Shown: piece by piece, positions 1 to 64,000 of the stretch | Layout of the letters: every line of letters begins with the position of its first letter | How positions within the stretch are numbered: position 1 is the stretch's first letter | Translations under genes and position numbers: made by a program | The notes under the pieces: generated by a model | The model's input: the letters and a program-made list of their open reading frames with translations, nothing else | Database searches by the model: none | What the model was told of the DNA's origin: nothing | Virus record (IMG/VR): IMGVR_UViG_3300046387_001331 | Origin: an uncultured virus (IMG/VR IMGVR_UViG_3300046387_001331) | Taxonomy: Duplodnaviria > Heunggongvirae > Uroviricota > Caudoviricetes | DNA length: 64,000 nucleotides | Strand: one strand, 5' to 3'

Positions 1-3000
1 TCACCAAGTGCTTCACTTTCATACTCAGAGACGGTATCACAATCTGCGAGTATTTCATACTCACAAAGTGCTTCAATTTCGTATAGTGCATCATACTCAC
101 CAAGTATTTCAGTTTCTCAAAGTGCTTCACTTTCTTATAGTGTATCATACTCACCAAGTGCTTCACTTTCATACTCACAAACTGTATCACAATCTGCAAG
201 TATTTCATACTCACAAAGTGTTTCTGCTTCAAGTAGTTATTCGGTTTCTGCTAGTGAATCTTACTCAGCAAGTATATCAGTTTCTCAAAGTGCTTCACTT
301 TCTTATAGTGCTTCGTTGTCACCAAGTGCTTCACTTTCATACTCACAAACTGCATCACAATCTGCAAGTATTTCATACTCACACAGTGTTTCGGTTTCTC
401 AAAGTGCTTCACTTTCTTATAGTGCATCATACTCACAAAGTATTTCAGTTTCACAAAGTGCTTCACTTTCTTATAGTGCTTCGTTGTCACCGAGTGCTTC
501 ACTTTCGTACTCACAGAGTATTTCACAATCACAAAGTATTTCATACTCACAGAGTATTTCATACTCACAGAGTATTTCATACTCACAAAGTATTTCACAA
601 TCACAAAGTATTTCATACTCGCATAGTGCTTCGCAATCCGCAAGTAGAAGTTATGAAGCACACTGTATTTGGAAATACAGTGATGTTACGATGGATAAAA
701 TAACAGTAGATGGTAAGACCAAACCAAGATTTTTATTTAATGGAGAAACTGGTGAAGAAAATTATTCAACTCCATATGCAGTTGGATTAGGAACTACATA
801 TCTGAGTATTCCAGACAGATCACATAGAATAGCATTTAAACAAGATGGTAAATGGGTACTAGAGTTACCTGGAATTAAATTAGTCGGTGGAAACAAAGAA
901 ACCGTTGTGAGAGGTGGTAACCAGAAAGGTCATGCGGTATGGGGTGATGTAAGAATGATTGTTTCATCCAACTTTGGTACTATTTCCTATGCACCAGGTG
1001 CAGATGCAGGTGATGGTGGTGGTGCAGACAATTTAACATTTGATAACGATGCTTGTTTTGAGGCAGACCCAACACCCACACCAACTCTAAGTCCATCTGC
1101 AAGTATATCTGCATCAAACAGTTATTCAATTTCATACTCACAAAGTATTTCATATTCACAAAGTATTTCATACTCACAAACCGTATCGCAATCTGCAAGT
1201 ATTTCATATTCACAAAGTATTTCTGAATCACAAAGTATTTCACAATCTGCAAGTATTTCATACTCACAAACTATTTCTGCTTCAAACACTATTTCTGCTT
1301 CGCAAAGTATGTCATACTCAGATACAGGTTCTCCGAGTATATCAGATACGGGTAGTCCAACACTTTCTTATTCAGATACAGGATCACCAAGTATTTCATA
1401 CTCAGATAGTGCATCTAATTCTGCGAGTATTTCATACTCACAAAGTATTTCACAATCTGCGAGTATTTCATACTCTCAAACTATTTCTGCTTCTCAAAGT
1501 GCATCTGCTTCTTATTCTGCTTCAAAATCGGCAAGTATTTCATACTCACAAAGTATTTCACAATCTGCGAGTATTTCATACTCTCAAACTATTTCTGCTT
1601 CTCAAAGTGCATCTGTCTCTTATTCTAGTTCACAATCTGCAAGTATTTCGTATTCACAAACGGCATCAGGTAGTTTCTCAGCATCAGGTAGTTTCTCAGC
1701 ATCAGGTAGTTTCTCAGCATCAGGTAGTTTCTCAGCATCAGGTAGTTTCTCAGCATCTGGAAGTTTCTCAGCATCTGGAAGTATTTCAGTTTCTGGAAGT
1801 TTCTCAGCATCTGGAAGTTTCTCAGCATCTGGAAGTTTCTCAGCATCTGGAAGTATTTCAGTTTCACAAAGTGCTTCACAATCATATACAGATACAGGAT
1901 CACCGTCTAACTCGGTGAGTTTATCATACTCAGATACAGGTTCTCCAAGTAGATCAGATACGGGTAGTCCAACACTTTCTTATTCAGATACAGGATCACC
2001 AAGTTTTTCATTCTCACCAAGTGCTTCACTTTCTTATAGTGCTTCGTTCTCACCAAGTGCTTCAATTTCATATTCACAAACGACATCACAATCTGCGAGT
2101 ATTTCATACTCACAAAGTATTTCAGTTTCACAAAGTGCTTCATTATCTTATAGTACATCGTTCTCACAAAGTGCTTCACTTTCTTATAGTGCATCATACT
2201 CACAAAGTATTTCAGTTTCACAAAGTGCTTCACTTTCTTATAGTGCTTCGTTGTCACCGAGTGCTTCACTTTCTTATTCACACAGTATTTCTGTGTCAAA
2301 TAGTTACTCAGCTTCTGCTAGTGAATCTTACTCAGCAAGTATATCATACTCACCAAGTATTTCAGTTTCTCAAAGTGCTTCACTTTCTTATAGTGTATCA
2401 TACTCACCAAGTGCTTCACTTTCTTATAGTAGATCATTCTCACAAAGTGCTTCACTTTCATACTCACATAGTGTCTCGGTTTCCAATAGTTATTCAGTTT
2501 CTGCTAGTGAATCGTATTCATCCAGTGCTTCACTTTCTTATAGTGCTTCGTTCTCACCAAGTGCTTCACTTTCATATTCACAGACGGTATCACAATCTGC
2601 AAGTATTTCATACTCACAAACTATTTCTGCTTCAAACACTATTTCTGCTTCGCAAAGTATGTCATACTCAGATACAGGTTCTCCGAGTATATCAGATACG
2701 GGTAGTCCAACACTTTCTTATTCAGATACAGGATCACCAAGTATTTCATACTCAGATAGTGCATCTAATTCTGCAAGTATTTCATACTCACAAACGGTAT
2801 CACAATCTGCAAGTGCTTCATACTCACAAACTATTTCTGCTTCAAATAGTTACTCAGTTTCTGCTAGTGAATCGTATTCATCCAGTGCTTCACTTTCTTA
2901 TAGTGCTTCGTTCTCACCAAGTGCTTCACTTTCTTATAGTGCTTCGTTCTCACCAAGTGCTTCACTTTCTTATAGTGCTTCGTTCTCACCAAGTGCTTCA

Positions 3001-4470
3001 CTTTCTTACTCACAGAGTATTTCTGTGTCAAATAGTTACTCAGTTTCTGCTAGTGAATCTTACTCAGAAAGTATATCATACTCACACAGTATTTCTGCTT
3101 CAAATAGTTATTCAGTTTCTGCTAGTGAATCTTACTCACAAAGTGTATCATACTCACCAAGTATTTCAGTTTCACAAAGTGCTTCACTTTCTTACTCACA
3201 AAGTGCTTCTGCGTCAAATAGTTACTCAGTTTCTGCTAGTGAATCTTACTCAGCAAGTATATCATACTCACCAAGTATTTCAGTTTCTCAAAGTGCTTCA
3301 CTTTCATACAGTTCTTCGTTCTCACCAAGTGCTTCAATTTCATACTCACCAAGTGCTTCAATTTCGTATAGTGCATCATACTCACAAAGTATTTCAGTTT
3401 CACAAAGTGCTTCCGTTTCTTATAGTGCATCATACTCACAAAGTATTTCTGCTTCACGAAGTGCTTCATTATCTTATAGTGCTTCGTTCTCACCAAGTGC
3501 TTCACTTTCATACTCACAAACTGTATCACAATCTGCAAGTATTTCATACTCACAAAGTATTTCAGTTTCACAAAGTGCTTCACTTTCTTATAGTGCATCA
3601 TACTCACAAAGTATTTCAGTTTCTCAAAGTGCTTCACTTTCTTACAGTGCTTCGTTCTCACCAAGTGCTTCACTTTCATACTCACAAAGTGCTTCAGTTT
3701 CTGCTAGTGAATCATACTCACAAAGTATTTCGGTTTCTCAAAGTGCTTCACTTTCTTATAGTGCATCATACTCACAAAGTATTTCAGTTTCTCAAAGTGC
3801 TTCACTTTCTTACAGTGCTTCGTTCTCACCAAGTGCTTCACTTTCATACTCACAAACTGCATCACAATCTGCAAGTATTTCATACTCACACAGTGTTTCG
3901 GTTTCTCAAAGTGCTTCGATTTCGTATAGTGAATCATACTCACAGAGTGTTTCATATTCACAAAGTGCTTCAATTTCGTATAGTGCATCGTTCTCACCAA
4001 GTGCTTCACTTTCATACTCACAAACGACATCACAATCTGCAAGTATTTCATACTCACAAACTATTTCTGCTTCTCAGAGTAAATCATATACAGATACTGG
4101 AACTCCATCATTGTCAGGAACACCTTCACAATCTGATACTGATTCACCAACACCTTCTCAGTCGTATACTGCATCACATTCCGACACCGGTACAATTACA
4201 GGAACAGACTCAGGAACACCAACTGCATCAATTTCATATTCAGAATCAGCATCTAACTCATATTCACCCACCGCATCTGCTTCACAAAGTTATTCAAACA
4301 CAATATCACAATCAGCATCTTCATCACTTTCATATTCAGCAACAATTTCTGCTTCACCGAGTGCTTCTTATTCTCAAACTGCGAGTATTTCGTTTACAAG
4401 TAGTGCATCTCAATCTGCTACATCTTCACAAAGTGAATCGATTTCATATAGTGCATCGGCATCTGCATCC
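1..4470 (+). repeat. Low-complexity coding repeat region encoding (Ser-X)n
   Basis: Recurrent units such as caaagtgcttcactttcttatagt and caaagtatttcatactca; interrupted once by a globular domain at ~650-1075. Confidence 0.95.
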
Positions 4471-7400
4471 GGTGATACATCAATAATGTTCAGTGTAGAA
4501 AGTTCTCAAATCCAATTCTTTAATTTATATGTAAGATTAACAGATGATAATTTATTACAACGAAATGGATCTGATTTTGAAGTAAATTCGGGAGTTGGAT
4601 CACCATTTCCAGATCACACAAAATTAAGAATAACAACTGCGGACATGGCATTCATAAATGCTCATTCTGATAATATAAAGCACATTGAAATTCATACAAT
4701 ACCTGAAAAATCATGTGATCTTAAAACTTGTTTGACTTTGTCTGAAGAGCACGTTTACATTTATCCGTATATTCAAGAAAAATTTGAAAGTGGGTTGATA
4801 GACGGACTTTGTATTGCATCTCCGATGTCTGGACTATACAACGAATTTGGTTTAGATGCGGACAACTTTAATGAATTTATTGACGATGGTGCATTTAATA
4901 TCAATAACTTAGTCAAGAAAACTGATGATGATGTATTTGCATTAGATGACTTGGTAACAAACGATAAAGTTGCAAAGAAATTAACAGTATTATTTGAATC
5001 AGTTAAACAAGAACTTTATGGTAAAGCAAGCAATAATTCAGGATTAAGTGTAAATACTCCTTATTCAAAAACAAAAGCATCATTAGAAAGAATTAAATCA
5101 CGTGCAAGTCGTGCGTTTGATGATTCTTCTATTTCTAATATTTTTGCTGGTCAAGGTGGTGCTTTCTTTAAAGATTCGGTAAAAGATGTATTTAGTAGAA
5201 TAAATAGCAGTACAATCAGTGCGGGTTCATTCATGGATGCTTTTCGTGTTAAATTTAAGAAAAGAAAAACCAAAGAACTTCGTCAAAAACTTACATCTAC
5301 TTCACGTAAAGTCTTACTTGATTTTGCGGAAGATTTTGCAACATTTAATAGTGGTCCTTGCTTTAGTTGTGAGTTACCACCTACACCTTCACCATCTTAT
5401 AGTAAATCAATATCAATAAGTAAAACTCCTGCACCTTCACCGAGTATCACAGAAACTTACACAAAAACTGATTTCTGTGTATTTGATCATACGGAATCAG
5501 ATGTAAACGGAATTTATTACCACTTTAAATGGGGAACACGATACAACGGAAAGCATCGTTATCAAAATGGTAATTACTATATGTTCTGGAGTAATGCTAA
5601 TAAATGGGTAATAAGTAATTTACCATTTACACCAAAAGACGCATCTGCTTCAATTATTTTAGCAACATCAAATGTGGGTGAGATTTCTGATCATCCTTGG
5701 GATGTAGATTGGGAAGCAAATTCTGATTCGTCTGGATGCACCGTAACACTTGATTGTAGAACTCCGTCCAAGTCAATTTCATATTCAAAATCTGCTTCTT
5801 ATAGTAAGTCAGAGAGTATTTTTGTACCTGGTGGTCCTGGTGGTGATAAGCCTCCTGTACCTTCATTTTCTGCAAGTTATTCAGCATCTTATTCTGAGTC
5901 TGATAGTCCAACTCCAACTCCAACACCTAACGAACCTGAAGGAATTTATTTAACATTCAATCCAGCAACAGAAGATGTTTCTCTTCCAATAATGGAAATC
6001 GGAGAACTCGGAGTTACTGTAGATTGGGGAGACGGATCACCAGTTTCTTATACAACAGCTGATCAAGGAGTTATTACAAACACAAGAATCAATTCAGGTG
6101 CCGAGATTACTGTAATAATTCGTGGGGATGTTATTTCATATGGTGATTATGATTCACAAAAACCAAGTGCATATAAAACCGCAAGTAACGAAAATATCAA
6201 GTCTGTGAAAGTAATTGGTATGAACACAATTACAGATGCTTCTTATATGTTCTGGAATATGGAAGAAGCAACCTCTTTTGATTTACAATTCTTTGATACT
6301 ATTAACATCAAAACAATGGCACATATGTTTAATAGTTGTAGAGCACTCACAGAACTTAACTTTAATTATGCTCGTAACAATACACACTATGTTACAACTA
6401 TGACAAGTATGTTTGCAAATTGTGTAAGTTTAGAAACTTTATATGTAAGTAACTTCCGCACCGAAAATGTAAGAAACATGACAAAAATGTTCTCTTACAA
6501 TAGATCACTTGATTCTGTAAATATAACTCCTTGGTGTGTAAGGTACATTGATTCCGAACCATACGAATTTGCATTACAAGCACCATTCTCTGAAAGACCA
6601 CAATGGGGTGCTGAATGTATGGGTAAACCAACACCAACACCAACTAAAACACGAACCACATCATTTACTATTACTCCATCCAAATCAATGAGTTTCAGTA
6701 AATCTGCGTCTGCTTCATCAACACTGCTCGAAAAACTTATAAGATTAGCAGGACGAGGAATGCACAATGGTCTTGTAATTATCGGATACAATAAAAATAT
6801 TCTTGAAAACGATGGAACAACACCTGTAACACCTTCAAACGATAATGATACTAAAGAAGAAATGTATTGCGTATTTCAATGTACAGGAGAAGATCAAGAG
6901 TGGATAGTTCCACCAAATGAAGCAGGAACTTCATTGAATCCAAACGGAGTTACACCACTCAAAGAAAACATTAAGATTTGGGCATGGGGTGCTGGAGGTT
7001 CTGCCACTGGATATAATACTACTGAAGGTGGTGCGGGTGGATTTACTTATGCAGAAGTACCTGTATATCCTGGTGAAAAGTTGATAGTTGGAGTTGGTCA
7101 GTCATATAAACCTGGAAACAGAAGACTTGCCGGGTATAGTCCGGGAGGAACTGCCGGAAACGGAGCAGCTTCATGGGGTAATCCCGCAGGTTCCGGTGGA
7201 GGAATGAGTGGAGTTTGGAAACGATCAATTTCAGTTGCTAATTCATTGGTAATAGCCGGTGGTGGTGGAGGTTCATCTGGAGGATTTACTGCACACGGCT
7301 CCGGAGGCGGAGGTGGTGGAGGTCTTTATGGTGGAGACGGAAACCGTTTTGGTGGTGATGGTCGTGGTGGTGACGGAGGTCGTCAATCTAGAAGTGGATC

Positions 7401-9582
7401 AAGAATGCAGTTCCGTGGTTCACAGGGTGGTACAAATCGTCATAGTGCCGGTGGTGGTGGAGGTGCCGGATATTGGGGTGGTGGACCTGGTCACGGTTGG
7501 ACTGCGGAAGATACATCAGGTGGTGGTGGTTCTGGATTTGTTGTTAGTGACGCAATTGAGTGGAAAATGGTTCAAGGTGGTCGTGGTAATAAAAATCGTG
7601 GAGAAATAGGACCATACAAAAAACCATCAATGATTCCATACAGAAGAGATTTTTGGAGAACTAATTTACCAACATGGAAAAGTTCAAGTGGTGTTAACGA
7701 TGATCTTGATTTTACATATCTTGAGCATCATGTAAATGTACCAGATGAATTGTGTGTACCTTATGACGAATTTAGAGATTTACCATCAACATGGCCAATT
7801 GGTATTCCTGTGTTGACACTTGATAAAAATCCAACAAATAATCAAAAACCAACATGGTCATGGGATGCAATACCATCTGCAAATGATTATGAACTTATAC
7901 TAGATGGTGTAATTGTAGAACACACACATAGTAGTACATCATATCAACCATCAAGTGATCTTTCCGAAGGAAAACATACACTTCAAGTTCGTGCAAGAAT
8001 TGGAACAAATTATAGTGTACCTGGATATAAAACTGTTACCGTTGATTTGACTGCACCAAAAGCACCAAATCCAAAAACTAAAACTCCTGTAATGGGGTAT
8101 GCAGATGTAACATGGACATGGCCATCATATTTTGACCACAATGGAGATTATAAGGTTTATGTAGATACAGAGGGAACTACTTCATCACAACCAGGAACTG
8201 GAAATGGTGCTCCGTCTGATGGTGATTATATAGATTTACCAAGTGGTCAACGAAACTTTACTGTAAATGGATTAGATACGGGAGTATACAAAATTTATGT
8301 AAAAGCATCAGATGCGGCCGGAAATTATAGTTCTGCCGGAACGCATAGTGTAAATGTAATTCCAACACCAACTCCATCTTATAGTAAAAGTATATCTTAT
8401 AGTAAATCTAAGTCGTACTCACAAAGTAAATCACAAAGTTACACTCCATCTTGGATGTGTAGAGCATATAGATATACTGCAACTGGTGCAAACCAAAAAT
8501 TTATTGTACCTGATGATATTGAGGTTTTATACTTCCAACTTTGGGGTGCAGGTGGTGAAGATGGTGGAACAAAACATTCTGCTGGATCCGGTGGATACAC
8601 AATCTGTGCGATGAATGTAACTCCTGGAGATGAAATTATAGTAGGAGTAGGTGAAACCGGTAAAAACGGAACACCTGGATATAGTATAGGAACATCCAGT
8701 GGTGGTATTGGATCAGGAAGTGCCGGTGCAGGTGGTGGTTTAAGTGCTGTTTACTATAAAAGTATTTCTGAAGATAATTTAATCGCAATCGCCGGTGGTG
8801 GTGGAGGTGGTGCGGGAAGCAATAACTATCGTGCCGGTGGTGGTGCTGGTGGTGGTAAATCAGGTCGCCACGGTGAACGTTATAGAAATGATAATAAAAT
8901 TGCTCCTGGTACACAATCAAGTGGAAATGCAAAATATGTAGGTCAAGATGGTGCGGACGATTCCAACGGAAACGGAGGAGGTGGAGGTGCTGGATACTTT
9001 GGTGGTTTCGGTGGAACAACTCATAGTGGAGCAGACGCAAGTGGTGCTGGAGGTTCAGGATATGTTAATCGTGATCTTACAATTGATAGAGTAAATGGAA
9101 TTAATTCAGAAACATACTTTGGAGCAGACGGGGCAAGTGGATACAAATTAGCAAAACATCCTTACATGGGTATCAGCAAAGAACTTGGTAAAAAACGTAG
9201 TGCTTCGGAAAAATTAGGAAATGGAAACCAAGACGGATTTGTAATGATATATGCATTCTGTCCTGGATACGATGTACATACACCTACACCAACTCCGTCA
9301 AAAAGTATATCTTATTCAAAAAGTATATCTTATAGTAAATCTATTAGTATATCAAAAACTCCAACTCCAAGTCAATCTAGGACAATATCTTATTCAAAAT
9401 CATGGAGTGAATCGAAAAGTCATTCATATTCACCTTCACCATTTAATTGTCCAGAACCGAATGTAATTTGTGACAATGTAATATTCCATATGCAAAGTAA
9501 TGACGATGATGAAGTAAATACTAGCAGATTTAAAGACTTTGGAATCAAGAAGCACATAATTATTGAAAGAACAGATACCTAA
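1..9582 (+). CDS. Giant Ser-rich repeat virion fibre/adhesin-like protein (5'-partial): alternating-Ser stalk, DUF285/BspA-like repeats, two Gly-rich domains, two Ig-like domains, N-terminal part of a LamG-like domain
   Basis: Frame +1 is open from base 1 (tca cca agt gct...), so the called start at 316 is internal. (S-x)n repeats to ~4470; MF...DTxNxxxMxxMF repeats ~6230-6620; WGAGG Gly-rich domains at ~6870-7560 and ~8460-9260; PTWSW...HTLQVRA and [11 protein letters not shown]g-like motifs ~7800-8360. Confidence 0.8.
1663..1860 (+). repeat. 18-bp tandem repeat (ASGSFS)n
   Basis: gcatcaggtagtttctca then gcatctggaagtttctca units in tandem. Confidence 0.9.
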
Positions 9583-9595
9583 TAAGGAAATTTAA

Positions 9596-12500
9596 ATGGC
9601 AAAGCATTCAACAAATAAAACATTATTTAGTAAAAAAACCATTGAGTTTGAAAACGGAAATGATTATGTAACAATAAGTGAGTCCGAAGATAATGTTATT
9701 TCTGGATTAAATCTAGGAAAAGAGTATACCGTTGAATCATGGATAAGTACCACAGAAATTCCCGAAGATCCAACTTTTACATATGCATCCGATGTTGCAA
9801 ATGCTTTAAAGGAAAATTCAACTTTAACTTTATCAGGAACCGTTAATGTTAATGATTTGTATGAATCGGATTTATTGTATGCAGTTAAATTTGACGGAAC
9901 TGAAATAACATTAAAAAACAAAACATCTGATAAATTTCCTGTAGATGCGAGAATTCTTATCATTGAAATGCAAGCATTATCATCAGGTACAAAATCTACT
10001 GTTGGTAACTATGAGTTTGCTGAAGTTGATTCTTATATTAGTGACGATGAAATCAAACTAAAAAATGCGTTAACCAAAACATTTGATTTTACAAATAGAT
10101 TATATGTTGTTTATCAAAAAAGATACGAAAAAATTGTAATAGATCGGGATGCACGAATTATTTGTAATTCATGGGCAACAAATTTCAACGAAATAAATGG
10201 TCTTATATTGTTATGTGCAGACGAAATTATAGTTCAAGGAAAAATTGATGGTAACTATCGTGGATTTCGTGGAGGAAATTCAGGACCACACGGAAATTAT
10301 CACGGAGGTCGTGGTGAGGGTGTCGTTCATGGATTATACAACAACCGAGCTATGGGAACAAACTACACCGGTGGTGGAGGTGGTGGATATAAACGGTCTG
10401 GTGGTGGTGATGTTGGAACTGGAGGTGGATCGGGAGGAAATGCTTCTAAAGGATATAATTCAAATAGTTTTGAAGGATATTATGGTCGTGGTGGACAACG
10501 CAATAATTATCCCGATGGTAAACTCTTTTTAGGAGGTGGTGGAGGTCAAGGTGCTGGAGACGGAGCATGGCCTGCTGAAACTTGTTCAAGTCGTGGTGGA
10601 AACGGAGGACGAGGTGGAGGAATAATCATTCTTGATGCAGAAAACACTCATATTGCAAAATTTGGATCAATAGTTGCAAAAGGACAAATGGGATTCGGCC
10701 GTGACAGAAGGTGTTCAGGTGAACCCGGAGACGGAGGTGCTGGAGCAGGTGGATCAATTTTATTTTTAGGTAATGCGATAAATCAAAATACCGGAACACC
10801 AATCAATGATTCTAATGTATGTGCCAAAGGTGGAGTACATAGGGGTGCAGGGCATTATTATGGACCAGCAGGTGGTTTGGGAATAATCCAAACAGGAGGA
10901 TATCATTTAGGTTGGATGCAAGGATGGATGGGGCATAAATTTCATAATTGCTCAGTAATTGCATCTTTTGCTAGACCATTTGGAAAAACTGGTGATGTTG
11001 ATGACTACAACACAGAAAAAAATCGTCATGCATTTTTATTAACTGCAATTCCGTTTGAAGATGGATATAAATTAGCCGCAGGACAAAGTCATAGAATGAT
11101 GCCTGTTAGTGAAAAATTAGATTTTGATAGATTTTATCATTTTGTAATTTCAAGAAATTCTGGATCATTAGAAGCAATTTACATAGATGGAAAACGAAAA
11201 GGAGTTAGAACATGGCCAAGTAATCATGTTTATGAAAATAGCAACATTATGCTTGGAGCAAATTCGGATAATGATTTTGAAAATCCTGCTCCGTTTACAG
11301 GATTCATTCAAGATTTCCGAGTAGCACAAAACAATATGTATGATTGTACAAGTTATACATTAGGAGATTCCTCAAATGTTCCAACTGAAAGTTGTACAGA
11401 TCCAACTCCGTCACCAAGTAAATCACCAAGTTATAGTAAATCTGCATCTGCTTCTTTTGAATTTCCAGATGGATGTCCAACGAGAGTTGTTCCTTATTGG
11501 GGTGGAACATCGGGAGGAGGAACTCGTACTGGACCAAGTAATTTAGGAAATGCGTTTGATGGTAAAGATGCAACTAGAACAGGATGGGTTGGTATAAGTC
11601 ATTCGGGAAGTTGGAAACAAGATAGATTTTATTTCAGTGATTCAAATAAGCAAACTCCTGGTACTTTAAGATTTTATATGCAAGGAGGGGTGAATAGTGG
11701 TTACGGAAATCGTGCGGATATGTACGTTCGTTATCATGAGTATGGAGGTGATTGGGTTTATCTTCGTAATGTAACAAATGCTTATATGCCACGTGATCAG
11801 CATTTTAAATATGAAGTAAGAGTAGATAGTGTTGCGAGAGTTGATGTTTATTGGAAAGATAGAGGAAAAGGTTCAATTAATTATTTTTATTGGTATGTTG
11901 ATTTCGAGCAAGATTGCTATCCAATTTGTGATAATAGTATATTTCATATTCAAGCAAAAGGAAATGAACCATTAAAAGACCGAAGCACTAATGAAGTTCC
12001 TATTGAAGATGGTTTTGAAGGATATTTACCTTCATTACCAAAGGTCCCGGATGGCATTGACAATCCAAATATTTTAATGGATGCTAGATTTTCAAATGTC
12101 ACAAATTTAATAAACAACGCAACTTTAGAAGGATCATATTCAATTCAAGGAAGCACTCCGTGTCAACAATCTGTGAGATTTGCAAATTCGGGAGGATATG
12201 CATATTTTGATAATTGGGATTCTAAACCACAAACACTTTCATTTGAAATAGATTTTAAAATAAATTCTCATTCTAATACTGCAACTGGTGGAGCAGACGC
12301 AGGAAGTCAATATATTTTGCATATGCAAAATGAAGAAGAAGAAAGTCATACAAATGGTCTTAGTTTAAGTTACGGAGAATCAAATAAAAGTTTATCAATG
12401 GCAGTTACAAGTGAACCACCAAGTCAACCTACCGCAGTAACAGATGCAGATGCTTTGGTTTTGGGTGAACGAGTTCATGTAGTTGTAACAATTTCATCTG

Positions 12501-15418
12501 ACACTATTAAAATTTATGTAAACGGAGTTGAATCTGCATCTGAAACAAAAGATGATGGAATTGTTTATCATCCCACAAATAAACTTACATTGGGTCGTGC
12601 GAATTTACTTGGAAGTGATTTTGATCGTTATATGAACGGTGATATATATAATTTCCGATTATGGGATGACGTAGTGTTAAATTCCTCTCAGGTTAATGAA
12701 TTATATGAACTTAGAAATGCCAAGATAGAAACTTGTGATCAAGCAGGAATTGACTTAGGTCAATCAAGTTTCGCAATATCAGAAGATAAGTATATTCTCG
12801 GTAATTTAAGTACAACTGCCCGTAAATTAAAAGTAGATGAAGATTTTACAATTGAATTTCGTGTATCTATAAAAGACTTTGAAATAGCACCAAGTGTTTC
12901 TGATTTGGGAACAGGAAGCAATGCATACGATCCCGTCGGTAATATAGTATTTGCCGGTGCAATGGGAAGTCAGGGAATTGTCGGTGTTGGTATTACAAAA
13001 GAAAAATATTTTTATACAGGATTTGATGGAACGCAAACCAATGTCTTGTTGACATCGAGTACTCCAATTCCATCGTCTTCTAATATTTTTAAATTAAGAA
13101 GTATAAAAGAACGAAGCACAACATCGTCTGGAGCAACTACAAACTATCTAAATACAAGTTCAGATTTATATAAGAATTTAGTAGATGCGTTTAACTTTTG
13201 GAATGATACTGTTGCTTATCCTGATTCGTGGATTGAGTACAAAGGAAGTGCTCAACAAATTGAAATGGATATTTATGTTGAAGATTGGGGTGAAATAAAC
13301 GATGATTTACCTTCAAACGCACAATCTGCTATGCCTGAGAATACTGTTGCCCGTGCGGCTTTCATGAGTGCATCTGGACCAAAAAGTGGTGGTGAATTTT
13401 CGTTTGGAAGTATTTTTCCAGAAGATGGATTTATACGAATTAATAGAAAATTTATTGATGAGGGTCATTTTGATGATATACATGATGGTCATAGTGATAT
13501 GTATTACACAATTCGTCATGAATTAGCACACATACTTGGAATCAATAGCACATTTTTTAATAAATCTGTAATAGCAGATGCACCGATAGGATCATATGTA
13601 GAAGGTGGAAAAACCAAATATTATTACACAGGTAAAAATGGACTTGATGCATATAAAAACGCAATTACAGATGATGGTGTAAGAAGTGGTATTGTTGGTA
13701 TTCCTATTGAAGATGACGGAGGTTCTTCATCTGCGGGTGGTCACTGGGAAGAAGGTGACTCGGCCGATAGATTTATTGATGGTAAATTGCATCCTGGTTT
13801 AGATACTGAGACATTGACTCCGATACATGACGATGAAGATGTATTGAGTGCCATTACTTTAAATGTATTAAAAGATCTTGGTTATCAGGTTGATTTGTCA
13901 AAAGCAGAACCATACAAAATTGGTAGTGGTTCATTGCCTCTTCAATCATCATCATCTAAATTTATGATCGATGAAACACAAAGATCATTAAACACAACTT
14001 ATTCAGTTGCATTGAATTACAGAAGTAATGTTTTAACTTTATTTATCAATGGATATGCAGTAAAACAAAGTGTGGTAATTTTTAATGACGATGCTCACAT
14101 GGATGGTATTGTAGTTGGTGCTAATGATGCATTAGATTATTTTTCATCTAATATAAACATTCAAGATGTAAGAATTGTACAAGAAAGTTTATATGACCGT
14201 GAGTATTATAAACCAAGAAACTTTTTGACTGATGCCTGCGAAAATGTAAAAACACCAACACCAACACCAACATTAACTTATGTAGGAAGAACAATTACAA
14301 TTGCCGAAGTAAAAGTAGATGATGATTCAGAAATGAATAATGTATTTGCAAGAGTTTTTGTAAATGACAGTGGACCTAATCCTGATAGTTCCGATGATTA
14401 TTGGGGTTATTCTGTTAATGGTGGACCGGTTTTAAGAGTTTATGAAGGATTTACTGTTGATTTTACTTATTTAATTGACGGAACACATACATTCAAAGCA
14501 TATTATTTTGTAGCAGATGGAACACAAACTATTGTAACAGATGCATCTGAATTTACAATCAAGTCACCGGAATTAAACGAAAAATGTAATCGTTACCAAG
14601 TAGAACGAACAAAAAATCTATTAAGATCAATTGATATTATTGGGAAGTGTAGTATCGTAGTAACACCAAATTATTTTAAGTATGAAAGCACAGGTTTATC
14701 AGTTCAAACTGCTAATATCGTGGTTAATGATACAGATGGAAATCAATATGTTAATTCAGATTATACATTTAGAAATATCATTGAAGTAACATCAAATACT
14801 GCTTCAAAAAATACAGTGTTGATTATTGATTCTGGAGAAGCAAATGCTGGAAGTCTAAGTAATCTAAGTAAGACAATTAAAATTCAAGCATTTGGTGAAC
14901 CAACTACTGTAAATGGATGGATTGGAGATAATATTGACATAATTACAACTGATATTTCAAACAAAAATTATTTGACTTCAAACAATTCAAGAACATTTGT
15001 AAATCCTGGTGATTGTGAACACGCAAGTCATTATACTGTTGATTTAAGTCATACTGATGTCACACTCAATTCAACACCTCGTTCTGCTTTGTCTTATTTA
15101 AATATGTTGAGCAGTGATATGATTTCAGATGAATTAGAAATTCACACAATTGATAAATCAAATTACAAATTAGTTCCATTGTATTCGTCAAAAGACATAA
15201 TAAGTTCAACATTACTTTCTCAGTCAAAACCAGAAGTTGGATTGCTTCCAAATATTGTATTGGAACTTGACAATGTGGGTGGTGATCCTGCGAATATAAA
15301 TGAAACAAATGATCAACCAAACAGGATATATATAACAACTCTTAACAAACATAACAAAAAATCAAGTTTAATTGTAAACTCTGCAAAAATCATAGTCAAT
15401 AACAACGAAACAAATTAA
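9596..15418 (+). CDS. Giant multidomain virion protein: LamG-like jellyrolls, Gly-rich domain, discoidin-like domain, leishmanolysin(M8)-like zinc peptidase
   Basis: RBS AAGGA at 9584; LamG motifs (YTVESWI, FYHFVISRN, IYIDG, FTGFIQDFRV; VHVVVT, IYVNG, MNGDIYNFRLW); NAFDG discoidin motif; HELAHILG at 13517 with downstream IPIEDDGG...GHWEE...ETLTP. Confidence 0.8.
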   Translation: MAKHSTNKTLFSKKTIEFENGNDYVTISESEDNVISGLNLGKEYTVESWISTTEIPEDPTFTYASDVANALKENSTLTLSGTVNVNDLYESDLLYAVKFDGTEITLKNKTSDKFPVDARILIIEMQALSSGTKSTVGNYEFAEVDSYISDDEIKLKNALTKTFDFTNRLYVVYQKRYEKIVIDRDARIICNSWATNFNEINGLILLCADEIIVQGKIDGNYRGFRGGNSGPHGNYHGGRGEGVVHGLYNNRAMGTNYTGGGGGGYKRSGGGDVGTGGGSGGNASKGYNSNSFEGYYGRGGQRNNYPDGKLFLGGGGGQGAGDGAWPAETCSSRGGNGGRGGGIIILDAENTHIAKFGSIVAKGQMGFGRDRRCSGEPGDGGAGAGGSILFLGNAINQNTGTPINDSNVCAKGGVHRGAGHYYGPAGGLGIIQTGGYHLGWMQGWMGHKFHNCSVIASFARPFGKTGDVDDYNTEKNRHAFLLTAIPFEDGYKLAAGQSHRMMPVSEKLDFDRFYHFVISRNSGSLEAIYIDGKRKGVRTWPSNHVYENSNIMLGANSDNDFENPAPFTGFIQDFRVAQNNMYDCTSYTLGDSSNVPTESCTDPTPSPSKSPSYSKSASASFEFPDGCPTRVVPYWGGTSGGGTRTGPSNLGNAFDGKDATRTGWVGISHSGSWKQDRFYFSDSNKQTPGTLRFYMQGGVNSGYGNRADMYVRYHEYGGDWVYLRNVTNAYMPRDQHFKYEVRVDSVARVDVYWKDRGKGSINYFYWYVDFEQDCYPICDNSIFHIQAKGNEPLKDRSTNEVPIEDGFEGYLPSLPKVPDGIDNPNILMDARFSNVTNLINNATLEGSYSIQGSTPCQQSVRFANSGGYAYFDNWDSKPQTLSFEIDFKINSHSNTATGGADAGSQYILHMQNEEEESHTNGLSLSYGESNKSLSMAVTSEPPSQPTAVTDADALVLGERVHVVVTISSDTIKIYVNGVESASETKDDGIVYHPTNKLTLGRANLLGSDFDRYMNGDIYNFRLWDDVVLNSSQVNELYELRNAKIETCDQAGIDLGQSSFAISEDKYILGNLSTTARKLKVDEDFTIEFRVSIKDFEIAPSVSDLGTGSNAYDPVGNIVFAGAMGSQGIVGVGITKEKYFYTGFDGTQTNVLLTSSTPIPSSSNIFKLRSIKERSTTSSGATTNYLNTSSDLYKNLVDAFNFWNDTVAYPDSWIEYKGSAQQIEMDIYVEDWGEINDDLPSNAQSAMPENTVARAAFMSASGPKSGGEFSFGSIFPEDGFIRINRKFIDEGHFDDIHDGHSDMYYTIRHELAHILGINSTFFNKSVIADAPIGSYVEGGKTKYYYTGKNGLDAYKNAITDDGVRSGIVGIPIEDDGGSSSAGGHWEEGDSADRFIDGKLHPGLDTETLTPIHDDEDVLSAITLNVLKDLGYQVDLSKAEPYKIGSGSLPLQSSSSKFMIDETQRSLNTTYSVALNYRSNVLTLFINGYAVKQSVVIFNDDAHMDGIVVGANDALDYFSSNINIQDVRIVQESLYDREYYKPRNFLTDACENVKTPTPTPTLTYVGRTITIAEVKVDDDSEMNNVFARVFVNDSGPNPDSSDDYWGYSVNGGPVLRVYEGFTVDFTYLIDGTHTFKAYYFVADGTQTIVTDASEFTIKSPELNEKCNRYQVERTKNLLRSIDIIGKCSIVVTPNYFKYESTGLSVQTANIVVNDTDGNQYVNSDYTFRNIIEVTSNTASKNTVLIIDSGEANAGSLSNLSKTIKIQAFGEPTTVNGWIGDNIDIITTDISNKNYLTSNNSRTFVNPGDCEHASHYTVDLSHTDVTLNSTPRSALSYLNMLSSDMISDELEIHTIDKSNYKLVPLYSSKDIISSTLLSQSKPEVGLLPNIVLELDNVGGDPANINETNDQPNRIYITTLNKHNKKSSLIVNSAKIIVNNNETN

Positions 15419-15438
15419 ATAAGGATATATTTATAGTC

Positions 15439-17445
15439 ATGAAACTTTTTGAGCATAACCAAGGTGGTGGAAACAACACAGAATGTGGATCGTGGTATTA
15501 CGATAAAAAAATCTGTGAGTTTAACAATAAAATTTATATCAGACAACAAGGTCACACAAAAACTGATCTTAAACCTATATTCAATGATTATTTGGGTATG
15601 AGTGCATATGGGTCAGCAATGAGTCTTCACAACAAGATAGGCATGGAGGTAACTCAACACGCACCATCGTGGTATAAAGGTAAGAGTAGCGATCATGTTT
15701 GGTATCACGATACAAATTATAGAATGTATCATTTAAATAGTCTTGATGGTCAAGTTGAGGCCTGTGCGGCTATTGATGGAAAGGGGTTTAAGTTGGAAGA
15801 ATTTTATGAGTCTGATGAAGGTCACATTTTTTACAATGAACAAACACGAAATGACAATGAAATTTTAATTAAAAAAGATCCTAAGACTATGAAAAATGTT
15901 GTGGTGAATGTTCATAATAATCAGTTATTAAGAAACATGAGAGTAATACATGAAACTGATGATTATTTGTTTGCGATTCACGGTGGAAATACATATACAC
16001 ATTATGCAGGTGGTTTTATTAGAATATTGAAATCTGATTGTACATGGAATCGTAGAGGATGGCACGGCCGTCATACATTTGGATATCAACCAATTTATAA
16101 GAATGATGATTATATTTTGTCGTTTGTTTGGGAAGCAAATTATAGTTCTGCTCAACCAGGATTCAGTTTACATAAACATCATTGGGATGATTCTCATACA
16201 AACAATTCTAGTCGTTATTTAAGAAAAGATGGAATAACCGCTGCATATACTAATTTACAATGGTTATCAGCAGATTCAGACGGAAATCCAAATCCATCAA
16301 CTTCGTTATCATCTCGTCCTTCTATTTACTATCCAATGGAAGATGCTCATCGTATGTCAGATGGTAGTGCTTTTGTTCCTAAAGATGGTTTTTATTCTCA
16401 CGCAGGTGCGGCTATGGTAGCAGACGAAACATTGCGTAATACACACAATGTAGGAAGAATGTATGTAGCATATTTTGAAGATAGTACCGTTGATGAATCT
16501 GAACCACTTGCAATTTTACGAATTAATGTACCGATTGGTGATGATGTACCAGATGCACCTGAATATGATGTCAGAAAATGTGAATTAGATCATAGTGGTG
16601 CAGGTGATCCCGATTTGGATGTTCCAACGTGGGTGAATGTACACAAAGAAGGAGGTCGAAATGGATCGTCAGCGTGGATTTATCGTGAACAAAATCTTCA
16701 TTATTTTCGTGCGGAAAATAGTGGTGGTGGTACAAGTTCATATTTGTTGTTAACATTTGAAGACTCAAGTGGATTTGATCATCATAACCAAACATATCAT
16801 CAATTTGGAGATAGATTTTATGTTTATACAATTGAAGACGATTCTGTAAGTGCAGACATTACAGAAACTGCTTCACTTAAGTTAAAACTTGTGCAAACTG
16901 AAAATCTTGATAATCCAATTTTAGGAAAGTTTTTTCCAGGAGGTCATGCTGGAGGTTTTGAAAAGTTTGTGTTACTCAATTATACATCCGCAGAAAAAAA
17001 TCCAGTTTATGTATGGGATTCTACAACTGAAAATTTTGTAACTGAACCATCATCAGACGGAATTGTTGGTTCAATAACTTCAATAGGTGAAGATTCAACA
17101 GGAAGAATATTCAGTGTAAGATATCCGTCTTCAAACACACAGGAAATGAAACAAGAAATTCACATTGACTCAATTGATTTGCCACATGATGTAAAAATTG
17201 TACCTGAACAAGCATCTTACAATTATACGTCTGGAACAATTGATACTTTTGTAAATGTAAGTGTTTATGATGCTGAAGGAAATCGTCTTAATAAAAGTGT
17301 GGCATTGACAATCGTTGGAAGTGGTGTTAATTTCACAAGTGGAGGAGCATCAAAAACTGTATCAACATCAACAGGTCAAGATACTAAAGTAGATATACAA
17401 ATTACATCCGCATCACGAATTCAAATGACTGCGACAATATCATAA
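15439..17445 (+). CDS. Putative virion/receptor-binding protein, paralog 1 of 3
   Basis: 668 aa; shares QxHxKxxLxPxF, YDV/I..C, DSxGR and a C-terminal beta-rich domain with the next two ORFs. Confidence 0.65.
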   Translation: MKLFEHNQGGGNNTECGSWYYDKKICEFNNKIYIRQQGHTKTDLKPIFNDYLGMSAYGSAMSLHNKIGMEVTQHAPSWYKGKSSDHVWYHDTNYRMYHLNSLDGQVEACAAIDGKGFKLEEFYESDEGHIFYNEQTRNDNEILIKKDPKTMKNVVVNVHNNQLLRNMRVIHETDDYLFAIHGGNTYTHYAGGFIRILKSDCTWNRRGWHGRHTFGYQPIYKNDDYILSFVWEANYSSAQPGFSLHKHHWDDSHTNNSSRYLRKDGITAAYTNLQWLSADSDGNPNPSTSLSSRPSIYYPMEDAHRMSDGSAFVPKDGFYSHAGAAMVADETLRNTHNVGRMYVAYFEDSTVDESEPLAILRINVPIGDDVPDAPEYDVRKCELDHSGAGDPDLDVPTWVNVHKEGGRNGSSAWIYREQNLHYFRAENSGGGTSSYLLLTFEDSSGFDHHNQTYHQFGDRFYVYTIEDDSVSADITETASLKLKLVQTENLDNPILGKFFPGGHAGGFEKFVLLNYTSAEKNPVYVWDSTTENFVTEPSSDGIVGSITSIGEDSTGRIFSVRYPSSNTQEMKQEIHIDSIDLPHDVKIVPEQASYNYTSGTIDTFVNVSVYDAEGNRLNKSVALTIVGSGVNFTSGGASKTVSTSTGQDTKVDIQITSASRIQMTATIS

Positions 17446-17457
17446 GGAAAAATAAAA

Positions 17458-19551
17458 ATGAAAGTATGGACAAACCAACCAGGATCAAGCGACTATAATT
17501 GCGATGATGGTACTCACATCGTTGCGGAAGATAGTCAATATATTTTTATTAACGGACAGGCACACGATAAAACTACATTAAAACCAATATTCGGTGTTCG
17601 TTTTGGTGTGTCGAACGAAAAATTTCCAATGCTATTGAGCAACAGTGTGTTTATACCAAAAGATTTACATAGTACGGGTGGATTGGAAAAAGGAACAACT
17701 CATGGTCTTTATTATTATGGTCTTCATTCACAAAATGCTACAACTCATAATAATGGTCAAACACAAATGCTAGGAATCAAGGGAACAGGAGGAGCAAGTG
17801 AAAGTGATTATGCTTCATGTGGTATGTATGAATCAAAACTTGATTCGGACGAAATATTATCATTTGAAACGAGTTGGCATGATTATCATTCCAGTTCTTG
17901 GAACGCAACAACTACTTTCAGAAGAAGAAGCATGAATTATAATGTGTCTAATTTTGTTTATGGTCCAAGAAATTCATCAGATGGACACTATCAGTATGTG
18001 TATCCTTATCATGAAGATGAAAAATTTGTATATGGTTTTATAGGAAATAATGATGTGGGTGCTCATCACACTGGACACGTCGCTATAGATAAAACTGCCG
18101 ACACTACTTTTCTCTGGAGGGGTGGATATTCATATTACGAACGGGTTAATACGATTTTGTATAAAGATGATACAACAATTATATTGGCATCTAGCAACTT
18201 TAATGATTCACGTTTTGCGATTAAGAAGTTTAATTGGAGTGATGGTTTTAGTCATAGTAACAATGAGAATGTTTATTATCGTGAAGATTATGCTAATCAG
18301 GATGGATATAGAAGTTTTTTGAAATGGTGGGTAAAAGCAGATAATGATGAACTTGAACCAACAACATCGGGTCAATGGCATTTTGATAATAATGCTGATA
18401 ATGAAATTGCAGACAATAAAATTGTAGGTAATCCAAATGATTTAAATATTTCTGTTGCTCCTGCGATTGTTCATACCGCAGATGAAGATATTATTCATCC
18501 AACGATTCGTAGATGTTATGCTCCATTTTTTGCATTTGATTCAAGCCAGGATGATTATTATGAATTACGCATGACTCGTTTAAATATTCCAATTAAAGGA
18601 CACGATGCATTTGATTCTACTGATGCTCCACGTTACGATATATCATTGTGTGAAATTAATTGGGATGAAGCAAACACAGGATGGAATTCATTTAAATACG
18701 ATGATTTTCGTGGTGTTGCAGGTCAAACAATGTATCGTGGTTCTGCATCACGTGGTCATGCTTGGTTTAATTGTGCGTTTTTTGAAGATACAGATTCAAA
18801 TGGTCATTTCCGACATTTTATTATGGTTAGTAGTGATTCTTATGATGGATTAACACATTATAGCGGACACAGTGGAGCAACCCGTGCATTAGTGTTTGAA
18901 ATAGGACCCTTACAGAATGATGATAAATTGGGTAACGGAAAACCTGATCCTGCTGAAACTGATTATGCTTCAGATAATTTACATGAAACAGATAGTACAT
19001 CCTTGAAACTTGTTCAAGTTTTGGATTTAAGTGATAATTGTGGTTATCAAATTTTTCGTCCTGAATATGATCCAAAGAAATTTATTGCTTTTCAAATGCG
19101 TGAAGATACACATCCTATTTACACTTGGAATTCTACTGCAAAGGCATTTGAAACAAATTCAAACTTTGTAGGAAGCAATGTCACACACATGGGAACAGAT
19201 TCAACAGGAAGATTTTGGACAATTCAAAATCCTGCAAAGGGTGAATTAGAATTGCATTGTCATACAATTGATATTCCTGCGGTAGTAAAAATTACACCTG
19301 TTTCTTCTTCTTTGGACTATCAAGGTTCTCCTATCACTACCAAAGTAAACGTAGGAGCATTTAATCACGAAGGAGACAGAATTGGTGTAGATTTGAAGTT
19401 ACAAATTAGAGGAGAAAATGCTTCATTCGATGGATCATCCACCGTCCTTGAAAAAACAATTACTGTTACAGATTCTGCTGATCTAGAAGTAGATGTTATT
19501 GTCTCTGGAGCAACAAATTTAGATATAACTGCAACACATTTAACAAGTTAA
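17458..19551 (+). CDS. Putative virion/receptor-binding protein, paralog 2 of 3
   Basis: 697 aa; RBS AAGGA; QAHDKTTLKPIF, YDISLC, DSTGRFW, DIPAVV. Confidence 0.65.
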   Translation: MKVWTNQPGSSDYNCDDGTHIVAEDSQYIFINGQAHDKTTLKPIFGVRFGVSNEKFPMLLSNSVFIPKDLHSTGGLEKGTTHGLYYYGLHSQNATTHNNGQTQMLGIKGTGGASESDYASCGMYESKLDSDEILSFETSWHDYHSSSWNATTTFRRRSMNYNVSNFVYGPRNSSDGHYQYVYPYHEDEKFVYGFIGNNDVGAHHTGHVAIDKTADTTFLWRGGYSYYERVNTILYKDDTTIILASSNFNDSRFAIKKFNWSDGFSHSNNENVYYREDYANQDGYRSFLKWWVKADNDELEPTTSGQWHFDNNADNEIADNKIVGNPNDLNISVAPAIVHTADEDIIHPTIRRCYAPFFAFDSSQDDYYELRMTRLNIPIKGHDAFDSTDAPRYDISLCEINWDEANTGWNSFKYDDFRGVAGQTMYRGSASRGHAWFNCAFFEDTDSNGHFRHFIMVSSDSYDGLTHYSGHSGATRALVFEIGPLQNDDKLGNGKPDPAETDYASDNLHETDSTSLKLVQVLDLSDNCGYQIFRPEYDPKKFIAFQMREDTHPIYTWNSTAKAFETNSNFVGSNVTHMGTDSTGRFWTIQNPAKGELELHCHTIDIPAVVKITPVSSSLDYQGSPITTKVNVGAFNHEGDRIGVDLKLQIRGENASFDGSSTVLEKTITVTDSADLEVDVIVSGATNLDITATHLTS

Positions 19552-19555
19552 TATT

Positions 19556-21544
19556 ATGAAAATATACGAAACACAAACAAGTGGAAGAATAAGTCAAAGA
19601 CACACTGGAATTATGCTCAGAGAGGATCCTGAGTATATTTGGATCTATGACCAAGCACATACTAAAGATACGTTGAGTCCTGTTTTTGCAAAACGTTGTC
19701 TTTTATATTCTAATAATTTGCCTATTGTCATGGATAATTGGCAAGGAACTCCGTTTCATTGGGATGCAGATTATGCTCATCGCAATGTAGGTGGAGCATT
19801 TTGGTATGGTCCACATGGATGCAATTTAGTTACGGGTAATGGTCAATTGAATATGCATGGAATTAATCCAAGTGTGTGTGGTCAATCGAGTTATGATCCT
19901 GATTATTATTATACTGCTCCTTTTACTAATAATGATGTCAGTAAATCTCTAATTAAATATAAAATTCACGCACCAAGTGGTGAAGTTGTGAATTGGGATA
20001 ATAGTAATTCTCACGGTTCATTAATTTACTTTTTGCACGAAACTGAAGAATATTATTTTGGTTTGAATTGTTATCATCATGGTAGTGCTAGATTTGTTCG
20101 CATGGAAAAAGGTAATAATTTAGCTATTAATAACAAAGGTCGATATTATGATAGTGGAGATTTTTTAGGACCACAAATATTATATAAAACTGATAAAGCA
20201 GTTATATTTATGAATTGTTGGCACAATTCGTCTACTGCAATGGCCTTCGTTGTGGGTAAAAATTATTGGACAGATACTGGTACAAACACGACATCTCACT
20301 ATCAGAAAACTTCAAATGATTTATCTGTGACATATACAGATTGGACAAAACCATTTCTTCGTAAAAGTTTATTTAAATTGAATCAAAGTGGATATGAACC
20401 TGATACGTTGGGTAGCAATAGTTATCTTGGTATGGGCAGATCAGACACGAAATTATTAAGTGATCGTGAAGAAGAAACACAATATGACGCAAAATTAAAT
20501 TTTCATATGCATTCTCTTGCGGCTACTGTACATGATCATGATTCTGGTGAAACTGGATTAATTAAAGATCATAGTATGCTTAGATGTTACACAGCATATT
20601 GTGATGAAGATGGTGCATTTCAAATACTTAGATTTAATATGTCTATAGATGATGCAGTAGTTGCACCAACTTATGATGTCAGAAGATGTAAATTAAGCAA
20701 TCCAAGTAATTTAGAAGCACCTACTTTAGATACAATTGAAGCACACGGACAAGCATACATGGGTGACGATAATCGTGCTCAACAAGGAGTACAATTGGCA
20801 TATTTTACCGACAAAAAAGACGGAGCATACGAACATTATTTGTTGATGTCATTTGCAAATATTGTAGGTTCTAATATTATGCGTGATACTGGTCCTAACT
20901 ACAATTACAATAAAATGTATGTTTACAAAATAACAAATAAAGCAGAATTTTTCTCAAATGGAGGTTCTATGGATGAAGTTGCTTCTCTTGATTTATCGTT
21001 ACATCAGGTGATAGTTGAACAAGATATGGCATTTGGATTATTGCGACCAAACTTTGATGCAAAAACATTTGTTTATTGCACACGCACAGATAATCATCCT
21101 GTGTATATTTGGAATAGTGAAGACCAAGTTTTTGATAAGAAAACATCACTTACTGCACAAGCAATTAATTTTGCGGCGGACTCTGATGGAAGAATATATT
21201 CATTGAATTATCATAAAGATGACGATTTTTCAATTGATATGTTTACTCTTGATATACCTAGTAAAGTATTATTAGAAATGGATGAATATGAATACGAGTA
21301 TTCCGGGTCTGCTTTAGATAAAGAGGTACGAGTCAAAGCAATAAATTGGAAAAGTGAATTAATAGAAGCAAAAGTTAATTTAAAAGTAGTAGGAAGTGGG
21401 GTGTCTCTCGTAGATGCTGGAAATGGTAATGCTGAAGTAAATACATTAGAAGTTACAACCGACACGTCAGATTGGGTCACAATACCTATTAAGATAAATT
21501 CTGGATCAGCAGTTAAAATTAACGCAAGTATATCACCTAACTAA
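19556..21544 (+). CDS. Putative virion/receptor-binding protein, paralog 3 of 3
   Basis: 662 aa; QAHTKDTLSPVF, YDVRRC, DSDGRIY, DIPSKV. Confidence 0.65.
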   Translation: MKIYETQTSGRISQRHTGIMLREDPEYIWIYDQAHTKDTLSPVFAKRCLLYSNNLPIVMDNWQGTPFHWDADYAHRNVGGAFWYGPHGCNLVTGNGQLNMHGINPSVCGQSSYDPDYYYTAPFTNNDVSKSLIKYKIHAPSGEVVNWDNSNSHGSLIYFLHETEEYYFGLNCYHHGSARFVRMEKGNNLAINNKGRYYDSGDFLGPQILYKTDKAVIFMNCWHNSSTAMAFVVGKNYWTDTGTNTTSHYQKTSNDLSVTYTDWTKPFLRKSLFKLNQSGYEPDTLGSNSYLGMGRSDTKLLSDREEETQYDAKLNFHMHSLAATVHDHDSGETGLIKDHSMLRCYTAYCDEDGAFQILRFNMSIDDAVVAPTYDVRRCKLSNPSNLEAPTLDTIEAHGQAYMGDDNRAQQGVQLAYFTDKKDGAYEHYLLMSFANIVGSNIMRDTGPNYNYNKMYVYKITNKAEFFSNGGSMDEVASLDLSLHQVIVEQDMAFGLLRPNFDAKTFVYCTRTDNHPVYIWNSEDQVFDKKTSLTAQAINFAADSDGRIYSLNYHKDDDFSIDMFTLDIPSKVLLEMDEYEYEYSGSALDKEVRVKAINWKSELIEAKVNLKVVGSGVSLVDAGNGNAEVNTLEVTTDTSDWVTIPIKINSGSAVKINASISPN

Positions 21545-21548
21545 AATT

Positions 21549-22223
21549 TTGTTGATATTTAAAGGTTTTTTGTTTAAAATCTTTAAAGATTTGAAAACCA
21601 AAGCAAAAATTCTACACCAATTAATTGCCGATGTTCGGGAAAAACATCGTTTATTGTGTATAGAAATGCGTGAAAAAGCAATTAAACTTGGTAAACCATT
21701 TGTTGGAATGCGAGTTGCGTTTAAAAAACCTAAAGTTAAAAATCGTACCTATAAAATGCTTGGATTGGAATTGAAACAACTAAGTTTGCTTCCATGTAAC
21801 TCTAAGAAAAGAAAATCTACAGGATTTATAGGAGTGCGTAATAATGCTTCGTTTTTTGGATATGCTATTTCTGATATTCAGTTGGATTTTGTTAAAATGC
21901 AGAATGATGGGTACGATGCAGAACTTTTAAAAATTGAAAGATCACTTCACGAAGAATTTTCAAATAAAACTAGAATTATGATTATGTCAACCGAAGTTGA
22001 TTTAGTTGCGAATAATATTTTAGATGCAGATGCAGATTTTTATTTGGCATCAAAAGGATATAAAATCAGTAATTTGCATAATTCATCACGACATAGTGGA
22101 AAAATAATAGGGGTGGAGTATAATCCATTTATGGCGGAAATTAATGTAAAAGTAAAATGTGAAAGAACAAATGCAACGCATATTATTGACAACGAAGAAC
22201 ATATCGTTAATATTTGGGATTGA
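21549..22223 (+). CDS. Hypothetical protein (start uncertain)
   Basis: 224-aa ORF continuing the operon; no motif recognised. Confidence 0.6.
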   Translation: MLIFKGFLFKIFKDLKTKAKILHQLIADVREKHRLLCIEMREKAIKLGKPFVGMRVAFKKPKVKNRTYKMLGLELKQLSLLPCNSKKRKSTGFIGVRNNASFFGYAISDIQLDFVKMQNDGYDAELLKIERSLHEEFSNKTRIMIMSTEVDLVANNILDADADFYLASKGYKISNLHNSSRHSGKIIGVEYNPFMAEINVKVKCERTNATHIIDNEEHIVNIWD

Positions 22224-22225
22224 GT

Positions 22226-22813
22226 ATGAAAGCAATATTTGGAATGCACAAAGGTGAATTTGGTGATGTTCAATTTTCAGAACTTGTTGAGAATGAACTT
22301 TATCGTGTGAGTATTACCTGTGGAGACGAACGATGGGTTAATCCTAAATTAAGTCGTTGGAAAGGTCATTTGATATTATGGGTTCGTCAAAAAAACGATG
22401 AAGGATATTTTCCACGAAAAGGATGGGGATTCAATTTGTTGTTTCAACCTGAGAATGATGCCGAAAAGAAAATGCTTTATGAATATCAATGGACATATTC
22501 ACCTGCTCCGAATGTTATTTCATATTTAATAACTCCTTTGTGGCCAAACAAGATTGAACCAGATGCTATTTGGGAAAAAGTTCGTGATAATAAGTTATAC
22601 ACAAACACAATTTCAGATTATCAAGATGATCTTAAAAGTAAGATGCAGGAAAAAGCAAAAGAAAATGAAGCACAAAGAAAGACTCTTGAGCAGTTTTTGC
22701 CGGAAAAGGTAGATGAAATTTTACCCGAAGAAAATTACGATGCTTTGTTTAATGGGGAAGACTTACCATCACACGAAGAACTTCAAGCAGAATTTAATGT
22801 TGACGATGATTAA
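22226..22813 (+). CDS. Hypothetical protein
   Basis: ATG 2 nt after the previous stop; Trp-rich N-half, acidic tail. Confidence 0.7.
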   Translation: MKAIFGMHKGEFGDVQFSELVENELYRVSITCGDERWVNPKLSRWKGHLILWVRQKNDEGYFPRKGWGFNLLFQPENDAEKKMLYEYQWTYSPAPNVISYLITPLWPNKIEPDAIWEKVRDNKLYTNTISDYQDDLKSKMQEKAKENEAQRKTLEQFLPEKVDEILPEENYDALFNGEDLPSHEELQAEFNVDDD

Positions 22814-22835
22814 AATAATTGAGATAATAAAAAAC

Positions 22836-23135
22836 ATGAAAATTAATTTGAATGATAAACTGGTGGCAGAACTCGATTCTATATTTGATAATAAACGCAC
22901 TTCACAGATAGAATGGGATGTCTGTATTGAAGATATTGTAGAAGAATTCATTGCAAGACAAAAAGGAACTTGGTACGAAGACAACTTTGTAGAAGAAGCA
23001 GACGAACCAGATGAGGTACATTTTGATCTCAGAGATATTGGAATGAGTAACGGAAAAAATGGTCATCTCAATGGAACATTAACTCAACCACCGTTTGGAA
23101 AAAAGAATTTACGAAATCGGTTAAACGACAAGTAA
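22836..23135 (+). CDS. Hypothetical protein
   Basis: In-frame ATG (MKINLN) after the previous stop; followed by a terminator. Confidence 0.6.
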   Translation: MKINLNDKLVAELDSIFDNKRTSQIEWDVCIEDIVEEFIARQKGTWYEDNFVEEADEPDEVHFDLRDIGMSNGKNGHLNGTLTQPPFGKKNLRNRLNDK

Positions 23136-23165
23136 ATGGTGGAACGTGTCATTCGTGACATCCCT

Positions 23166-23197
23166 AAAGTGGTCATTTTCGGATGACCACTTTTTTT
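23166..23197 (+). terminator. Intrinsic terminator ending the structural operon
   Basis: aaagtggtcat-t-TTCG-g-atgaccacttt plus T run; a smaller tgtca-TTCG-tgaca hairpin lies at 23147-23160. Confidence 0.9.
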
Positions 23198-23265
23198 GCA
23201 TTATTTTCAAATGTTAATAACTTTTTGTTGCAATATACTCAGAACTGTTTCATAGTATATAAATC

Positions 23266-23385
23266 ATGTATATCAATCATTCATTCAAAAGAAGTCGAGT
23301 GGTGAAAACCTAGTCGGAGCAATTCGGCATCGTCCGCAAAACGAAGATATCGTGCGACCCCCTCTTCCCCAGAGGGGGTCTTTTT
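23266..23385 (+). ncRNA. Candidate short structured transcript: 15-codon sORF, GNRA hairpins, terminator
   Basis: Between two terminators; possible promoter TTGCAA(23228)-17-CATAGT; ggt-GAAA-acc; gtcgga-GCAA-ttcggc; tcgt-ccgcaaa-acga. Confidence 0.45.
23356..23385 (+). terminator. Intrinsic terminator
   Basis: gaccccctct-tcccc-agagggggtc, perfect 10-bp stem followed by ttttt. Confidence 0.9.
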
Positions 23386-23398
23386 ATAAAAATAATCC

Positions 23399-23427
23399 TT
23401 GACTTTTTATAATAAGTGTGGTAGTAT
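23399..23427 (+). promoter_or_regulatory. Repeated early-type sigma70 promoter, copy 1
   Basis: TTGACT-17 nt-TAGTAT, then leader acttgtattgagagtgagaaaagag. Confidence 0.85.
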
Positions 23428-23476
23428 ACTTGTATTGAGAGTGAGAAAAGAGAAAGTTAAAAAAGAGAAAAAAATT

Positions 23477-23635
23477 ATGAGTGAAAACGAAGCAATTGAG
23501 TTTGTTCAAAATAACGCAAGATATTACGATGATGGTTCATTTGAACCTTATGCCGTAATGTATGAGGGTAAGTTTATTTGGGCAGATTCCCCACGGAATT
23601 TGGTGGAACGAGTTATGAATAATGTAAACGGATAA
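23477..23635 (+). CDS. Small hypothetical early protein
   Basis: ATG (MSENEA) after a purine-rich leader; the track's TTG start is the -35 box. Confidence 0.65.
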   Translation: MSENEAIEFVQNNARYYDDGSFEPYAVMYEGKFIWADSPRNLVERVMNNVNG

Positions 23636-23639
23636 TAAA

Positions 23640-23897
23640 ATGAAAATCAAAGAAAACATATACGCAAACGAAAATTTAACCAAGTCACAAGAGGATGTAA
23701 TTGACGTTATCAATTCACAAGGTTTGGAAACTTTCTTTCACACTTCAACATATGGATCAGAAGTTACTCCGAAAACCGAAGGTGGTTATGGTGGTTATGC
23801 TCATCAAATGGCAATTCGTGGTCTTGAAAAACGAGGAATAATTACTGCACAACATATGTGGAGAGGTGCAATTTGCAGATTAAACTTAAGGTACTAA
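23640..23897 (+). CDS. Hypothetical protein, possible winged helix
   Basis: 85 aa; LTKSQ...AIRGLEKRGII pattern. Confidence 0.6.
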   Translation: MKIKENIYANENLTKSQEDVIDVINSQGLETFFHTSTYGSEVTPKTEGGYGGYAHQMAIRGLEKRGIITAQHMWRGAICRLNLRY

Positions 23898-23903
23898 AAT
23901 AAT

Positions 23904-24224
23904 ATGAGCAATTATGTATTTAATGGAAAAGATAACATGGATGACGATGCAACTCATCCATTCGCAGGTATAACTGGAACTTTAGTGGATCAAATGCAAA
24001 TGACCGAAGCAGGATACGATGGTTTGATTGCCATGAACACTACATTCAAAGATTTAGCAAATTCAATGACTGAACAAAGTAGTGGTCAATATACATTCAC
24101 AGAACAAGAAGTTGAAGAATTGTATTCACCTGAGAATTTTCTTTTTGATAAAAGTCAGCAAATGATTGTAGCAGGTCGTCCTGTTACCGAAGTTAATATC
24201 AAAGTTGAATTGTTTCCTTTGTAA
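23904..24224 (+). CDS. Hypothetical protein
   Basis: 106-aa ORF in a tightly packed run. Confidence 0.65.
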   Translation: MSNYVFNGKDNMDDDATHPFAGITGTLVDQMQMTEAGYDGLIAMNTTFKDLANSMTEQSSGQYTFTEQEVEELYSPENFLFDKSQQMIVAGRPVTEVNIKVELFPL

Positions 24225-24230
24225 TTTGAT

Positions 24231-24259
24231 TTGACACAATAAGTTTCGTTACTTATTAT
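24231..24259 (+). promoter_or_regulatory. Sigma70-type promoter of clpP
   Basis: TTGACA-17-TATTAT; ATG 10 nt downstream. Confidence 0.75.
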
Positions 24260-24268
24260 ATTCAGTAT

Positions 24269-24886
24269 ATGGAAATTCAAAATAATGTTTATTTACCTCT
24301 TCCGCACGTTTATGAACGTGAGGGTCGTCAAGAACGTGCATGGGACATTTATAGTCGTTTGCTTCGTGATAGAATCATTTTTATCGGAACGCAAATTGAT
24401 TCTTATGTAACCAACAGTATCATTGCTCAACTTTTGTTTTTGCAAATGGAAGACCCCAAGAAGGATGTACACGTTTATATCAATTCACCCGGAGGCAGTG
24501 TTGCAGACGGAATGGCAATTTATGATACATTGCGATTTATGGAGTGTGATGTAACAACTTATTGCATCGGAATGGCTGCAAGTATGGGAGCAGTGCTACT
24601 ATCAAGTGGAACTAAGGGTAAACGTTTTGCTCTTCCAAATAGCAGGGTTATGATTCACCAACCAAGTGGTGGAGCACAAGGACAAGCAAGTGATATTAGC
24701 ATTTCAGCAAAAGAGATTCTTCGTTGGAGACAAATTCTCAATCAAGTTCTTGCTGATAATAGTGGTCAACCTGTTGAAAAAATTGAAAAGGATACAGACC
24801 GTGATTATTACATGACTGCACTTGAAGCACAAGAATATGGTCTTATTGACAAAGTAGTTGATCGTAAATCAGACTCAGAAAAATGA
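24269..24886 (+). CDS. clpP: ATP-dependent Clp protease proteolytic subunit
   Basis: [30 protein letters not shown] (catalytic Ser), VMIHQPSGG (His), DRDYYM (Asp). Confidence 0.97.
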
Positions 24887-25065
24887 AAAAGCAAAACCTG
24901 ACAATTGAACAACACATTCAAGTTCTACAAGAAACCATTGAATGGTATCAAGCACAAATTCTTCCACATGATTGTGGTTGGATGCACACAACCATAAGTG
25001 GATTGAAGAACCGAATAGAAGACTTAAAGAGACAAATTCCACCAAATCCACACATTCACTTGTAA
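24883..25065 (+). CDS. Small hypothetical protein
   Basis: ATGA overlap with the clpP stop. Confidence 0.6.
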
Positions 25066-25109
25066 ATATTAGTGCTTGACTTTTACGGGCTATCTGTCAT
25101 ACTAAAGGT

Positions 25110-25325
25110 ATGATTGAGAGAACGAGAAGATGGATTAAATATCATATTCGTTGGCAAAGTGGATTTCTTATTTCGTTTCCTACGATGTGGATTTTTAGTG
25201 AAATGTGGAATTGGCCTCTTTGGGCAAGTATCATAGGATTTCAGTTTATTGGTGCATTAGTATACTATCCTATTGACAACAAAATATTTTCAACAAAAGA
25301 CAAGATTTCCAAATTTGGTGCTTGA
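25110..25325 (+). CDS. Small membrane protein
   Basis: Two hydrophobic segments; divergent promoter copy TTGACT(25076)-16-CATACT upstream. Confidence 0.65.
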   Translation: MIERTRRWIKYHIRWQSGFLISFPTMWIFSEMWNWPLWASIIGFQFIGALVYYPIDNKIFSTKDKISKFGA

Positions 25326-25350
25326 CTTTTTATAATAATTTTGGTAAAGT
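25322..25350 (+). promoter_or_regulatory. Repeated early-type promoter, copy 2
   Basis: TTGACT-17-TAAAGT. Confidence 0.8.
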
Positions 25351-25359
25351 ATTTTAAGA

Positions 25360-25884
25360 ATGAGAGATAAAAGATACAAAATAAAATCAGGATTAATTGC
25401 GAAAACTCTTGGGATAACTTCCCAAAAAGTTGCCCACCTTAGACAGACACATAAAATGCCTGACTTTGAAACAATAAGTGAATATTATGATTGGTATGTT
25501 GATGTGTATTCAAATCCTGCGAAAAATTCAGTTCCAACGATTAATTCTAATAATCTAGGTAGACCAGAACATGAATCTGTGACTCGGACAATACAAAGAA
25601 ATGAAATTCTATCAGAAATTTTCAGTAAATTGACTGAAAAAGAAATTTCAATTTTAAAAATGAGATATTATCACGATATGTCAGATCGAAGAATTGCCAA
25701 GGAACTTGGAGTTGCCGGTATTAGTCACGAACGGGTTTTTAAAATAATTCAAAAAATAAGAAGAATGAGACTTACAAAAAATCAAATTACATCTGATGAA
25801 ATGTGGAGAGGATATGATCATATTATCAATGGAAAAGTTTCAAGTACACGTGGAGATTGTGGACTTATCCAAAAAGGATTGTGA
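25360..25884 (+). CDS. Sigma70 region-4-like HTH protein
   Basis: LTEKEISILKMRYYHDMSDRRIAKELGV...SHERVFKI resembles sigma region 4; second HTH-like IAKTLGITSQKV at the N-terminus. Confidence 0.7.
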   Translation: MRDKRYKIKSGLIAKTLGITSQKVAHLRQTHKMPDFETISEYYDWYVDVYSNPAKNSVPTINSNNLGRPEHESVTRTIQRNEILSEIFSKLTEKEISILKMRYYHDMSDRRIAKELGVAGISHERVFKIIQKIRRMRLTKNQITSDEMWRGYDHIINGKVSSTRGDCGLIQKGL

Positions 25885-25903
25885 AACCTGTGTGATTTAG
25901 TGC

Positions 25904-25932
25904 TTGACTTTTTATAAGAATTTTAGTAGTAT
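25904..25932 (+). promoter_or_regulatory. Repeated early-type promoter, copy 3
   Basis: TTGACT-17-TAGTAT. Confidence 0.85.
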
Positions 25933-25971
25933 GTTTATATTGAGAATGAGAAAAGGAGAAAATAAAAAAAT

Positions 25972-28281
25972 ATGAGTTCAGTAAAAGATTTGCATAGTTC
26001 GTTTTGGATGGAAGAAGATGAATGGGATGATGACTTCCTTGTGGATAATTCCCATCAAGAACGTAAAGGTGGTTTGAATTATACTGAACTTATTAAGTTG
26101 TCAGCAAGACGTCGTGCGATTGCTAATTTCGTAAACATTTTAACTGGTCAAGATATTCCGGTTCAATTTAGTTCACGTGGTGGTGAAAATTATACCGATG
26201 GTAAAGTGGTTGTGATTTCAGCAGATGCCAAGAATGAAACATTTGATTCGGATGTTGGATTGGCACTTCATGAAGCATCTCATATTCTTTTGAGTGAGTT
26301 TGATGTTATTCATCGTCTTATTGGTGATACAAGCACTTTTGATCGTAATACTCATTTTCCTATTCTTCGTGAAGGATTCACCCCAAAAAATGATGCTGAA
26401 AAGAAGTTGGAAACATTTTTGTGGGACATTCTGAAAAACGAAGATATTAAAAAGCAACTCAACGACAAAGGTCAAATCAAGTTTCAACGTCAAATGCTTT
26501 TGTTTGCAAAGGATATGTGGAATTGGGTGGAAGACCGTAGAATTGATAATTATGTTTTTACAAATGCTCCTGGTTATCGTGAGTATTATATGTCTCTTTA
26601 TGCAAAGTATTTTCGCACAAAAGAAATGGCAAAGACTTTGCAAAGTGATGAATATCGTGAAGAAAATCTTGATAGTTATTCAATGCGTGTTATTAATCTT
26701 CTTAGTGAAGAACGTGATCTGGATGCGTTGAATGGTCTTCGTGATATTGTTAAGGTTCTTGATCTTAATAATGTTGCTCGGATGAAGAATTCTTATGATG
26801 CTCTTTCAGTTGCAGTTGATGTTGCAGAAATCATTTTCAATAACGTTGATTGGAATGCTGAAATGGAATCAACTAAAAATGGTGAAAGTTCCGAAGGTGA
26901 ATCTGATACAAATTTCAGTAACGATGATTTTAATGATCCACCTGAAAGTAAAGAATCTTCAGAAAGCAATTCTGATGACAATAAAGAAGGTGAAGGAAAT
27001 TCTTCGGAAAACTCTGATGATGAAAATAATGAATCATCATCTGCTTCTTCATCTTCCGATGAAAACTCCGATGGTTCTGAAAATTCTGATTCAAACGATT
27101 CTGATTCTGACAATGATTCAAACGATTCTGATTCTGATTCTGATTCCGATGGAAAGAATGCCAAGGAAAGTAAAAATGCTTTGAGCAAAACAATGAAGAA
27201 ACGAGTTGAAAATCAACTTAAAAAGCAAAAGGATTTTATGGAAGGCAATCTCAAGAAAAAGAGTGCTTCCAAGAAAGACCAACAAGCAATGAAGGCTGCT
27301 GAACAAAGTGGTTCGGAAATTGTTCAAGTTGGAAGTGATGTTCATGGTGAACAAGGTTATTACAAAGCACGTTCTATTGATTGCATCATCGTTAAGAATC
27401 TTACCAATGAAGTTATTGATAGCAATGAATTTCCAATGAAGTATTATCACAAAGATTTGTTTTCAAAGAATAGTGTTGAAAAAGGAATCGTTATGGGAAC
27501 CGTTCTTGGAAAAAGATTAAAAATTCGTAGTGAAGTTCGTGAACTTAGAACGATGCGTCAACGCACCGGTAGAATTGAAAGAAGATTGTTAAGTGAACTT
27601 GGTTACGGAATGGAAAATGTATTTGGTCATGTTGAAATTAGCAAATACAAAAAAGCAATGCTTTACATCAGTATTGATGCTTCTTCAAGTATGTTTAGTG
27701 GAAGCACTTCAAATGAAAATAGCAAGTGGCATCGGACCATGACTGCAACCGTAGGAATGGCAAAGGCCGCAAGCATGATTGACAATCTTGATGTTCGCAT
27801 TGACTTTCGTGCAACTAAAGGTGATTTTCCTTATGTTGTAATTGCATACGATTCAACGAAAGATTCATTTGCAAAGATTAGGAATTTGTTTCCACGTCTT
27901 TCTCCTTGTGGTTATACACCAGAAGGATTATGCTTTGAAGCACTTTCAAAAAGTTTCGTACCTGCGACAACTGAACGTGATGTTTACTTCGTTAATATTT
28001 CAGACGGACAACCTTACTTCTGCACCAAAGGAGCAAGTGGTTTTGATTATAGTGGTGAAAGTGCAGTTCAACACACTAAACGACAAGTTGATGTTCTTCG
28101 TAAAAAAGGAATTCGTGTTGCGAGTTATTATGTAGAAGAAGAAAATGGTTGGTATCGTGAAACTACTCAAAGAATGTTCAAAAGAATGTACGGACACGAT
28201 GCACAATTTATCAATGTTGGTAATGTACACGAAATAGCAAAAACGATGAATCGCAAGTTTCTTCAAAAAAATGCAAATTAG
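25972..28281 (+). CDS. CobT-like protein: HExxH domain, acidic linker, vWA (MIDAS) domain
   Basis: ALHEASHI and VEDRRID; S/D/E/N-rich linker; ISIDASSSM (DxSxS), GYTPE, ISDGQP. Confidence 0.85.
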   Translation: MSSVKDLHSSFWMEEDEWDDDFLVDNSHQERKGGLNYTELIKLSARRRAIANFVNILTGQDIPVQFSSRGGENYTDGKVVVISADAKNETFDSDVGLALHEASHILLSEFDVIHRLIGDTSTFDRNTHFPILREGFTPKNDAEKKLETFLWDILKNEDIKKQLNDKGQIKFQRQMLLFAKDMWNWVEDRRIDNYVFTNAPGYREYYMSLYAKYFRTKEMAKTLQSDEYREENLDSYSMRVINLLSEERDLDALNGLRDIVKVLDLNNVARMKNSYDALSVAVDVAEIIFNNVDWNAEMESTKNGESSEGESDTNFSNDDFNDPPESKESSESNSDDNKEGEGNSSENSDDENNESSSASSSSDENSDGSENSDSNDSDSDNDSNDSDSDSDSDGKNAKESKNALSKTMKKRVENQLKKQKDFMEGNLKKKSASKKDQQAMKAAEQSGSEIVQVGSDVHGEQGYYKARSIDCIIVKNLTNEVIDSNEFPMKYYHKDLFSKNSVEKGIVMGTVLGKRLKIRSEVRELRTMRQRTGRIERRLLSELGYGMENVFGHVEISKYKKAMLYISIDASSSMFSGSTSNENSKWHRTMTATVGMAKAASMIDNLDVRIDFRATKGDFPYVVIAYDSTKDSFAKIRNLFPRLSPCGYTPEGLCFEALSKSFVPATTERDVYFVNISDGQPYFCTKGASGFDYSGESAVQHTKRQVDVLRKKGIRVASYYVEEENGWYRETTQRMFKRMYGHDAQFINVGNVHEIAKTMNRKFLQKNAN

Positions 28282-28284
28282 GTG

Positions 28285-28313
28285 TTGACTTTTTATAAAA
28301 AATTTTGTAAGAT
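28285..28313 (+). promoter_or_regulatory. Repeated early-type promoter, copy 4
   Basis: TTGACT-17-TAAGAT. Confidence 0.85.
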
Positions 28314-28322
28314 ACAAGAACA

Positions 28323-28577
28323 ATGGGAAATGAAACAGAAATGAAGTGGCAACCAATTCCAAGTTTGAAGTCTGAGCAAATTGATGATTTGTTTAAAAAT
28401 CTTTATGGAGTTGATCGTAAAACTTCTATCGTTGAAAAAACTTGTGTTTCGTGTGGAGCAGAAGTTGCCGAAGAAGGATTTCGTGACGATGTATCATTGC
28501 GTGAATTCCATATTTCAGGACTTTGCCAAGTATGCCAAGATAAAGTTTTTGGATTTGAAGAAACTTTAGAAAAATAA
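28323..28577 (+). CDS. Small zinc-finger-like protein
   Basis: CVSC ... CQVC. Confidence 0.75.
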   Translation: MGNETEMKWQPIPSLKSEQIDDLFKNLYGVDRKTSIVEKTCVSCGAEVAEEGFRDDVSLREFHISGLCQVCQDKVFGFEETLEK

Positions 28578-28580
28578 GTC

Positions 28581-28609
28581 TTGACTTTTTATAGAAAATT
28601 TATTAAGAT
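28581..28609 (+). promoter_or_regulatory. Repeated early-type promoter, copy 5
   Basis: TTGACT-17-TAAGAT. Confidence 0.85.
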
Positions 28610-28654
28610 ACTAATTCAAACTGAGAGAATAACAAGAGAAAAAAAATAAAAATT

Positions 28655-29842
28655 ATGAGTGAGATTATAGCAAAAGTAGTTCAAAACAAATCACGATTCA
28701 ACGCAGTTGATTCTGACGGAAACGTCGTCAAGGGAATTTCTGCCGTGATGCGTAAGAAAGCATTTAATAGCAACAAAGCACTTCAACGTGCAATTGGCAA
28801 GACGGGTCGTCCGTTTTGGAGAATGGTTAATATTGAGGAGTTTGTATCTATTGATACCAAGTCTGCTCCTACTACTTCACGTGATGAAGCAAGTATGGAA
28901 ATCAATGAAATTCCTGAGAAGCATAATGAGATTGTTGACTTTCTCAAAAACTGCTTTAATCTCAAACCAAGCAAGTTGTTTATGAATGAAACCAAGTGGA
29001 AGTATTTGGTTCGTTCAGCAGTTCGTGGCAAGAATGTTATGATGACGGGTAACTCCGGTTGTGGTAAAACTCTTGCAAGTAAGACTCTTGCAGAAGTTCT
29101 TGATCGTCCTTTCTTTTATTTTAATCTTGGAGCAACTCAAGATCCTCGTAGTTCTTTGATCGGTAACACTCATTTCAAGAAAGAAACCGGAACCGTGTTT
29201 GCTGAAAGTTCTTTCATCAAAGCAATTCGTACTCCGAATTCTATTATTCTTCTTGACGAATTATCAAGAGCACATCCTGATGCGTGGAACATTTTGATGA
29301 CTCCACTTGATCCTCTTCAACGTTACGTTCGGTTAGACGAATCTGAAGATTCAGAAGTTGTCCCCGTTGCAGACGGAGTTACTTTCGTTGCTACTGCAAA
29401 TGTTGGTAACGAATACACTTCAACCCGAGTAATGGACAGAGCATTGCTTGATCGTTTCGTAACCGTGGAAATGGATGAACTTGAATACGAAGACGAAGTT
29501 GCTCTTCTTAAATTGCTTTATCCTGATGCAGACATCAATATGCTTGGTACGATTGGTGAAATTACCACTCATACTCGCAAGGTTGTTCGTTCTGCTGAAT
29601 CTAAGATTACCGATTCACTTTCAACTCGTAGTGCAGTTGAAATGGCCGGTCTTGCTTATGATGGATTCAATTTGCTTGAAATCGCAGAAGCATCAATTTA
29701 CCCTCACTTTTCTGATGATGGTGGTGCAGATTCGGAAAGAACTTATATGAAGCAATTCGTTCAAAAGTATGTTCAAAACGAAGATACACCTGAAGAACTA
29801 TTTTCTCTCAATCCCGATGAAAATGAATCAGTTCCATACTGA
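28655..29842 (+). CDS. MoxR-family (CbbQ/NorQ/CobS-like) AAA+ ATPase
   Basis: Walker A GNSGCGKT, Walker B ILLDELSR, sensor VATAN, MDRALLDRF arginine finger. Confidence 0.92.
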   Translation: MSEIIAKVVQNKSRFNAVDSDGNVVKGISAVMRKKAFNSNKALQRAIGKTGRPFWRMVNIEEFVSIDTKSAPTTSRDEASMEINEIPEKHNEIVDFLKNCFNLKPSKLFMNETKWKYLVRSAVRGKNVMMTGNSGCGKTLASKTLAEVLDRPFFYFNLGATQDPRSSLIGNTHFKKETGTVFAESSFIKAIRTPNSIILLDELSRAHPDAWNILMTPLDPLQRYVRLDESEDSEVVPVADGVTFVATANVGNEYTSTRVMDRALLDRFVTVEMDELEYEDEVALLKLLYPDADINMLGTIGEITTHTRKVVRSAESKITDSLSTRSAVEMAGLAYDGFNLLEIAEASIYPHFSDDGGADSERTYMKQFVQKYVQNEDTPEELFSLNPDENESVPY

Positions 29843-29854
29843 TTAAGTAATCGG

Positions 29855-29953
29855 CTCTCTCACTCGGTGGGACTCCTTTCTCTCGGGAGTCCCACCTTTT
29901 CTTTCTCTCACTCGGTGGGACTTCTATTCTCTCGGAAGTCCCACCTTTTTTTT
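29855..29953 (+). terminator. Tandem duplicated terminator hairpins (two ~48-nt units)
   Basis: ggtgggactcc/ggagtcccacc (29866-29896) and ggtgggacttc/gaagtcccacc (29914-29945) with a compensatory C-G to T-A change; T8 tract after the second. Confidence 0.9.
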
Positions 29954-29992
29954 GAACTTGATTTTATTTCAAAATAGTTTATATTATATTAA

Positions 29993-30259
29993 ATGAAAAT
30001 AGAGATTGAAAATAAAAGTGGAAAATATACATGGGAATCTTCCCACGATGATTATGATATTTATACATTGGCTGAACACATAAAAGGATTATTGGTAAGT
30101 GCTGGATTTCATCCAGAAAATGTTGATGAAATATTTGATGAATATTCAGTCAGTAGATGGAATTTAAATAAAGAGTCAGAAAAATCTCTTAATGATTTTG
30201 ATGATGATTTTTCAATTGAAGAAACTCAACAAGAAGTTACTGCTGAAACTTTAAAGTAA
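29993..30259 (+). CDS. Hypothetical protein
   Basis: 88-aa ORF; GLLVSAGFHPENV. Confidence 0.7.
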   Translation: MKIEIENKSGKYTWESSHDDYDIYTLAEHIKGLLVSAGFHPENVDEIFDEYSVSRWNLNKESEKSLNDFDDDFSIEETQQEVTAETLK

Positions 30260-30813
30260 TGGGAATGTTTGATTATGTAATTTGTGAACACGCACTACCT
30301 TTGCCAAAGGATTGCAAAGAACTTGCAGATGTAGTGTGGAATAAATATCAATTTCAAAGCAAGAATATGAATTGCTTAATGGATGATTACAGAATAAATA
30401 AAAATGGAAAACTTTTAGTTCGTGCAGGAAGAACCGATTTTTTTGATGATCCTTCTCAAACTTTGCCAGAAGTTGAAAGTAATTATCACGGAGAACTTGA
30501 ATTTTACGCATACGAGCAACGAAATAAATACGATTATAGTGTAAGTTTCAATGCAAAATTTTCAAACGGTAAACTTGATAAAATCAAATTATCAGAATTT
30601 GAAAAACATTCCAACGAAAAACGTAAAAAATATCAAGCAGAATTTGAAGAAGAACGAAACCGGTTTAAGAAATTAACACAATCGTGGTGGTTTCCAATTT
30701 ACGACACTTTGTATAAAAAACCAGTTCAGCAAATTTCAAAATATACTTATAAATTGTTACAAAAACTAATTTCTAATTGGTTTCGGTACGAGCAAAAAAT
30801 ACTTCCTTGGTAA
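30259..30813 (+). CDS. Conserved-looking phage hypothetical protein (MGMFD family)
   Basis: MGMFDYVICE...FQSK...YRINKNGKL...YHGELEFY; TAATG coupling. Confidence 0.75.
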   Translation: MGMFDYVICEHALPLPKDCKELADVVWNKYQFQSKNMNCLMDDYRINKNGKLLVRAGRTDFFDDPSQTLPEVESNYHGELEFYAYEQRNKYDYSVSFNAKFSNGKLDKIKLSEFEKHSNEKRKKYQAEFEEERNRFKKLTQSWWFPIYDTLYKKPVQQISKYTYKLLQKLISNWFRYEQKILPW

Positions 30814-31445
30814 TGAAATCCGCAAACGCATCTAATTTATCTGAATACAAAAAACTTTCAAAGTCTGAACGTGAATGTTTTGGATTATACAGAACACCTG
30901 AGTTTTACGAAATGAATGGAGATTCATTTGAAGATTATTGGAAATCAAATTATCCAATTCAATTTACCATTAGAAATTCATCCGAAAATTTTTGGATAAC
31001 ATTATCTGTGTGGAAAGATAAAATCATTGATAATACTTGGAGAAGATTATTTCCCAAAAACAGATGGGCAAGAAAAAGCATTCCTCATACTTATTCTGAT
31101 AAGGTTGAACTTATTAAAGATTTTTTATTCGCAAGCATCGTTGATTTTATTGAAAACGAACCAATTGAGTTTACAGATTGGGAATCATCTGAAACTCACA
31201 AAGATGTGTATCGTAGGATCAATAAGTGCTATGCGTTTATTAAAAAAGAAATGCCGGATAAACAAAACAAAATAGATGAACTGATGGATGAGTTATACGG
31301 TGATAAGGATATAAATAATTTTTTTACGATTGAACAAGAAGATGAAATATTTGATGAAATAAACAAATTAAGCAATGAATTGGAACAAGAAATTCAGTTT
31401 TATTGTACAGAGATTGTACAACTTAGAAATTATCTGTGGACTTGA
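30813..31445 (+). CDS. Hypothetical protein
   Basis: TAATG coupling; ends LRNYLWT. Confidence 0.7.
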   Translation: MKSANASNLSEYKKLSKSERECFGLYRTPEFYEMNGDSFEDYWKSNYPIQFTIRNSSENFWITLSVWKDKIIDNTWRRLFPKNRWARKSIPHTYSDKVELIKDFLFASIVDFIENEPIEFTDWESSETHKDVYRRINKCYAFIKKEMPDKQNKIDELMDELYGDKDINNFFTIEQEDEIFDEINKLSNELEQEIQFYCTEIVQLRNYLWT

Positions 31446-31460
31446 TATTTATGTGTTCCA

Positions 31461-32171
31461 GTGCGAACATTAATTATATCTGATATACACAACAAAATAG
31501 ATGTTGTAAAAAAAATACTAGACAAGGAATCAACTGCCGATGAAGTGGTTTTTCTTGGTGATTGGTTTGATGACTATGACGATAACATAAATGATGTAAT
31601 AAATGTTTCAAAATTCTTAAATTCAATATACAAGACCGAAAACTATAATTTTATATGGGGAAATCACGATTTATATTATCCACCTTTTAGAAGTTTTCAT
31701 TTATGCTCTGCTGGATTTAGTGCAGATAAGCAAATGTGCATTGAATCAACGATTGATCCAAAAGTTTGGGAACAATTTAATTTCTGTTACATTACCCAAA
31801 ACTATATGCTTTCTCATGCAGGTGTTACAAGTAAGCATAGTTATCTGTTTGATAAAAGCAACTTTGAGATGGATACATTCAATGAACTTATTTTACAGGC
31901 AGAAAGACATTTGTATACAAAGCAAAGCCATTTTCTATTCCGTGCAGGATTTTCACGTGGTGGAATGTTGCCAGTTGGTGGAATAACTTGGTGTGATTTC
32001 CACAAAGACTTTGAACCGTATGATAATCTTAATCAAATTTTCGGTCATACTATCGTAGAAGAACCGAGTTACGTTCATGGTGAAAATAGTGTAAATCTGT
32101 GTTTGGATACAAATCTTCAGCATTATGCCATCATAAACGATTCTGAACTTGAAATTCATGCAGTCTCTTGA
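31461..32171 (+). CDS. Calcineurin-like metallophosphoesterase
   Basis: ISDIH, LGDWFD, GNHD, SHAG, FGHT motifs. Confidence 0.92.
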   Translation: MRTLIISDIHNKIDVVKKILDKESTADEVVFLGDWFDDYDDNINDVINVSKFLNSIYKTENYNFIWGNHDLYYPPFRSFHLCSAGFSADKQMCIESTIDPKVWEQFNFCYITQNYMLSHAGVTSKHSYLFDKSNFEMDTFNELILQAERHLYTKQSHFLFRAGFSRGGMLPVGGITWCDFHKDFEPYDNLNQIFGHTIVEEPSYVHGENSVNLCLDTNLQHYAIINDSELEIHAVS

Positions 32172-32180
32172 TCTTTTTTC

Positions 32181-32209
32181 TTGACTTTTTATAAGAATTT
32201 TGGTAATAT
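32181..32209 (+). promoter_or_regulatory. Repeated early-type promoter, copy 6
   Basis: TTGACT-17-TAATAT. Confidence 0.85.
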
Positions 32210-32249
32210 TCTTGTATTGAGAGTGAGTTAAGAAAGAGAAAGAGAGAAT

Positions 32250-32912
32250 ATGGCAAAAATATACAAAGACGGTAAGTTCTTCAAATATTACAAAGAGAGT
32301 TGGTTCAATCCTATTGGAATGACTGATGATGGATATTACATTCATGTACCTTCTACCGATAGTGATGAGCACCAAATTGTCAAGGAACATGGACGTTTGA
32401 AAGCATTTCATCCTTCGTCTAAGTGGGCAAGAGAATCCAGTGATATTGAACCTGCCGGATTGTTCGTCACCAAGAATTTCACAGGTCGTTGGTATTATAT
32501 TGATACCGAGATTACCGACAAAGAACTTGCAAACAAACAAAATTGGATGTCTGAGAATATTCGCAGACGTGAAGACGCAAAACTTCGCAAAGAAGAAAAC
32601 ATTAAAAACTGGAAAGCAAAAAGTCAATTTGTTGGTGAGATAGGTCAATCAATAGAAAAAGAACTTATTATTATGTTTCAAAGTAGTTTTCCCACGAATT
32701 GGGGAACAGGACATATCACTACACTCAAAGATTCAGAAAATAATGTATTCGTTATTTGGAGAGAATTTTGGGACAACGAAAATGATGAACCTATGAGCAA
32801 GGGAACGAAGATCAAAGGAACTTTTAAAATCAAAGGTCACAATGAACGCAATGACCAAAAGCAAACAATTCTTCAAAACAAAATTGAAAATTCTGAATTT
32901 ATTTTTGCCTAA
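32250..32912 (+). CDS. Hypothetical protein with probable C-terminal OB-fold
   Basis: SQFVGEIG...LKDSENNVFVIW...IKGH...KQTIL pattern. Confidence 0.6.
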   Translation: MAKIYKDGKFFKYYKESWFNPIGMTDDGYYIHVPSTDSDEHQIVKEHGRLKAFHPSSKWARESSDIEPAGLFVTKNFTGRWYYIDTEITDKELANKQNWMSENIRRREDAKLRKEENIKNWKAKSQFVGEIGQSIEKELIIMFQSSFPTNWGTGHITTLKDSENNVFVIWREFWDNENDEPMSKGTKIKGTFKIKGHNERNDQKQTILQNKIENSEFIFA

Positions 32913-32926
32913 AATGCATTTAGGTG

Positions 32927-32955
32927 TTGACTTTTTATAATATCTGTGGTAGGGT
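32927..32955 (+). promoter_or_regulatory. Repeated early-type promoter, copy 7
   Basis: TTGACT-17-TAGGGT, then gagagtgagaaaagag leader. Confidence 0.8.
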
Positions 32956-33004
32956 ATTTGTATTGAGAGTGAGAAAAGAGAAACTAAAATAAGGAGAGAA
33001 AAAA

Positions 33005-33625
33005 ATGCCATTGTACACACCAATATATTCTAAAGAAGAACCAAGAGGTCATCTTGATATAATTGAAACCAAAGAATCTTATGTAGGACGAGTTTTGGAA
33101 ACCTACGAAGAAAATGGTTATCACGATTCTGATTTTTATGCAGTTGTTTGGGATGACGAAACTGAATCAATTCTTCACAAGCAATACGCAACGACTCGTT
33201 TTTACTCTAATGGTTACGGAGTAAAAATTGATGCAACTCCTGAAGTCATTGCCAAGGCAACTGCTGAACGTAAAGCAAGGTTCTTGGAGTCTGCAATTGA
33301 AGCAGACGAAGAAACTGCAAAAACGGTTGCAAAAGGCAAGATGGTTGAAATCAATCGTGGTCGCAAGAATCGTGGTGTTATCGGTGAAGTATTTTGGGTT
33401 GGAAATCCTGAGAAGTTTTCTTATTATGCAAAAGAGCATCGTTCAGTTGGAATCAAGTTGAACAACGAAAAGGATGACAACGGAAAGTTTAAGAACGTTG
33501 TTTTTGCTTACGACTACAATTGCGATGTTGTTAATTACGAGTCCCACTTGACTGATAAAAAGCACCTTGAAGAAATTGCAACTAACAAAGCAAAATCACA
33601 TTCCTATTCTTATCCAACCAATTAA
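33005..33625 (+). CDS. Hypothetical early protein with KOW/SH3-like segment
   Basis: RBS AAGGAG; KGKMVEINRGRK...GEVFWVG. Confidence 0.7.
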   Translation: MPLYTPIYSKEEPRGHLDIIETKESYVGRVLETYEENGYHDSDFYAVVWDDETESILHKQYATTRFYSNGYGVKIDATPEVIAKATAERKARFLESAIEADEETAKTVAKGKMVEINRGRKNRGVIGEVFWVGNPEKFSYYAKEHRSVGIKLNNEKDDNGKFKNVVFAYDYNCDVVNYESHLTDKKHLEEIATNKAKSHSYSYPTN

Positions 33626-33635
33626 TAAATTTGTT

Positions 33636-33917
33636 ATGAAAAAAAATAATCCAAAAGATATTCCTTATGTTCTCGTTCAACACAACGACTCGGGCAAGTC
33701 ATTTGCCCTGAGTCGTGGTTATCGTTTAATGAGTGCAGATGTTCCCACACCTGTAAAGTTGTGGATGATCAATAATCAAGTTCAAAAAGATGCAGGATGG
33801 TTTCCTACTTTTGCTGATCAAAGTCCAAAATGGGCAAGAGAATTTCTTGCGGAAGACTTTACTGCTTATTGGATTGATTACGACAAGCATTTTGAAGAAC
33901 TTGTAGCAAGCAAATGA
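33636..33917 (+). CDS. Hypothetical protein
   Basis: In-frame ATG after the previous stop. Confidence 0.6.
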   Translation: MKKNNPKDIPYVLVQHNDSGKSFALSRGYRLMSADVPTPVKLWMINNQVQKDAGWFPTFADQSPKWAREFLAEDFTAYWIDYDKHFEELVASK

Positions 33918-34243
33918 ATACATTATTACGTTACGAAACACACAACGATTCGGACATTGATGTTAATGGAACATCATATCAAGGAGTTATCACAGAAACT
34001 TTTGAAAATTTATTGAAGGTTTTTGGAACTCCTATGGGTGCTTCAGATGATGGTAAAGTTGATGTAGAATGGAATATTATGTTTAATGATGGAGTTGTTG
34101 CAACCATTTACAATTGGAAAAACGGACCTGCAAGCATGGGATCAAATGGAACTAATCCTGTAAATATAAAAACATGGCATATTGGTGGAAAAACCATAAG
34201 TGCAATGATTGATGTAGAAGAAATTCTTAAAAATAATGCTTGA
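33914..34243 (+). CDS. Conserved-looking phage hypothetical protein
   Basis: GTSYQG...FGTP...DGKVDVEW...ATIYNWK...WHIGG; stop is the TGA of the next -35 box. Confidence 0.75.
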   Translation: MNTLLRYETHNDSDIDVNGTSYQGVITETFENLLKVFGTPMGASDDGKVDVEWNIMFNDGVVATIYNWKNGPASMGSNGTNPVNIKTWHIGGKTISAMIDVEEILKNNA

Positions 34244-34268
34244 CTTTTTATAATAACTTTGGTAGTAT
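34240..34268 (+). promoter_or_regulatory. Repeated early-type promoter, copy 8
   Basis: TTGACT-17-TAGTAT. Confidence 0.85.
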
Positions 34269-34311
34269 ACTTGTATTGAGAATGATTATGAACACTAAAG
34301 AAAGTAGAGAA

Positions 34312-37176
34312 ATGAAAATAACACTATTAACAATCGTTGCATTGTTTCTTCCGTTGATCGGTTTTGCAGTTGATACCGATGGAGACGGAATGACTGATGT
34401 AGCAGAACTCAAATATGGATTTGATCCAAATGATGCAGATAGTTTCCCACAATCGTTTTATGTGGGTGATGTGTCAGAGAGATCACAAAGTTTAGATGGA
34501 AAACTAGGAACTGAAGATGACATTGCTTATTATAGTTTCAGAAGTTACGAAGACGAAAGTACAATTGAAAAATGCAAGGACTTTATCAATAAAGTTCTTC
34601 CGATTATGTATTATCGGTTGGGTCATCCTGCAAATACTATGACGATAGAATTTTGGAAAAGATACCCAACAAATTCAGGATGGATGACATTAATAAGTTC
34701 TAATCCAAAGATTTTGTCAGATGGTAGTTTTGATCCTAGATTGATCGTACATGAAATGTTTCATGCTTGGACTGGAAAGCACAATACTACTGCCCGAACT
34801 ATCAATAACAAACTTGGTAGATACGATCCTATATTTACTGGATGGGAAGAAGTTGCAGAAGGAGTCTGTCAGGAAATTATAATAGATTTTACAGAGGCAT
34901 ATCCAACAGATTCTGCAAATGGACCAATCAGAAATATGGGATTTTGGGTTACTGCATATAAGAAAGATTTACAAAAACATTTAGAGTGGACTCATGGTGG
35001 TGCATTTCATGTTGATGGACTAACTTCAAATGATAGATACACCATATCAGCAGGTGTTGCTCAGAAATTTATGATTGCCGATGAGCAATTTTACAAAAAG
35101 TTTTTTGAAAAATATTATGCAGAAATTCATGCTGATTCGAATTACAGAGTTACATCAGAAAAAATGATCAATCTGTATTCGTCAGTTCTTCCGCAAGTAA
35201 ATGATGTTTCTACCGAAAAGATTTTAAGTATTATTCCATCACTTAGAGGAACAAAGTTACCTAACAAGTTTCAGAGTGTTGTAAGAGAAAACCGTAGATT
35301 TAATTCAAGTCTTCAAGTATTCTGCGGATTTGCTGATTCAAAAAAAGGTGAATTATGGTGGTCATCTAGTATTAAAAGTAACGCAGAAAAAGCAAGTCAC
35401 GGAATTCCTTCTTGGTTTCCAACATTTCATGCAAGTGATGGATACTTTTACACCGACACTCGTAATGAAGAGTATGTTTTAAACATCAAGAAGTTGAATG
35501 GTGAGTTGGTAACAGAGATTAAAGGAGAAGTAAGTGCCGGTACTAGGAACGATGGAGGACCAATGAATGTAGCACATGATTCACCTTCTGCTTCATACGC
35601 ATCAAATTTTGATCTTGGTTTATACAAAGCAAATGTTGCTTTTCCACGATTCAAGAATTTCACCGAAGATTACATTTCAGAAGATGTTTACTACTTTGGG
35701 TTGAAAGGAACAAACACTCGTTCAAAAAATCGTAGAGCATATATTGGAATAGATACAAATGCTTCTGTTTCCGAAATTAAATTGAAAATTGGTGATGAAG
35801 TATTTCTTCCAAACAGAGTTGGTGATAATGTGGTTGAAATTTACATGGATTCTATTCCTTGGAATTTTCGTGGAGAAGCAGAAATCATTATAACTTCCGA
35901 AGAAAATGTATCACATACATTCAAAAAAACACTTTCTTATTTAACATCACCCGATAAACCAAAAATCGGTATTGTGAAATGGTTGATCGTGGATGTTAAC
36001 TTTGATGGAGTTGAAGATATGTATGGAAGTGCTTCTGATAACGAAGAAGTTATCGTAGATGATACCACTACACCAGTTGTAGACAATAATGATACTGAGG
36101 TTGTTGTAGATGCTCCTAAAGAAGATGATACCACAACTCCAATTGTAGACAATAATGATACTGAGGTTGTTGTAGATGCTCCTAAAGAAGATGATACCAC
36201 AACTCCTATTGTAGACAATAATGATACTGAGGTTGTTGTAGATGCTCCCAAAGAAGATGATACTGAGGTTGTCGTAGATACTCCTAAAGAAGTTGTTGCA
36301 GAAGATTCATTGAACTTCAAAGTAACTCACAAAGACGGAGTTATTAAGTTCACTTGGAATGCTGACTTTGAAAGTCACATTGCTGACGAAAGATTTCTAC
36401 ACGTATGGTGGTCAAAACTAGGACCTTTACAAGGAACTCTTATTTATGGTGGTCATGCACATAATTCTGCTGAGTTTGAACTTGCAAAATATAACTTCAA
36501 CGGAACTGAGACAATCGGAATTGATGTTTTGGATTACTTCAATAACCATTATGTTAGAAAAGGTTTGAAACCATTTGAAGTTAACTTGGCAGATGTAATT
36601 GCAAATTCAACTGAACAAGAAGTTGTGGAGAATGATACAACTCCAAATGTAGACAATAATGATACTGAGGTTATTGTAGATACTCCCAAAGAAGATGATA
36701 CAACTCCAATTGTAGACAATAATGATACTGAGGTTGTTGTAGATGCTCCTAAAGAAGATGATACCACAACTCCAATTGTAGACAATAATGATACTGAGGT
36801 TGTTGTAGATGCTCCTAAAGAAGATGATACCACTAACGAAGTGGTTCGTAAAGCACCCGAGTTACCACCTGTTGTTACAAATGCGTGGGATTCTGCAACT
36901 GATGTGGGTAACAATTGGTTCTTCGTAGAGTGGTTCGGATACTTCTACAAAGTAGAAGGTAATGGTTGGGTGTTCAACGAAAAACTCGGATGGTTTTACA
37001 CCGAGTGGACATCATCATTCAATTCAGTTTGGTTGTTCCATGAAGATTTAGGTTGGGTTTGGACTACAAGTGAGTTCTTTCCATACCTTTACAATCCAAA
37101 GACTGCATCTTGGGTATACATAGTAGAAGGTGGGTTCTTTGACTTCAATACCAATGAATGGAAAGTTTCGGAATAA
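34312..37176 (+). CDS. Secreted zincin-like (HExxH) protein with acidic repeats and Trp-rich C-terminal domain
   Basis: Signal peptide MKITLLTIVALFLPLIGFA; DTDGDGMTD Ca-binding motif; IVHEMFHAW...WEEVAEG; C-terminal WFGYFY...LGWFY...LGWVW...FPYLY. Confidence 0.75.
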   Translation: MKITLLTIVALFLPLIGFAVDTDGDGMTDVAELKYGFDPNDADSFPQSFYVGDVSERSQSLDGKLGTEDDIAYYSFRSYEDESTIEKCKDFINKVLPIMYYRLGHPANTMTIEFWKRYPTNSGWMTLISSNPKILSDGSFDPRLIVHEMFHAWTGKHNTTARTINNKLGRYDPIFTGWEEVAEGVCQEIIIDFTEAYPTDSANGPIRNMGFWVTAYKKDLQKHLEWTHGGAFHVDGLTSNDRYTISAGVAQKFMIADEQFYKKFFEKYYAEIHADSNYRVTSEKMINLYSSVLPQVNDVSTEKILSIIPSLRGTKLPNKFQSVVRENRRFNSSLQVFCGFADSKKGELWWSSSIKSNAEKASHGIPSWFPTFHASDGYFYTDTRNEEYVLNIKKLNGELVTEIKGEVSAGTRNDGGPMNVAHDSPSASYASNFDLGLYKANVAFPRFKNFTEDYISEDVYYFGLKGTNTRSKNRRAYIGIDTNASVSEIKLKIGDEVFLPNRVGDNVVEIYMDSIPWNFRGEAEIIITSEENVSHTFKKTLSYLTSPDKPKIGIVKWLIVDVNFDGVEDMYGSASDNEEVIVDDTTTPVVDNNDTEVVVDAPKEDDTTTPIVDNNDTEVVVDAPKEDDTTTPIVDNNDTEVVVDAPKEDDTEVVVDTPKEVVAEDSLNFKVTHKDGVIKFTWNADFESHIADERFLHVWWSKLGPLQGTLIYGGHAHNSAEFELAKYNFNGTETIGIDVLDYFNNHYVRKGLKPFEVNLADVIANSTEQEVVENDTTPNVDNNDTEVIVDTPKEDDTTPIVDNNDTEVVVDAPKEDDTTTPIVDNNDTEVVVDAPKEDDTTNEVVRKAPELPPVVTNAWDSATDVGNNWFFVEWFGYFYKVEGNGWVFNEKLGWFYTEWTSSFNSVWLFHEDLGWVWTTSEFFPYLYNPKTASWVYIVEGGFFDFNTNEWKVSE
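36061..36290 (+). repeat. 66-bp coding tandem repeat (DTTTPIVDNNDTEVVVDAPKED), block 1
   Basis: About three near-identical units plus a partial unit. Confidence 0.9.
36634..36834 (+). repeat. 66-bp coding tandem repeat, block 2
   Basis: Three units matching block 1. Confidence 0.9.
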
Positions 37177-37206
37177 TAATAATTACAAATATAGAGAAAT
37201 ATAAAA

Positions 37207-37782
37207 ATGACAAAGAATAAAAGAGAGTTAGAAATTGGGGACAATATAAAAGAAATCAAACCAAGAAGAGGATCTAAGAAACGATTTGGTGAGATACTTC
37301 TAATATTAGATGATAATAAAAGTGATCCTACGGTAGAATGTGCCGAAATTGATCCAAAAGAACTCACACTAATTGAAGATGCGTTTGGTAATTTAAAGAA
37401 GTTTAAAACTAAACGAAGCAACATAAAACATTATGTCCCACGGAAAACATTATTCAGAAAAGAAACATTTGATGTAGGAAAGTGCGTTGCTTGTAAAAGT
37501 GGCAATCGTACAAGATACGGAAGAATCATGGGTTACTTAAATCAAGAAGAAGGATTATACCCCAACTCTTACAACGAAGGAAAATACAATGGACACGATT
37601 TGTTGCAATGTGTTCAAATAGATCCAAAACCTGGATTGCATAGAATGCTTGAATCCGATGGTAGTCCGAAAATATTTGTAGGTTATCCTGACAAGTGTAA
37701 ACTTGTACAGATTATTGACATTGATTCAAACGGAAATCCCAACCTAAAACTGCGTTTAGACATTCCTACCGAGGAAAACTGA
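37207..37782 (+). CDS. Hypothetical protein, two SH3-like halves
   Basis: EIGD...RFGEI...VECAEIDPK and DVGK...RYGRI...LQCVQIDPK internal duplication. Confidence 0.7.
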   Translation: MTKNKRELEIGDNIKEIKPRRGSKKRFGEILLILDDNKSDPTVECAEIDPKELTLIEDAFGNLKKFKTKRSNIKHYVPRKTLFRKETFDVGKCVACKSGNRTRYGRIMGYLNQEEGLYPNSYNEGKYNGHDLLQCVQIDPKPGLHRMLESDGSPKIFVGYPDKCKLVQIIDIDSNGNPNLKLRLDIPTEEN

Positions 37783-37838
37783 GTTTTTATAGCAATTTTT
37801 TGTTTGAATATATTTCAAACAAATATATATTTATTGTT

Positions 37839-39038
37839 ATGGAAAATTCTAAACCTATTGTTGAAGGTGGTGCTATACCAAAACCTGATAAAATGAAAAT
37901 TATCAAGGTTATGCGTAGCAAATCATTTATGAATTATCGGAAAGACCTTGAAAAACAAGGAATCAAAGTTGATTTTGCAACCAGTCCTTTTGCTTATTAC
38001 AAACTCACACATCGTAAATGGGGTAAAAATTCCGATGGAAAAGAACGTGCGATTTACATCACTAGCAAACAAAATGTAGGTGATGATGCAGAGTATGTTA
38101 GTAATGACAATATAGCAATGGGTGAACTCAACGAAAATTCACAAGAAAGTATGTTTAATAAAATGAAAACAAAAGCAGAAATTAAAGAGTTAGTAAAAGA
38201 AGTTGTTACAGAAATTATGGCAAAAAATCATAATTTCAAAGTTGGTGACGAAGTAAAATTTAATGGTGACCACGATGGTGTGGTTGTAAAAGTACATACA
38301 AGTGGTAAACTCAAAGGTCACATTGATGTACAGAAAAAAGGTCGTACTTCAACAGTAACACTTCATGGTGGCAACAAACGTGAAGTTCGTCTTGCAGAAT
38401 CTATTAACGAATCTCCGACACCGACAATCAATCCTAATGCTTTATCACCAACTGAACAACAACTTGCAGTAGGTTTAATCAATGCACTTGGTCATGGATC
38501 ACATCCTATGGCAGATGTAAAAGGACTTAAATACTTTAAAGTTGATTATCTTGCGGACATCGTTTCAAAGAACAAAAGCAGACTAAGAGGTGATGTTAAA
38601 AAGCACGTTGCTAAAATACTAAAGAAACTTTCAGGTGCAATGGCAGAAGCAGAAATTGATGAAGGATCAAAGTGGTTAAAGTATAGTGATTTGCTTTTAG
38701 CAAAAAGTCGTGCAGTTGAAAAGTTTGGACCCGAATCCAAGGAAGTTCAAAAAATTGATAAAGAAATCAAAAAAGAAATGGATAAACTTGGAATACACGA
38801 ATCGTTGATAAACGAATCAAAAGATGTTGCTTTCGTTTTAGACCAACTCGCAAATGCAGTTGATTTGTATCCAAAAGATGAATTTGCTCAACACATGGCA
38901 AGTCAAACAAAGTTTGATGAAAAAACTTTTGAAAAATTATACGATGCATATTTCAAAATGAAAGCAATGGATCGTTTTCATATGTCAACTGACATCAACA
39001 AATCCAAAAAGTTTCTTAGAAAGTTCGGAATAAAGTAA
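37839..39038 (+). CDS. Putative head-packaged (internal) polyprotein
   Basis: KAEIKELVKEVV motif; LNE, INE, IDE, IHE sites between segments; ATATTTA motif upstream. Confidence 0.6.
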   Translation: MENSKPIVEGGAIPKPDKMKIIKVMRSKSFMNYRKDLEKQGIKVDFATSPFAYYKLTHRKWGKNSDGKERAIYITSKQNVGDDAEYVSNDNIAMGELNENSQESMFNKMKTKAEIKELVKEVVTEIMAKNHNFKVGDEVKFNGDHDGVVVKVHTSGKLKGHIDVQKKGRTSTVTLHGGNKREVRLAESINESPTPTINPNALSPTEQQLAVGLINALGHGSHPMADVKGLKYFKVDYLADIVSKNKSRLRGDVKKHVAKILKKLSGAMAEAEIDEGSKWLKYSDLLLAKSRAVEKFGPESKEVQKIDKEIKKEMDKLGIHESLINESKDVAFVLDQLANAVDLYPKDEFAQHMASQTKFDEKTFEKLYDAYFKMKAMDRFHMSTDINKSKKFLRKFGIK

Positions 39039-39039
39039 A

Positions 39040-39402
39040 ATGAAAATCACAAAAGAAAAACTTAAGGAAATGATTCAAGTAGAACTTGAACACATCAACG
39101 AAGGAATGAGCAAACGAGAAGGTGCAGAGGTTATCAAGCAACTCGGAGGTGGTCGTTTCATCGCAATGACAGGTGCCAAAGACTTCTTTATTGGACCAAA
39201 AGGTGTTGTATTTAAAATCGGAAGAAATTCAAAAGGTGTGAATTATGTTCGCATCAATTTGAATAGTATGGACACTTACGATGTTGAGTATCTTTCAGTT
39301 AGAGCATATAAAGAAAAAGTAAAAAGCACATCAAAAGGAATTTATGCGGATATGCTTCGTGATTCATTTGAAGCAAACACAGGACTCAGAACATCATTAT
39401 GA
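39040..39402 (+). CDS. Putative internal head protein
   Basis: MKITKEKLKEMIQVEL...INE leader plus LGGGRFIAMTGAK cargo domain. Confidence 0.65.
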   Translation: MKITKEKLKEMIQVELEHINEGMSKREGAEVIKQLGGGRFIAMTGAKDFFIGPKGVVFKIGRNSKGVNYVRINLNSMDTYDVEYLSVRAYKEKVKSTSKGIYADMLRDSFEANTGLRTSL

Positions 39403-39905
39403 AAATTTCAAAAGAACAACTAAAACAAATCGTTCGTGAAGAACTTAAAAATTTATCAGAAAAAGAAGTATCTTTGTCGGGTAAAGAAGTTGCTAACCGA
39501 ATTAAAAACTCTAAAGACAAAAATCATAAAATGTTTTTCGGCAAAAAGGCATTAGAAGCAATTGCAAAGAAAAGCAAACTTACTGCAAAAGAACTTGATC
39601 ATATGTTACCTGATTATATTCCGGGTAACTTAATACACGGATTGTTCACAGAAGCAGAAGTAAATGAAATGCGTCCACACGTTTCCAAAGATTTGCCGGG
39701 TGAAACAATTTGGCAACATATTTCAGATCATTACGATTGGGAAGATTATCTTGGTAAAGGTGGAATGAGGGAACTTGAAAAATCATTAAAGAAAATGAAA
39801 CGAGTAAAACCTCAACAACTTGATCAAATGCTTCCTGGATATATTCCTGCTGACGAAATATACGACATTTTTAGAAACTCACTTGCGATAGGACCAACCG
39901 AATGA
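39399..39905 (+). CDS. Putative internal head protein with duplicated domain
   Basis: MKISKEQLKQIVREEL leader; LDHMLPDYIP and LDQMLPGYIP repeats separated by VNE. Confidence 0.65.
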   Translation: MKISKEQLKQIVREELKNLSEKEVSLSGKEVANRIKNSKDKNHKMFFGKKALEAIAKKSKLTAKELDHMLPDYIPGNLIHGLFTEAEVNEMRPHVSKDLPGETIWQHISDHYDWEDYLGKGGMRELEKSLKKMKRVKPQQLDQMLPGYIPADEIYDIFRNSLAIGPTE

Positions 39906-40468
39906 AAATTTCAAAAGACAAACTTAAAGAAATAGTTCGTGAAGAACTTGCTTCTATCACAGAAAACAAAAACAAGTTTTTTATTGTTGATCCAACCGGT
40001 ATGCGTGGAGAACCTGCTTATTACAGAAGAAAAAGTACAAACGATGATTCAGCATTTGAGTTTTCCACATTATTCGGAGCAACTGGATTTGATGACAAAG
40101 GAAGTGCAAACACTACAATGAGACGGATCAAAAGTTCTTCATCAAAATATCGCAGAGCAACATTAAAGGTATTGCGTGGTGATGAACTTCACGAAGAAGT
40201 AAATGAAAATCGTGCATTGGACAATGCTATTGCTAATCGTGATGCCAATCGTGCAAATCGCAAAGGAATTGAACAATACCAAGATTTGTATTTTGGTTTA
40301 CAAAAACTAATAAGTAAAGTATCCAAAAACAATAAAGTAAAAGGATACGGTGGTGAATTAACTCACGCATTCGTTGATTTACTTTGGGCAGTTGAAGATG
40401 ATCGTCTTGCAGTTGGTGAAATATTTAATGCACTTAAAAAAGTAAGAAGTAAGATTTCCGAAAAGTGA
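39902..40468 (+). CDS. Putative internal head protein
   Basis: MKISKDKLKEIVREEL...ITE leader; LHEEVNE internal site. Confidence 0.65.
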   Translation: MKISKDKLKEIVREELASITENKNKFFIVDPTGMRGEPAYYRRKSTNDDSAFEFSTLFGATGFDDKGSANTTMRRIKSSSSKYRRATLKVLRGDELHEEVNENRALDNAIANRDANRANRKGIEQYQDLYFGLQKLISKVSKNNKVKGYGGELTHAFVDLLWAVEDDRLAVGEIFNALKKVRSKISEK

Positions 40469-41499
40469 AAATAACCAAACAAAAACTCAAAGAAATTGTT
40501 CGTGAAGAACTTGCTCAATTACAAGAAGGTAAGTTTTACGTAAAATCATTTAGTAATAGTTACGATGAAATGTATCTTGGAAACGATGGAAAGTTCACAG
40601 ACTTTCAAAATAGTAAAACATTCAGCAAAGCAAGTGATGCTCAAAAAGTAGCAAAAAAGCACAAATCAAAAGGTGCGATTGCAGTTGTTGATTTCTCTGG
40701 TAAATCTGTAAAGTTTGCGGAAAATATAAACGAAGCAAAGATTTCTCCTGCTGACAAAAAGCAATTTCAATCAGATGCTCAAGAAATTCTTGATAATTTC
40801 ATAAAAGCAAAGTTGGTTACCAAAGATACAGAATTTCACGTAGTCAAAAATAGTCTACGTCATGTTTTTAGTGCGATAGCAAATGGTGAGGGTAATGCAA
40901 ACTATAATAAAGTTAAAAAGTATATGCCAAAAAAACTTAACAATGATTTGTACGACAACGGAGAAAAAAATTCATATGATAGTGTTTGGTTTTCTATGAA
41001 TGATGCTCAACGTGAAACCATTTTTTTGAAAGCAATTCGTGCAAAAAAATTAAATTTGTCGGAAGATGCAATCAATGAAGATCAATACGGAGATGTTTCT
41101 TTTTCTCGTAGAAAACTTAAACTTGCGTGTGAAGACTCTGAAAGCATTCTTCAGTTGTTGGCAAATAAAGCAGAAGATGATGAACTTCCAAATTGGTGGA
41201 AAGACAAAGTAAGCAAAGCAGCCGATTATCTTAATATTGCACGTGATTATCTCGCAACGGATTCTCATACAGATGCAATCCACGAAGATACTGAAAAAGA
41301 ATTTCCAATTTGGGGAATTCCACCCGGAAAAAACTCAGAAGAATTATTATACACAAAAGCAACTTCTCATTCACAAGCAAAAAAGATTGCGAAAGTTCTT
41401 ACTGATAAGCACGGATGCAAAAAAGTGAGAATACAAACATTAGATTTGGCACAAAATCCTGCGGACATATTTAAGTCTGATAAAATATTCAATAAATAA
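40465..41499 (+). CDS. Putative internal head polyprotein
   Basis: GTG start; KITKQKLKEIVREEL...LQE leader; INE, INE, IHE sites separate four segments. Confidence 0.65.
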   Translation: MKITKQKLKEIVREELAQLQEGKFYVKSFSNSYDEMYLGNDGKFTDFQNSKTFSKASDAQKVAKKHKSKGAIAVVDFSGKSVKFAENINEAKISPADKKQFQSDAQEILDNFIKAKLVTKDTEFHVVKNSLRHVFSAIANGEGNANYNKVKKYMPKKLNNDLYDNGEKNSYDSVWFSMNDAQRETIFLKAIRAKKLNLSEDAINEDQYGDVSFSRRKLKLACEDSESILQLLANKAEDDELPNWWKDKVSKAADYLNIARDYLATDSHTDAIHEDTEKEFPIWGIPPGKNSEELLYTKATSHSQAKKIAKVLTDKHGCKKVRIQTLDLAQNPADIFKSDKIFNK

Positions 41500-41503
41500 T
41501 GTC

Positions 41504-41532
41504 TTGACTTTTTATAATAACTTTGATAGATT
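41504..41532 (+). promoter_or_regulatory. Repeated early-type promoter, copy 9
   Basis: TTGACT-17-TAGATT. Confidence 0.8.
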
Positions 41533-41541
41533 ATATAAAGA

Positions 41542-42606
41542 ATGAGATACATGAGAATAGTAAACGAGATAAGATTATCTCAAACGGTGGATGCAAAGCA
41601 CAAAGACTCAATTGAGTTTGTGCAAAAATGGAAAAGAGGTCAAAAGATTCCAAATCCACAATTTCAGAAAATCAAAAGTGATGTATCAAGAGCATTTGAC
41701 ATCGCAACAAATAGCACAAAATTAAAAGGTGCAAATGAATTTACTGTATGGGGATTACAAAAGCAGGACGGAGAACCTGAGGAGTATAAATATTCTTTTC
41801 CAAATAGTGTTCTTCATGTTTCTGGATATCTTAAAAGAACTGCAAAGCAACTTAAACGAACAATTAAAAGTCCCAAAGCAAGCAAGATAGTGAAAGATGC
41901 AATGACTGCGTGTGAACCTTGGGAGCAAATTGCTATTACATTAAAAGCAATGAAAGGTGATGTGGTTAAACGTCAAGTAGGTGCAGGATCAAACAAACCT
42001 ATGATACCAAAGGGTGCTATCAGTAAGGAAATTGAAGAAGAACTTGAAAAAATCGGTAAAGGATTTGAAAAGGAGTTGCAAGAAAACTTTGAAGATTATT
42101 ATGAAATGATCATTGATCAATATCAAAAAGATGCAAAAAAACACGGAGTCACAAGCACTTATGATTTATATAAGTCTCAATCAAATTATCATTTGAATAA
42201 AATATTAAGTAGTTTTCTTGATAGCAAGTATGACCACAACGAACGAGGTGGATATGCTTACACACTTAAATCAGATTACAAAAAGATATTGAAAGATACT
42301 GCTAAACAAAATGCTAAAGAAGGTGTTGAGAAGTTCGTTTACAAAATGAAAATGAAACTTAGTGTAATTGTTGGTGGTCGTGGCATCGGAGTAAATGTTG
42401 ACGGAAATCATAATCGCAATACAATGTCATTTGATTTTGAAGATGGAAGTAGGTTCACGGTTCAGAATTCAATTGTTTTAAGTTATAGTGTTTATGGAAA
42501 ACCTTTTTATCGTTATCCAACCACTTTTCATGATGTAATTTTACCGAATGGTGACAAATTAAGTAAACCATCTGAAGCAAAAATTAAAAAAGAGTTTGCA
42601 AAATAG
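41542..42606 (+). CDS. Hypothetical protein
   Basis: 354-aa Lys-rich ORF; C-terminal SVYGKPFYRYPTTF. Confidence 0.75.
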   Translation: MRYMRIVNEIRLSQTVDAKHKDSIEFVQKWKRGQKIPNPQFQKIKSDVSRAFDIATNSTKLKGANEFTVWGLQKQDGEPEEYKYSFPNSVLHVSGYLKRTAKQLKRTIKSPKASKIVKDAMTACEPWEQIAITLKAMKGDVVKRQVGAGSNKPMIPKGAISKEIEEELEKIGKGFEKELQENFEDYYEMIIDQYQKDAKKHGVTSTYDLYKSQSNYHLNKILSSFLDSKYDHNERGGYAYTLKSDYKKILKDTAKQNAKEGVEKFVYKMKMKLSVIVGGRGIGVNVDGNHNRNTMSFDFEDGSRFTVQNSIVLSYSVYGKPFYRYPTTFHDVILPNGDKLSKPSEAKIKKEFAK

Positions 42607-42641
42607 TCATAATTGTATATATTTAAGGTATTAGATATATC

Positions 42642-44771
42642 ATGAAAACCATAGTTTATGTGCTTTTAGGGCTACTTGTGAGCTTGCCGGTGTGGTCTAA
42701 TGAAACACCGCCGGAAAGAATTAACGCAGAGGAATTACGTGAAATTTCTCAGAAAAGAAAAGTTGTTATTATCATCAACAAAGAAGGAAAACAACTTGAA
42801 GGAAAGGTATTAGAGTATGACGGTGAGTCGGTATTATTTCAACGACAGAAAGATTTACAATTATTTCGTTTTGATTTAACTGGTTTAGCACAACAATCGC
42901 AACGTATGATTAAAGACAATTATATGACTGCGAATTATAATGTTCCAAAATTACAAAGACCACTTCAAGAAAATCAAATCAAGAAGTTCGCTGCATATGC
43001 AGACAATTTGGTGTTGGAAAAACTTCGTAGTGAAAAACAAAGACCAACCCGTGATGTAGATGATTATACTTTTATGCGTAGAGCATATCTTAAAATCATT
43101 GGTCGCATTCCAAATAAAGCAGAAATTGAAGAATTCAAAAAAGAAATGCGTGGAAACAAACTTAAATTAATCAATAAGTTATTGGATAGTGAAGGTTACA
43201 TTAATCATCAGTTAAATTATTATAGTGATATTCTTCGTATTCAGAATAAATTAAATAATACTAATATCAATAGTGGATTTCGTTATCGTGAATGGGTTCG
43301 CAATGAAATTCGTAATAATACTCCGTTTGATGAAATGGTGCAAAAATTAATTGCATCAGAAGGTGCTTATTATGAACCAGGAAGTGAACCAATTGGTTTT
43401 TATTTGCGTGATCGTGGTATGCCATTGGATAATCTTGCAAACACGGTACAAGTGTTTCTTGGAACTCGTTTAGAATGTGCTATGTGTCACGATCATCCAT
43501 TTGATAAATGGACACAAAAGCAGTTTTATGAAATGGCTGCATTTACAGATGGAGTAAGTCGTGTTCAATATCGTGAGAACTCAAAACTCGTTGGAGATTT
43601 CAATCGTATTGTTCGTAACGATAAAACAGAAGATGTTGGAACACTAAATCAATATCGCAATTATATTCGTGACATTATGGGTTATGGATTAAATGATAAT
43701 CTCGGTAAAGGAACAATTAAACTTACAGATGCTTTTATGGAAGATGACGCAAAACCAGGTGACACTCTTCTTGCAAAAGCAATATTTGCTCCACCATTGG
43801 AAATTGAAAAAACTGATACACTTCCACAAAGTCGCAAACAATTTGCAGAATGGATTACATCAGAAGCAAATCCAAGATTTACTACTGTTATTGTAAATCG
43901 TTTATGGAAACGAGCATTTGGAATTGGTTTGATTGAACCGGTTGATGATATGAACGATAATACTCAATCAAGTAATCCTCAGTTACTTGCGTATCTTGAA
44001 AAAATAATGGCATCAGTTGATTATGATGTTAAAGAATTTATGCGAGTATTATATAGTATGGACTTGTTTACACGTGATAGTGTTAAAGATGACCACAAAG
44101 GAGTAGAAACATTTTATTTTGCAGGACCACCACTTCAACGAATGAAAGGTGAGCAAATATGGGATTCACTTGTAACATTGGTATACAACGATATTGATTC
44201 ACCTGATCGTTTTCCGAGCAATTACGATGAAAAGTATCAAGCAGTTTATGATCGTTACAAAGAGTATACTGCTCAAGAAATTTATGATGAACTCAAAGAG
44301 TATCTTGCTAATACAGAAAAACCAAGTCGCAATCTTGCAGAAGTAGTTCAGCAATTAAACGAAGAAGAAGGAAGATACAAATCAAAACAACTTAAAGACA
44401 GAGATTTAATTCGTAGTAGTTATGTAGGTTATCCACCACCCGGTGGGCATCTTATTCGTCAGTTTGGTGGAAGTGACAAAGCACTTATTGAAAACTCAAA
44501 CTTTGAAGCAACTACACCACAAGTATTGAATATGTTGAATGGTTTCGTGGAAAAAAGAATTATCAATAATAAGAATGCTGATTTTATGAAGCAGATGGCA
44601 CAAGAAAATCGTGAAACCGGAAAAATTGAAGACATCTTTATGAGCATTCTTAATCGTAAACCAACTTCAACAGAAATGAAATTACTTAAAAAATATATTG
44701 ACGAACCAAACGGTGCAAAACATATTGCGTGGATTTTAATGAACTCCCACGAATTTATTTTCATTCGTTAA
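42642..44771 (+). CDS. DUF1549/DUF1553-domain protein (PVC-type, secreted)
   Basis: Signal peptide; DDYTFMRRAYLKIIGRIP, FLGTRLECAMCHDHPFDKWTQKQFY, NPRF...VNRLWKRAFGIGLIEPVDD, WILMNSHEFIF. Confidence 0.9.
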   Translation: MKTIVYVLLGLLVSLPVWSNETPPERINAEELREISQKRKVVIIINKEGKQLEGKVLEYDGESVLFQRQKDLQLFRFDLTGLAQQSQRMIKDNYMTANYNVPKLQRPLQENQIKKFAAYADNLVLEKLRSEKQRPTRDVDDYTFMRRAYLKIIGRIPNKAEIEEFKKEMRGNKLKLINKLLDSEGYINHQLNYYSDILRIQNKLNNTNINSGFRYREWVRNEIRNNTPFDEMVQKLIASEGAYYEPGSEPIGFYLRDRGMPLDNLANTVQVFLGTRLECAMCHDHPFDKWTQKQFYEMAAFTDGVSRVQYRENSKLVGDFNRIVRNDKTEDVGTLNQYRNYIRDIMGYGLNDNLGKGTIKLTDAFMEDDAKPGDTLLAKAIFAPPLEIEKTDTLPQSRKQFAEWITSEANPRFTTVIVNRLWKRAFGIGLIEPVDDMNDNTQSSNPQLLAYLEKIMASVDYDVKEFMRVLYSMDLFTRDSVKDDHKGVETFYFAGPPLQRMKGEQIWDSLVTLVYNDIDSPDRFPSNYDEKYQAVYDRYKEYTAQEIYDELKEYLANTEKPSRNLAEVVQQLNEEEGRYKSKQLKDRDLIRSSYVGYPPPGGHLIRQFGGSDKALIENSNFEATTPQVLNMLNGFVEKRIINNKNADFMKQMAQENRETGKIEDIFMSILNRKPTSTEMKLLKKYIDEPNGAKHIAWILMNSHEFIFIR

Positions 44772-44801
44772 TTTTAAAAACTAGAAAAGGAAAAAAATAA
44801 A

Positions 44802-46085
44802 ATGGAAAACCTATTAAAAGACGAACTCTCAAGAAGAGGATTTATCACAGGCATGGCAAAATCTTGTCTTGGTGTTAGTGCAATCTTAGGAGCAGAAGAT
44901 TTACTTGCTTATGAAATACCTGGTAAAACTGCATCTGCTCGTCACGTTATCTTTTTGTATATGGCAGGTGGAATGACTCATATTGATACATTTGATCCTA
45001 AACCTGAAAATAAGGATGTTATGGGTGAAACAACTGCTATCAATACATCTGCTGATGGAGTTCAGTTGGGTAATTGGTTACCAAATACTGCAAAGCAAAT
45101 GCACAATGCGGCTTTGATTCGTAGTTTGACAAGTAATCAAGGAGCACACCAACAAGCAAACTATTTGCTTCATACTTCTTATCAACGTAGAGGAACTATC
45201 AAACATCCTACGTTGGGAAGTTGGGTAAGTCGTTTATCAGGTAAATTGAATCGCACTCTTCCTGCTCACGTTCGTATCAACGGAGGAAGTGATGTATTAG
45301 GTGCGGGATTCTTGGAAAGCAAACATGGACCTCTTCCATTGGGCAATCCAAGTAGTGGAATTCAGAATGTTAAGGCAGCCGGTTATCTTGAGCAATCATT
45401 ATACACACAACGTCTTCATACTGCACAAGAATTTAACAAAATGTTTCTTGGTGAATACTCTCAAAAACAAGTACGTGCGTACACAGACTTATATAACGAT
45501 GCAGTAAAGTTGATGAGCAGTAAAGACCTTGAAGCATTTGATCTTACAAAAGAAACTGAAGCAACCCGTGAACTTTACGGAGAAAATAACTTTGGACAAG
45601 GATGTTTGCTTGCTCGTCGTTTAGTTGAAACTGGTGTTCGTTTTGTTGAAGTTCAACTTGGTGGTTGGGATATGCACAACGGAGTATTTGACGGAATGGC
45701 AACACGTGGTGCAACACTTGACCAAGGATTATCAGCACTTCTTTCTGATCTTGAAAGAACCGGTAAAATAGATGACACTATGGTTGTTGTAGCAAGTGAG
45801 TTCGGAAGAACACCTGAAGTTAAAGCAGGTCGTATCGGACGTGACCACCACCCAACTGCTTTTAGTGCTATGCTTGCTGGTGGAGGAATTAAAGGTGGAA
45901 CTGTTTACGGATTAAGTGACGAAAGAGCACACTATGTAGAAGAAGAAGGTTCATCCGTTGAAGACCTCAATGCTACCATTGCTCATGCTCTTGGTCTTAA
46001 ACTTGAAGAAATACATTACTCACCGAGTGGACGTCCATTCAAGGTAGCACACGATGGTAAGGTTTTGAATAAGATTCTTGTTTAA
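44802..46085 (+). CDS. DUF1501-domain protein with Tat signal
   Basis: LSRRGFI; VIFLYMAGGMTHIDTFDPKP, FGQGCLLARRLVETGVRFVEV, GWDMH, SEFGRTP, GRDHH. Confidence 0.92.
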   Translation: MENLLKDELSRRGFITGMAKSCLGVSAILGAEDLLAYEIPGKTASARHVIFLYMAGGMTHIDTFDPKPENKDVMGETTAINTSADGVQLGNWLPNTAKQMHNAALIRSLTSNQGAHQQANYLLHTSYQRRGTIKHPTLGSWVSRLSGKLNRTLPAHVRINGGSDVLGAGFLESKHGPLPLGNPSSGIQNVKAAGYLEQSLYTQRLHTAQEFNKMFLGEYSQKQVRAYTDLYNDAVKLMSSKDLEAFDLTKETEATRELYGENNFGQGCLLARRLVETGVRFVEVQLGGWDMHNGVFDGMATRGATLDQGLSALLSDLERTGKIDDTMVVVASEFGRTPEVKAGRIGRDHHPTAFSAMLAGGGIKGGTVYGLSDERAHYVEEEGSSVEDLNATIAHALGLKLEEIHYSPSGRPFKVAHDGKVLNKILV

Positions 46086-46090
46086 AACTT

Positions 46091-46744
46091 ATGAAAATAG
46101 ATGCCGTCACGGTTTGTATTGATTTCTCGGACAAACTGAGTCAGGTAATATCAAATAAAAATAAATTACATCGTTGGGTAATTGTTACTCATAGAAGTGA
46201 TGTAAATACACTTGCGTTATGCAAGAAGTATGATTTAGAGTATATTTGTAGTGATCGTGTATTTGATAATGCTTCATTTGCAAAGGGTCGTGCTATAAAT
46301 GATGCATTGAATTTGATAGATTCGGATGATTGGTTATTGCATCTTGATGCTGACCAATTACTTCCTGATAATTTTATTGATGTAATACAATCTGAGTGTT
46401 TAGATAAAACTTTATTGTATGGATGTAAACGAACAAATAAAAAAGGTGATATTTTAGATCAAGGTCAGTTTACTCAAAAATTTGTGGTAAATCCTCGTAA
46501 AATCAAATCAATCAAGAAACGAACAATATTACCAATTGGGTATTTTCAACTTTGGCACTCATCGGTAACCAAGGTTTATCACGAAGAATCCTACACGGGT
46601 GATAAAGATGATTTAACTTTTATGAATCAATGGTTGTCATCCAATAAAACTAAATTATTATCTTTTAAAACAATAGATGTATCAGAAAATCAAGGTCATT
46701 ATAGTGGTCATTTTGTTGGAATTCGTAATTTAAAAGCAAAATAA
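46091..46744 (+). CDS. Glycosyltransferase, GT-A fold (family 2-like)
   Basis: AVTVCIDF, KGRAINDAL, LHLDAD (DxD), IGYFQLW, DDLTF. Confidence 0.85.
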   Translation: MKIDAVTVCIDFSDKLSQVISNKNKLHRWVIVTHRSDVNTLALCKKYDLEYICSDRVFDNASFAKGRAINDALNLIDSDDWLLHLDADQLLPDNFIDVIQSECLDKTLLYGCKRTNKKGDILDQGQFTQKFVVNPRKIKSIKKRTILPIGYFQLWHSSVTKVYHEESYTGDKDDLTFMNQWLSSNKTKLLSFKTIDVSENQGHYSGHFVGIRNLKAK

Positions 46745-46747
46745 TGC

Positions 46748-46776
46748 TTGACTTTTTATAATAATTTTGGTAGTAT
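46748..46776 (+). promoter_or_regulatory. Repeated early-type promoter, copy 10
   Basis: TTGACT-17-TAGTAT; about 60 nt identical to copy 15. Confidence 0.85.
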
Positions 46777-46822
46777 ACTTGTATTGAGAGTGAGAAAGAA
46801 CCAAATTAAAAAAGGAGAAATT

Positions 46823-46993
46823 ATGAGTGAGTTCGTTAAAAAGAGTGATATATTGGCAGAAAAGATTGCTAGAAGAAAAGAAGTTACCAAGGAAATAAAG
46901 GAAATGAGGTCCGTTGGGAATTATGATGGTGCTGAGTTTCTTTTGAATGAATTGAGAAATCTTAATAGAATGATCAAGAATTTCCGCAAGTAA
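46823..46993 (+). CDS. Small helical hypothetical protein
   Basis: RBS AAGGAG, MSEFVK. Confidence 0.65.
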   Translation: MSEFVKKSDILAEKIARRKEVTKEIKEMRSVGNYDGAEFLLNELRNLNRMIKNFRK

Positions 46994-47021
46994 TTGAACC
47001 TGTGATTCGTGAAATTGGTGC

Positions 47022-47050
47022 TTGACTTTTTATAATAATTTTGGTAGTCT
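47022..47050 (+). promoter_or_regulatory. Repeated early-type promoter, copy 11
   Basis: TTGACT-17-TAGTCT. Confidence 0.8.
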
Positions 47051-47086
47051 TTAGGTATAAGATTGAGAAAAACAAAGAGAGAAACT

Positions 47087-47455
47087 ATGAGTGAAACTAA
47101 GTTTGATTTAACTACTCCACGTGGGGTTTATGAGGCAATGAAGCAACGCAAGATTGATCTTCACAACGATGCCAAGGCAACGGCAGAAATCTTTAAAAAG
47201 CATAATTTGTTTGTGCGAGTTGTGTTTCGCAAGCATTATGATCCTTATGTAAGAATTTACGGAAGTGCTTGCAAGCAAGTTCATGGTGATCCCAAGTGGA
47301 TTGATATTGCTAATACTGCAATGCAAGAAGCAATTGCAATGGGATATCAAAACGATGTCTTTTTTGCTCATGGTGGAGAATGTAGCACCGGTATCGGCAA
47401 TAGTCTTCGTTGGAGAAATTGTCAAAGTGGATCATACGCAGAATTACAAAAATAA
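47087..47455 (+). CDS. Hypothetical early protein
   Basis: ATG after gagagaaa leader. Confidence 0.7.
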   Translation: MSETKFDLTTPRGVYEAMKQRKIDLHNDAKATAEIFKKHNLFVRVVFRKHYDPYVRIYGSACKQVHGDPKWIDIANTAMQEAIAMGYQNDVFFAHGGECSTGIGNSLRWRNCQSGSYAELQK

Positions 47456-47460
47456 CAATT

Positions 47461-47697
47461 ATGACACAAGCAGAAATTAGAAACAAAATCAAAGAAGTCG
47501 TTAACGAAAATATTCGTTATGCTGATCCCAAGGATTCTATCAACACAAGTAAGTTTCACGGATGGGAAGCAAAGGAGTTTGCCGGAAAAGAAGGTTACTG
47601 CATTCAATCAGCAGAAGAAGTGCTTGATGATATCATACACGACTTGAAGTCTTTGCAAAGAGAAATTGCTACTTCACTGCCACTTACAACAAATTAA
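47461..47697 (+). CDS. Hypothetical protein
   Basis: ATG 5 nt after the previous stop. Confidence 0.6.
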   Translation: MTQAEIRNKIKEVVNENIRYADPKDSINTSKFHGWEAKEFAGKEGYCIQSAEEVLDDIIHDLKSLQREIATSLPLTTN

Positions 47698-47704
47698 TAA
47701 TATT

Positions 47705-47947
47705 ATGAGTTTAAATCAACATATAGAAGAATGTGCAACGGAAAGTGGAGTTGACCTAGAAGGATACGATTCTTATTCCAATGAACAAAGTATAAAGTAT
47801 AATGGTCACACCATTGAGACCTGTTACAATGAATGCTCAAGTTGGATGTATCCTTGGTCTGCATTTACACGTGGAATAGGAACTATAAACGAAGAAAGTC
47901 GTGAAGATGCAATTCGTGTAATGAAATCAAAAATTGAAGGACTTTAA
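47705..47947 (+). CDS. Hypothetical protein
   Basis: In-frame ATG after the previous stop. Confidence 0.6.
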   Translation: MSLNQHIEECATESGVDLEGYDSYSNEQSIKYNGHTIETCYNECSSWMYPWSAFTRGIGTINEESREDAIRVMKSKIEGL

Positions 47948-48108
47948 TGAAAAGTTTAATAAAACGAATAAAGAACGAGCATCAACTAATAGAAATCACA
48001 AAAGATTTATTTCTTATTAGTATGACTTTATATGGATTTATTGTTTTGATAAATATACTTTATTGCTCACTTGGTATTCAAGAGTGGTCACAGGTATTTT
48101 ACTTTTAA
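47947..48108 (+). CDS. Small single-TM membrane protein, paralog A (53 aa, not in ORF track)
   Basis: TAATG coupling; ...KDLFLISMTLYGFIVLINILYCSLG... Confidence 0.65.
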   Translation: MKSLIKRIKNEHQLIEITKDLFLISMTLYGFIVLINILYCSLGIQEWSQVFYF

Positions 48109-48236
48109 TGAAGGTAATCAGTATATTAAAAGATACTTTATATGTTGCGTTAACATTATACGCAACATTGTTAATAATAAATGCAATATATGTTTTAATT
48201 GGTGAGTTGCCAGTTGAAGATATATTCAAACTATAA
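48108..48236 (+). CDS. Small single-TM membrane protein, paralog B (42 aa, not in ORF track)
   Basis: TAATG coupling; ...KDTLYVALTLYATLLIINAIYVLIG... Confidence 0.65.
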   Translation: MKVISILKDTLYVALTLYATLLIINAIYVLIGELPVEDIFKL

Positions 48237-48400
48237 GAGAGAATGAATAAATATAAAATTAACCACTACTATAATAGGTTAACCAAGAACACATCAAGCA
48301 AATTCATGTTCGCAAGTTTAGTGCGATTTGTTGGTAACAAGAATATCATAGTGTTGTAAATATCCGTTTTATCGTTCTATTGTATATTTATATACATTGA

Positions 48401-48823
48401 ATGGACGAATTATTTGATATAAAGCACGGAATTAGTATTAGAGGTAAAGACTATGGTTTTATAGGAATTACTGAATCTGAAATTGATGAACGTGTTGATG
48501 ATATTTTATCATTTGTAGAATCATATAAAGGATCAGCAGGAGGTACTTTTGGTCAAGAAATGGAGGCCTGCATAGACTTTCCATACGAAAACTTAACCTT
48601 GACTAAATTTACTGACTTTGAAAAAAAATTTAGAGAGAGGTATCCTACTTTTGATGGTCATATTTATCTTCATAACATAAATCATTTCACCGCAGATGAA
48701 AGTAAAATTCTTGACAATCTCGACTATAATGACTTTACAGAACTAGATACGGTTGATGATTATTATGAAAGTGCAAATGATGACGAAGAAGATGATACAT
48801 CAGAAGATTGGAAAAAATCATAA
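48401..48823 (+). CDS. Acidic hypothetical protein
   Basis: 140 aa; ATATTTATA motif upstream. Confidence 0.7.
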   Translation: MDELFDIKHGISIRGKDYGFIGITESEIDERVDDILSFVESYKGSAGGTFGQEMEACIDFPYENLTLTKFTDFEKKFRERYPTFDGHIYLHNINHFTADESKILDNLDYNDFTELDTVDDYYESANDDEEDDTSEDWKKS

Positions 48824-48864
48824 TATTGTTTGACTTATTATAATAATCTGATATATTAGATTAT

Positions 48865-49854
48865 ATGAAACTAGGACTTGTATGTATCTCTGAGCAACTA
48901 AAAAGCATCAACAAAGAAATTGCGTTTCGTACCATGACACGCAAACGATTTAATGATTTAACGAAATTACATGGTCGTGATCATGCAATCCAAGAATTGT
49001 CGGAAAGAATTCTTACAAACATAGAAGTTACAGGTTTAGTTATTGATCATTGTGAATCAAAAGGTATATCACATTATCGTCTTACTTGTGCAGGTTTTCC
49101 TCTTATTACAGACCCTACACTTGATTTAACATACGAGAAACTTCATAACCACGCACAGATTACTGCTGACCTTGAAAAACTTGGAGAACAAGTGCGTAAT
49201 TCATCTGTAAGCATTGGAAGTCATCCTGATCAATTCAATGTACTTGCTTCACTCAACGAAGCATCTGTAATTAAAACCATCGCAGAACTCAACTTTCAAA
49301 CAAGCATCATTGACAAAATGAATATGCCAAAGGACTACACCGTACCTGTTAATATTCATGTTAATGCAAGTCCAAGCAACAAAAAAGCATCTTTAACAGA
49401 GCAAATAGCAGATGTTGGTGATCGTTTTTACAATGGTTTCAGACAATGCAATGATAGTGTGCGTAATCGTTTGACTATAGAAAACGAAGACAAAGGTTTC
49501 TTTAGTGTGCAGAACATATTACTATTTCGTCAGTATCTTATAGACACATACGATGTTGCTATTCCTATTTGCTACGACAATCTACATGATGTATGCAACA
49601 ACACTTGTGACGGTGATGTAGAAACCAACATGAATTTATGCTTGGAAACTTGGCCGGAAGATGTAGAACCCGTGTTTCATTGGTCAGAAGGCAAAGAAGA
49701 TAAAATGCGTAGTCATCGTGATTATTATACCGACAACTTTTTTCCTCCGATGGCAATTCGTCCAATCAAATGGGAATGCGAAGTAAAAGCAAAAGATTAT
49801 GCGATTTGCCAGTTAATTGAGCAACACGAAGCAGAAAATCTGCTTGTTGCTTGA
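48865..49854 (+). CDS. uvsE: UV DNA damage repair endonuclease (UvsE/UVDE)
   Basis: KLGLVCIS, SHPDQFNVLAS, NIHV, RLTIENED, CYDNLH, FHWSE, SHRDY, CEVKAKD. Confidence 0.92.
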   Translation: MKLGLVCISEQLKSINKEIAFRTMTRKRFNDLTKLHGRDHAIQELSERILTNIEVTGLVIDHCESKGISHYRLTCAGFPLITDPTLDLTYEKLHNHAQITADLEKLGEQVRNSSVSIGSHPDQFNVLASLNEASVIKTIAELNFQTSIIDKMNMPKDYTVPVNIHVNASPSNKKASLTEQIADVGDRFYNGFRQCNDSVRNRLTIENEDKGFFSVQNILLFRQYLIDTYDVAIPICYDNLHDVCNNTCDGDVETNMNLCLETWPEDVEPVFHWSEGKEDKMRSHRDYYTDNFFPPMAIRPIKWECEVKAKDYAICQLIEQHEAENLLVA

Positions 49855-49943
49855 TATATCATGCAGAAACACCTATTTGAAAGCAAAAAATAGAAAACTT
49901 CCAAAAAATACTAATTTTGCTTAGTATCATGCAAAGGTTAAGT

Positions 49944-51314
49944 TTAACTTATTTTTAAAAACGGACCTGCACTTTTATACTGCTTTTTTGCTCCAAAGTA
50001 AAGAACTGTGATAAACTTTTTGAATTCTTTACCTGTAAATTGATTGAATATTTTTATCCACTGGAAGCATTGTAATTTTGAACTTAGTTGTGATGCAGTT
50101 CTAGCATTATTTATTTCTTCTTGTATTGCTTGTCGTAGGGTGATTTCCCAATCTGCATTACCGAAGAAAATAGAGTTGCCACCTATTTTTTTATTACTAA
50201 CAGATTTATATTGCTCAATCCAATGTTTAATATCGTTTTCTGTCCACTTTCCCACTTTGGGCAATGAACTTGCCATTATTCGTTTGATTGGTTTACTTGC
50301 TAAATACGGATCAATTGCTTGTGTAAGAGATACCTTTCCTAGTTTAGCAGCCGCACCTGCTTCTGTCATATCCATTTGAGTATTTTCTCTTTGATTTCCA
50401 CTAAATGATCTAATCTGAACGGTTACAGATTTATTTTCAATTCTCAATTTAAACATCAGTTCACCTGTGTTAAATTCTCCACGTGAATTGAGAGATAAGT
50501 CACAATTAATATTTCCTGCGATATCAATGTCATTGATGATAATATCATCAGTATTTCTGATATTAGTTGCTTCGACACTTGCATTTTTTTTATTCAATGC
50601 AATTTTCTTTAAAGAAATCCCAACTAAATGTTTTTTTCTAAACCAAACACGCATTGCTTCATTTAAAATGTCAAGTCTTTCGGGTGGATCACACTTTAGT
50701 TCACTTATTTGTTGAATTTTCTTTTCAATACTAGATGCGTGACTATTCTTTATAGCAAAAATGTCAGCAGGATTCCATGCATCTTTCTTAGATACACCAC
50801 ATTTAGTTTTAGCAATTTTTTCAAGTAAAGGCATAATTCCTTGATCTCTTGAAAATTTGTATCCTTTGCTTGCTAAAAACTTTTTTGATGCAACTGCTTG
50901 TTTGTAAAAAGTTTCATACCACTCATCATCACACTTGTAAATTTTTTTTATTTTAGAAATATGAGGCATACGATTGTTTTCAATAAAATGCTCACATACA
51001 AGACGAGAAGCATTTTCTTGCTTTGCAGTTTCATTTGCATCAGTACCAGTTAATCCAGACCCATCTCCAAATTCAATTGTAATACCTGTAATATTGGCAA
51101 CTTTTTTACATTCAATTCTTATTTGATTTATATTTTTTGTGTCGGATAAAATTCTAGGTATTTTAATTTTGGAGAATGGTGTATTTGGATCAAGAATAAT
51201 GGTTTCTTTGTATTTGTTTTGAATATGTTCAAAAATTTCAGCAACCGGAGCAGAAAACTTTTTATTTTTCTTGATGATTTCATTCTTGCTTTTTGCTCTA
51301 AAATTAAATGCCAT
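49944..51314 (-). CDS. Putative PD-(D/E)xK restriction-like endonuclease
   Basis: Only long minus-strand gene; TAKQE ... WNPADIF ... LVGISLKK fits an E...D...xxK nuclease pattern. Confidence 0.6.
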   Translation of the reverse strand: MAFNFRAKSKNEIIKKNKKFSAPVAEIFEHIQNKYKETIILDPNTPFSKIKIPRILSDTKNINQIRIECKKVANITGITIEFGDGSGLTGTDANETAKQENASRLVCEHFIENNRMPHISKIKKIYKCDDEWYETFYKQAVASKKFLASKGYKFSRDQGIMPLLEKIAKTKCGVSKKDAWNPADIFAIKNSHASSIEKKIQQISELKCDPPERLDILNEAMRVWFRKKHLVGISLKKIALNKKNASVEATNIRNTDDIIINDIDIAGNINCDLSLNSRGEFNTGELMFKLRIENKSVTVQIRSFSGNQRENTQMDMTEAGAAAKLGKVSLTQAIDPYLASKPIKRIMASSLPKVGKWTENDIKHWIEQYKSVSNKKIGGNSIFFGNADWEITLRQAIQEEINNARTASQLSSKLQCFQWIKIFNQFTGKEFKKFITVLYFGAKKQYKSAGPFLKIS

Positions 51315-51343
51315 ATATATAAATATAGATTTAAAGATTTAAC

Positions 51344-51372
51344 TTGACTTTTTATAATAAATTTGGTAGGTT
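51344..51372 (+). promoter_or_regulatory. Repeated early-type promoter, copy 12
   Basis: TTGACT-17-TAGGTT. Confidence 0.8.
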
Positions 51373-51378
51373 ATTTGT

Positions 51379-52059
51379 ATGAGAGAAAGTTCTAAGACAA
51401 CATTAGAAAAGTATAATAAGGGCATTACTATGCATTTTGCAAAAAGTAAGTATGACAACTGCAAGTGGAACAAAAGCACAAGTACATGGAGTATGCTCAA
51501 ACGAAGATACGACAATGGCCAAAGAGACTCACAAATGCAAAAATTGTACGATGCAGAGTACTCACTTATTCCGTGTTCTCCTAAAGATAATTTTACTTTC
51601 GATGAATTAATTCAAAAAATAGACGATGTAGTAAATGATACATGGTTTCGTAAAAAATTCGGAAGACTTTTCTCGGATACAATATTACAAGTAGAAAATG
51701 CAAGTTCTCGTCAAAATATGGCATATTCTTTTGGAACTGATTTTCTTTCATTTCCACCTCACTTTTGTAATTTTCCTATTATACTCCATGAACTAGCACA
51801 TACTATTGCTGATCGTTTGCAGTTCGTTGTTGCATTTAATTACAATTACACCACTCACGGAAGAATGTTTGCTTTTATTTATCTTGAACTCGTAAGAAAG
51901 TTTATGGGTGAATCCAGTTATACTATTCTTAAAGCAGGATATAAAAACTTTAATGTTAAGTATCGCAATCGTATTCCACAAACTTCTGCGAAAAAGAAGA
52001 TTTTACGTGAAAGAATTGGTAAATATAATATTTATAATAATGAAAACAATATTTCATAA
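51379..52059 (+). CDS. HExxH metallohydrolase (SprT/TIGR04338-like)
   Basis: RDSQMQKLYDAE, IILHELAHT, HGRMF. Confidence 0.7.
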   Translation: MRESSKTTLEKYNKGITMHFAKSKYDNCKWNKSTSTWSMLKRRYDNGQRDSQMQKLYDAEYSLIPCSPKDNFTFDELIQKIDDVVNDTWFRKKFGRLFSDTILQVENASSRQNMAYSFGTDFLSFPPHFCNFPIILHELAHTIADRLQFVVAFNYNYTTHGRMFAFIYLELVRKFMGESSYTILKAGYKNFNVKYRNRIPQTSAKKKILRERIGKYNIYNNENNIS

Positions 52060-52195
52060 AATAGACTCAAAGCACTTGGATTGTTTGAGTGGGGTATGTG
52101 AACACACATCGCATCAATTTAATTCATTATATCTTTTACTGATACCAGTTATTGTCTTGGGATATATTACATTTAGAAAGCATATTAAGTCATAA
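52040..52195 (+). CDS. Small membrane protein
   Basis: MKTIFH...; CLSGVCEH then a hydrophobic segment. Confidence 0.5.
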   Translation: MKTIFHKIDSKHLDCLSGVCEHTSHQFNSLYLLLIPVIVLGYITFRKHIKS

Positions 52196-52223
52196 AATTT
52201 ATATAATATAATATTTATATTCT

Positions 52224-52376
52224 GTGTTAGAATGGATATGCGATAAATTAGGATGGATCATTGCTTATATGTTATTACCTATAACTTATCCAATTTACTA
52301 TTTCCAACAAAAAAAAGAAAGAAAGATTGCACAAGTGAGAAAAAATGCACTTGCTAAAAGAAATAGTTTAGGGTAA
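52224..52376 (+). CDS. Small membrane protein (50 aa, GTG start, not in track)
   Basis: LGWIIAYMLLPITYPIYYF then basic tail; ATATTTATAT motif at 52211. Confidence 0.4.
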   Translation: MLEWICDKLGWIIAYMLLPITYPIYYFQQKKERKIAQVRKNALAKRNSLG

Positions 52377-52502
52377 TTTAAATATAATAGTTCCAAAATA
52401 AATTTAAAAATTGATTGTTTTCAATCAATAACTTCTGTTTGTCTCAAAAAAAGCAAATAATAAGTTGACACATATAGTAAATTAGAATATATTTAGTGTT
52501 TT

Positions 52503-52634
52503 ATGAATTTTAATACAAATAGCAAATGCAATTATTTATTGACAAGATTGGCATTTGAGGCGGGCAACAATAACGTCATATATGGTGATGCTAACCATAT
52601 CCTGGGTGTGAATAGAAAGTATAACTTTTTATAA
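52503..52634 (+). CDS. Candidate near-leaderless 43-aa sORF or structured RNA
   Basis: TTGACA(52465)-17-TATATT then ATG at +10; hairpin atatggt/accatat at 52580-52600. Confidence 0.35.
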   Translation: MNFNTNSKCNYLLTRLAFEAGNNNVIYGDANHILGVNRKYNFL

Positions 52635-52745
52635 AAACTCTTTAATTATAGTAAAAAATATAATATTTATTATAATTATAAAAAGTCCTTCATAAAGAAG
52701 GCACGTTTTCAATTAAGAAAACATAGAACATAAGGAAATAGCAAA

Positions 52746-52979
52746 ATGAAAGCAATATTCGAAAAAGTAAATGGATTCGTTAAGGGCTTGACTGGTATTT
52801 TTCTCGGAGTCGTAGGACTCGGAGTTGCTGGTCAAATCGTTCTTGGTGATAAAGTTGGACTCGATGTTATCGGTAACCTTCAAGGTATCGTTGACGGGTT
52901 CGTTGGTGAAGGTGCAAGTCTTGCAGGTTTAATTACTCTGCTTGTAGTTTTAGCATTGATCGCTGGTGACGACAAGTAA
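52746..52979 (+). CDS. Small two-TM membrane protein
   Basis: RBS TAAGGA; Gly-rich hydrophobic helices; own promoter motif and terminator. Confidence 0.8.
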   Translation: MKAIFEKVNGFVKGLTGIFLGVVGLGVAGQIVLGDKVGLDVIGNLQGIVDGFVGEGASLAGLITLLVVLALIAGDDK

Positions 52980-53029
52980 ACTATACTAGGTAACACCTAG
53001 AATATGTCTGAGCAATCAGGCTTTAGTTT

Positions 53030-53067
53030 TGTACCCCTTTCCTTATGGTCTGGGGTACATTTCTTTT
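53030..53067 (+). terminator. Intrinsic terminator with anti-RBS loop
   Basis: tgtacccc-tttccttatggtct-ggggtaca then tttctttt. Confidence 0.8.
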
Positions 53068-53074
53068 ATAAAGG

Positions 53075-53103
53075 TTGACATGGTGGTTGTGTATTTCTAT
53101 AAT
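53075..53103 (+). promoter_or_regulatory. Consensus sigma70 promoter
   Basis: TTGACA-17-TATAAT; ATG at +7. Confidence 0.9.
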
Positions 53104-53109
53104 AATGGC

Positions 53110-53271
53110 ATGAATTTATACACAGAAGTATTAAACGCACTTAAAATTGTAAATGATCCACGTGAAGATTCTTTAGATAGAATGCTAAAGCATGAAGACC
53201 TTGTAAAGATCAAACGTCTTCTTGATGACCAACTCACACGAAAGTTTCCTGTTGATGGAAAGCAAACCTAA
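53110..53271 (+). CDS. Small hypothetical protein (leaderless)
   Basis: MNLYTEV directly after the promoter. Confidence 0.55.
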   Translation: MNLYTEVLNALKIVNDPREDSLDRMLKHEDLVKIKRLLDDQLTRKFPVDGKQT

Positions 53272-53494
53272 ACGATTTTTCTTTCACTACAACAAACCTG
53301 AAAGTCGTAGACAGGGTCGCAATGTACTTACGGTGCATTGGAAGAACTCTTGCATACCAGTGAATCATTTGAAGATCAATGTACCCATAGAATCACATAC
53401 TCAGAAATCACAACCACATTGCGTAATGCGTGGATTCGCAAATTCGGTGGAAATAATCGAGAAAAATAATGAGATGACTGCTTTTATTGCTTGA
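53255..53494 (+). CDS. Conserved-looking phage hypothetical protein
   Basis: FFFHYNKPES...TVHWKNSC...QPHCVMRG. Confidence 0.7.
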   Translation: MESKPKRFFFHYNKPESRRQGRNVLTVHWKNSCIPVNHLKINVPIESHTQKSQPHCVMRGFANSVEIIEKNNEMTAFIA

Positions 53495-53519
53495 CTTTTT
53501 ATAATATCTATGATTGAAT
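53491..53519 (+). promoter_or_regulatory. Repeated early-type promoter, copy 13 (weak -10)
   Basis: TTGACTTTTTATA core; -10 position reads TTGAAT. Confidence 0.6.
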
Positions 53520-53525
53520 ATAGGT

Positions 53526-53846
53526 ATGCTTGAGAGAGAAAGAGTATTAGAAAAGTTAAAATCTGCATATTCCCAAAAATGGGATTCCAACAAAAAGGTA
53601 AGATGTCCAAGACTTAAAACTCTTGCGAACATCATCAATGAATTTGTGGACGGATATACTGCCAAAATTCGCAGTAGTTATCACACTTCAAGCACACGCA
53701 CTGGTAGATACTGCATTGATGGTGCAACTCGTTCTGCTACTATGCTAACGATACACGGAGTAAATGGGTATATTAAAAAACACAATAGTGCAGAAGCATA
53801 TCGTAGCAATTACGACATCGTAGATTGGATTTTAAATCATATATGA
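53526..53846 (+). CDS. Hypothetical protein
   Basis: MLERERV at +7 from the -10 position. Confidence 0.65.
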   Translation: MLERERVLEKLKSAYSQKWDSNKKVRCPRLKTLANIINEFVDGYTAKIRSSYHTSSTRTGRYCIDGATRSATMLTIHGVNGYIKKHNSAEAYRSNYDIVDWILNHI

Positions 53847-54091
53847 AACTACTAATTAGAAATCACAAAGCAAATGGTGGAAAATACAACAACGAAAACC
53901 ACGGAAAATTACTCAAGATATTCAAAATACTTGAAGCAGATTCACTTGGATTCGTTCAAGAATATTGGTCTGAAACATTTGAACCTATTCCAAATACCAA
54001 AGATTGGTTGCTTGAATTGAACACAGAACCCGAATGGTATAAGTTAGAAAAAATACTTGCATTAAAGAATGTTGAAGAATTTAGTGCTTGA
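53843..54091 (+). CDS. Hypothetical protein
   Basis: ATGA overlap; stop within the next -35 box. Confidence 0.65.
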   Translation: MKLLIRNHKANGGKYNNENHGKLLKIFKILEADSLGFVQEYWSETFEPIPNTKDWLLELNTEPEWYKLEKILALKNVEEFSA

Positions 54092-54116
54092 CTTTTTATA
54101 ATAATTTTGGTAAGAT
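54088..54116 (+). promoter_or_regulatory. Repeated early-type promoter, copy 14
   Basis: TTGACT-17-TAAGAT. Confidence 0.85.
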
Positions 54117-54122
54117 GCTTGT

Positions 54123-54368
54123 ATGATAATGAGAGAAAGTGAAGTGAATATTACAATTAAACATTTTACACAAACCGGTTCATCAACTTGGGTTTTGATG
54201 AACGAAAACAAAGAACTCATGTATGACGCAAACGACAATGCTCTGTTTGGTTATACTCGCAAAGAAGCAGAGGCACTTGCACTTAGAATTGCCGATGATA
54301 TGAATTTTACCAATATTCAAACCGAATACTTTTATGGTGGTCAACGCAAATATAAAACTATTAAGTAA
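54123..54368 (+). CDS. Hypothetical protein
   Basis: ATG at +7 from the -10 box. Confidence 0.65.
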   Translation: MIMRESEVNITIKHFTQTGSSTWVLMNENKELMYDANDNALFGYTRKEAEALALRIADDMNFTNIQTEYFYGGQRKYKTIK

Positions 54369-54718
54369 TGAACATAAACAAAATCAAATATTATTCCACC
54401 GAAAAGTTAGAAGGCATCTTGGATGAACTTGAAAATGGAGATGGTGGTCGTGGTATGAAAGATTACATTCTTGCGGACATGATCCGTGATATTATTTCTT
54501 TTCGTGAAGAAAATGAATAAAACCCAAGCAAGACAACGTATACGAGAATTAAAAAATATAATTCAGGTGTCTAATGTTAGGTTACAAAACGCAATGGCAC
54601 AAAATCACTATAAAGTTGCAGAATCATTGATTTTGATAATATCAAACAATTTTAACGAACTAAATTCAATCAGACACCAAATAAAAGCAAATAAAAGCAC
54701 GATTTCGCAAAATAATGC

Positions 54719-54747
54719 TTGACTTTTTATAATAATTTTGGTAGTAT
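54719..54747 (+). promoter_or_regulatory. Repeated early-type promoter, copy 15
   Basis: TTGACT-17-TAGTAT plus full leader. Confidence 0.85.
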
Positions 54748-54805
54748 ACTTGTATTGAGAGTGAGAAAAGAGAACAAGAAAAAAACAAAAAAAGGAGAGA
54801 AAAAT

Positions 54806-55015
54806 ATGTTGATTGCAGAATATAATGTCGGTGATAATATTAACGTTGATGGTCGTGATGCCATCATTACTAAGGTTGAAACCGAGTCGTGGGTGACCGG
54901 TGGTAAGCAACCTTATTACTTCGTGGAACTACTTTCTGATGGAAGTAGGGAACTTCACGCAGAAGAGGACATCAACTCGGGTGAGTTGCTTCCTGTTATT
55001 TCTTTTAACTCCTAA
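54806..55015 (+). CDS. Small SH3/Tudor-like protein
   Basis: RBS AAGGAG; YNVGDNI...AIITKV...YFVEL. Confidence 0.65.
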   Translation: MLIAEYNVGDNINVDGRDAIITKVETESWVTGGKQPYYFVELLSDGSRELHAEEDINSGELLPVISFNS

Positions 55016-55033
55016 TAGAAAGAACAACTTAAA

Positions 55034-55477
55034 ATGGCATACGTAAGTCAAGAAGACAAAAAGGAACTCGCAGTAGGAATCAAGAAGGTTCTTAAAAAGT
55101 ATAACGTTAAAGGAACTATTGGAGTTCATAATCATAGCACTATCGTTGTTAGATTGCGTAGTGGTGATTTAGACATTCTCGGAAATTATTGGAATGTTTA
55201 CACACAATCGGTGGAACGAGGACAAATTGAACCTTGGAATCAACGAACCGAAAAACCTACTTCTCTTTCACCAAATCCTTATTGCGTTGATAAATCCTAT
55301 TCAGGTGAAGTTCTTGCTTTTCTTGAGGAACTTATTGCGGAAATGAAAGGTGAACGATATTTCAATGAGTCTGATCCAATGACCGACTATTTTCATTGTT
55401 CCCACTACATTGACATTGATGTTGGTAATTGGGAAAAACCTTACATCTATAACGGAGAACTTGCTGAGGCTGCTTAA
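55034..55477 (+). CDS. LPD29-like phage protein
   Basis: NESDPMTDYFH...YIDIDVG motif recalled for LPD29-type domains. Confidence 0.6.
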   Translation: MAYVSQEDKKELAVGIKKVLKKYNVKGTIGVHNHSTIVVRLRSGDLDILGNYWNVYTQSVERGQIEPWNQRTEKPTSLSPNPYCVDKSYSGEVLAFLEELIAEMKGERYFNESDPMTDYFHCSHYIDIDVGNWEKPYIYNGELAEAA

Positions 55478-55478
55478 T

Positions 55479-55685
55479 ATGAAAACTGCATCAAAATTTT
55501 ATAATCACGATTTTTTACTCGAATATCAAAATACGATTCTGTCTCATTTGTCTCAGCAATACAAGAAAGTTGAAAGAACAGATGCACTTGAATATTTTCA
55601 AAATCAAATAGAAGTTACACGAAGCAAAATACAACAAATTATTAACGATAGAGTAGGATTGAATAAAGATCATGAAACTAACTAA
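55479..55685 (+). CDS. Hypothetical protein
   Basis: ATG 1 nt after the previous stop. Confidence 0.55.
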   Translation: MKTASKFYNHDFLLEYQNTILSHLSQQYKKVERTDALEYFQNQIEVTRSKIQQIINDRVGLNKDHETN

Positions 55686-55905
55686 CTATGACGGAACTGA
55701 GGCATCTCAGAAGGCATACAACATTCAAGAAAGTATCAATTTAATTCGCAACGAAACTATTCCTGCGTTACAACGCAACGAATATAATTTGACGGACGAA
55801 GAAAATGCCGAACGAATTGCTAATTTAAGAAAGTATCTTAATAGATTGCAATATGATCTTGCGTTGGAAATCAACAACAACGATGCTTGGCAAAACGTTT
55901 ATTGA
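55672..55905 (+). CDS. Hypothetical protein
   Basis: 77-aa ORF in a packed run. Confidence 0.6.
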   Translation: MKLTNYDGTEASQKAYNIQESINLIRNETIPALQRNEYNLTDEENAERIANLRKYLNRLQYDLALEINNNDAWQNVY

Positions 55906-55906
55906 T

Positions 55907-56245
55907 ATGACACTTTACGATTACAATGTAGATAAACATCAAGTTTTTGATGGCAACCCCAATCATCTGATTGTAGATGCTTCCAAGATTGGTCTTCCAC
56001 CGGGATTCTTTCCAAATTGGATAAGTACAAATGATATTGGCAACGGAAATCCATTTTATTCAGATAAAATAATTCGTGAAATGGTCGGACAAACTGATAG
56101 TGAAATTGAAGATATTATGTACGGAGATGTTGAGTGTTATGTGTACAAGCAAAATGGTGGAGGTACGGTATTGCTCGTAAACAATGATTCTTACAATTAC
56201 ACAGAATATGCTGATGAATACTATTCACAGAAAAATAATGCTTGA
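55907..56245 (+). CDS. Hypothetical protein
   Basis: DASKIGLPPGFFP motif; stop within the next -35 box. Confidence 0.65.
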   Translation: MTLYDYNVDKHQVFDGNPNHLIVDASKIGLPPGFFPNWISTNDIGNGNPFYSDKIIREMVGQTDSEIEDIMYGDVECYVYKQNGGGTVLLVNNDSYNYTEYADEYYSQKNNA

Positions 56246-56270
56246 CTTTTTATAATAATTGTGGTAGATT
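56242..56270 (+). promoter_or_regulatory. Repeated early-type promoter, copy 16
   Basis: TTGACT-17-TAGATT plus full leader. Confidence 0.85.
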
Positions 56271-56307
56271 ACTTGTATTGAGAGTGAGAAAAGAGAAAGA
56301 TAAAAAA

Positions 56308-56691
56308 ATGACATTAGAATTAGTAGAAACACGCAAAGCATATGTAGTTCAATTTTGGGGAACGAGAACACACGTTACGTCTCCTATTTTCAAAAGCAGA
56401 CAAGCAGCTGCCAACTACGTCGTCCGTGAAGGTTATAGGGTAGTTGAAGATTTGCAACTTCTTGAAATTGATTTGGACAAAATTGCCAATAATGAAAATG
56501 CGGTAGTTGAACAATATCACATCAGCACGGCAAAGGTTGGTTTTCGTATGAGTGAAGGTGATGATCCCAACGAATTTGTGTTTGATTCAATCAGTCAATC
56601 AGAACGTCAAAAGAATTCATTGTATTCTTTGAATGCTTTTAGTATTCCTTTTCCAATGGTTGCTAAGTTGACTAATATGGCAAATGTCTAA
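56308..56691 (+). CDS. Hypothetical early protein, paralog of the next ORF
   Basis: KAY...F.GTR...SP...RV...EIDLDK. Confidence 0.7.
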   Translation: MTLELVETRKAYVVQFWGTRTHVTSPIFKSRQAAANYVVREGYRVVEDLQLLEIDLDKIANNENAVVEQYHISTAKVGFRMSEGDDPNEFVFDSISQSERQKNSLYSLNAFSIPFPMVAKLTNMANV

Positions 56692-57022
56692 TAAACTTTA
56701 CAAAGCAACTTTTAAGGGAATTCGCAAAACTGCGAAATCTCCTTTATACAGCAACAAAAATGCTTGTTTACGATGGGTCGCAAATAATTCACATCGTGTG
56801 CTTGGAGAGTTGTTGGTATATGAACTTGATTTAGAAAAAACAAAACAATCCAATGATCGTGTAGCAAGTGCATACGAGTATCCTGAATTAAGACTCGATG
56901 ATGAACAAACAATTTCGGTGGAAAATTTATTGAATGCAGAAAAATTTGCATTTGATTTAGGAAGAACCACATTGTTCGGAATATTAAATTTAACGGAAGA
57001 ACTTAAACTTGGTATTGCATAA
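56684..57022 (+). CDS. Hypothetical early protein, paralog of the previous ORF
   Basis: KLY...F.GIR...SP...RV...ELDLEK. Confidence 0.7.
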   Translation: MSNKLYKATFKGIRKTAKSPLYSNKNACLRWVANNSHRVLGELLVYELDLEKTKQSNDRVASAYEYPELRLDDEQTISVENLLNAEKFAFDLGRTTLFGILNLTEELKLGIA

Positions 57023-57049
57023 TTAATCCAAATTTGTAATAATAATAAT

Positions 57050-57268
57050 ATGACAAAAGTAACAATGATTGACCCCGATGGAGGGTGGAAATATGGATTT
57101 CCAAAGATGCTACCAAACGAACTTGAAGGTAAGGATGTTACCGAATGGTTAATTGAAAATGGATACCCACGTGAGGTGATTGACAAATGGAAACAATCTG
57201 ACTTGGGATATCTCCCTTGCAGATACTGGGAAACGGAGATGATAAATGTCACGGAAGAACACAAGTAA
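57050..57268 (+). CDS. Conserved-looking small phage protein
   Basis: IDPDGGWKYGFPK...WLIENGYP. Confidence 0.7.
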   Translation: MTKVTMIDPDGGWKYGFPKMLPNELEGKDVTEWLIENGYPREVIDKWKQSDLGYLPCRYWETEMINVTEEHK

Positions 57269-57411
57269 TTTTCACCAGATACTTCGTAATTTGACAATCG
57301 AGTTGCGAAAAGGTGACCAAATTACGATTTGGCATGATGGATACCAAGTTTGTTTTAAAAATGTAGGAACAAGTAATTTCAAAATAGTAAAAAATCAAGA
57401 TAATAAAAAAA

Positions 57412-58581
57412 ATGCAAACACTAACTACTCTATATAAATTAGATACAACTGGCAAAATTCGTCAATGGACGGTCAGAGTAAAGGACAATTCATTTTGGAC
57501 TGAGCAAGGTCAAGTGGATGGTAAGATTGTAATTAACAAACCTACAATTACCACTCCTAAGAATGAAGGTCGTGCTAATGCCACAACTGCTGAAGAGCAA
57601 GCAATACTTGAAGCAAAAGCAAAGTATACCAAGTATCTTGATAAAGGATATGTAGAAAACATTGAAGATGTTGATAAAATCACTTTGTATAATCCAATGC
57701 TTGCTCAGAAGTTTGAAGACCGTGTAGATGGTCTTACGTTTCCTTTATACACTCAACCCAAGTTGGATGGAGTTCGTTGTATTGTTTATATGCAAGACGG
57801 AGAGTTGGTTGCTAAGTCTCGTCAAGGAAAACCCATTGATACCGTTGTTCATATTCTTGAAGAATTGAAACCATTTTTTGAGCAAAGTCCAAATGCAGTT
57901 CTTGACGGAGAACTTTACAATCACGATTACAAAAACGACTTTAATAAAATCATTTCACTTGTCCGCAAAATGAAACCGGTTCGTAGTGAGAAGGATACTG
58001 ACAAAACTTTCGCAAAGAAACAGGAAAAGTTTGCGATTGCTCTTGAAGAAGCAAAAACTAAAATTCAGTATTGGATTTACGATGTTCCACGTGATGGCAA
58101 TTTAACAGAAGCAGATGATTTTCATCCTCGTTTTTTTGGTGCGGAAATTCCAAAAACGAATTCGTGTGTGATTGTTAAAACAGGTATCGTTAATGATATG
58201 AAGGAACTTGATCAATATTATGATACTTACATGGAGTTTGGATACGAAGGACAAATTGTGCGTGTAAATGGTCCTTATGAAAACAAACGAAGCAAACTTC
58301 TTCTTAAACGCAAAGACTTTACAGATGCCGAATATCTTGTCATTGACATCAATGAGGGTGATGGTAATCGCACCGGTACTGCAAAGAACCTTGTATGCAA
58401 AGATGAAGCAACTGGAAAAATCTTCAATAGTAACATCAAGGGTACGCACGAATATCTTGCAGAAATTCTTGAGAACAAAGAAAATTACATTGGTAAGCAA
58501 GCAACCATCAAGTTCTTTGAATTGACACCTGATGGTATTCCTCGGTTTCCGTATGCAATTGCATTTCGTGATTACGAATAA
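57412..58581 (+). CDS. lig: ATP-dependent DNA ligase
   Basis: QPKLDGVRC (motif I KxDG), LDGELY, YWIYD, GYEGQIVR, KRSKLLLKRK, PRFP. Confidence 0.93.
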   Translation: MQTLTTLYKLDTTGKIRQWTVRVKDNSFWTEQGQVDGKIVINKPTITTPKNEGRANATTAEEQAILEAKAKYTKYLDKGYVENIEDVDKITLYNPMLAQKFEDRVDGLTFPLYTQPKLDGVRCIVYMQDGELVAKSRQGKPIDTVVHILEELKPFFEQSPNAVLDGELYNHDYKNDFNKIISLVRKMKPVRSEKDTDKTFAKKQEKFAIALEEAKTKIQYWIYDVPRDGNLTEADDFHPRFFGAEIPKTNSCVIVKTGIVNDMKELDQYYDTYMEFGYEGQIVRVNGPYENKRSKLLLKRKDFTDAEYLVIDINEGDGNRTGTAKNLVCKDEATGKIFNSNIKGTHEYLAEILENKENYIGKQATIKFFELTPDGIPRFPYAIAFRDYE

Positions 58582-58584
58582 TAC

Positions 58585-58613
58585 TTGACAAGACAATACC
58601 AAAATTATATTAT
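58585..58613 (+). promoter_or_regulatory. Sigma70-type promoter
   Basis: TTGACA-17-TATTAT; ATG at +8. Confidence 0.75.
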
Positions 58614-58620
58614 ATAAATT

Positions 58621-58857
58621 ATGATTATACAAAGTGAAACAATAATGTCGGTTGTAAGTTCTTTTGAGGAAATCGCAGAACGTTCTGATGATGTCGCAAG
58701 CAAGTATCTTGCAAATGCTCTTAAAACGGCAACTGAGGAAAACAGAATTGAACTTCTTAATTCTGAAAAGAATGAATATGAGATCTTATCAGAAAGAGCA
58801 GATGCACTAAAAGATGCAGTTGAAGAAGTAAGAACTAAATTTCAGAACAATGAGTGA
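58621..58857 (+). CDS. Hypothetical helical protein
   Basis: 78-aa ORF after a promoter. Confidence 0.6.
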   Translation: MIIQSETIMSVVSSFEEIAERSDDVASKYLANALKTATEENRIELLNSEKNEYEILSERADALKDAVEEVRTKFQNNE

Positions 58858-59083
58858 CGAGTTTCAAAAGTGTCCTGTCGTAACTGAAACAATTGCGAGA
58901 GTAGCATCTGATCCTTACTCGGAAGGTGTTACGCATGGTGGTCTCCATCCAAGTTCATTATCAAAAATTGTGGAAAAACTTTTTTGGTCTGGAGACAAAA
59001 ATTTTAACAATGTGACACTTGAAATTAAAAAAGAGATTGATGATCACCATATTTCAGTCAAGGTTGTTGATCGTGGTCACTAA
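58850..59083 (+). CDS. Hypothetical protein
   Basis: 77-aa ORF overlapping the previous stop. Confidence 0.6.
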   Translation: MSDEFQKCPVVTETIARVASDPYSEGVTHGGLHPSSLSKIVEKLFWSGDKNFNNVTLEIKKEIDDHHISVKVVDRGH

Positions 59084-59084
59084 T

Positions 59085-59113
59085 TTGACAAAATGAAAGA
59101 GTTGTGGTATAAT
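59085..59113 (+). promoter_or_regulatory. Consensus sigma70 promoter with extended -10
   Basis: TTGACA-17-TATAAT with TG upstream; ATG at +6. Confidence 0.9.
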
Positions 59114-59118
59114 AAGAC

Positions 59119-59394
59119 ATGAGTAACAAGAAAAGATATAGTGAGACTCCTATTCACGAATATCGCATCAAATATTTGACGAAAGGAGCAACCGTTCCTA
59201 ATTATCATTATTATATGTGTGAAAATGCAGAACAAGCATTGCAGTTTCAAATTGAAATGGCAAACCATAAAAAATGGGAATTTGAAATTCTCAAAATTGA
59301 GAAATTTTTCAAGTATTCGGATAAGTGGATGGACGAAAGTGAAGTGCTCACAGATAAAAATAGATATATAACAAAGGATATGCACGATGACTAA
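59119..59394 (+). CDS. Hypothetical protein (leaderless)
   Basis: 91-aa ORF starting at the predicted TSS. Confidence 0.7.
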   Translation: MSNKKRYSETPIHEYRIKYLTKGATVPNYHYYMCENAEQALQFQIEMANHKKWEFEILKIEKFFKYSDKWMDESEVLTDKNRYITKDMHDD

Positions 59395-59692
59395 AACATA
59401 CGAAATTGAAGTACAAAAAGATTCAGAAACAGATGATTTGTTTTTTGAAATTCCACCTAAATTGTTAAAGAATCTTGGTTGGAAAACTGGTGACGATTTA
59501 AAGTGGGAAGAAACAGACGAAGGTGTTCGTCTTAGAAAAGTAAAATATGAAACCGTAGAACTTGATTTTGATGATGAAGAGTATTTTAAGTTTCTAAGAT
59601 TTGCACACGAAAACAATATGAGTTTCAACGAACTTGTTGAAGAATCAGTAAAAGAAGCAATGAAAAATAATGAAGAGAATGGAACAATTTGA
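59387..59692 (+). CDS. AbrB/MazE/SpoVT-type DNA-binding protein
   Basis: LFFEIPPKLLKNLGWKTGDDLKW. Confidence 0.8.
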   Translation: MTKTYEIEVQKDSETDDLFFEIPPKLLKNLGWKTGDDLKWEETDEGVRLRKVKYETVELDFDDEEYFKFLRFAHENNMSFNELVEESVKEAMKNNEENGTI

Positions 59693-59900
59693 ATCAGATA
59701 TGTCAGATACTTACAATATCTTCAACGAACTTGAAACGATATTGTACAAGGTAGGAGATGCTCCTGCACAACCTACTGAAGATGAACTTATGAATATGCT
59801 CATTGGAGTGATTGATTTACACAAAGTTCGTTACGAAAAAATGTGGGCATCTTGGAACGAATTTCAAAAGCAAAATACCAAAGTCGATATTACGATATGA
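59670..59900 (+). CDS. Hypothetical protein (start uncertain)
   Basis: TEDELMNMLIG...RYEKMW. Confidence 0.6.
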   Translation: MKRMEQFESDMSDTYNIFNELETILYKVGDAPAQPTEDELMNMLIGVIDLHKVRYEKMWASWNEFQKQNTKVDITI

Positions 59901-60103
59901 GTGACAAACCAACATATGAAGAGTATACACAAGAGTGGTCATTGATGGACAAATTAGTATTCTATTACGAAAAAGATTTAAATAATTCACAGGTAGATTT
60001 AAATGAAATTGCAAGACACATTGCACATGATATAACCCGTATTCAACAATTTGAGAATGATCTCAAACAATACCTAATAGAAAGAGAATATATAAATGAG
60101 TGA
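59897..60103 (+). CDS. Hypothetical protein
   Basis: ATGA overlap with the previous stop. Confidence 0.55.
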   Translation: MSDKPTYEEYTQEWSLMDKLVFYYEKDLNNSQVDLNEIARHIAHDITRIQQFENDLKQYLIEREYINE

Positions 60104-60259
60104 AACAGAGACTGAAGAAGAAGTAACAATTAAACTAAGTTCTTATACCGATGAATTTGGTGGAACACAATACAATTGGGATGCAATCATTGAAGAAGCA
60201 GAACAACAAATCAGAAACACAACAGGTCGTGATGTCGGTGTGTGGATGAGTGAGTAGTT

Positions 60260-60517
60260 ATGAATCAATCAGACGAAGACGGAATCAATCTTAATCGCAG
60301 TTACGATATCGGTTTTCTTGACGGACTTAAACGTGCATATGAGTTGGTAGGGAACTTAGGAGACTTTTATGAAAGCAATAATGCGGTAAATGAAGATGTA
60401 ACTAATGAAGAAAAATCACTTCATGAAAATGCAAAAAAGAGTCAAGTGAATGCGTGTCGTTATGCCCAACACGTTATTCGCAAAAATTCATTCGGAGAAG
60501 AAGATTTACCTTGGTGA
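60260..60517 (+). CDS. Hypothetical protein
   Basis: 85-aa ORF. Confidence 0.6.
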   Translation: MNQSDEDGINLNRSYDIGFLDGLKRAYELVGNLGDFYESNNAVNEDVTNEEKSLHENAKKSQVNACRYAQHVIRKNSFGEEDLPW

Positions 60518-60519
60518 TT

Positions 60520-60750
60520 ATGAATACAATTAAAGAAAAATATAAAACAACATTGAATCATCGTCTTGAATGCATTCAGGAGGATTTGGCAGTATTAGTA
60601 GATTTCATTGAAAAGCAAAATCTAACAGATGCATTCAAACAAAGCACAGAGTTTGCAAATGAAGCATGGCATCATATTAGCAACATTGAAATTGCGTGTG
60701 ATTTGAAAGATGATGCCCCAAGTGAATGGAGTTGTGCTTCTTGTAAATGA
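60520..60750 (+). CDS. Hypothetical protein
   Basis: ATG 2 nt after the previous stop. Confidence 0.55.
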   Translation: MNTIKEKYKTTLNHRLECIQEDLAVLVDFIEKQNLTDAFKQSTEFANEAWHHISNIEIACDLKDDAPSEWSCASCK

Positions 60751-60907
60751 ATAAATTAGTTTCTATAATTGCGTGTGTGTCAATTTACGGATTGGGATTC
60801 TTGCATGGTAATAGTTCAGATAGTAAACTAATTGGTTATATCGTTTGTGGCATCATTGGTTATTTTGTTGGTACTGCAATTTATCAATATTTTAAAAGAA
60901 GTTAATT

Positions 60908-61174
60908 ATGAAAATTAAACTTGGAGTGCGTGGAAATTCCGATGCCGTCAATGCGATTATCATAAAAATGGATGATCTTATGCTTGTTACTGCTGATAAC
61001 ATATTTCTTATCGGAGAGGAAAGCAGAAATAAGATGGGAAAGAACATTGTTGTTTTGCTTGATTCTTTGAGCAAAGAACATGAAATAGAAATCGGAGAAA
61101 CGGTAGCACCTATGATAGAATCTGAACTGAACTTGGAAGAAGGAACTTTAAATAGATTTACAAATTTAAGATGA
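60908..61174 (+). CDS. Hypothetical protein
   Basis: 88-aa ORF. Confidence 0.6.
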   Translation: MKIKLGVRGNSDAVNAIIIKMDDLMLVTADNIFLIGEESRNKMGKNIVVLLDSLSKEHEIEIGETVAPMIESELNLEEGTLNRFTNLR

Positions 61175-61737
61175 CAAGTACACGAACAAGAAACATTAAA
61201 ACATTGGACATAATTCGTGAGAATAATATGATTCCTAAAAATTCCGTGTATTCGCATTTGAACATTAAAAGTTTATTCAAAAGGTGGGATTTAGTACCAC
61301 GATATTTGGCAATTGAAAATCATTATGGTGAGAATAATTTTGGATGGGAATTATTCCGTAAGTTAAGATTACATCAATCAAGGGAATTTGGAGATGGAAC
61401 GGGTCAAACTCTTTATGATCAAACTACACGAACTAACTTTGAATCACTTATAGATAGTATTAAGAATGGATACAATCGTGAGTTTCCTATTGTTGTAAAC
61501 GAAACTGGTTTAAGAATAAACAAAGGTTGGTTGCGATTTGCGTGTTGTCTATATTTCAACATAGATGAAATACCTTGTAAGTTTGATACTTTGAATCCAA
61601 ATCCATCATATTCAAAAACATGGATGGTGACTGAAGTTGGATACAATAAAAAAGAAATGGATTTAATTGAGGATGGTTATACTCGTATTTTTACTAGGTT
61701 AGAAAAAACAATATTGAATTACTATGACGAGGAATAA
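61171..61737 (+). CDS. Possible ParB/Srx-like fold protein
   Basis: FESLIDSIKNGY...PIVV...INKGWLRFACC resembles a degenerate DGxHR motif. Confidence 0.5.
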   Translation: MTSTRTRNIKTLDIIRENNMIPKNSVYSHLNIKSLFKRWDLVPRYLAIENHYGENNFGWELFRKLRLHQSREFGDGTGQTLYDQTTRTNFESLIDSIKNGYNREFPIVVNETGLRINKGWLRFACCLYFNIDEIPCKFDTLNPNPSYSKTWMVTEVGYNKKEMDLIEDGYTRIFTRLEKTILNYYDEE

Positions 61738-62254
61738 AAAAGAAATAGGATTTTTATACGGCAACCTGCTTGATTTTCCATATGGAATAAATACAATAGC
61801 ACATTGTTGCAATACGATGAATGTAATGGGTGCGGGTATTGCAAAGCAAATTGCCGACCGCTATCCAGAAGCAAAAGAAGCAGATGATGCTTGTGCTAAA
61901 CTTGGACAAAATGATTTAGGAGAACGTAGTTTTGCAGAAGTCGAGATAGAAGATACAAATTCACTTCCCCATCAGGAGTTCGGAAAAAATAATCGTAAAT
62001 GTAGAATATATAATCTTTACACTCAAGATGGTATAAGTTTTGGTCGTGAAGTAAATTATGAGGCACTTTATCGTAATCTTCTTTTAATGCGGAATCATCT
62101 TAATGATGTTCCCAATTGCGTTCTAGGATTGCCATATCAAATGAGTAGTGGACTTGCCGGAGGAAGTTGGGAAATTGTCAATGCCATGATCAACACAATA
62201 TTTGCTTCCGATGCAACTTATTTTAAAACTTATATCGTAAAATACGAACCATAA
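61724..62254 (+). CDS. Macro-domain protein (ADP-ribose processing, T4 Tk.4-like)
   Basis: AHCCNTMNVMGAGIAKQI, YNLYTQ, LPYQMSSGLAGGSW. Confidence 0.88.
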   Translation: MTRNKKEIGFLYGNLLDFPYGINTIAHCCNTMNVMGAGIAKQIADRYPEAKEADDACAKLGQNDLGERSFAEVEIEDTNSLPHQEFGKNNRKCRIYNLYTQDGISFGREVNYEALYRNLLLMRNHLNDVPNCVLGLPYQMSSGLAGGSWEIVNAMINTIFASDATYFKTYIVKYEP

Positions 62255-62280
62255 GTTGATTTGCCAAATATATATATTTT

Positions 62281-62877
62281 ATGAAATTAAGTACACTTAA
62301 ATCTGTAATTAAAGAAGAAATCAAAAGTCTTCTAACAAGTAAACCAAAAATGTCAAAGCATCTTGAGTATCATATGGAAAATCACTCAACATTAGTTGAA
62401 GGAGTATTTCGGTACGGTTCTGATTCATATATTGATTTGTTTGAAGAAGCAAGAAACCTTCACGCAGAAAATAAAATTCAATTAAGTGAAGTTGATCAAC
62501 ATTTAATTGAGAACACAGACATTGGTAAGTGGGGTGAATATAATGAAATGCGTGTTCCGTTGGATTGTCCGTTTCAAATTCATGAATCAGAGTATCAAGG
62601 AAAAGATGTTGAACTCAACAAACCAAAACGTGGTGGAAAAAAGAAGTTTTATGTTTATGTAAAAGACCCAAGCAGTGGTAACATCAAAAAAGTATCATTT
62701 GGTGATACTACTGGACTAAGTGTAAAGTTCAAAGATCCTGAAAAACGCAAAGCATTTGCTGATCGGCATAATTGTTCTACCAAGAAAGATAGAACCAAAG
62801 CAGGATATTGGTCTTGCAATCTTCCTCGTTATGCAAAGCAACTTGGGATGGGTGATAACCAAAATACCTATTGGTAA
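62281..62877 (+). CDS. Putative internal head protein with basic C-terminal domain
   Basis: MKLSTLKSVIKEEI leader; IHE site before KKFYVYVK...VSFGD...AFADRHNC...AGYWSC. Confidence 0.65.
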   Translation: MKLSTLKSVIKEEIKSLLTSKPKMSKHLEYHMENHSTLVEGVFRYGSDSYIDLFEEARNLHAENKIQLSEVDQHLIENTDIGKWGEYNEMRVPLDCPFQIHESEYQGKDVELNKPKRGGKKKFYVYVKDPSSGNIKKVSFGDTTGLSVKFKDPEKRKAFADRHNCSTKKDRTKAGYWSCNLPRYAKQLGMGDNQNTYW

Positions 62878-63401
62878 TGAAACTTGGTAGTTTAGTTTCC
62901 GAAATACAATTAGAAAGCAAACTTGGTGATGAGTTTGCAGACATCGGTGACGAACTTGCTCAAGAACTTAAAGACGAACTTGAAAACCAAGATGAACTAA
63001 ATGAAGTGGTAATGAGCATTGTTGCTTATGTAATGTTAAGCAACGGAATAATGGGACTTACAAGTAAACTCGTTAAACGAATCAGCAAGAAATATAATTT
63101 TGGTAAAGGAGTATCGGCTGCCGAGAAAATAGAAGCATTTGCAAAAGCAAACGATGATCGTTTTATGTATCCAATTCGTAAAGCAGTTTCATTGTTTACC
63201 AAAGATGAAGCAAAAATCAAGAAGGTCACTCATATTTTATTTGCAGTTGTTGTGTTGAGTATGGCATTAAATGCCGGAATGGAAGTATTTGATTTAATTA
63301 AAAATTCTGACTTTATGCAAAGTTCAGTCAACTCGTTGAGAACGGCAGTAGGTGGTACAAAAGTACACACACTCGTTAGAACGATAGCAAGGTTATTGTG
63401 A
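62877..63401 (+). CDS. Hypothetical protein with hydrophobic segments
   Basis: TAATG coupling; acidic leader ending LNE, then two hydrophobic helices. Confidence 0.65.
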   Translation: MKLGSLVSEIQLESKLGDEFADIGDELAQELKDELENQDELNEVVMSIVAYVMLSNGIMGLTSKLVKRISKKYNFGKGVSAAEKIEAFAKANDDRFMYPIRKAVSLFTKDEAKIKKVTHILFAVVVLSMALNAGMEVFDLIKNSDFMQSSVNSLRTAVGGTKVHTLVRTIARLL

Positions 63402-63661
63402 ACCCATATACTGAGCAAAAAATTTGGCATAATACTTATCTTCGCACTTTTTCTGCGGAAACACCTGAAACAGATTTAATATGGCATCTTGATCGTGAGG
63501 ACCGTGTCGTAGAAGCAACTCATTATACTGATTGGAAGTTTCAGTTTGATGATGAATTGCCTATATCTTTGAACAATTTAATTACTATTCCAAAAAATAC
63601 ATTCCATAGAATCATCAAAGGAACTGATGATTGTACAATTAGAATAAAGAAGTATGAGTAA
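63398..63661 (+). CDS. Cupin-like small protein
   Basis: LIWHLDREDR...IPKNTFHRIIKG. Confidence 0.7.
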   Translation: MNPYTEQKIWHNTYLRTFSAETPETDLIWHLDREDRVVEATHYTDWKFQFDDELPISLNNLITIPKNTFHRIIKGTDDCTIRIKKYE

Positions 63662-64000
63662 AAACTTAATTGAAATACAAAAAAAGATATTACACCTTGT
63701 TAATGAAGGTAGTCAAGTAGACAAAGTGATTGATAAAACAACTTCTGAATTAAACACCACCGAAAAAATAGAACTAAAATTGCTATTTGAAGATGCTATG
63801 AGAACACATCGGATGAATGCAGAAAACTGGATGCAAACAGATTTAATATTTCCATTGAGTGAGATACTGAAATCAAGATTGTTTGTATATCCAGAGTCAA
63901 GTGAGCAATATTACGGATATGAACCAAGTCCACTTGAACTTAAAATACAAAATTGGAAAGAGTTGGAAAACGAAGAAGGTGCATTGTATGCTTTAATTTA
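63654..64000 (+). CDS. Hypothetical protein, 3'-partial
   Basis: ATG at 63654 (MSKNLIEI), frame open to the window end. Confidence 0.6.
   Translation, partial: MSKNLIEIQKKILHLVNEGSQVDKVIDKTTSELNTTEKIELKLLFEDAMRTHRMNAENWMQTDLIFPLSEILKSRLFVYPESSEQYYGYEPSPLELKIQNWKELENEEGALYALI

Follow-up and report, generated by a model that had tools for sequence, protein, structure and literature searches.

Where gene fissions are tolerated, the cut usually lies in a linker between domains. Fission with reassembly by fragment complementation is known for split RNA polymerase subunits and for mitochondrial cox2a/cox2b, and in chaperone-usher and type V pili chains are joined by donor-strand complementation. 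Here we describe a gene fission that lies inside a structural module, in an uncultured marine phage-like genome (IMG/VR IMGVR_UViG_3300046387_001331). The fission is real and conserved, and it separates two adjacent giant genes, both on the plus strand of the window, which is the whole 64,000-nt stretch of DNA that was analysed. In the portions of the literature reached by full-text search, we found no description of the split or of these proteins.

The locus shares some features with each of several known arrangements. As in 'Rosetta-stone' fused/split pairs, both forms occur in related genomes, the genes are adjacent and collinear, and the pieces are conserved, but here the proteins are giant surface proteins of phage type, the cut falls inside a module that is compact and conserved rather than in an inter-domain linker, and only about 36 residues are left on the upstream chain. 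As in donor-strand complementation, the joint that we propose would have a short terminal peptide complete the beta-sandwich of the next chain, connecting the two head to tail. However, donor-strand pili are polymers built on an Ig-like fold, whereas this would be a single heterotypic joint on a fold of the jelly-roll/LamG type; the donor here would be a C-terminal tail and the acceptor an N-terminal module, what is missing may be no core strand but an accessory extension, and no chaperone or usher was seen here. Split inteins also have adjacent genes encoding halves of a protein that is single elsewhere, but we rejected this candidate: neither gene contains an intein family from Pfam, no more than 13 nt separate the genes, and the alignment with fused relatives continues residue by residue across the break, so that nothing is left to splice out.

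The two genes and their junction

Gene 1 (1–9582, frame 1) is truncated at its 5' end by the window edge and encodes at least 3193 amino acids, comprising Ser-rich repeats, DUF285, Ig-like domains, and two Gly-rich domains. Towards its end, a Ser/Thr/Pro low-complexity linker (approximately 9280–9441 from the translation, ending in SPSP) leads into a C-terminal tail of 46 residues (9442–9579, ending in ERTDT), which alignment with eight fused relatives marks as the N-terminal extension of the split module. Gene 2 (9596–15418) encodes 1940 amino acids in a different reading frame and begins MAKHSTNKTLFSKKTIEFENGNDYVTI...YTVESWIS.

The junction between them (9580–9598) packs stop, Shine-Dalgarno (SD)-like, and start signals into 19 nt: two consecutive TAA codons in the frame of gene 1 (9580–9585, the first of them, 9580–9582, terminating the gene), an SD-like AAGGAA (9584–9589), a TAA in the frame of gene 2 (9593–9595), and, directly after it, the gene-2 ATG (9596–9598). 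The earlier note had read TAATAA, an AAGGA-type ribosome-binding site, and an ATG between genes in different frames, all of which are present, and the four Cys codons that it pointed out (9448 and 9469 in the gene-1 tail, 11345 and 11393 in gene 2) are at those positions. In a 95%-identical relative (L001) the junction is kept, with one A>G change in the SD-like motif and all three stops present. TAAGGA-type stop-plus-SD motifs also occur upstream of 15439, 17458, 33005, and 44802 in the window; since SD-like motifs at canonical spacing were found at only 5 of the 28 starts checked, the argument from the SD motif is a modest one. The window contains no tRNA genes.

Fused and split relatives

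The earlier note had suggested looking for fused homologues, and these were found. In distant relatives (33–36% identity), the tail-equivalent and the gene-2 start form one continuous ORF at all eight loci covering the module (L003–L010), and in a further protein, P0169, the tail-equivalent likewise runs into a gene-2-like start. The break point in the alignment coincides exactly with the gene boundary in the window: where L009 reads ...IIQSGD followed by AKHTTSTKLFG, the window reads ...IIIERTDT, the stops, M, and then AKHSTNKTLFS. When a profile of the 38-aa tail-equivalents of the eight fused relatives was searched against 995 stop-to-stop peptides (six frames, 67,049 aa), the top match in the window was the gene-1 tail (residues 3154–3171, E 7.8e-4), which places the resemblance beyond chance, and the second was an internal copy of the module in gene 2 (E 0.15). 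The likeness between the tail and the start of this intact internal copy, as pointed out in the earlier note, is thereby borne out. Searches for longer fused forms (3396–5000 aa) returned weak Gly-rich matches only and no close fused relative; gene-1 residues 3090–3193 had no match at E <= 10 among proteins of 1756–5588 aa, the module had no match among phage records at the DNA or the protein level, and viral contigs scanned with a single protein gave no match.

The split state is kept in the window, in L001, and in a lineage 54–67% identical to the window, and these two lineages are the only split ones known. Gene-1 orthologues were recovered only by a library-wide phmmer search. One of them, P0164, is collinear with gene 1, 67% identical, and ends at the same residue; P0014 and P0165 also have the same tail and final residue at their C-termini. 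The MAKHS start is present in four of four gene-2 homologues examined (P0003–P0006), of which P0006 is 54% identical. P0164 and P0006 both lie on one JGI contig of 16,295 bases and so are probably neighbours. The fission predates the divergence of the two lineages, and both halves of the module are shown to be under constraint.

The evidence for constraint on the tail comes from several comparisons. In P0014 and P0164, 28 of its 46 residues are identical (61%), with no indels and the same stop position, and the substitutions are mainly among I/V/L/F/M, D/E, and K/R. Over 1700 aligned columns the identity is 68%, and the tail stands at the 32nd percentile of 46-aa windows; this rate, typical of gene 1 and matching that of its folded parts, gives indirect support to the view that the tail remains functional. 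In an alignment of tail-equivalents (A2), the boundary Cys and an H-x-Q-S motif vary little or not at all. The conservation of its sequence argues for a structural role, and the simplest explanation for a tail kept in this way would be docking onto gene 2 in trans. At the shorter distance to L001, the 46 tail codons show three amino-acid and two synonymous changes, with a third synonymous difference (CCA/CCG) directly upstream of the tail.

The split module and its predicted structure

In gene 2, residues 1–55 (9596–9760) comprise, according to an alignment with the relatives (A6), the rest of the N-terminal extension and the first Laminin_G_3 strands (FENGNDYVTI...YTVESWIS). Inserted in the jelly-roll, and found in all relatives in the same alignment, is a Gly-rich domain of about 425 residues (approximately 9761–11035). 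It matches the AgmC N-terminal domain model of NCBIfam (NF047640) over residues 132–427 with E 1.3e-16 and 60.5 bits, under the cutoff of 275, which suggests a likeness at the domain level only. The C-terminal half of the jelly-roll follows (11036–11398, with the conserved Cys codons 11345 and 11393). When a 140-aa piece (window 11000–11420) was scanned alone, Pfam Laminin_G_3 (PF13385) matched residues 504–576 at profile positions 72–140 (E 2.2e-6), scoring 28.4 bits and so only marginally above the cutoff of 27.6; the whole 608-aa gene-2 piece returned no Pfam family. The N-terminal strands were matched only in relatives (positions 1–34, at residues 64–97 of 100-aa pieces from L003 and L006), with 16–17.5 bits, below the cutoff. 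Downstream, an unsplit module of the same type (11915–12715) begins CYPICDNSIFHIQAK at gene-2 residue 774 and is matched by Laminin_G_3 over residues 909–1033 (E 1.9e-26) when the whole protein is scanned. Gene-2 variants of 1940 and 1638 aa exist, with and without a leishmanolysin-like domain.

The likeness to Laminin_G_3, a family of the concanavalin A-like lectin/glucanase superfamily, thus lies in residues 504–576 and in the lectin domains matched by the model of a relative. The differences are the AgmC_N-like insertion and an extension of about 55 residues, started by a Cys, which lies outside the Pfam model, has no NCBIfam model over it, precedes the module in all relatives, and contains the gene boundary. 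The Laminin_G_3 model begins at the 'FDG' strand, 17 residues into gene 2, and what gene 1 retains is therefore a conserved N-terminal extension rather than part of the Pfam-defined core. This refines the earlier note's statement that gene 2 begins mid-domain: the module is unbroken in eight of eight fused relatives, but its Pfam core lies wholly within gene 2.

The fold was predicted with AF2 from alignments of only 13–14 rows, and both models have low overall confidence. The model of the fused L009 module (13 rows) has a mean pLDDT of 65.8; its residues 1–52, including the whole tail-equivalent, have pLDDT 28–49 and no strands, so the model lends no support to a tail-equivalent placed within the sandwich. 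Modelled alone, gene 2 builds the C-terminal jelly-roll half without the tail (residues 481–550, pLDDT about 82–89). Foldseek with the L009 model, a homologous fused module, found 226 PDB matches at E <= 0.001, the best being pentraxin 3flp, neurexin LNS 2r16 (TMt 0.47), laminin LG, and trans-sialidase lectin folds. The predicted fold is a concanavalin A-like jelly-roll, a statement that concerns the L009 module rather than the window protein. PDB sequence searches gave one weak match for the C-terminal half (4qvs, E 3.7e-4) and nothing meaningful for the unsplit LamG unit of P0169 (E 0.28 and 0.39).

Explanations for the split and their implications

The explanation that we somewhat favour is that fission cut an ancestral module and that its parts, now on separate chains, reassemble in trans. 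The ancestor would have been a single-chain module in which the Cys-started extension preceded a Laminin_G_3 jelly-roll with its Gly-rich insertion. In the lineage of this genome, a compact stop-SD-start cassette, of a type shared with several other gene junctions in the window, would have arisen within the extension, at the turn that separates its second short hydrophobic stretch from the third, leaving the first 36 or so residues after the boundary Cys on gene 1 and the remainder of the module on gene 2. The two giant proteins would be separate translation products, and the shortness of the gap makes translational coupling between them probable. The gene-1 tail would then dock on the gene-2 N-terminal module and rebuild the ancestral unit, so that the two chains, connected at their ends, would make up a surface fibre or adhesin no shorter than 5133 residues; as a speculation from the conservation of the four Cys, these may afterwards lock the joint. 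That both halves are still conserved makes it probable that the two giant proteins dock through the split module.

Some alternatives would do away with the split itself. It is hardly credible that a sequencing or assembly indel has falsely divided one ORF. We found no evidence for such an error, and the same junction is present in the window, in L001, and in both independent seawater metagenome DNA assemblies that cross it: the contig of run X5 has no differences over 9000–9796, and that of run X12 has 24 substitutions, none between 9526 and 9723, and a 1-nt deletion compensated by a 1-nt insertion in the linker (9402/9404). No indel was reported in 9410–9900, an interval that includes the 9575–9600 stretch singled out for checking in the earlier note, and the JGI, ENA, and Logan assemblies have concordant gene calls; the view that the split evolved stands, given also its retention in the 54–67% lineage. 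RNA-library contigs lie on parts of both genes (X15) or on gene 1 only (X16), and none bridges the junction. Synthesis of one polypeptide from both genes by recoding, through a frameshift plus read-through or ribosomal bypass, would restore the domain logic, and the reading frames are only 13 nt apart, but we judge it very improbable. With three stops in two frames, all kept in L001, simple recoding is not a plausible route to a fused product, and the 19-nt junction shows no matching take-off and landing codons. A programmed frameshift or bypass was rejected as a candidate, since stop codons block the way from frame 1 into frame 2.

Other explanations accept the fission and differ on what the tail does. 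It is quite unlikely that the tail is a decaying, functionless relic of a neutral fission that has yet to be lost. The few changes that separate the window from L001 give no hint of purifying selection between two such close sequences; against this, 138 unconstrained nucleotides would be expected to have drifted far more, or to have been truncated, at the divergence of the 54–67% lineage, in which the tail is 61% identical, without indels, and with its stop in place. A real fission without complementation is possible, though we lean against it: the gene-2 jelly-roll would fold and work alone, and the tail would be kept for an interaction of its own, to help the C-terminus of gene 1 fold or stay stable, or because it overlaps translational-coupling signals. 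The Pfam-defined core lies wholly in gene 2, AF2 folds it without the tail and leaves the tail-equivalent unplaced even when fused, and to our knowledge canonical pentraxin and LNS folds are without such an N-terminal extension, so the core may be self-sufficient. Yet those models are of low confidence, and the tail keeps the ancestral pattern of the extension, with its boundary Cys and H-x-Q-S motif, while evolving at the rate of folded parts; an unrelated new role would not be expected to preserve ancestral motif, length, and stop position. A more elaborate and rather doubtful form of trans docking is that the tail and the truncated module are a natural high-affinity split connector, maybe locked by two inter-chain disulfides, for an exchangeable distal gene 2 on a constant gene-1 stalk.

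At this locus the cut falls within a conserved unit, the fused and split states both survive, and the small fragment is conserved, which makes it a clean natural test case for the evolution of fragment complementation. If the joint is real, it would be one route by which a phage surface fibre of more than 5000 residues is made from two translation products, and protein engineering would gain a compact pair of peptide and domain. If the tail is instead dispensable, the case would define the true boundary of the LamG-type module. Should the split connector prove true, it would be a plug and socket for host-range modules and a ready-made tag pair for protein ligation.

A gene boundary inside a conserved module

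Gene 1 (1-9582, frame 1; at least 3193 aa, as the window opens inside the ORF) and gene 2 (9596-15418, frame 2; 1940 aa) are adjacent giant genes, the second starting 13 nt after the first. The junction reads ...GAT ACC TAA TAA GGA AAT TTA A ATG: two stops close the gene-1 frame, an AAGGAA motif lies six bases ahead of the gene-2 ATG and, in the gene-2 frame, a TAA abuts this ATG on its 5' side. All coordinates and peptides of the earlier note are correct, including the Cys codons at 9448, 9469, 11345, and 11393.

Ten homologous loci came from a scan of metagenomes and a scan of viral contigs. L002 was left out of the comparison (its match is limited to gene-2 residues 621-774, leaving the module uncovered), and L001 is a 95% relative. 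In the other eight (L003-L010), which are fused homologues of the kind that the earlier note had proposed to look for, no stop interrupts the ORF (876 to 3827 residues) that holds the homologous module, which is 33-36% identical; just upstream of the gene-2 match, 46 residues align with the gene-1 tail (its last 46 aa), and the boundary between the two coincides exactly with the window's stops. The database protein P0169 (2035 aa) likewise runs from a tail-equivalent into a gene-2-like start. A profile built from the eight tail-equivalents only has the gene-1 tail as its best match (E 7.8e-4) among 995 six-frame peptides of the window which, together with the fused relatives, indicates that the ancestral state was one chain and that fission occurred in the window's lineage. 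Compared with the fused forms, the split lineage carries small insertions of its own beside the break: the tail is longer by two residues and the loop following VTISESE by seven. Three of the fused loci, L006 (2111-13564), L007, and L008, are single ORFs of 3694-3827 residues with the module at about residue 2631, directly behind another LamG unit; upstream of the module their similarity to gene 1 is weak, so domain order differs by extensive shuffling from lineage to lineage.

The earlier note had described a LamG-like domain split over two genes. The module is indeed cut here and fused in relatives, but the cut lies in an extension rather than in the Pfam core. The Laminin_G_3 profile starts at the 'FDG' strand, and in L003 and L006 its positions 1-34 fall on residues 64-97 of pieces that open with the 46-residue tail-equivalent, placing the gene boundary 17 residues upstream of the core, inside a Cys-started N-terminal extension of ~55 aa that accompanies the module in every relative. 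This extension may form strands of the sandwich, as in LamG_3-type domains; PDB sequence searches and NCBIfam gave no informative match for its placement. Given this part of gene 2 alone, Pfam places the C-terminal half of Laminin_G_3 (profile positions 72-140) on residues 504-576, at 28.4 bits where the cutoff is 27.6; the short junction pieces matched no Pfam family. The jelly-roll holds an insert of roughly 425 residues resembling the AgmC N-terminal domain (60.5 bits, far under the family cutoff).

Age and conservation of the split

L001 has the junction of the window, keeping all three stops and differing by a single A>G located in the SD-like motif. MAKHS is the N-terminus of all four gene-2 homologues fetched (P0003-P0006, 96% to 54% identity). 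A phmmer search of the whole library, using the 376 C-terminal residues of gene 1, recovered P0014 (63% identity), which, like its cluster mates P0164 (1660 aa) and P0165, terminates in the gene-1 tail, the last two residues being identical. P0164 is collinear with gene 1 (67% identity, 1697 columns) and shares a JGI contig of 16,295 bases with P0006, so these two genes are very probably neighbours. Two further metagenome runs labelled seawater or marine, X5 and X12, yielded contigs that span the junction. X5 has zero differences from the window over 9000-9796; X12 has 24 substitutions over 9000-10200, none in 9526-9723, and its indels are solely a compensating 1-nt deletion and 1-nt insertion at 9402/9404, two bases apart in a Ser-rich linker, which shift the frame for one codon and then restore it. 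Assembly error is excluded as the origin of the split. The fission is old, clean, and conserved, and it falls inside a conserved structural unit.

The two proteins and their genome

Over about 1500 residues (1-1500, window 1-4500), gene 1 consists of Ser-rich low-complexity sequence that repeats almost periodically in S-x-S-x-S-Y-S units and has SGSFSA among its runs; a single small non-repeat island interrupts it at about residues 230-345. Throughout both genes, SYSKS and PTPTPT motifs link one domain to the next. A Gly-rich domain (WGAGG...GGGGGAGY...GGSG) also occurs twice in gene 1, at residues ~2290-2530 (window ~6850-7600) and ~2818-3090 (8452-9280). The second copy together with the tail matches 284 proteins at E <= 0.001 in a library of 1.84 billion, so this copy belongs to a widespread unnamed domain family. 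Gene 2 contains a leishmanolysin-like Peptidase_M8 stretch (residues 1303-1439, window ~13500-13915; E 8.9e-6), where P0003 and P0005, gene-2 variants of 1638 aa, lack ~300 residues; this module is thus present or absent among close relatives.

Several lines of evidence suggest a large uncultured marine phage: the window lacks tRNA genes, has numerous small ORFs that match no family, and contains members of several PHROG families, including an ATP-dependent DNA ligase and a UvdE-type endonuclease; its sole large minus-strand ORF (49944-51314) has phage-collection homologues only in T4-like cyanophages (92/92 records, Synechococcus, Prochlorococcus or Cyanophage entries, ~38% identity); the IMG/VR locus L010 includes DnaB-like and UvsX-like genes; related contigs are as long as 204-270 kb; and half or more of the sampled words occur in each of at least 14 public runs, whose labels read seawater, marine or, for one of them, freshwater. 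The assignment is probable rather than certain because the window has no capsid or terminase gene and its PHROG 'head maturation protease' match (24269-24886, 7e-52) belongs to a ClpP-like protein that shares 60-64% identity with phage-record genes annotated Clp protease, making it unreliable as a virion hallmark. If the phage reading holds, gene 1 and gene 2 would encode a virion surface fibre or adhesin. Directly behind gene 2 are three tandem paralogous ORFs (15439-21544; 668, 697, and 662 aa), two of which match phrog_20698 (unknown function) by their C-termini. A PSCyt2/PSD1 (DUF1549/DUF1553) protein followed by a DUF1501 protein (E 8e-114) occupies 42642-46085; this pair is typical of Planctomycetes-type bacteria and unexpected in a phage-like contig.

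How the two chains may be joined

We consider it somewhat probable that the chains are translated separately, likely in a coupled manner, and that the gene-1 tail docks onto the gene-2 module, joining the two chains as the earlier note had suggested. All four Cys are kept in both split lineages; disulfide locking of the joint is possible but speculative. A less probable alternative is that gene 2 holds an autonomous jelly-roll core and the tail is retained for another reason, a reading that the structure models keep alive. In a model of the L009 fused module (13-row alignment, mean pLDDT 65.8), residues 1-52, including the whole tail-equivalent, have pLDDT 28-49 and no secondary structure, and Foldseek confirms that this model is a lectin-type jelly-roll (pentraxin, neurexin LNS, laminin LG, and trans-sialidase lectin domains). 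Gene-2 residues 1-608 modelled alone have a mean pLDDT of 66.1, with residues 1-13 below 50 and the C-terminal jelly-roll half at ~82-89. Complementation is neither demonstrated nor excluded by these predictions.

That the tail is a neutral relic is unlikely. Between the window and P0164 it is 28/46 identical without a gap, which ranks it at the 32nd percentile among 46-residue windows (overall identity 68%), and its changes are mostly swaps among I/V/L/F/M, D/E or K/R; the X12 changes, read from the listed substitutions and codon phase, are N12K, D21E, S28N, and one synonymous. An unconstrained relic would not retain length, stop position, and ancestral motif at such divergence. Recoding would restore one chain at the ribosome, and is very improbable since the frame 2 stop immediately 5' of the ATG bars a simple frameshift fusion. 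An artefact has next to no probability: the X5 and X12 contigs bridge the junction without a fusing indel and L001 has a like junction, which bears out the earlier view of the split as evolved rather than erroneous.

Going by its result listings, a full-text literature search found no description of the split module. Gene fissions that leave their fragments in place are already known; this case stands apart in that the cut falls inside a compact module of giant surface proteins, that the fused and the split form both exist today, and that a fragment of only ~36 residues is conserved on the upstream chain.

Follow-up and report, generated by a model that had tools for sequence, protein, structure and literature searches.

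Conserved pyrimidine-rich segments complementary to 5' leaders in a tandem terminator downstream of an ATPase gene in an uncultured marine phage

The window analysed here, i.e. the whole stretch of 64,000 nucleotides, appears to belong to a large uncultured marine phage in which nearly all ORFs lie on the + strand and the G+C content is about 34%. It encodes ClpP, a DNA ligase, UvdE, a sigma-70 region 4 protein and many small ORFs. The best named protein match was to Microcystis phage Mel-JY01 (51.6%), and a megablast search of the locus against phage records returned no match. Two giant ORFs open the window: the first (1-9582, > 3193 aa) consists largely of 18-nt (6-aa) serine-rich repeats and the second (9596-15418, 1940 aa) contains Laminin_G_3 and a leishmanolysin-like region. 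Tandem repeats of 66 nt occur within a 978-aa ORF (35991-36899), and four consecutive genes (39040-41499) have similar 65-nt starts, i.e. paralogous N-termini. Two genes at 42642-46085 encode PSCyt2/PSD1 (DUF1549/DUF1553) and DUF1501 domains, which are usually found in Planctomycetes-type bacteria; in a phage such cargo is unusual, and it could point to the host.

The ATPase gene on which this study centres (Table 1) is transcribed from a copy of a promoter that recurs along the window. The sequence TTGACTTTTTATA was found in 16 exact copies on the + strand (23399-56270, e.g. 46748, 54719 and 56242), and 26 copies were found at up to two mismatches against a mean of 9.1 expected, a number that none of 100 shuffles reached. 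This conserved cassette comprises TTGACT, a fixed AT-rich 17-nt spacer with TGG and a TAGTAT-like -10 box, followed about 7 nt further on either by the tag TTGAGAGTGAGAAAAGAG or directly by an ATG, the latter implying leaderless messages. At least seven genes are apparently leaderless (25110, 25360, 28323, 41542, 51379, 53526 and 54123), while 5' tags similar to the example in Table 1 lie behind the promoters at 32181, 32927, 46748, 54719 and 56242. One of the leaderless genes (25360-25884), preceded by a conserved promoter, encodes a 174-aa protein with sigma-70 region 4 matches that is a candidate phage sigma-like factor. We rejected GAGAG as the general ribosome-binding site of this phage, as just 8 of 74 starts are preceded by it, each of these lying behind the conserved promoter; the k-mer enrichment near starts is due to the leader tags. 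Where a Shine-Dalgarno (SD) sequence is present in the window it is of the TAAGGA type, and the ATPase gene of the window clade has none. A similar AUGAGA-type 5' tag was observed in distant relatives. Pattern scans of IMG/VR with the promoter 29-mer and with the terminator hairpin gave 0 matches each.

Table 1. Positions of the terminator element, the ATPase gene and the related features in the window.
Feature	Position	Strand	Basis or remark
Shared 5' tag TTGAGAGTGAGAAAAGAGAAAG behind a conserved promoter	23435..23457	+	example
Sigma-70-like ATPase promoter: TTGACT, 17 nt, TAAGAT	28581..28609	+	exact TTGACTTTTTATA copy
ATPase mRNA leader island ACTGAGAGAATAA	28620..28632	+	complements loop 2 (9 nt) and 5' flank (7-8 nt)
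AAA_5 (MoxR/CobS-like) ATPase gene, 395 aa	28655..29842	+	Pfam AAA_5 (E 8e-18), PHROGs phrog_249
Unpaired C/U-rich 5' flank GGCTCTCTCACTC	29853..29865	+	sequence, fold, relatives
Terminator hairpin 1: 12 pairs (8 G-C), loop TTCTCTC	29866..29896	+	
Spacer TTTTCTTTCTCTCACTC: decayed hairpin-1 U-tract plus duplicated 5' flank	29897..29913	+	
Terminator hairpin 2: 12 pairs (7 G-C), loop ATTCTCTC	29914..29945	+	
Hairpin-2 U8 tract (T8 tail)	29946..29953	+	
Promoter-like site TTGATT, 16 nt, TATATT, with ATG of next gene (29993), apparently leaderless	29958..29995	+	
Leaderless start ATGAGAGAAAG, 7 nt past -10 box	51379..51392	+	others at 25360, 53526, 54123
SD region (contains CATAAGGAAA) and start of 77-aa gene 52746-52979	52727..52748	+	
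Second terminator, loop TTTCCTTATGGTCT	53030..53067	+	own gene's SD region complemented

The element behind the ATPase gene occupies 29853-29953 on the + strand, i.e. 11-111 nt past the stop codon (29840-29842), with hairpin 1 beginning 24 nt past it. Both stems are G+C-rich, contain 11 Watson-Crick pairs plus a closing U-G, which is within the range of intrinsic terminators (about 5-14 pairs), and close short loops (7 and 8 nt); each is followed by a U-tract, that of hairpin 1 being the tail TTTTCTTTCT directly after the stem. The two hairpins have folding energies of -24.2 (hairpin 1) and -22.5 kcal/mol (hairpin 2), and a 131-nt fold reached an MFE of -50.7 kcal/mol (z = -8.0), with none of 200 shuffles equally stable. 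A sequence-only reading of this DNA had proposed a tandem terminator with 11-bp stems kept by a compensatory change, and both statements agree with our results: the anatomy is canonical, relatives show compensatory stem changes (see below), and the sole stem difference between the two copies is a compensatory replacement of C-G by U-A at stem position 10. Its description of all unpaired segments as CU-rich is likewise borne out by the fold and the sequence. The position that it gave for the motif of loop 2 (29925-29933) was correct, but T29925 is the closing U of the stem and not part of the loop. On its sequence and predicted fold, 29866-29953 is first of all a genuine tandem Rho-independent terminator. 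It resembles such terminators of bacteria and phages in its G+C-rich 12-pair stems, 7-8-nt loops and U-tracts, in the arrangement of two in series, and in its position just past a stop codon on the coding strand. Unlike usual tandem terminators, it has a flank, loops and a spacer made of conserved C/U repeats on a purine-rich strand, and distant relatives have a large-loop hairpin at this site, in many cases without a U-tract.

Elsewhere on the + strand of the 64 kb, strong hairpins with a U-tract were found at 23166, 23356 and 53030, and weaker ones at 47360 and 54999. Because strong + strand terminators are so few, the tandem terminator is likely where transcripts from all six conserved-type promoters upstream, at 23.4-28.6 kb (23399, 25076, 25322, 25904, 28285 and 28581), come to an end. 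Near the first of these, two terminators enclose about 180 nt of apparently non-coding sequence (23200-23385). This stretch contains a promoter-like site, its 3' end is a strong U-tract hairpin with the loop TCCCC, and it could encode a small RNA or a 15-codon peptide. The GAACTTGAT motif of the promoter-like site downstream of the tandem terminator (Table 1) also occurs in the relatives L008 and L010. Assembled metatranscriptome contigs from four runs (X15, X16, X17 and X19) span the ATPase gene and its downstream neighbour; they end at 29862, 29844 and 29840 and restart at 30005 and 30034, contig edges that say nothing about RNA ends or a small fragment. One X17 contig joins 29900 to 29957, as in a single-hairpin variant, and may derive from DNA carried in the library. 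Some further roles for the site were considered: a small hairpin, TCTCAC/GTGGGA, was rejected as an antiterminator, since its 6 pairs would be no competitor for the 12-pair stem; a Rho-utilisation site formed by the C-rich segments is unlikely beside two strong intrinsic terminators; and pairing of the loop with the start of the downstream gene would involve only 6 nt that are not kept in relatives.

The sequence-only reading had also held that the unpaired parts of the terminator are antisense to early-gene leaders, and every motif position quoted in it proved exact when re-scanned. The exact complement to loop 2, GAGAGAATA, occurs at 28623 and 32242; GAGAGAAAG occurs at 51381, 53534 and 54131, and GAGAGAAA additionally at 32994, 47077 and 54795. 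Five promoter copies contain GAGTGAGA (23439, 32967, 46788, 54759 and 56282), which is found besides in the region of the ATPase start codon (28657) and within coding sequence (63857). At its three positions GAGAGAAAG forms codons 1-4 of genes that seem to be leaderless and is no ribosome-binding site, and the own-leader site of loop 2 is located 24-32 nt upstream of the ATPase start codon, again not at the ribosome-binding site. The start of the ATPase gene, ATGAGTGAGA, is complementary to TCTCACTC of the 5' flank (8 nt, at the start codon). In a sliding duplex scan of 12,753 windows, ranks 1-5 were all leader tags (-18.0 to -19.6 kcal/mol) and 10 of the 15 best windows were 5' tags behind the conserved promoter, including a variant promoter at 25076; the spacer (29897..29913) gave the strongest antisense match to leader tags (-18 to -19.6 kcal/mol). 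The antisense claim therefore stands as a statement about sequence, but not for the exact 9-mers. When the 3' end was cofolded with nine leaders, ddG ranged from -16.8 to -30.0 kcal/mol, compared with -5.75 +/- 3.15 kcal/mol (minimum -17.9) for random 60-nt windows.

The mean best duplex of the unpaired segments with 16 leaders was -14.3 kcal/mol, against -6.3 kcal/mol for 400 background + strand windows. Composition-matched shuffles, the control suggested by the sequence-only reading, gave a divided answer: the real segments beat mononucleotide-shuffled ones (-10.2 +/- 1.5 kcal/mol; a fraction of 0.006 of 500 as good), but 42 of 400 dinucleotide-preserving segment shuffles were as good (-13.1 +/- 0.9 kcal/mol). 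Reversed segments reached -13.5 kcal/mol, and dinucleotide-preserving shuffles of the leaders -10.5 +/- 0.6 kcal/mol (0 of 400 as good). Since dinucleotide-matched and reversed controls pair nearly as well as the real segments, low complexity explains most of the exact matches; the complementarity is real, but it is one of CU-repeat against GA-repeat content and not of exact 9-mers. The point needing explanation is the presence of CU repeats at the terminator at all: five of the six + strand occurrences of TCTCTC in the 64 kb fall within 29804-29933, GAGAGA occurs 16 times in the window, and the + strand is otherwise purine-rich. Loop 1 matches its own 5' region over 7 nt (8 of 78 other gene starts as good) and loop 2 its own leader over 9 nt (1 of 78 as good), although pairing of the full 9 nt is sterically doubtful because the loops are only 7-8 nt long. 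In the window clade the own ATPase leader is not the best predicted partner, the tags of other transcripts scoring better.

A metagenome scan with the ATPase yielded five close relatives with 86-95% aa identity (L081, 95%; L082, 94%; L083 and L085, 92% each; L084, 86%). A hairpin directly past the ATPase stop codon is kept in all five, as a single hairpin in L081 and L084 and as a tandem like that of the window in L082, L083 and L085, and two stem positions show compensatory change among them. In L081 and L084 the DNA downstream of the hairpin is unrelated and the hairpin is still found with the ATPase gene, which indicates that the module belongs to this gene. All six clade members share an unchanged flank TCTCTCA and loop end CTCTC, and the 5' half of the loop is variable among relatives (TTT, TAT, TAC or TTC). 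The leader island ACTGAGAGAATAA is itself invariant in the window and the five close relatives, with variation in the flanking leader; a variable loop facing an invariant island means that the exact 9-mer is not maintained. It is particular to the window, the close relatives keeping a 6-8-nt core. The long spacer match is present in tandem forms only: the top match in the 7-kb locus is a tag in the three tandem relatives (-15.1 to -17.6 kcal/mol), and single-hairpin relatives show weak tag complementarity (-8.8 to -10.1 kcal/mol). The loops of the window clade match the ATPase leaders of their own clade over 6.8 nt (-8.9 kcal/mol) versus 4.2 nt (-3.8 kcal/mol) for those of the other clade. Covariation of loop and leader, which had been proposed as a check, is seen as a clade-level fit, but not for the exact 9-mer.

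Beyond this clade, 196 relatives of the ATPase were confirmed in IMG/VR and 586 in metagenomes, on contigs that reach about 270 kb, most of them at around 55% identity. Of 133 distinct downstream sequences, 46 contain a hairpin with a loop of at least 9 nt and at least 75% C/U, and a loop core, TTCCTTT, is at least 90% conserved in the distant relatives. A covariance model (R1) built from ten of these hairpins was searched against the window and L001-L099 (100 of 161 sources, 684 kb). It gave 44 hits, all on the + strand, 35 of which lie within about 110 nt past the ATPase stop codon, 7 a further 170-730 nt on and 2 upstream; no hit was obtained in the window or its close relatives in this 684-kb search, because their loops are short. 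In the R1-fitted alignment, 9 of 10 stem pairs show compensatory change on both sides and 98.5% of the alignment cells pair; the corresponding values were 61.7% for shuffles and 41-58% with the partner column slid. This covariation identifies the distant-relative hairpin as a real structured RNA that is conserved and has a fixed loop. Rfam 15 at the gathering score detected nothing at the site or at homologous sites (window and the loci of 11 relatives), its only matches elsewhere in those loci being a tRNA and a manA RNA, and low-threshold Rfam scans of the terminator site gave nothing credible.

The distant relatives also bear on which RNA the pyrimidines may pair with. A TCTC-type motif lies within 22 nt past the stop codon in 18 of 130 distinct distant relatives, compared with 0.8% of background windows. 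In 18 motif loci the ATPase gene has an SD-like GGA; among all genes of the locus, its own 5' UTR gave the strictly longest perfect complement to the loop in 12 of them and shared first place in 2 (2.6 expected). These perfect matches to the own SD are 8-13 nt long, overlie the SD and end 1-17 nt before the start codon, and loop variants follow variants of the own SD region, e.g. in L028, L008 and L078. An own-versus-cross-locus permutation for the 5' UTR gave p of about 0.004, a statistic that ignores shared descent. The loop is also retained in those distant relatives, about half of the total, whose ATPase gene is leaderless; in 19 loci with a leaderless or SD-less ATPase gene the own 5' region was best in 1 (3.0 expected). 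A downstream AAAGGA-type site often complements the loop at such leaderless or SD-less loci, typically over 7 nt and over 13 nt in L003. Among distant relatives, matches to the downstream AAAGGA are longer within than across loci (6.72 vs 6.30 nt; p = 0.004, again ignoring shared descent), with no difference in energy (p = 0.58), and pairing of the loop with a downstream AAAGGA in distant relatives is a secondary possibility.

By the criteria used, only three hairpins in the window come directly after an ORF, i.e. the two of the ATPase gene and one at 53030. The loop of the latter, TTTCCTTATGGTCT, is perfectly complementary over 10 nt to the SD region of the gene that it follows, a match that 1 of 78 other starts equals. 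The product of this gene (52746-52979) is a hydrophobic, glycine-rich protein of 77 aa. A general rule that post-gene hairpin loops pair with the own 5' UTR found no support: in the relatives' loci the own 5' UTR was best in 1 and tied in 2 of 31, with 3.8 expected.

The reading that we prefer, at a little below an even chance, is that a 3' module embedded in the terminator base-pairs with 5' leaders, chiefly in cis in the manner of icaR. The tandem terminator would end the ATPase mRNA together with nested transcripts from the six upstream promoters, and the site would represent the local version of a 3'-UTR RNA module that is conserved across the family and always accompanies the AAA+ ATPase gene. 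This module may expose single-stranded pyrimidines, in the flank just past the stop codon and in the hairpin loop, that are complementary to purine-rich 5' regions, namely the SD in distant relatives and the GAGAG-type tag in the window clade. From the anatomy, conservation, stem covariation and complementarity observed here, we infer that the 3' module could base-pair with the 5' leader of the same mRNA, and that such 5'-3' pairing would limit translation initiation and/or alter decay. The invariant CU motifs and the preference for the own SD in distant relatives favour a pairing function.

In icaR of Staphylococcus aureus, a pyrimidine motif of the 3' UTR pairs with the SD of the same mRNA (PMC3868564). 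The phage element is like icaR in that a 3' pyrimidine motif complements the own 5' leader, with the SD as putative target in distant relatives and at 53030-53067. It differs from icaR in that the motif lies in or beside the terminator hairpin and not in a long 3' UTR, and in that the window clade, with no SD at the ATPase gene, has its complement in 9 nt of a GAGAG leader island and 8 nt at the start codon. In the phage, pairing, RNase III cleavage and a translational effect are putative. The literature searched gave no example of a phage mRNA whose 5' and 3' ends pair, in a search not aimed specifically at such cases.

That the element is a plain tandem terminator, its pyrimidines kept for termination, RNA stability or recent descent and its leader match a low-complexity coincidence, appears unlikely; it nevertheless remains a serious rival because the dinucleotide-matched controls pair nearly as well as the real segments. 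The reversed segments and the lack of conservation of the exact 9-mers point the same way, the strongest match (the spacer) is a by-product of duplication that is absent in single-hairpin relatives, post-gene hairpin loops of this phage family are generally about 75% pyrimidine, and the leader tags may be conserved for promoter reasons. Such a terminator would, however, not readily account for the clustering of five of six TCTCTC at 29804-29933 on an otherwise purine-rich strand, for a loop at least 90% fixed across relatives whose stems have fully turned over, for the own SD as best partner in 12 of 18 leadered relatives, or for the 10-nt own-SD match at the second terminator (53030). Another reading, to which we give a low probability, takes the pyrimidines as a binding platform for a protein (S1, Hfq or a phage RNA-binding protein), as a decoy resembling the anti-SD end of 16S rRNA or as inverted copies of a DNA operator shared with the +1 region of the promoters. 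A loop that stays fixed on covarying stems typically is one that is recognised, leaderless ATPase genes retain the motif too, GAGAG/CTCTC is equally an inverted DNA repeat, and the pyrimidine motif presumably resembles the anti-Shine-Dalgarno core of 16S rRNA. The analysis identified no candidate protein, however, and loop variants that track own SD-region variants (L028, L008 and L078) would be expected from pairing but not from a fixed protein site.

Pairing may also act in trans, a stable double-hairpin 3' fragment of about 100 nt blocking translation of tag-bearing and leaderless genes, which would amount to the early shut-off envisaged by the sequence-only reading; we consider this quite improbable. 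The best targets in the window are indeed tags of transcripts that end elsewhere (32216, 32956, 56271, 54746, 53516 and 54116), and the make-up is sRNA-like, with seed-like unpaired stretches, a terminator hairpin and a U8 tail. RNAIII/RsaE-type sRNAs have C-rich loops, and the element is like 3'-UTR-derived or pyrimidine-loop sRNAs in having loops that complement ribosome-binding regions, a location at an mRNA 3' end and a long U tail. The nearest weak Rfam hit was CcsR1, an sRNA with anti-SD-like loops, but at 16.3 bits against a gathering score of 65.3 the element is not a member of the CcsR/cuckoo RNAs (RF02791); its motif is CUCUC/UUCCUUU and not that of CcsR. Terminator loops of sRNAs can drive regulation, as for SdsR, RseX and ArrS, E. 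coli sRNAs that act in trans on fepA through their terminator loops, likely without base pairing (PMC11979758). The likeness is that an intrinsic terminator loop is proposed to carry regulatory information. Against a trans-acting RNA stand the lack of an internal promoter between 28581 and 29958 among the best 60 of 93 sites and of any identified processing site, as well as the same low-complexity caveat. It is weakened further by the single-hairpin relatives with their weak tag complementarity, and by the distant relatives, whose best partner is their own SD and not other genes of the locus. On these comparisons, 5'-3' pairing in cis appears better supported than early shut-off in trans.

Regulation through 3' UTRs in bacteria is still thinly documented. 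If the 3' module does pair with leaders, terminators would double as translational or stability controls in a large group of uncultured marine phages, and the terminator sequence would track the phage's own leader code; if it does not, the site is an ordinary tandem terminator of unusual composition. It is conceivable, but rather improbable, that we are dealing with an uncatalogued, widespread RNA module of large marine phages whose pyrimidines co-evolve with the leader code (an SD, or the GAGAG tag plus leaderless AUGAGAGA starts), and whose duplicated form would be a master regulator in cis and in trans, closing tag-bearing and leaderless messages.

Two further RNA structures were noted in the loci of distant relatives. 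In L050, L054, L057, L063, L065 and L078 another conserved structure precedes the CU-loop hairpin within the first ~80 nt past the stop codon, a long-range helix formed from a repeated CCTCCGAGG-containing box. The manA RNA (RF01745, 65.1 bits) is located at L006:54-251, about 3 kb upstream of the ATPase gene.

Follow-up and report, generated by a model that had tools for sequence, protein, structure and literature searches.

To our knowledge, pairing of a bacterial 3′ untranslated region (3′UTR) with the same message's Shine–Dalgarno (SD) sequence has been documented for very few mRNAs. Intrinsic terminators consist of a GC-rich stem followed directly by a U-tract; their loops usually measure 3 to 8 nt and are usually treated as sequence-neutral. 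The terminator loop of the small RNA LhrC reportedly pairs with start regions. In the hok/Sok and aapA/IsoA systems, a small hydrophobic protein is kept from being translated by a fold-back between the 5′ and 3′ parts of its mRNA.

The best-matching example of self-pairing is icaR of Staphylococcus aureus, where an anti-SD motif in the 3′UTR, UCCCCUG, pairs with the SD of its own message, blocks the initiation complex, and forms a substrate for RNase III (PMC3868564). Excerpts of that paper have its authors term icaR a “singular example,” mention hok, and raise cis versus trans action and transcription–translation coupling as questions. In Bacillus subtilis hbs, a 14-bp pairing of the 5′ with the 3′UTR modulates cleavage of the leader by RNase Y and affects stability (PMC5737220, in excerpt). 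The terminator loop of OxyS forms a kissing complex with the start region of fhlA, in trans (10.1101/2024.01.16.575843, in excerpt).

Here, we describe a phage gene whose terminator loop is complementary to the SD region of its own message. The likeness to icaR is that a 3′UTR motif complements the SD of the same mRNA, in this case exactly over 10 nt, at −14.0 kcal/mol and at a unique site within 3 kb on either side. It extends to the upkeep of the complementarity, which is conserved in one lineage of relatives, re-created in another, lost in a third, and present as a cognate excess in a second gene family. Two features set the phage case apart. The icaR motif lies in a long 3′UTR, whereas the phage motif is the intrinsic terminator's own loop, in a 3′UTR of about 80 nt; and the putative phage device recurs across genes and lineages with covariation. 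With hbs, a small, highly expressed mRNA, the phage unit would share long-range pairing between the UTRs of one message; in contrast, in the excerpts of its paper, the hbs pairing leaves the SD unmasked. Like OxyS and, reportedly, LhrC, the phage loop offers exposed terminator bases as a pairing surface for a translation initiation region; unlike these trans-acting small RNAs, it is part of the terminator of the very mRNA whose start region it matches best. The difference from hok/Sok and aapA/IsoA is that the phage gene belongs to a conserved phage family, comes with no antisense antitoxin that we could find, and shares its device with an ATPase gene.

Self-pairing of a 3′UTR with an SD is known from icaR. 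New here is the placement of a putative anti-SD within the terminator loop of the mRNA itself, in phages, recurring with covariation: across uncultured marine phages, a loop usually held to be neutral is conserved, co-varying, and re-invented. In the literature outside subscription journals, we found no description of a terminator loop complementing its own ribosome-binding site (RBS).

The 77-residue unit and its terminator loop

The window, the whole 64,000-nt stretch of DNA that we analysed, comes from an uncultured marine phage of low GC content (~33%). Nearly all of its genes lie on the + strand, as do all features given below, and they include a CobS/MoxR-like ATPase, a UvdE endonuclease, and a DNA ligase; sigma-70-like promoters are also present. 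A compact unit at 52671–53068 comprises a −10 box, two leader hairpins, an SD, an open reading frame (ORF) of 77 aa, two 3′UTR hairpins, and a terminator. Its own promoter has a TATAAT −10 box (52671..52676) within the block TTATTATAATTATA, which is conserved among close relatives, and transcription would start near 52683. The two 5′UTR hairpins (52685–52704 and 52705–52722) have undergone compensatory changes: 3 of 7 pairs are changed on both sides in the first helix and 6 of 6 in the second, with 94% to 95% of alignment cells paired.

The ORF (52746..52979) encodes a protein with two hydrophobic segments, at about residues 15–35 and 52–75. This protein has no Pfam match and no PHROG match, and its nearest Atlas clusters, with 207, 67, and 581 members, are viral hypothetical proteins. 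Two hairpins are predicted between the stop codon and the terminator, at 52986–53000 and 53006–53021; in the latter, both partners have changed in 3 of 6 pairs, and pairing holds in 96% of cells. Next comes the terminator hairpin (53030..53059), assigned from its fold and its conservation. Its 8-bp stem joins TGTACCCC (53030–53037) to GGGGTACA (53052–53059) around the 14-nt loop TTTCCTTATGGTCT, the sequence TTTCTTTTAT follows, and the predicted energy is about −16 to −17 kcal/mol. Four G-C pairs adjoin the loop, and the hairpin has the GC-rich stem and U-tract of an intrinsic terminator. Its loop length is atypical for this class, at 14 nt here and 16 nt in the related locus L019; other terminators of the window have loops of 4 to 8 nt. 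The window's terminator scan was restricted to loops of 3 to 8 nt and therefore missed this hairpin. The T-rich tail TTTCTTTTA occupies 53060..53068, and the next promoter, TTGACA-17-TATAAT with 12 of 12 consensus positions, lies at 53075..53103.

The preliminary description had reported a 9-nt complement between ATAAGGAAA (52730–52738), 7 nt before the ATG at 52746, and TTTCCTTAT (53038–53046) inside the terminator loop. This observation is correct, and the exact complement extends to 10 nt: the SD region CATAAGGAAA (52729..52738), with its AAGGA core, faces the loop segment TTTCCTTATG (53038..53047). In RNAduplex, 13 of the 14 loop bases form pairs with 52725–52738, at −14.0 kcal/mol. Within 3 kb on either side, 52729–52738 is the sole + strand site that matches the loop over at least 10 nt, and a 10-nt match arises by chance with P = 0.006 for shuffled loops and P = 0.0009 for shuffled start regions. 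The loop–SD pairing is a pseudoknot, beyond the scoring of the folding tools used; in the pseudoknot-free ensemble, 52732–52738 pairs instead with the tail at 53060–53066, where G·U pairs contribute, with a probability of 0.43 to 0.76.

Two candidate extensions of the pairing were rejected. A third helix proposed by RNAduplex, GCAAAAU/AGUUUUG, is not conserved and would be incompatible with the terminator stem. Three extra loop pairs, AGA with UCU, are not claimed: a C/T polymorphism fits G-C and G·U pairs in leaders with AGAAC, and L013 and L016 carry mismatches.

Searches with Rfam 15 at the gathering threshold gave 0 matches in the window and 10 related loci, and megablast of 51000–55000 against 50,697 phage records gave none. 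Sampled words of 52400–53400 are present in 14 RNA runs at about 20% to 26%. Contigs from 4 of 4 RNA runs aligned to the window, from four studies, span the unit (52662–52970; 52667–52963 in two pieces; 52705–52953; 52488–53066); such contigs carry no information on transcript ends, strand, or level and may reflect DNA carry-over, and they give a weak hint that the unit is expressed.

Relatives of the unit in marine metagenomes

A metagenome scan yielded 14 close loci with 84% to 100% aa identity, all from marine metagenomes, which we group into three lineages. Lineage A comprises the window and 11 loci (12 sequences); lineage B comprises L019 and L020, the latter being the same sequence but shorter; and L018 forms the third.

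Both sites, the SD and the loop, are kept throughout lineage A. The SD region CATAAGGAAA is identical in 10 of the 12 sequences, and its C is lost through a 2-nt deletion in the remaining 2 (L017 and L021). No stretch of the unit is better conserved than the terminator hairpin, where variation touches 3 of 30 columns (3 of 14 in the loop). Elsewhere, the variable fraction is 51 of 77 for third codon positions, 27 of 50 for 3′UTR columns outside this hairpin, and 25 of 38 for the 5′ hairpins. In L022, the hairpin agrees with that of the window at 30 of 30 positions, as against 171 of 234 for the coding sequence. The changes that do occur in the loop are an A>G in L010, which keeps a G·U pair, a C/T polymorphism opposite G, and a T>C in L014, which breaks one loop–SD pair. 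The loop finds its unique best site in its own start region in 8 of the 12 loci. Alignment of lineage A (A1) reveals no true covariation for the loop–SD helix because the helix is invariant within the lineage. Taken as a whole, the pattern of substitutions points to purifying selection on loop–leader complementarity. Flanks 3′ of the terminator hairpin differ among relatives.

L019 (84% aa) retains the stem, GTACCCC/GGGGTAC, around a different, 16-nt loop, CTTTGTTAGTACATTT. Its loop segment TTGTTAGT complements ACTAACAA, which spans −7 to +1 of its own start, that is, the spacer and the A of the ATG. This is the sole site of at least 8 nt in 5231 nt, and 0 of 68 start regions of the window match as well. 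Chance would produce it with P = 0.034 for a shuffled loop and P = 0.009 for a shuffled start region. The locus was not preselected for a match, and its different sequence pair in the same relation is an independent re-invention.

Other relatives do without the feature. L018 (88% aa) carries a different terminator, whose loop is 4 nt long, and shows no match. Distant homologues (40–54% aa; nine viral contigs) lack the SD, occupy the terminal position of an operon, and have terminator loops of 4 to 9 nt; ten such relatives, when compared, yielded no 5′–3′ match. L001–L005, L007–L009, L024, L026, and L028, tried as further cases, were set aside on these grounds (no SD, operonic position, short loops, no 5′–3′ match). 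The absence of a match in L018 and in the distant relatives indicates that the loop–SD feature is dispensable.

CobS/MoxR-like genes and the reach of the feature

The preliminary description had proposed a general phage mechanism, citing the same pattern with another sequence pair at 29925/28623; these positions flank the CobS/MoxR-like gene of the window. That gene (28655..29842) encodes a 395-aa AAA+ ATPase (PF07728 AAA_5, 8.4e-18; phrog_249, 9e-24) and ends in tandem terminators at 29866–29896, with the loop TTCTCTC, and 29914–29945, with the loop ATTCTCTC. Both loops complement 28623–28630, part of the leader motif GAGAGAATA (28623..28631). The pairing of GAGAGAAT at 28623 with the loop ATTCTCTC at 29926 stands as described, but its target lies in the leader, 24 nt before the start codon, and is not an SD. 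Of the 67 other start regions, 1 complements the loops of this gene over 8 nt.

As for generality, the proposal holds in part: the feature recurs in this gene and in many related phages, but it does not extend to the genome as a whole. Cognate matches average 6.06 nt across the 68 + strand genes, versus 6.19 nt for shuffled pairings (p = 0.86; p = 0.58 for energy). Only units whose terminators have large loops show the effect. Among the five clean terminator hairpins of the window, which belong to four transcription units, 3 hairpins in 2 units show the match. The terminators at 23166, with a 4-nt loop, and 23356 have no match between loop and own start; for 23356, the sole 8-nt complement falls inside a coding region rather than at a start region and was discarded.

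To follow the CobS family, we collected 80 viral loci (~55% aa identity) and re-called their starts by tblastn. A hairpin lies 3′ of the gene in 74 of the 80 loci, and 33 of these 74 (27 distinct) form a large-loop set, defined by a loop of 9 to 30 nt with at least 70% pyrimidines and containing TCC or CTC. The large-loop hairpins have a GC-rich, co-varying stem and the loop consensus UUUUAUUUCCUUUCU. Many hairpins of the family lack a T-tract, and in related phages the hairpin that bears the anti-SD is frequently no terminator.

Loops of this set match the gene to which they belong. Across the 27 distinct loci, cognate loop and start regions match over 8.81 nt, compared with 7.98 ± 0.20 nt after permutation (p = 0.0002), and the energies are −9.78 and −8.60 ± 0.26 kcal/mol (p = 0.0002). 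A test blind to hairpins, which compares the 5′ region with the 133 nt after the stop codon in 13 clades at 80% aa, gives p = 0.002 for energy and p = 0.001 for length; these permutation tests correct only partly for phylogeny. In 11 of the 27 loci, no other site in the entire locus (2.5 to 3.5 kb) matches the loop as well as the gene's own start region does. Matches are as long as 15 nt (L038); further examples are L036 (13 nt), L056 (12 nt), and L072 (12 nt).

The SD core covaries with the loop. SDs with GGAA/T accompany T/ATCC loops in 25 of 29 cases; SDs with GGG accompany CCC loops in 2 of 2, versus 1 of 39 elsewhere (hypergeometric p = 0.004, from counts); and SDs with GGAG accompany CTCC loops in 2 of 6, versus 1 of 35 (p ~0.05, from counts). 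A second pair links the leader motifs GAGAG/TGAGA to CTCTC/TCTCA within 30 nt after the stop codon, in 12 of 28 loci with the motif and 1 of 38 without it (Fisher p = 6e-5, uncorrected for phylogeny). By eye, CobS lineages that lack an SD have leaders of the AACCCC type mirrored by GGGGTT just after the stop codon, over 10 nt in L069, for example.

Other arrangements exist in the family. In L031, L034/37, L035, and L065, the best site for the loop lies 7 to 30 nt downstream of the hairpin and beats the own start region; in L034/37 and L035, this site is the RBS of the next gene. Anti-SD hairpins are placed upstream of the gene in L087, L094, L097, and L104. Since some loops match downstream sites better and some hairpins lie upstream, repression of the own gene is not the sole possible wiring.

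A putative anti-SD loop and competing explanations

We lean towards the view that the terminator loop is a putative anti-SD element, selected to pair in cis with the SD of its own message. A built-in RNA brake on translation is probable, rather than coincidence, because related phages keep the match or re-invent it. What the sequences show is complementarity that is conserved, specific to the cognate gene, and accompanied by covariation between SD core and loop; that the two RNA sites pair, in cis and with a repressive outcome, is our inference. The most economical reading is selection for control of translation initiation or for linked decay, with pairing probably acting on completed transcripts.

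The 77-residue gene would thereby form a self-contained unit of promoter, structured leader, gene, and terminator. Ribosomes would load during synthesis of the message. Once the 3′ hairpin is transcribed, its loop would kiss the SD region through up to 10 to 13 bp (about −14 kcal/mol) and compete with 30S binding; the finished mRNA would then be throttled, or possibly marked for nucleases or protected from them. A 10-bp helix within a 14-nt loop would be strained, so that the number of pairs present simultaneously is probably smaller. In this phage group, the gene for the CobS/MoxR-like ATPase may use the same device, an anti-SD loop on a GC-rich 3′ hairpin. An antitermination scheme, in which the leader binds the nascent 5′ arm and the loop, was considered and appears kinetically unlikely, given that the partner is 300 nt away and only 5 to 14 nt would be transcribed before the stem closes.

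If the brake exists, it provides a compact, transplantable means of setting how much protein each transcript yields; phage annotation would have to treat terminator loops as regulatory sequence, and the unit would offer a testable system of about 385 nt for 3′ elements under coupled transcription and translation. We put forward a broader version tentatively, as possible though doubtful: that many aquatic phages make “self-limiting” messages, in which an evolvable anti-SD in a 3′ loop closes the mRNA onto its own RBS as soon as the transcript is finished, in at least two unrelated genes and many lineages, as a general control class. Protein production would then follow ongoing transcription and cease soon after the promoter is turned off, and phages would possess a general class of gene control undescribed in print.

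We rank four other explanations below the anti-SD reading, in the order of trans regulation, coincidence, conservation of the loop on other grounds, and a toxin-like circuit. Regulation in trans, which survives best, is nonetheless unlikely in our judgment. On this account, the terminator hairpin, as a stable 3′ fragment or in the intact mRNA, binds all start regions that bear the motif, including its own and those of ATG 9596 and ATG 17458. The preliminary description had rightly placed the same 9-mer before these two start codons. The 10-mer CATAAGGAAA lies at 17441..17450, before ATG 17458 of a 697-aa ORF, a possible trans target and the only one of the 67 other + strand start regions with a 10-nt match to the loop; the 9-mer ATAAGGAAA lies at 9582..9590, before ATG 9596 of a 1940-aa ORF. 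This 9-mer has 5 copies on both strands versus 1.40 ± 1.16 expected, a count reached by 1 of 100 shuffles. Action in trans would also suit the loop TTCTCTC. Its complement, the 7-mer GAGAGAA, counts as a generic leader motif, present in 4 of 68 start regions; together with a conserved promoter, the motif recurs five times in the window as a promoter–leader family. Some CobS loops match a neighbouring RBS better than their own, and the kissing of fhlA by the OxyS terminator loop is a precedent (10.1101/2024.01.16.575843, in excerpt). The excess of matches, however, is specific to the cognate gene, with the own start as the unique best site in the CobS and lineage A loci counted above. Similarly, the L019 loop matches its own start region and none of the 68 in the window, within the parts of genomes searched.

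Slightly less likely than regulation in trans is a coincidence of composition, by which purine-rich leaders complement pyrimidine-rich loops and tails by default and the best cases were picked from 64 kb. Match length alone is weak evidence because shuffled pyrimidine loops match nearly as long in A/T-rich sequences (8.48 nt, versus 8.98 nt observed), and just 4 of 49 loops do better than 95% of their shuffled versions. The negative window-wide test, the ability of the SD to pair with the U-tail as well, and single-case p values of merely 0.006 to 0.03 are what coincidence would predict. Position speaks more clearly than length: unique best sites fall at a start region in 21 of 31 cases, versus about 25% for shuffles. 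Coincidence also has to contend with loop conservation far above the neutral rate, with the independent and unselected match of L019, with permutation tests that preserve composition and stay significant at the clade level, and with the covariation of SD core and loop.

Less probable again is that the loop is conserved for another reason, as a protein site, a mimic of the 16S 3′ tail, a determinant of terminator strength, or part of a terminator–promoter recombination module, with the SD match as a by-product. Terminator–promoter modules of this kind have been described in T4-type phages; a consensus promoter follows directly 3′ of the window's hairpin, and relatives differ downstream of it. 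The shared loop consensus of the CobS family, UUUUAUUUCCUUUCU, resembles the anti-SD tail of 16S rRNA. Yet matches of 10 to 15 nt exceed the SD core and take in locus-specific A/T flanks, CCC loops paired with GGG SDs are not explained by 16S mimicry, and the L019 loop, which has no anti-SD core, nevertheless matches the spacer and start codon of its own gene.

Self-silencing of a toxic or holin-like peptide in the manner of type I toxin–antitoxin systems, suggested in the preliminary description by analogy with hok and aapA, is very improbable: the protein is small, with two hydrophobic segments, and 5′–3′ complementarity is present, but a consensus scan of 52650–53100, blind to weak promoters, found no promoter-like site (at least 9 of 12 positions) on the − strand, and no lysis genes lie nearby in the window or in L001, where the neighbours are an HNH endonuclease and a methyltransferase. 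The protein family is conserved and widespread in viruses, its distant members sit inside operons with no 5′–3′ match, and the same device serves an ATPase gene, a non-toxin.

Displaced hairpins and other complementary pairs at CobS genes

Anti-SD-loop hairpins, whose loops are complementary to the SD or start region of a gene, also occur in other positions at viral loci carrying relatives of the CobS/MoxR-like ATPase gene (CobS): some sit 5' of CobS, and others 3' of a second downstream gene. In these displaced hairpins (L087 863-898, L094 780-848, L097 578-627 and L104 1025-1056, with further cases at L042 2930-2965 and L077 2662-2696), complementarity to the CobS start region is retained over 8-12 nt.

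CobS genes carry a second complementary pair, in which GAGAG/TGAGA, the 5' motif of the leader, is complementary to CTCTC/TCTCA directly 3' of the stop codon; the post-stop side lies at 29853-29859 in the window. Scored in the first 30 nt after the stop codon across L029-L108, CTCTC/TCTCA is present in 12 of the 28 loci whose leader carries the motif versus 1 of the 38 whose leader lacks it (Fisher p=6e-5, kinship ignored).

In CobS lineages that lack an SD, the leader is C-rich (..AACCCC..) directly 5' of the start codon, and the reverse complement of this stretch (..GGGGTT..) stands directly 3' of the stop codon. This pair, found at L043, L069, L088, L092, L098, L099, L100 and L102 and matching over 10 nt at L069, is, as judged from sequence, a hairpin-free form of the 5'-3' complementarity.

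Transcription-related features of the window

Fourteen public runs recorded as RNA, whose source metagenomes are marine, seawater, salt-marsh and aquatic, contain a roughly cassette-sized share of 52400-53400; in the four runs whose contigs were aligned, coverage falls mostly on the 77-aa unit. Elsewhere, a conserved promoter-plus-leader module, CTTGACTTTTTATAATAAT..GGTAGTATACTTGTATTGAGAGTGAGAAAAGAGAAAG, occurs five times (23398-23460, 32926-32990, 46747-46810, 54718-54790 and 56241-56300) and by its sequence resembles a class of phage promoter in which the GA-rich leader is fixed. A candidate small RNA lies at 23225-23385, where promoter-like sequence is followed by about 120 nt without an ORF and a strong terminator (23356-23380; -17 to -19 kcal/mol); a gathering-threshold search of Rfam returned no match for this stretch.

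Unusual coding content

At 42642-46085 the phage encodes a DUF1549/DUF1553 (PSCyt2/PSD1) protein and, after it, a DUF1501 protein (E 8e-114), a pair typical of Planctomycetes-type cellular genomes and unusual in phage. Positions 1-15418 hold two giant ORFs. The first is open at the window start and encodes at least 3193 aa; the second encodes 1940 aa and contains Laminin_G_3 as well as a leishmanolysin-like region. They are followed by three paralogous ORFs (phrog_20698), each about 670 aa long.
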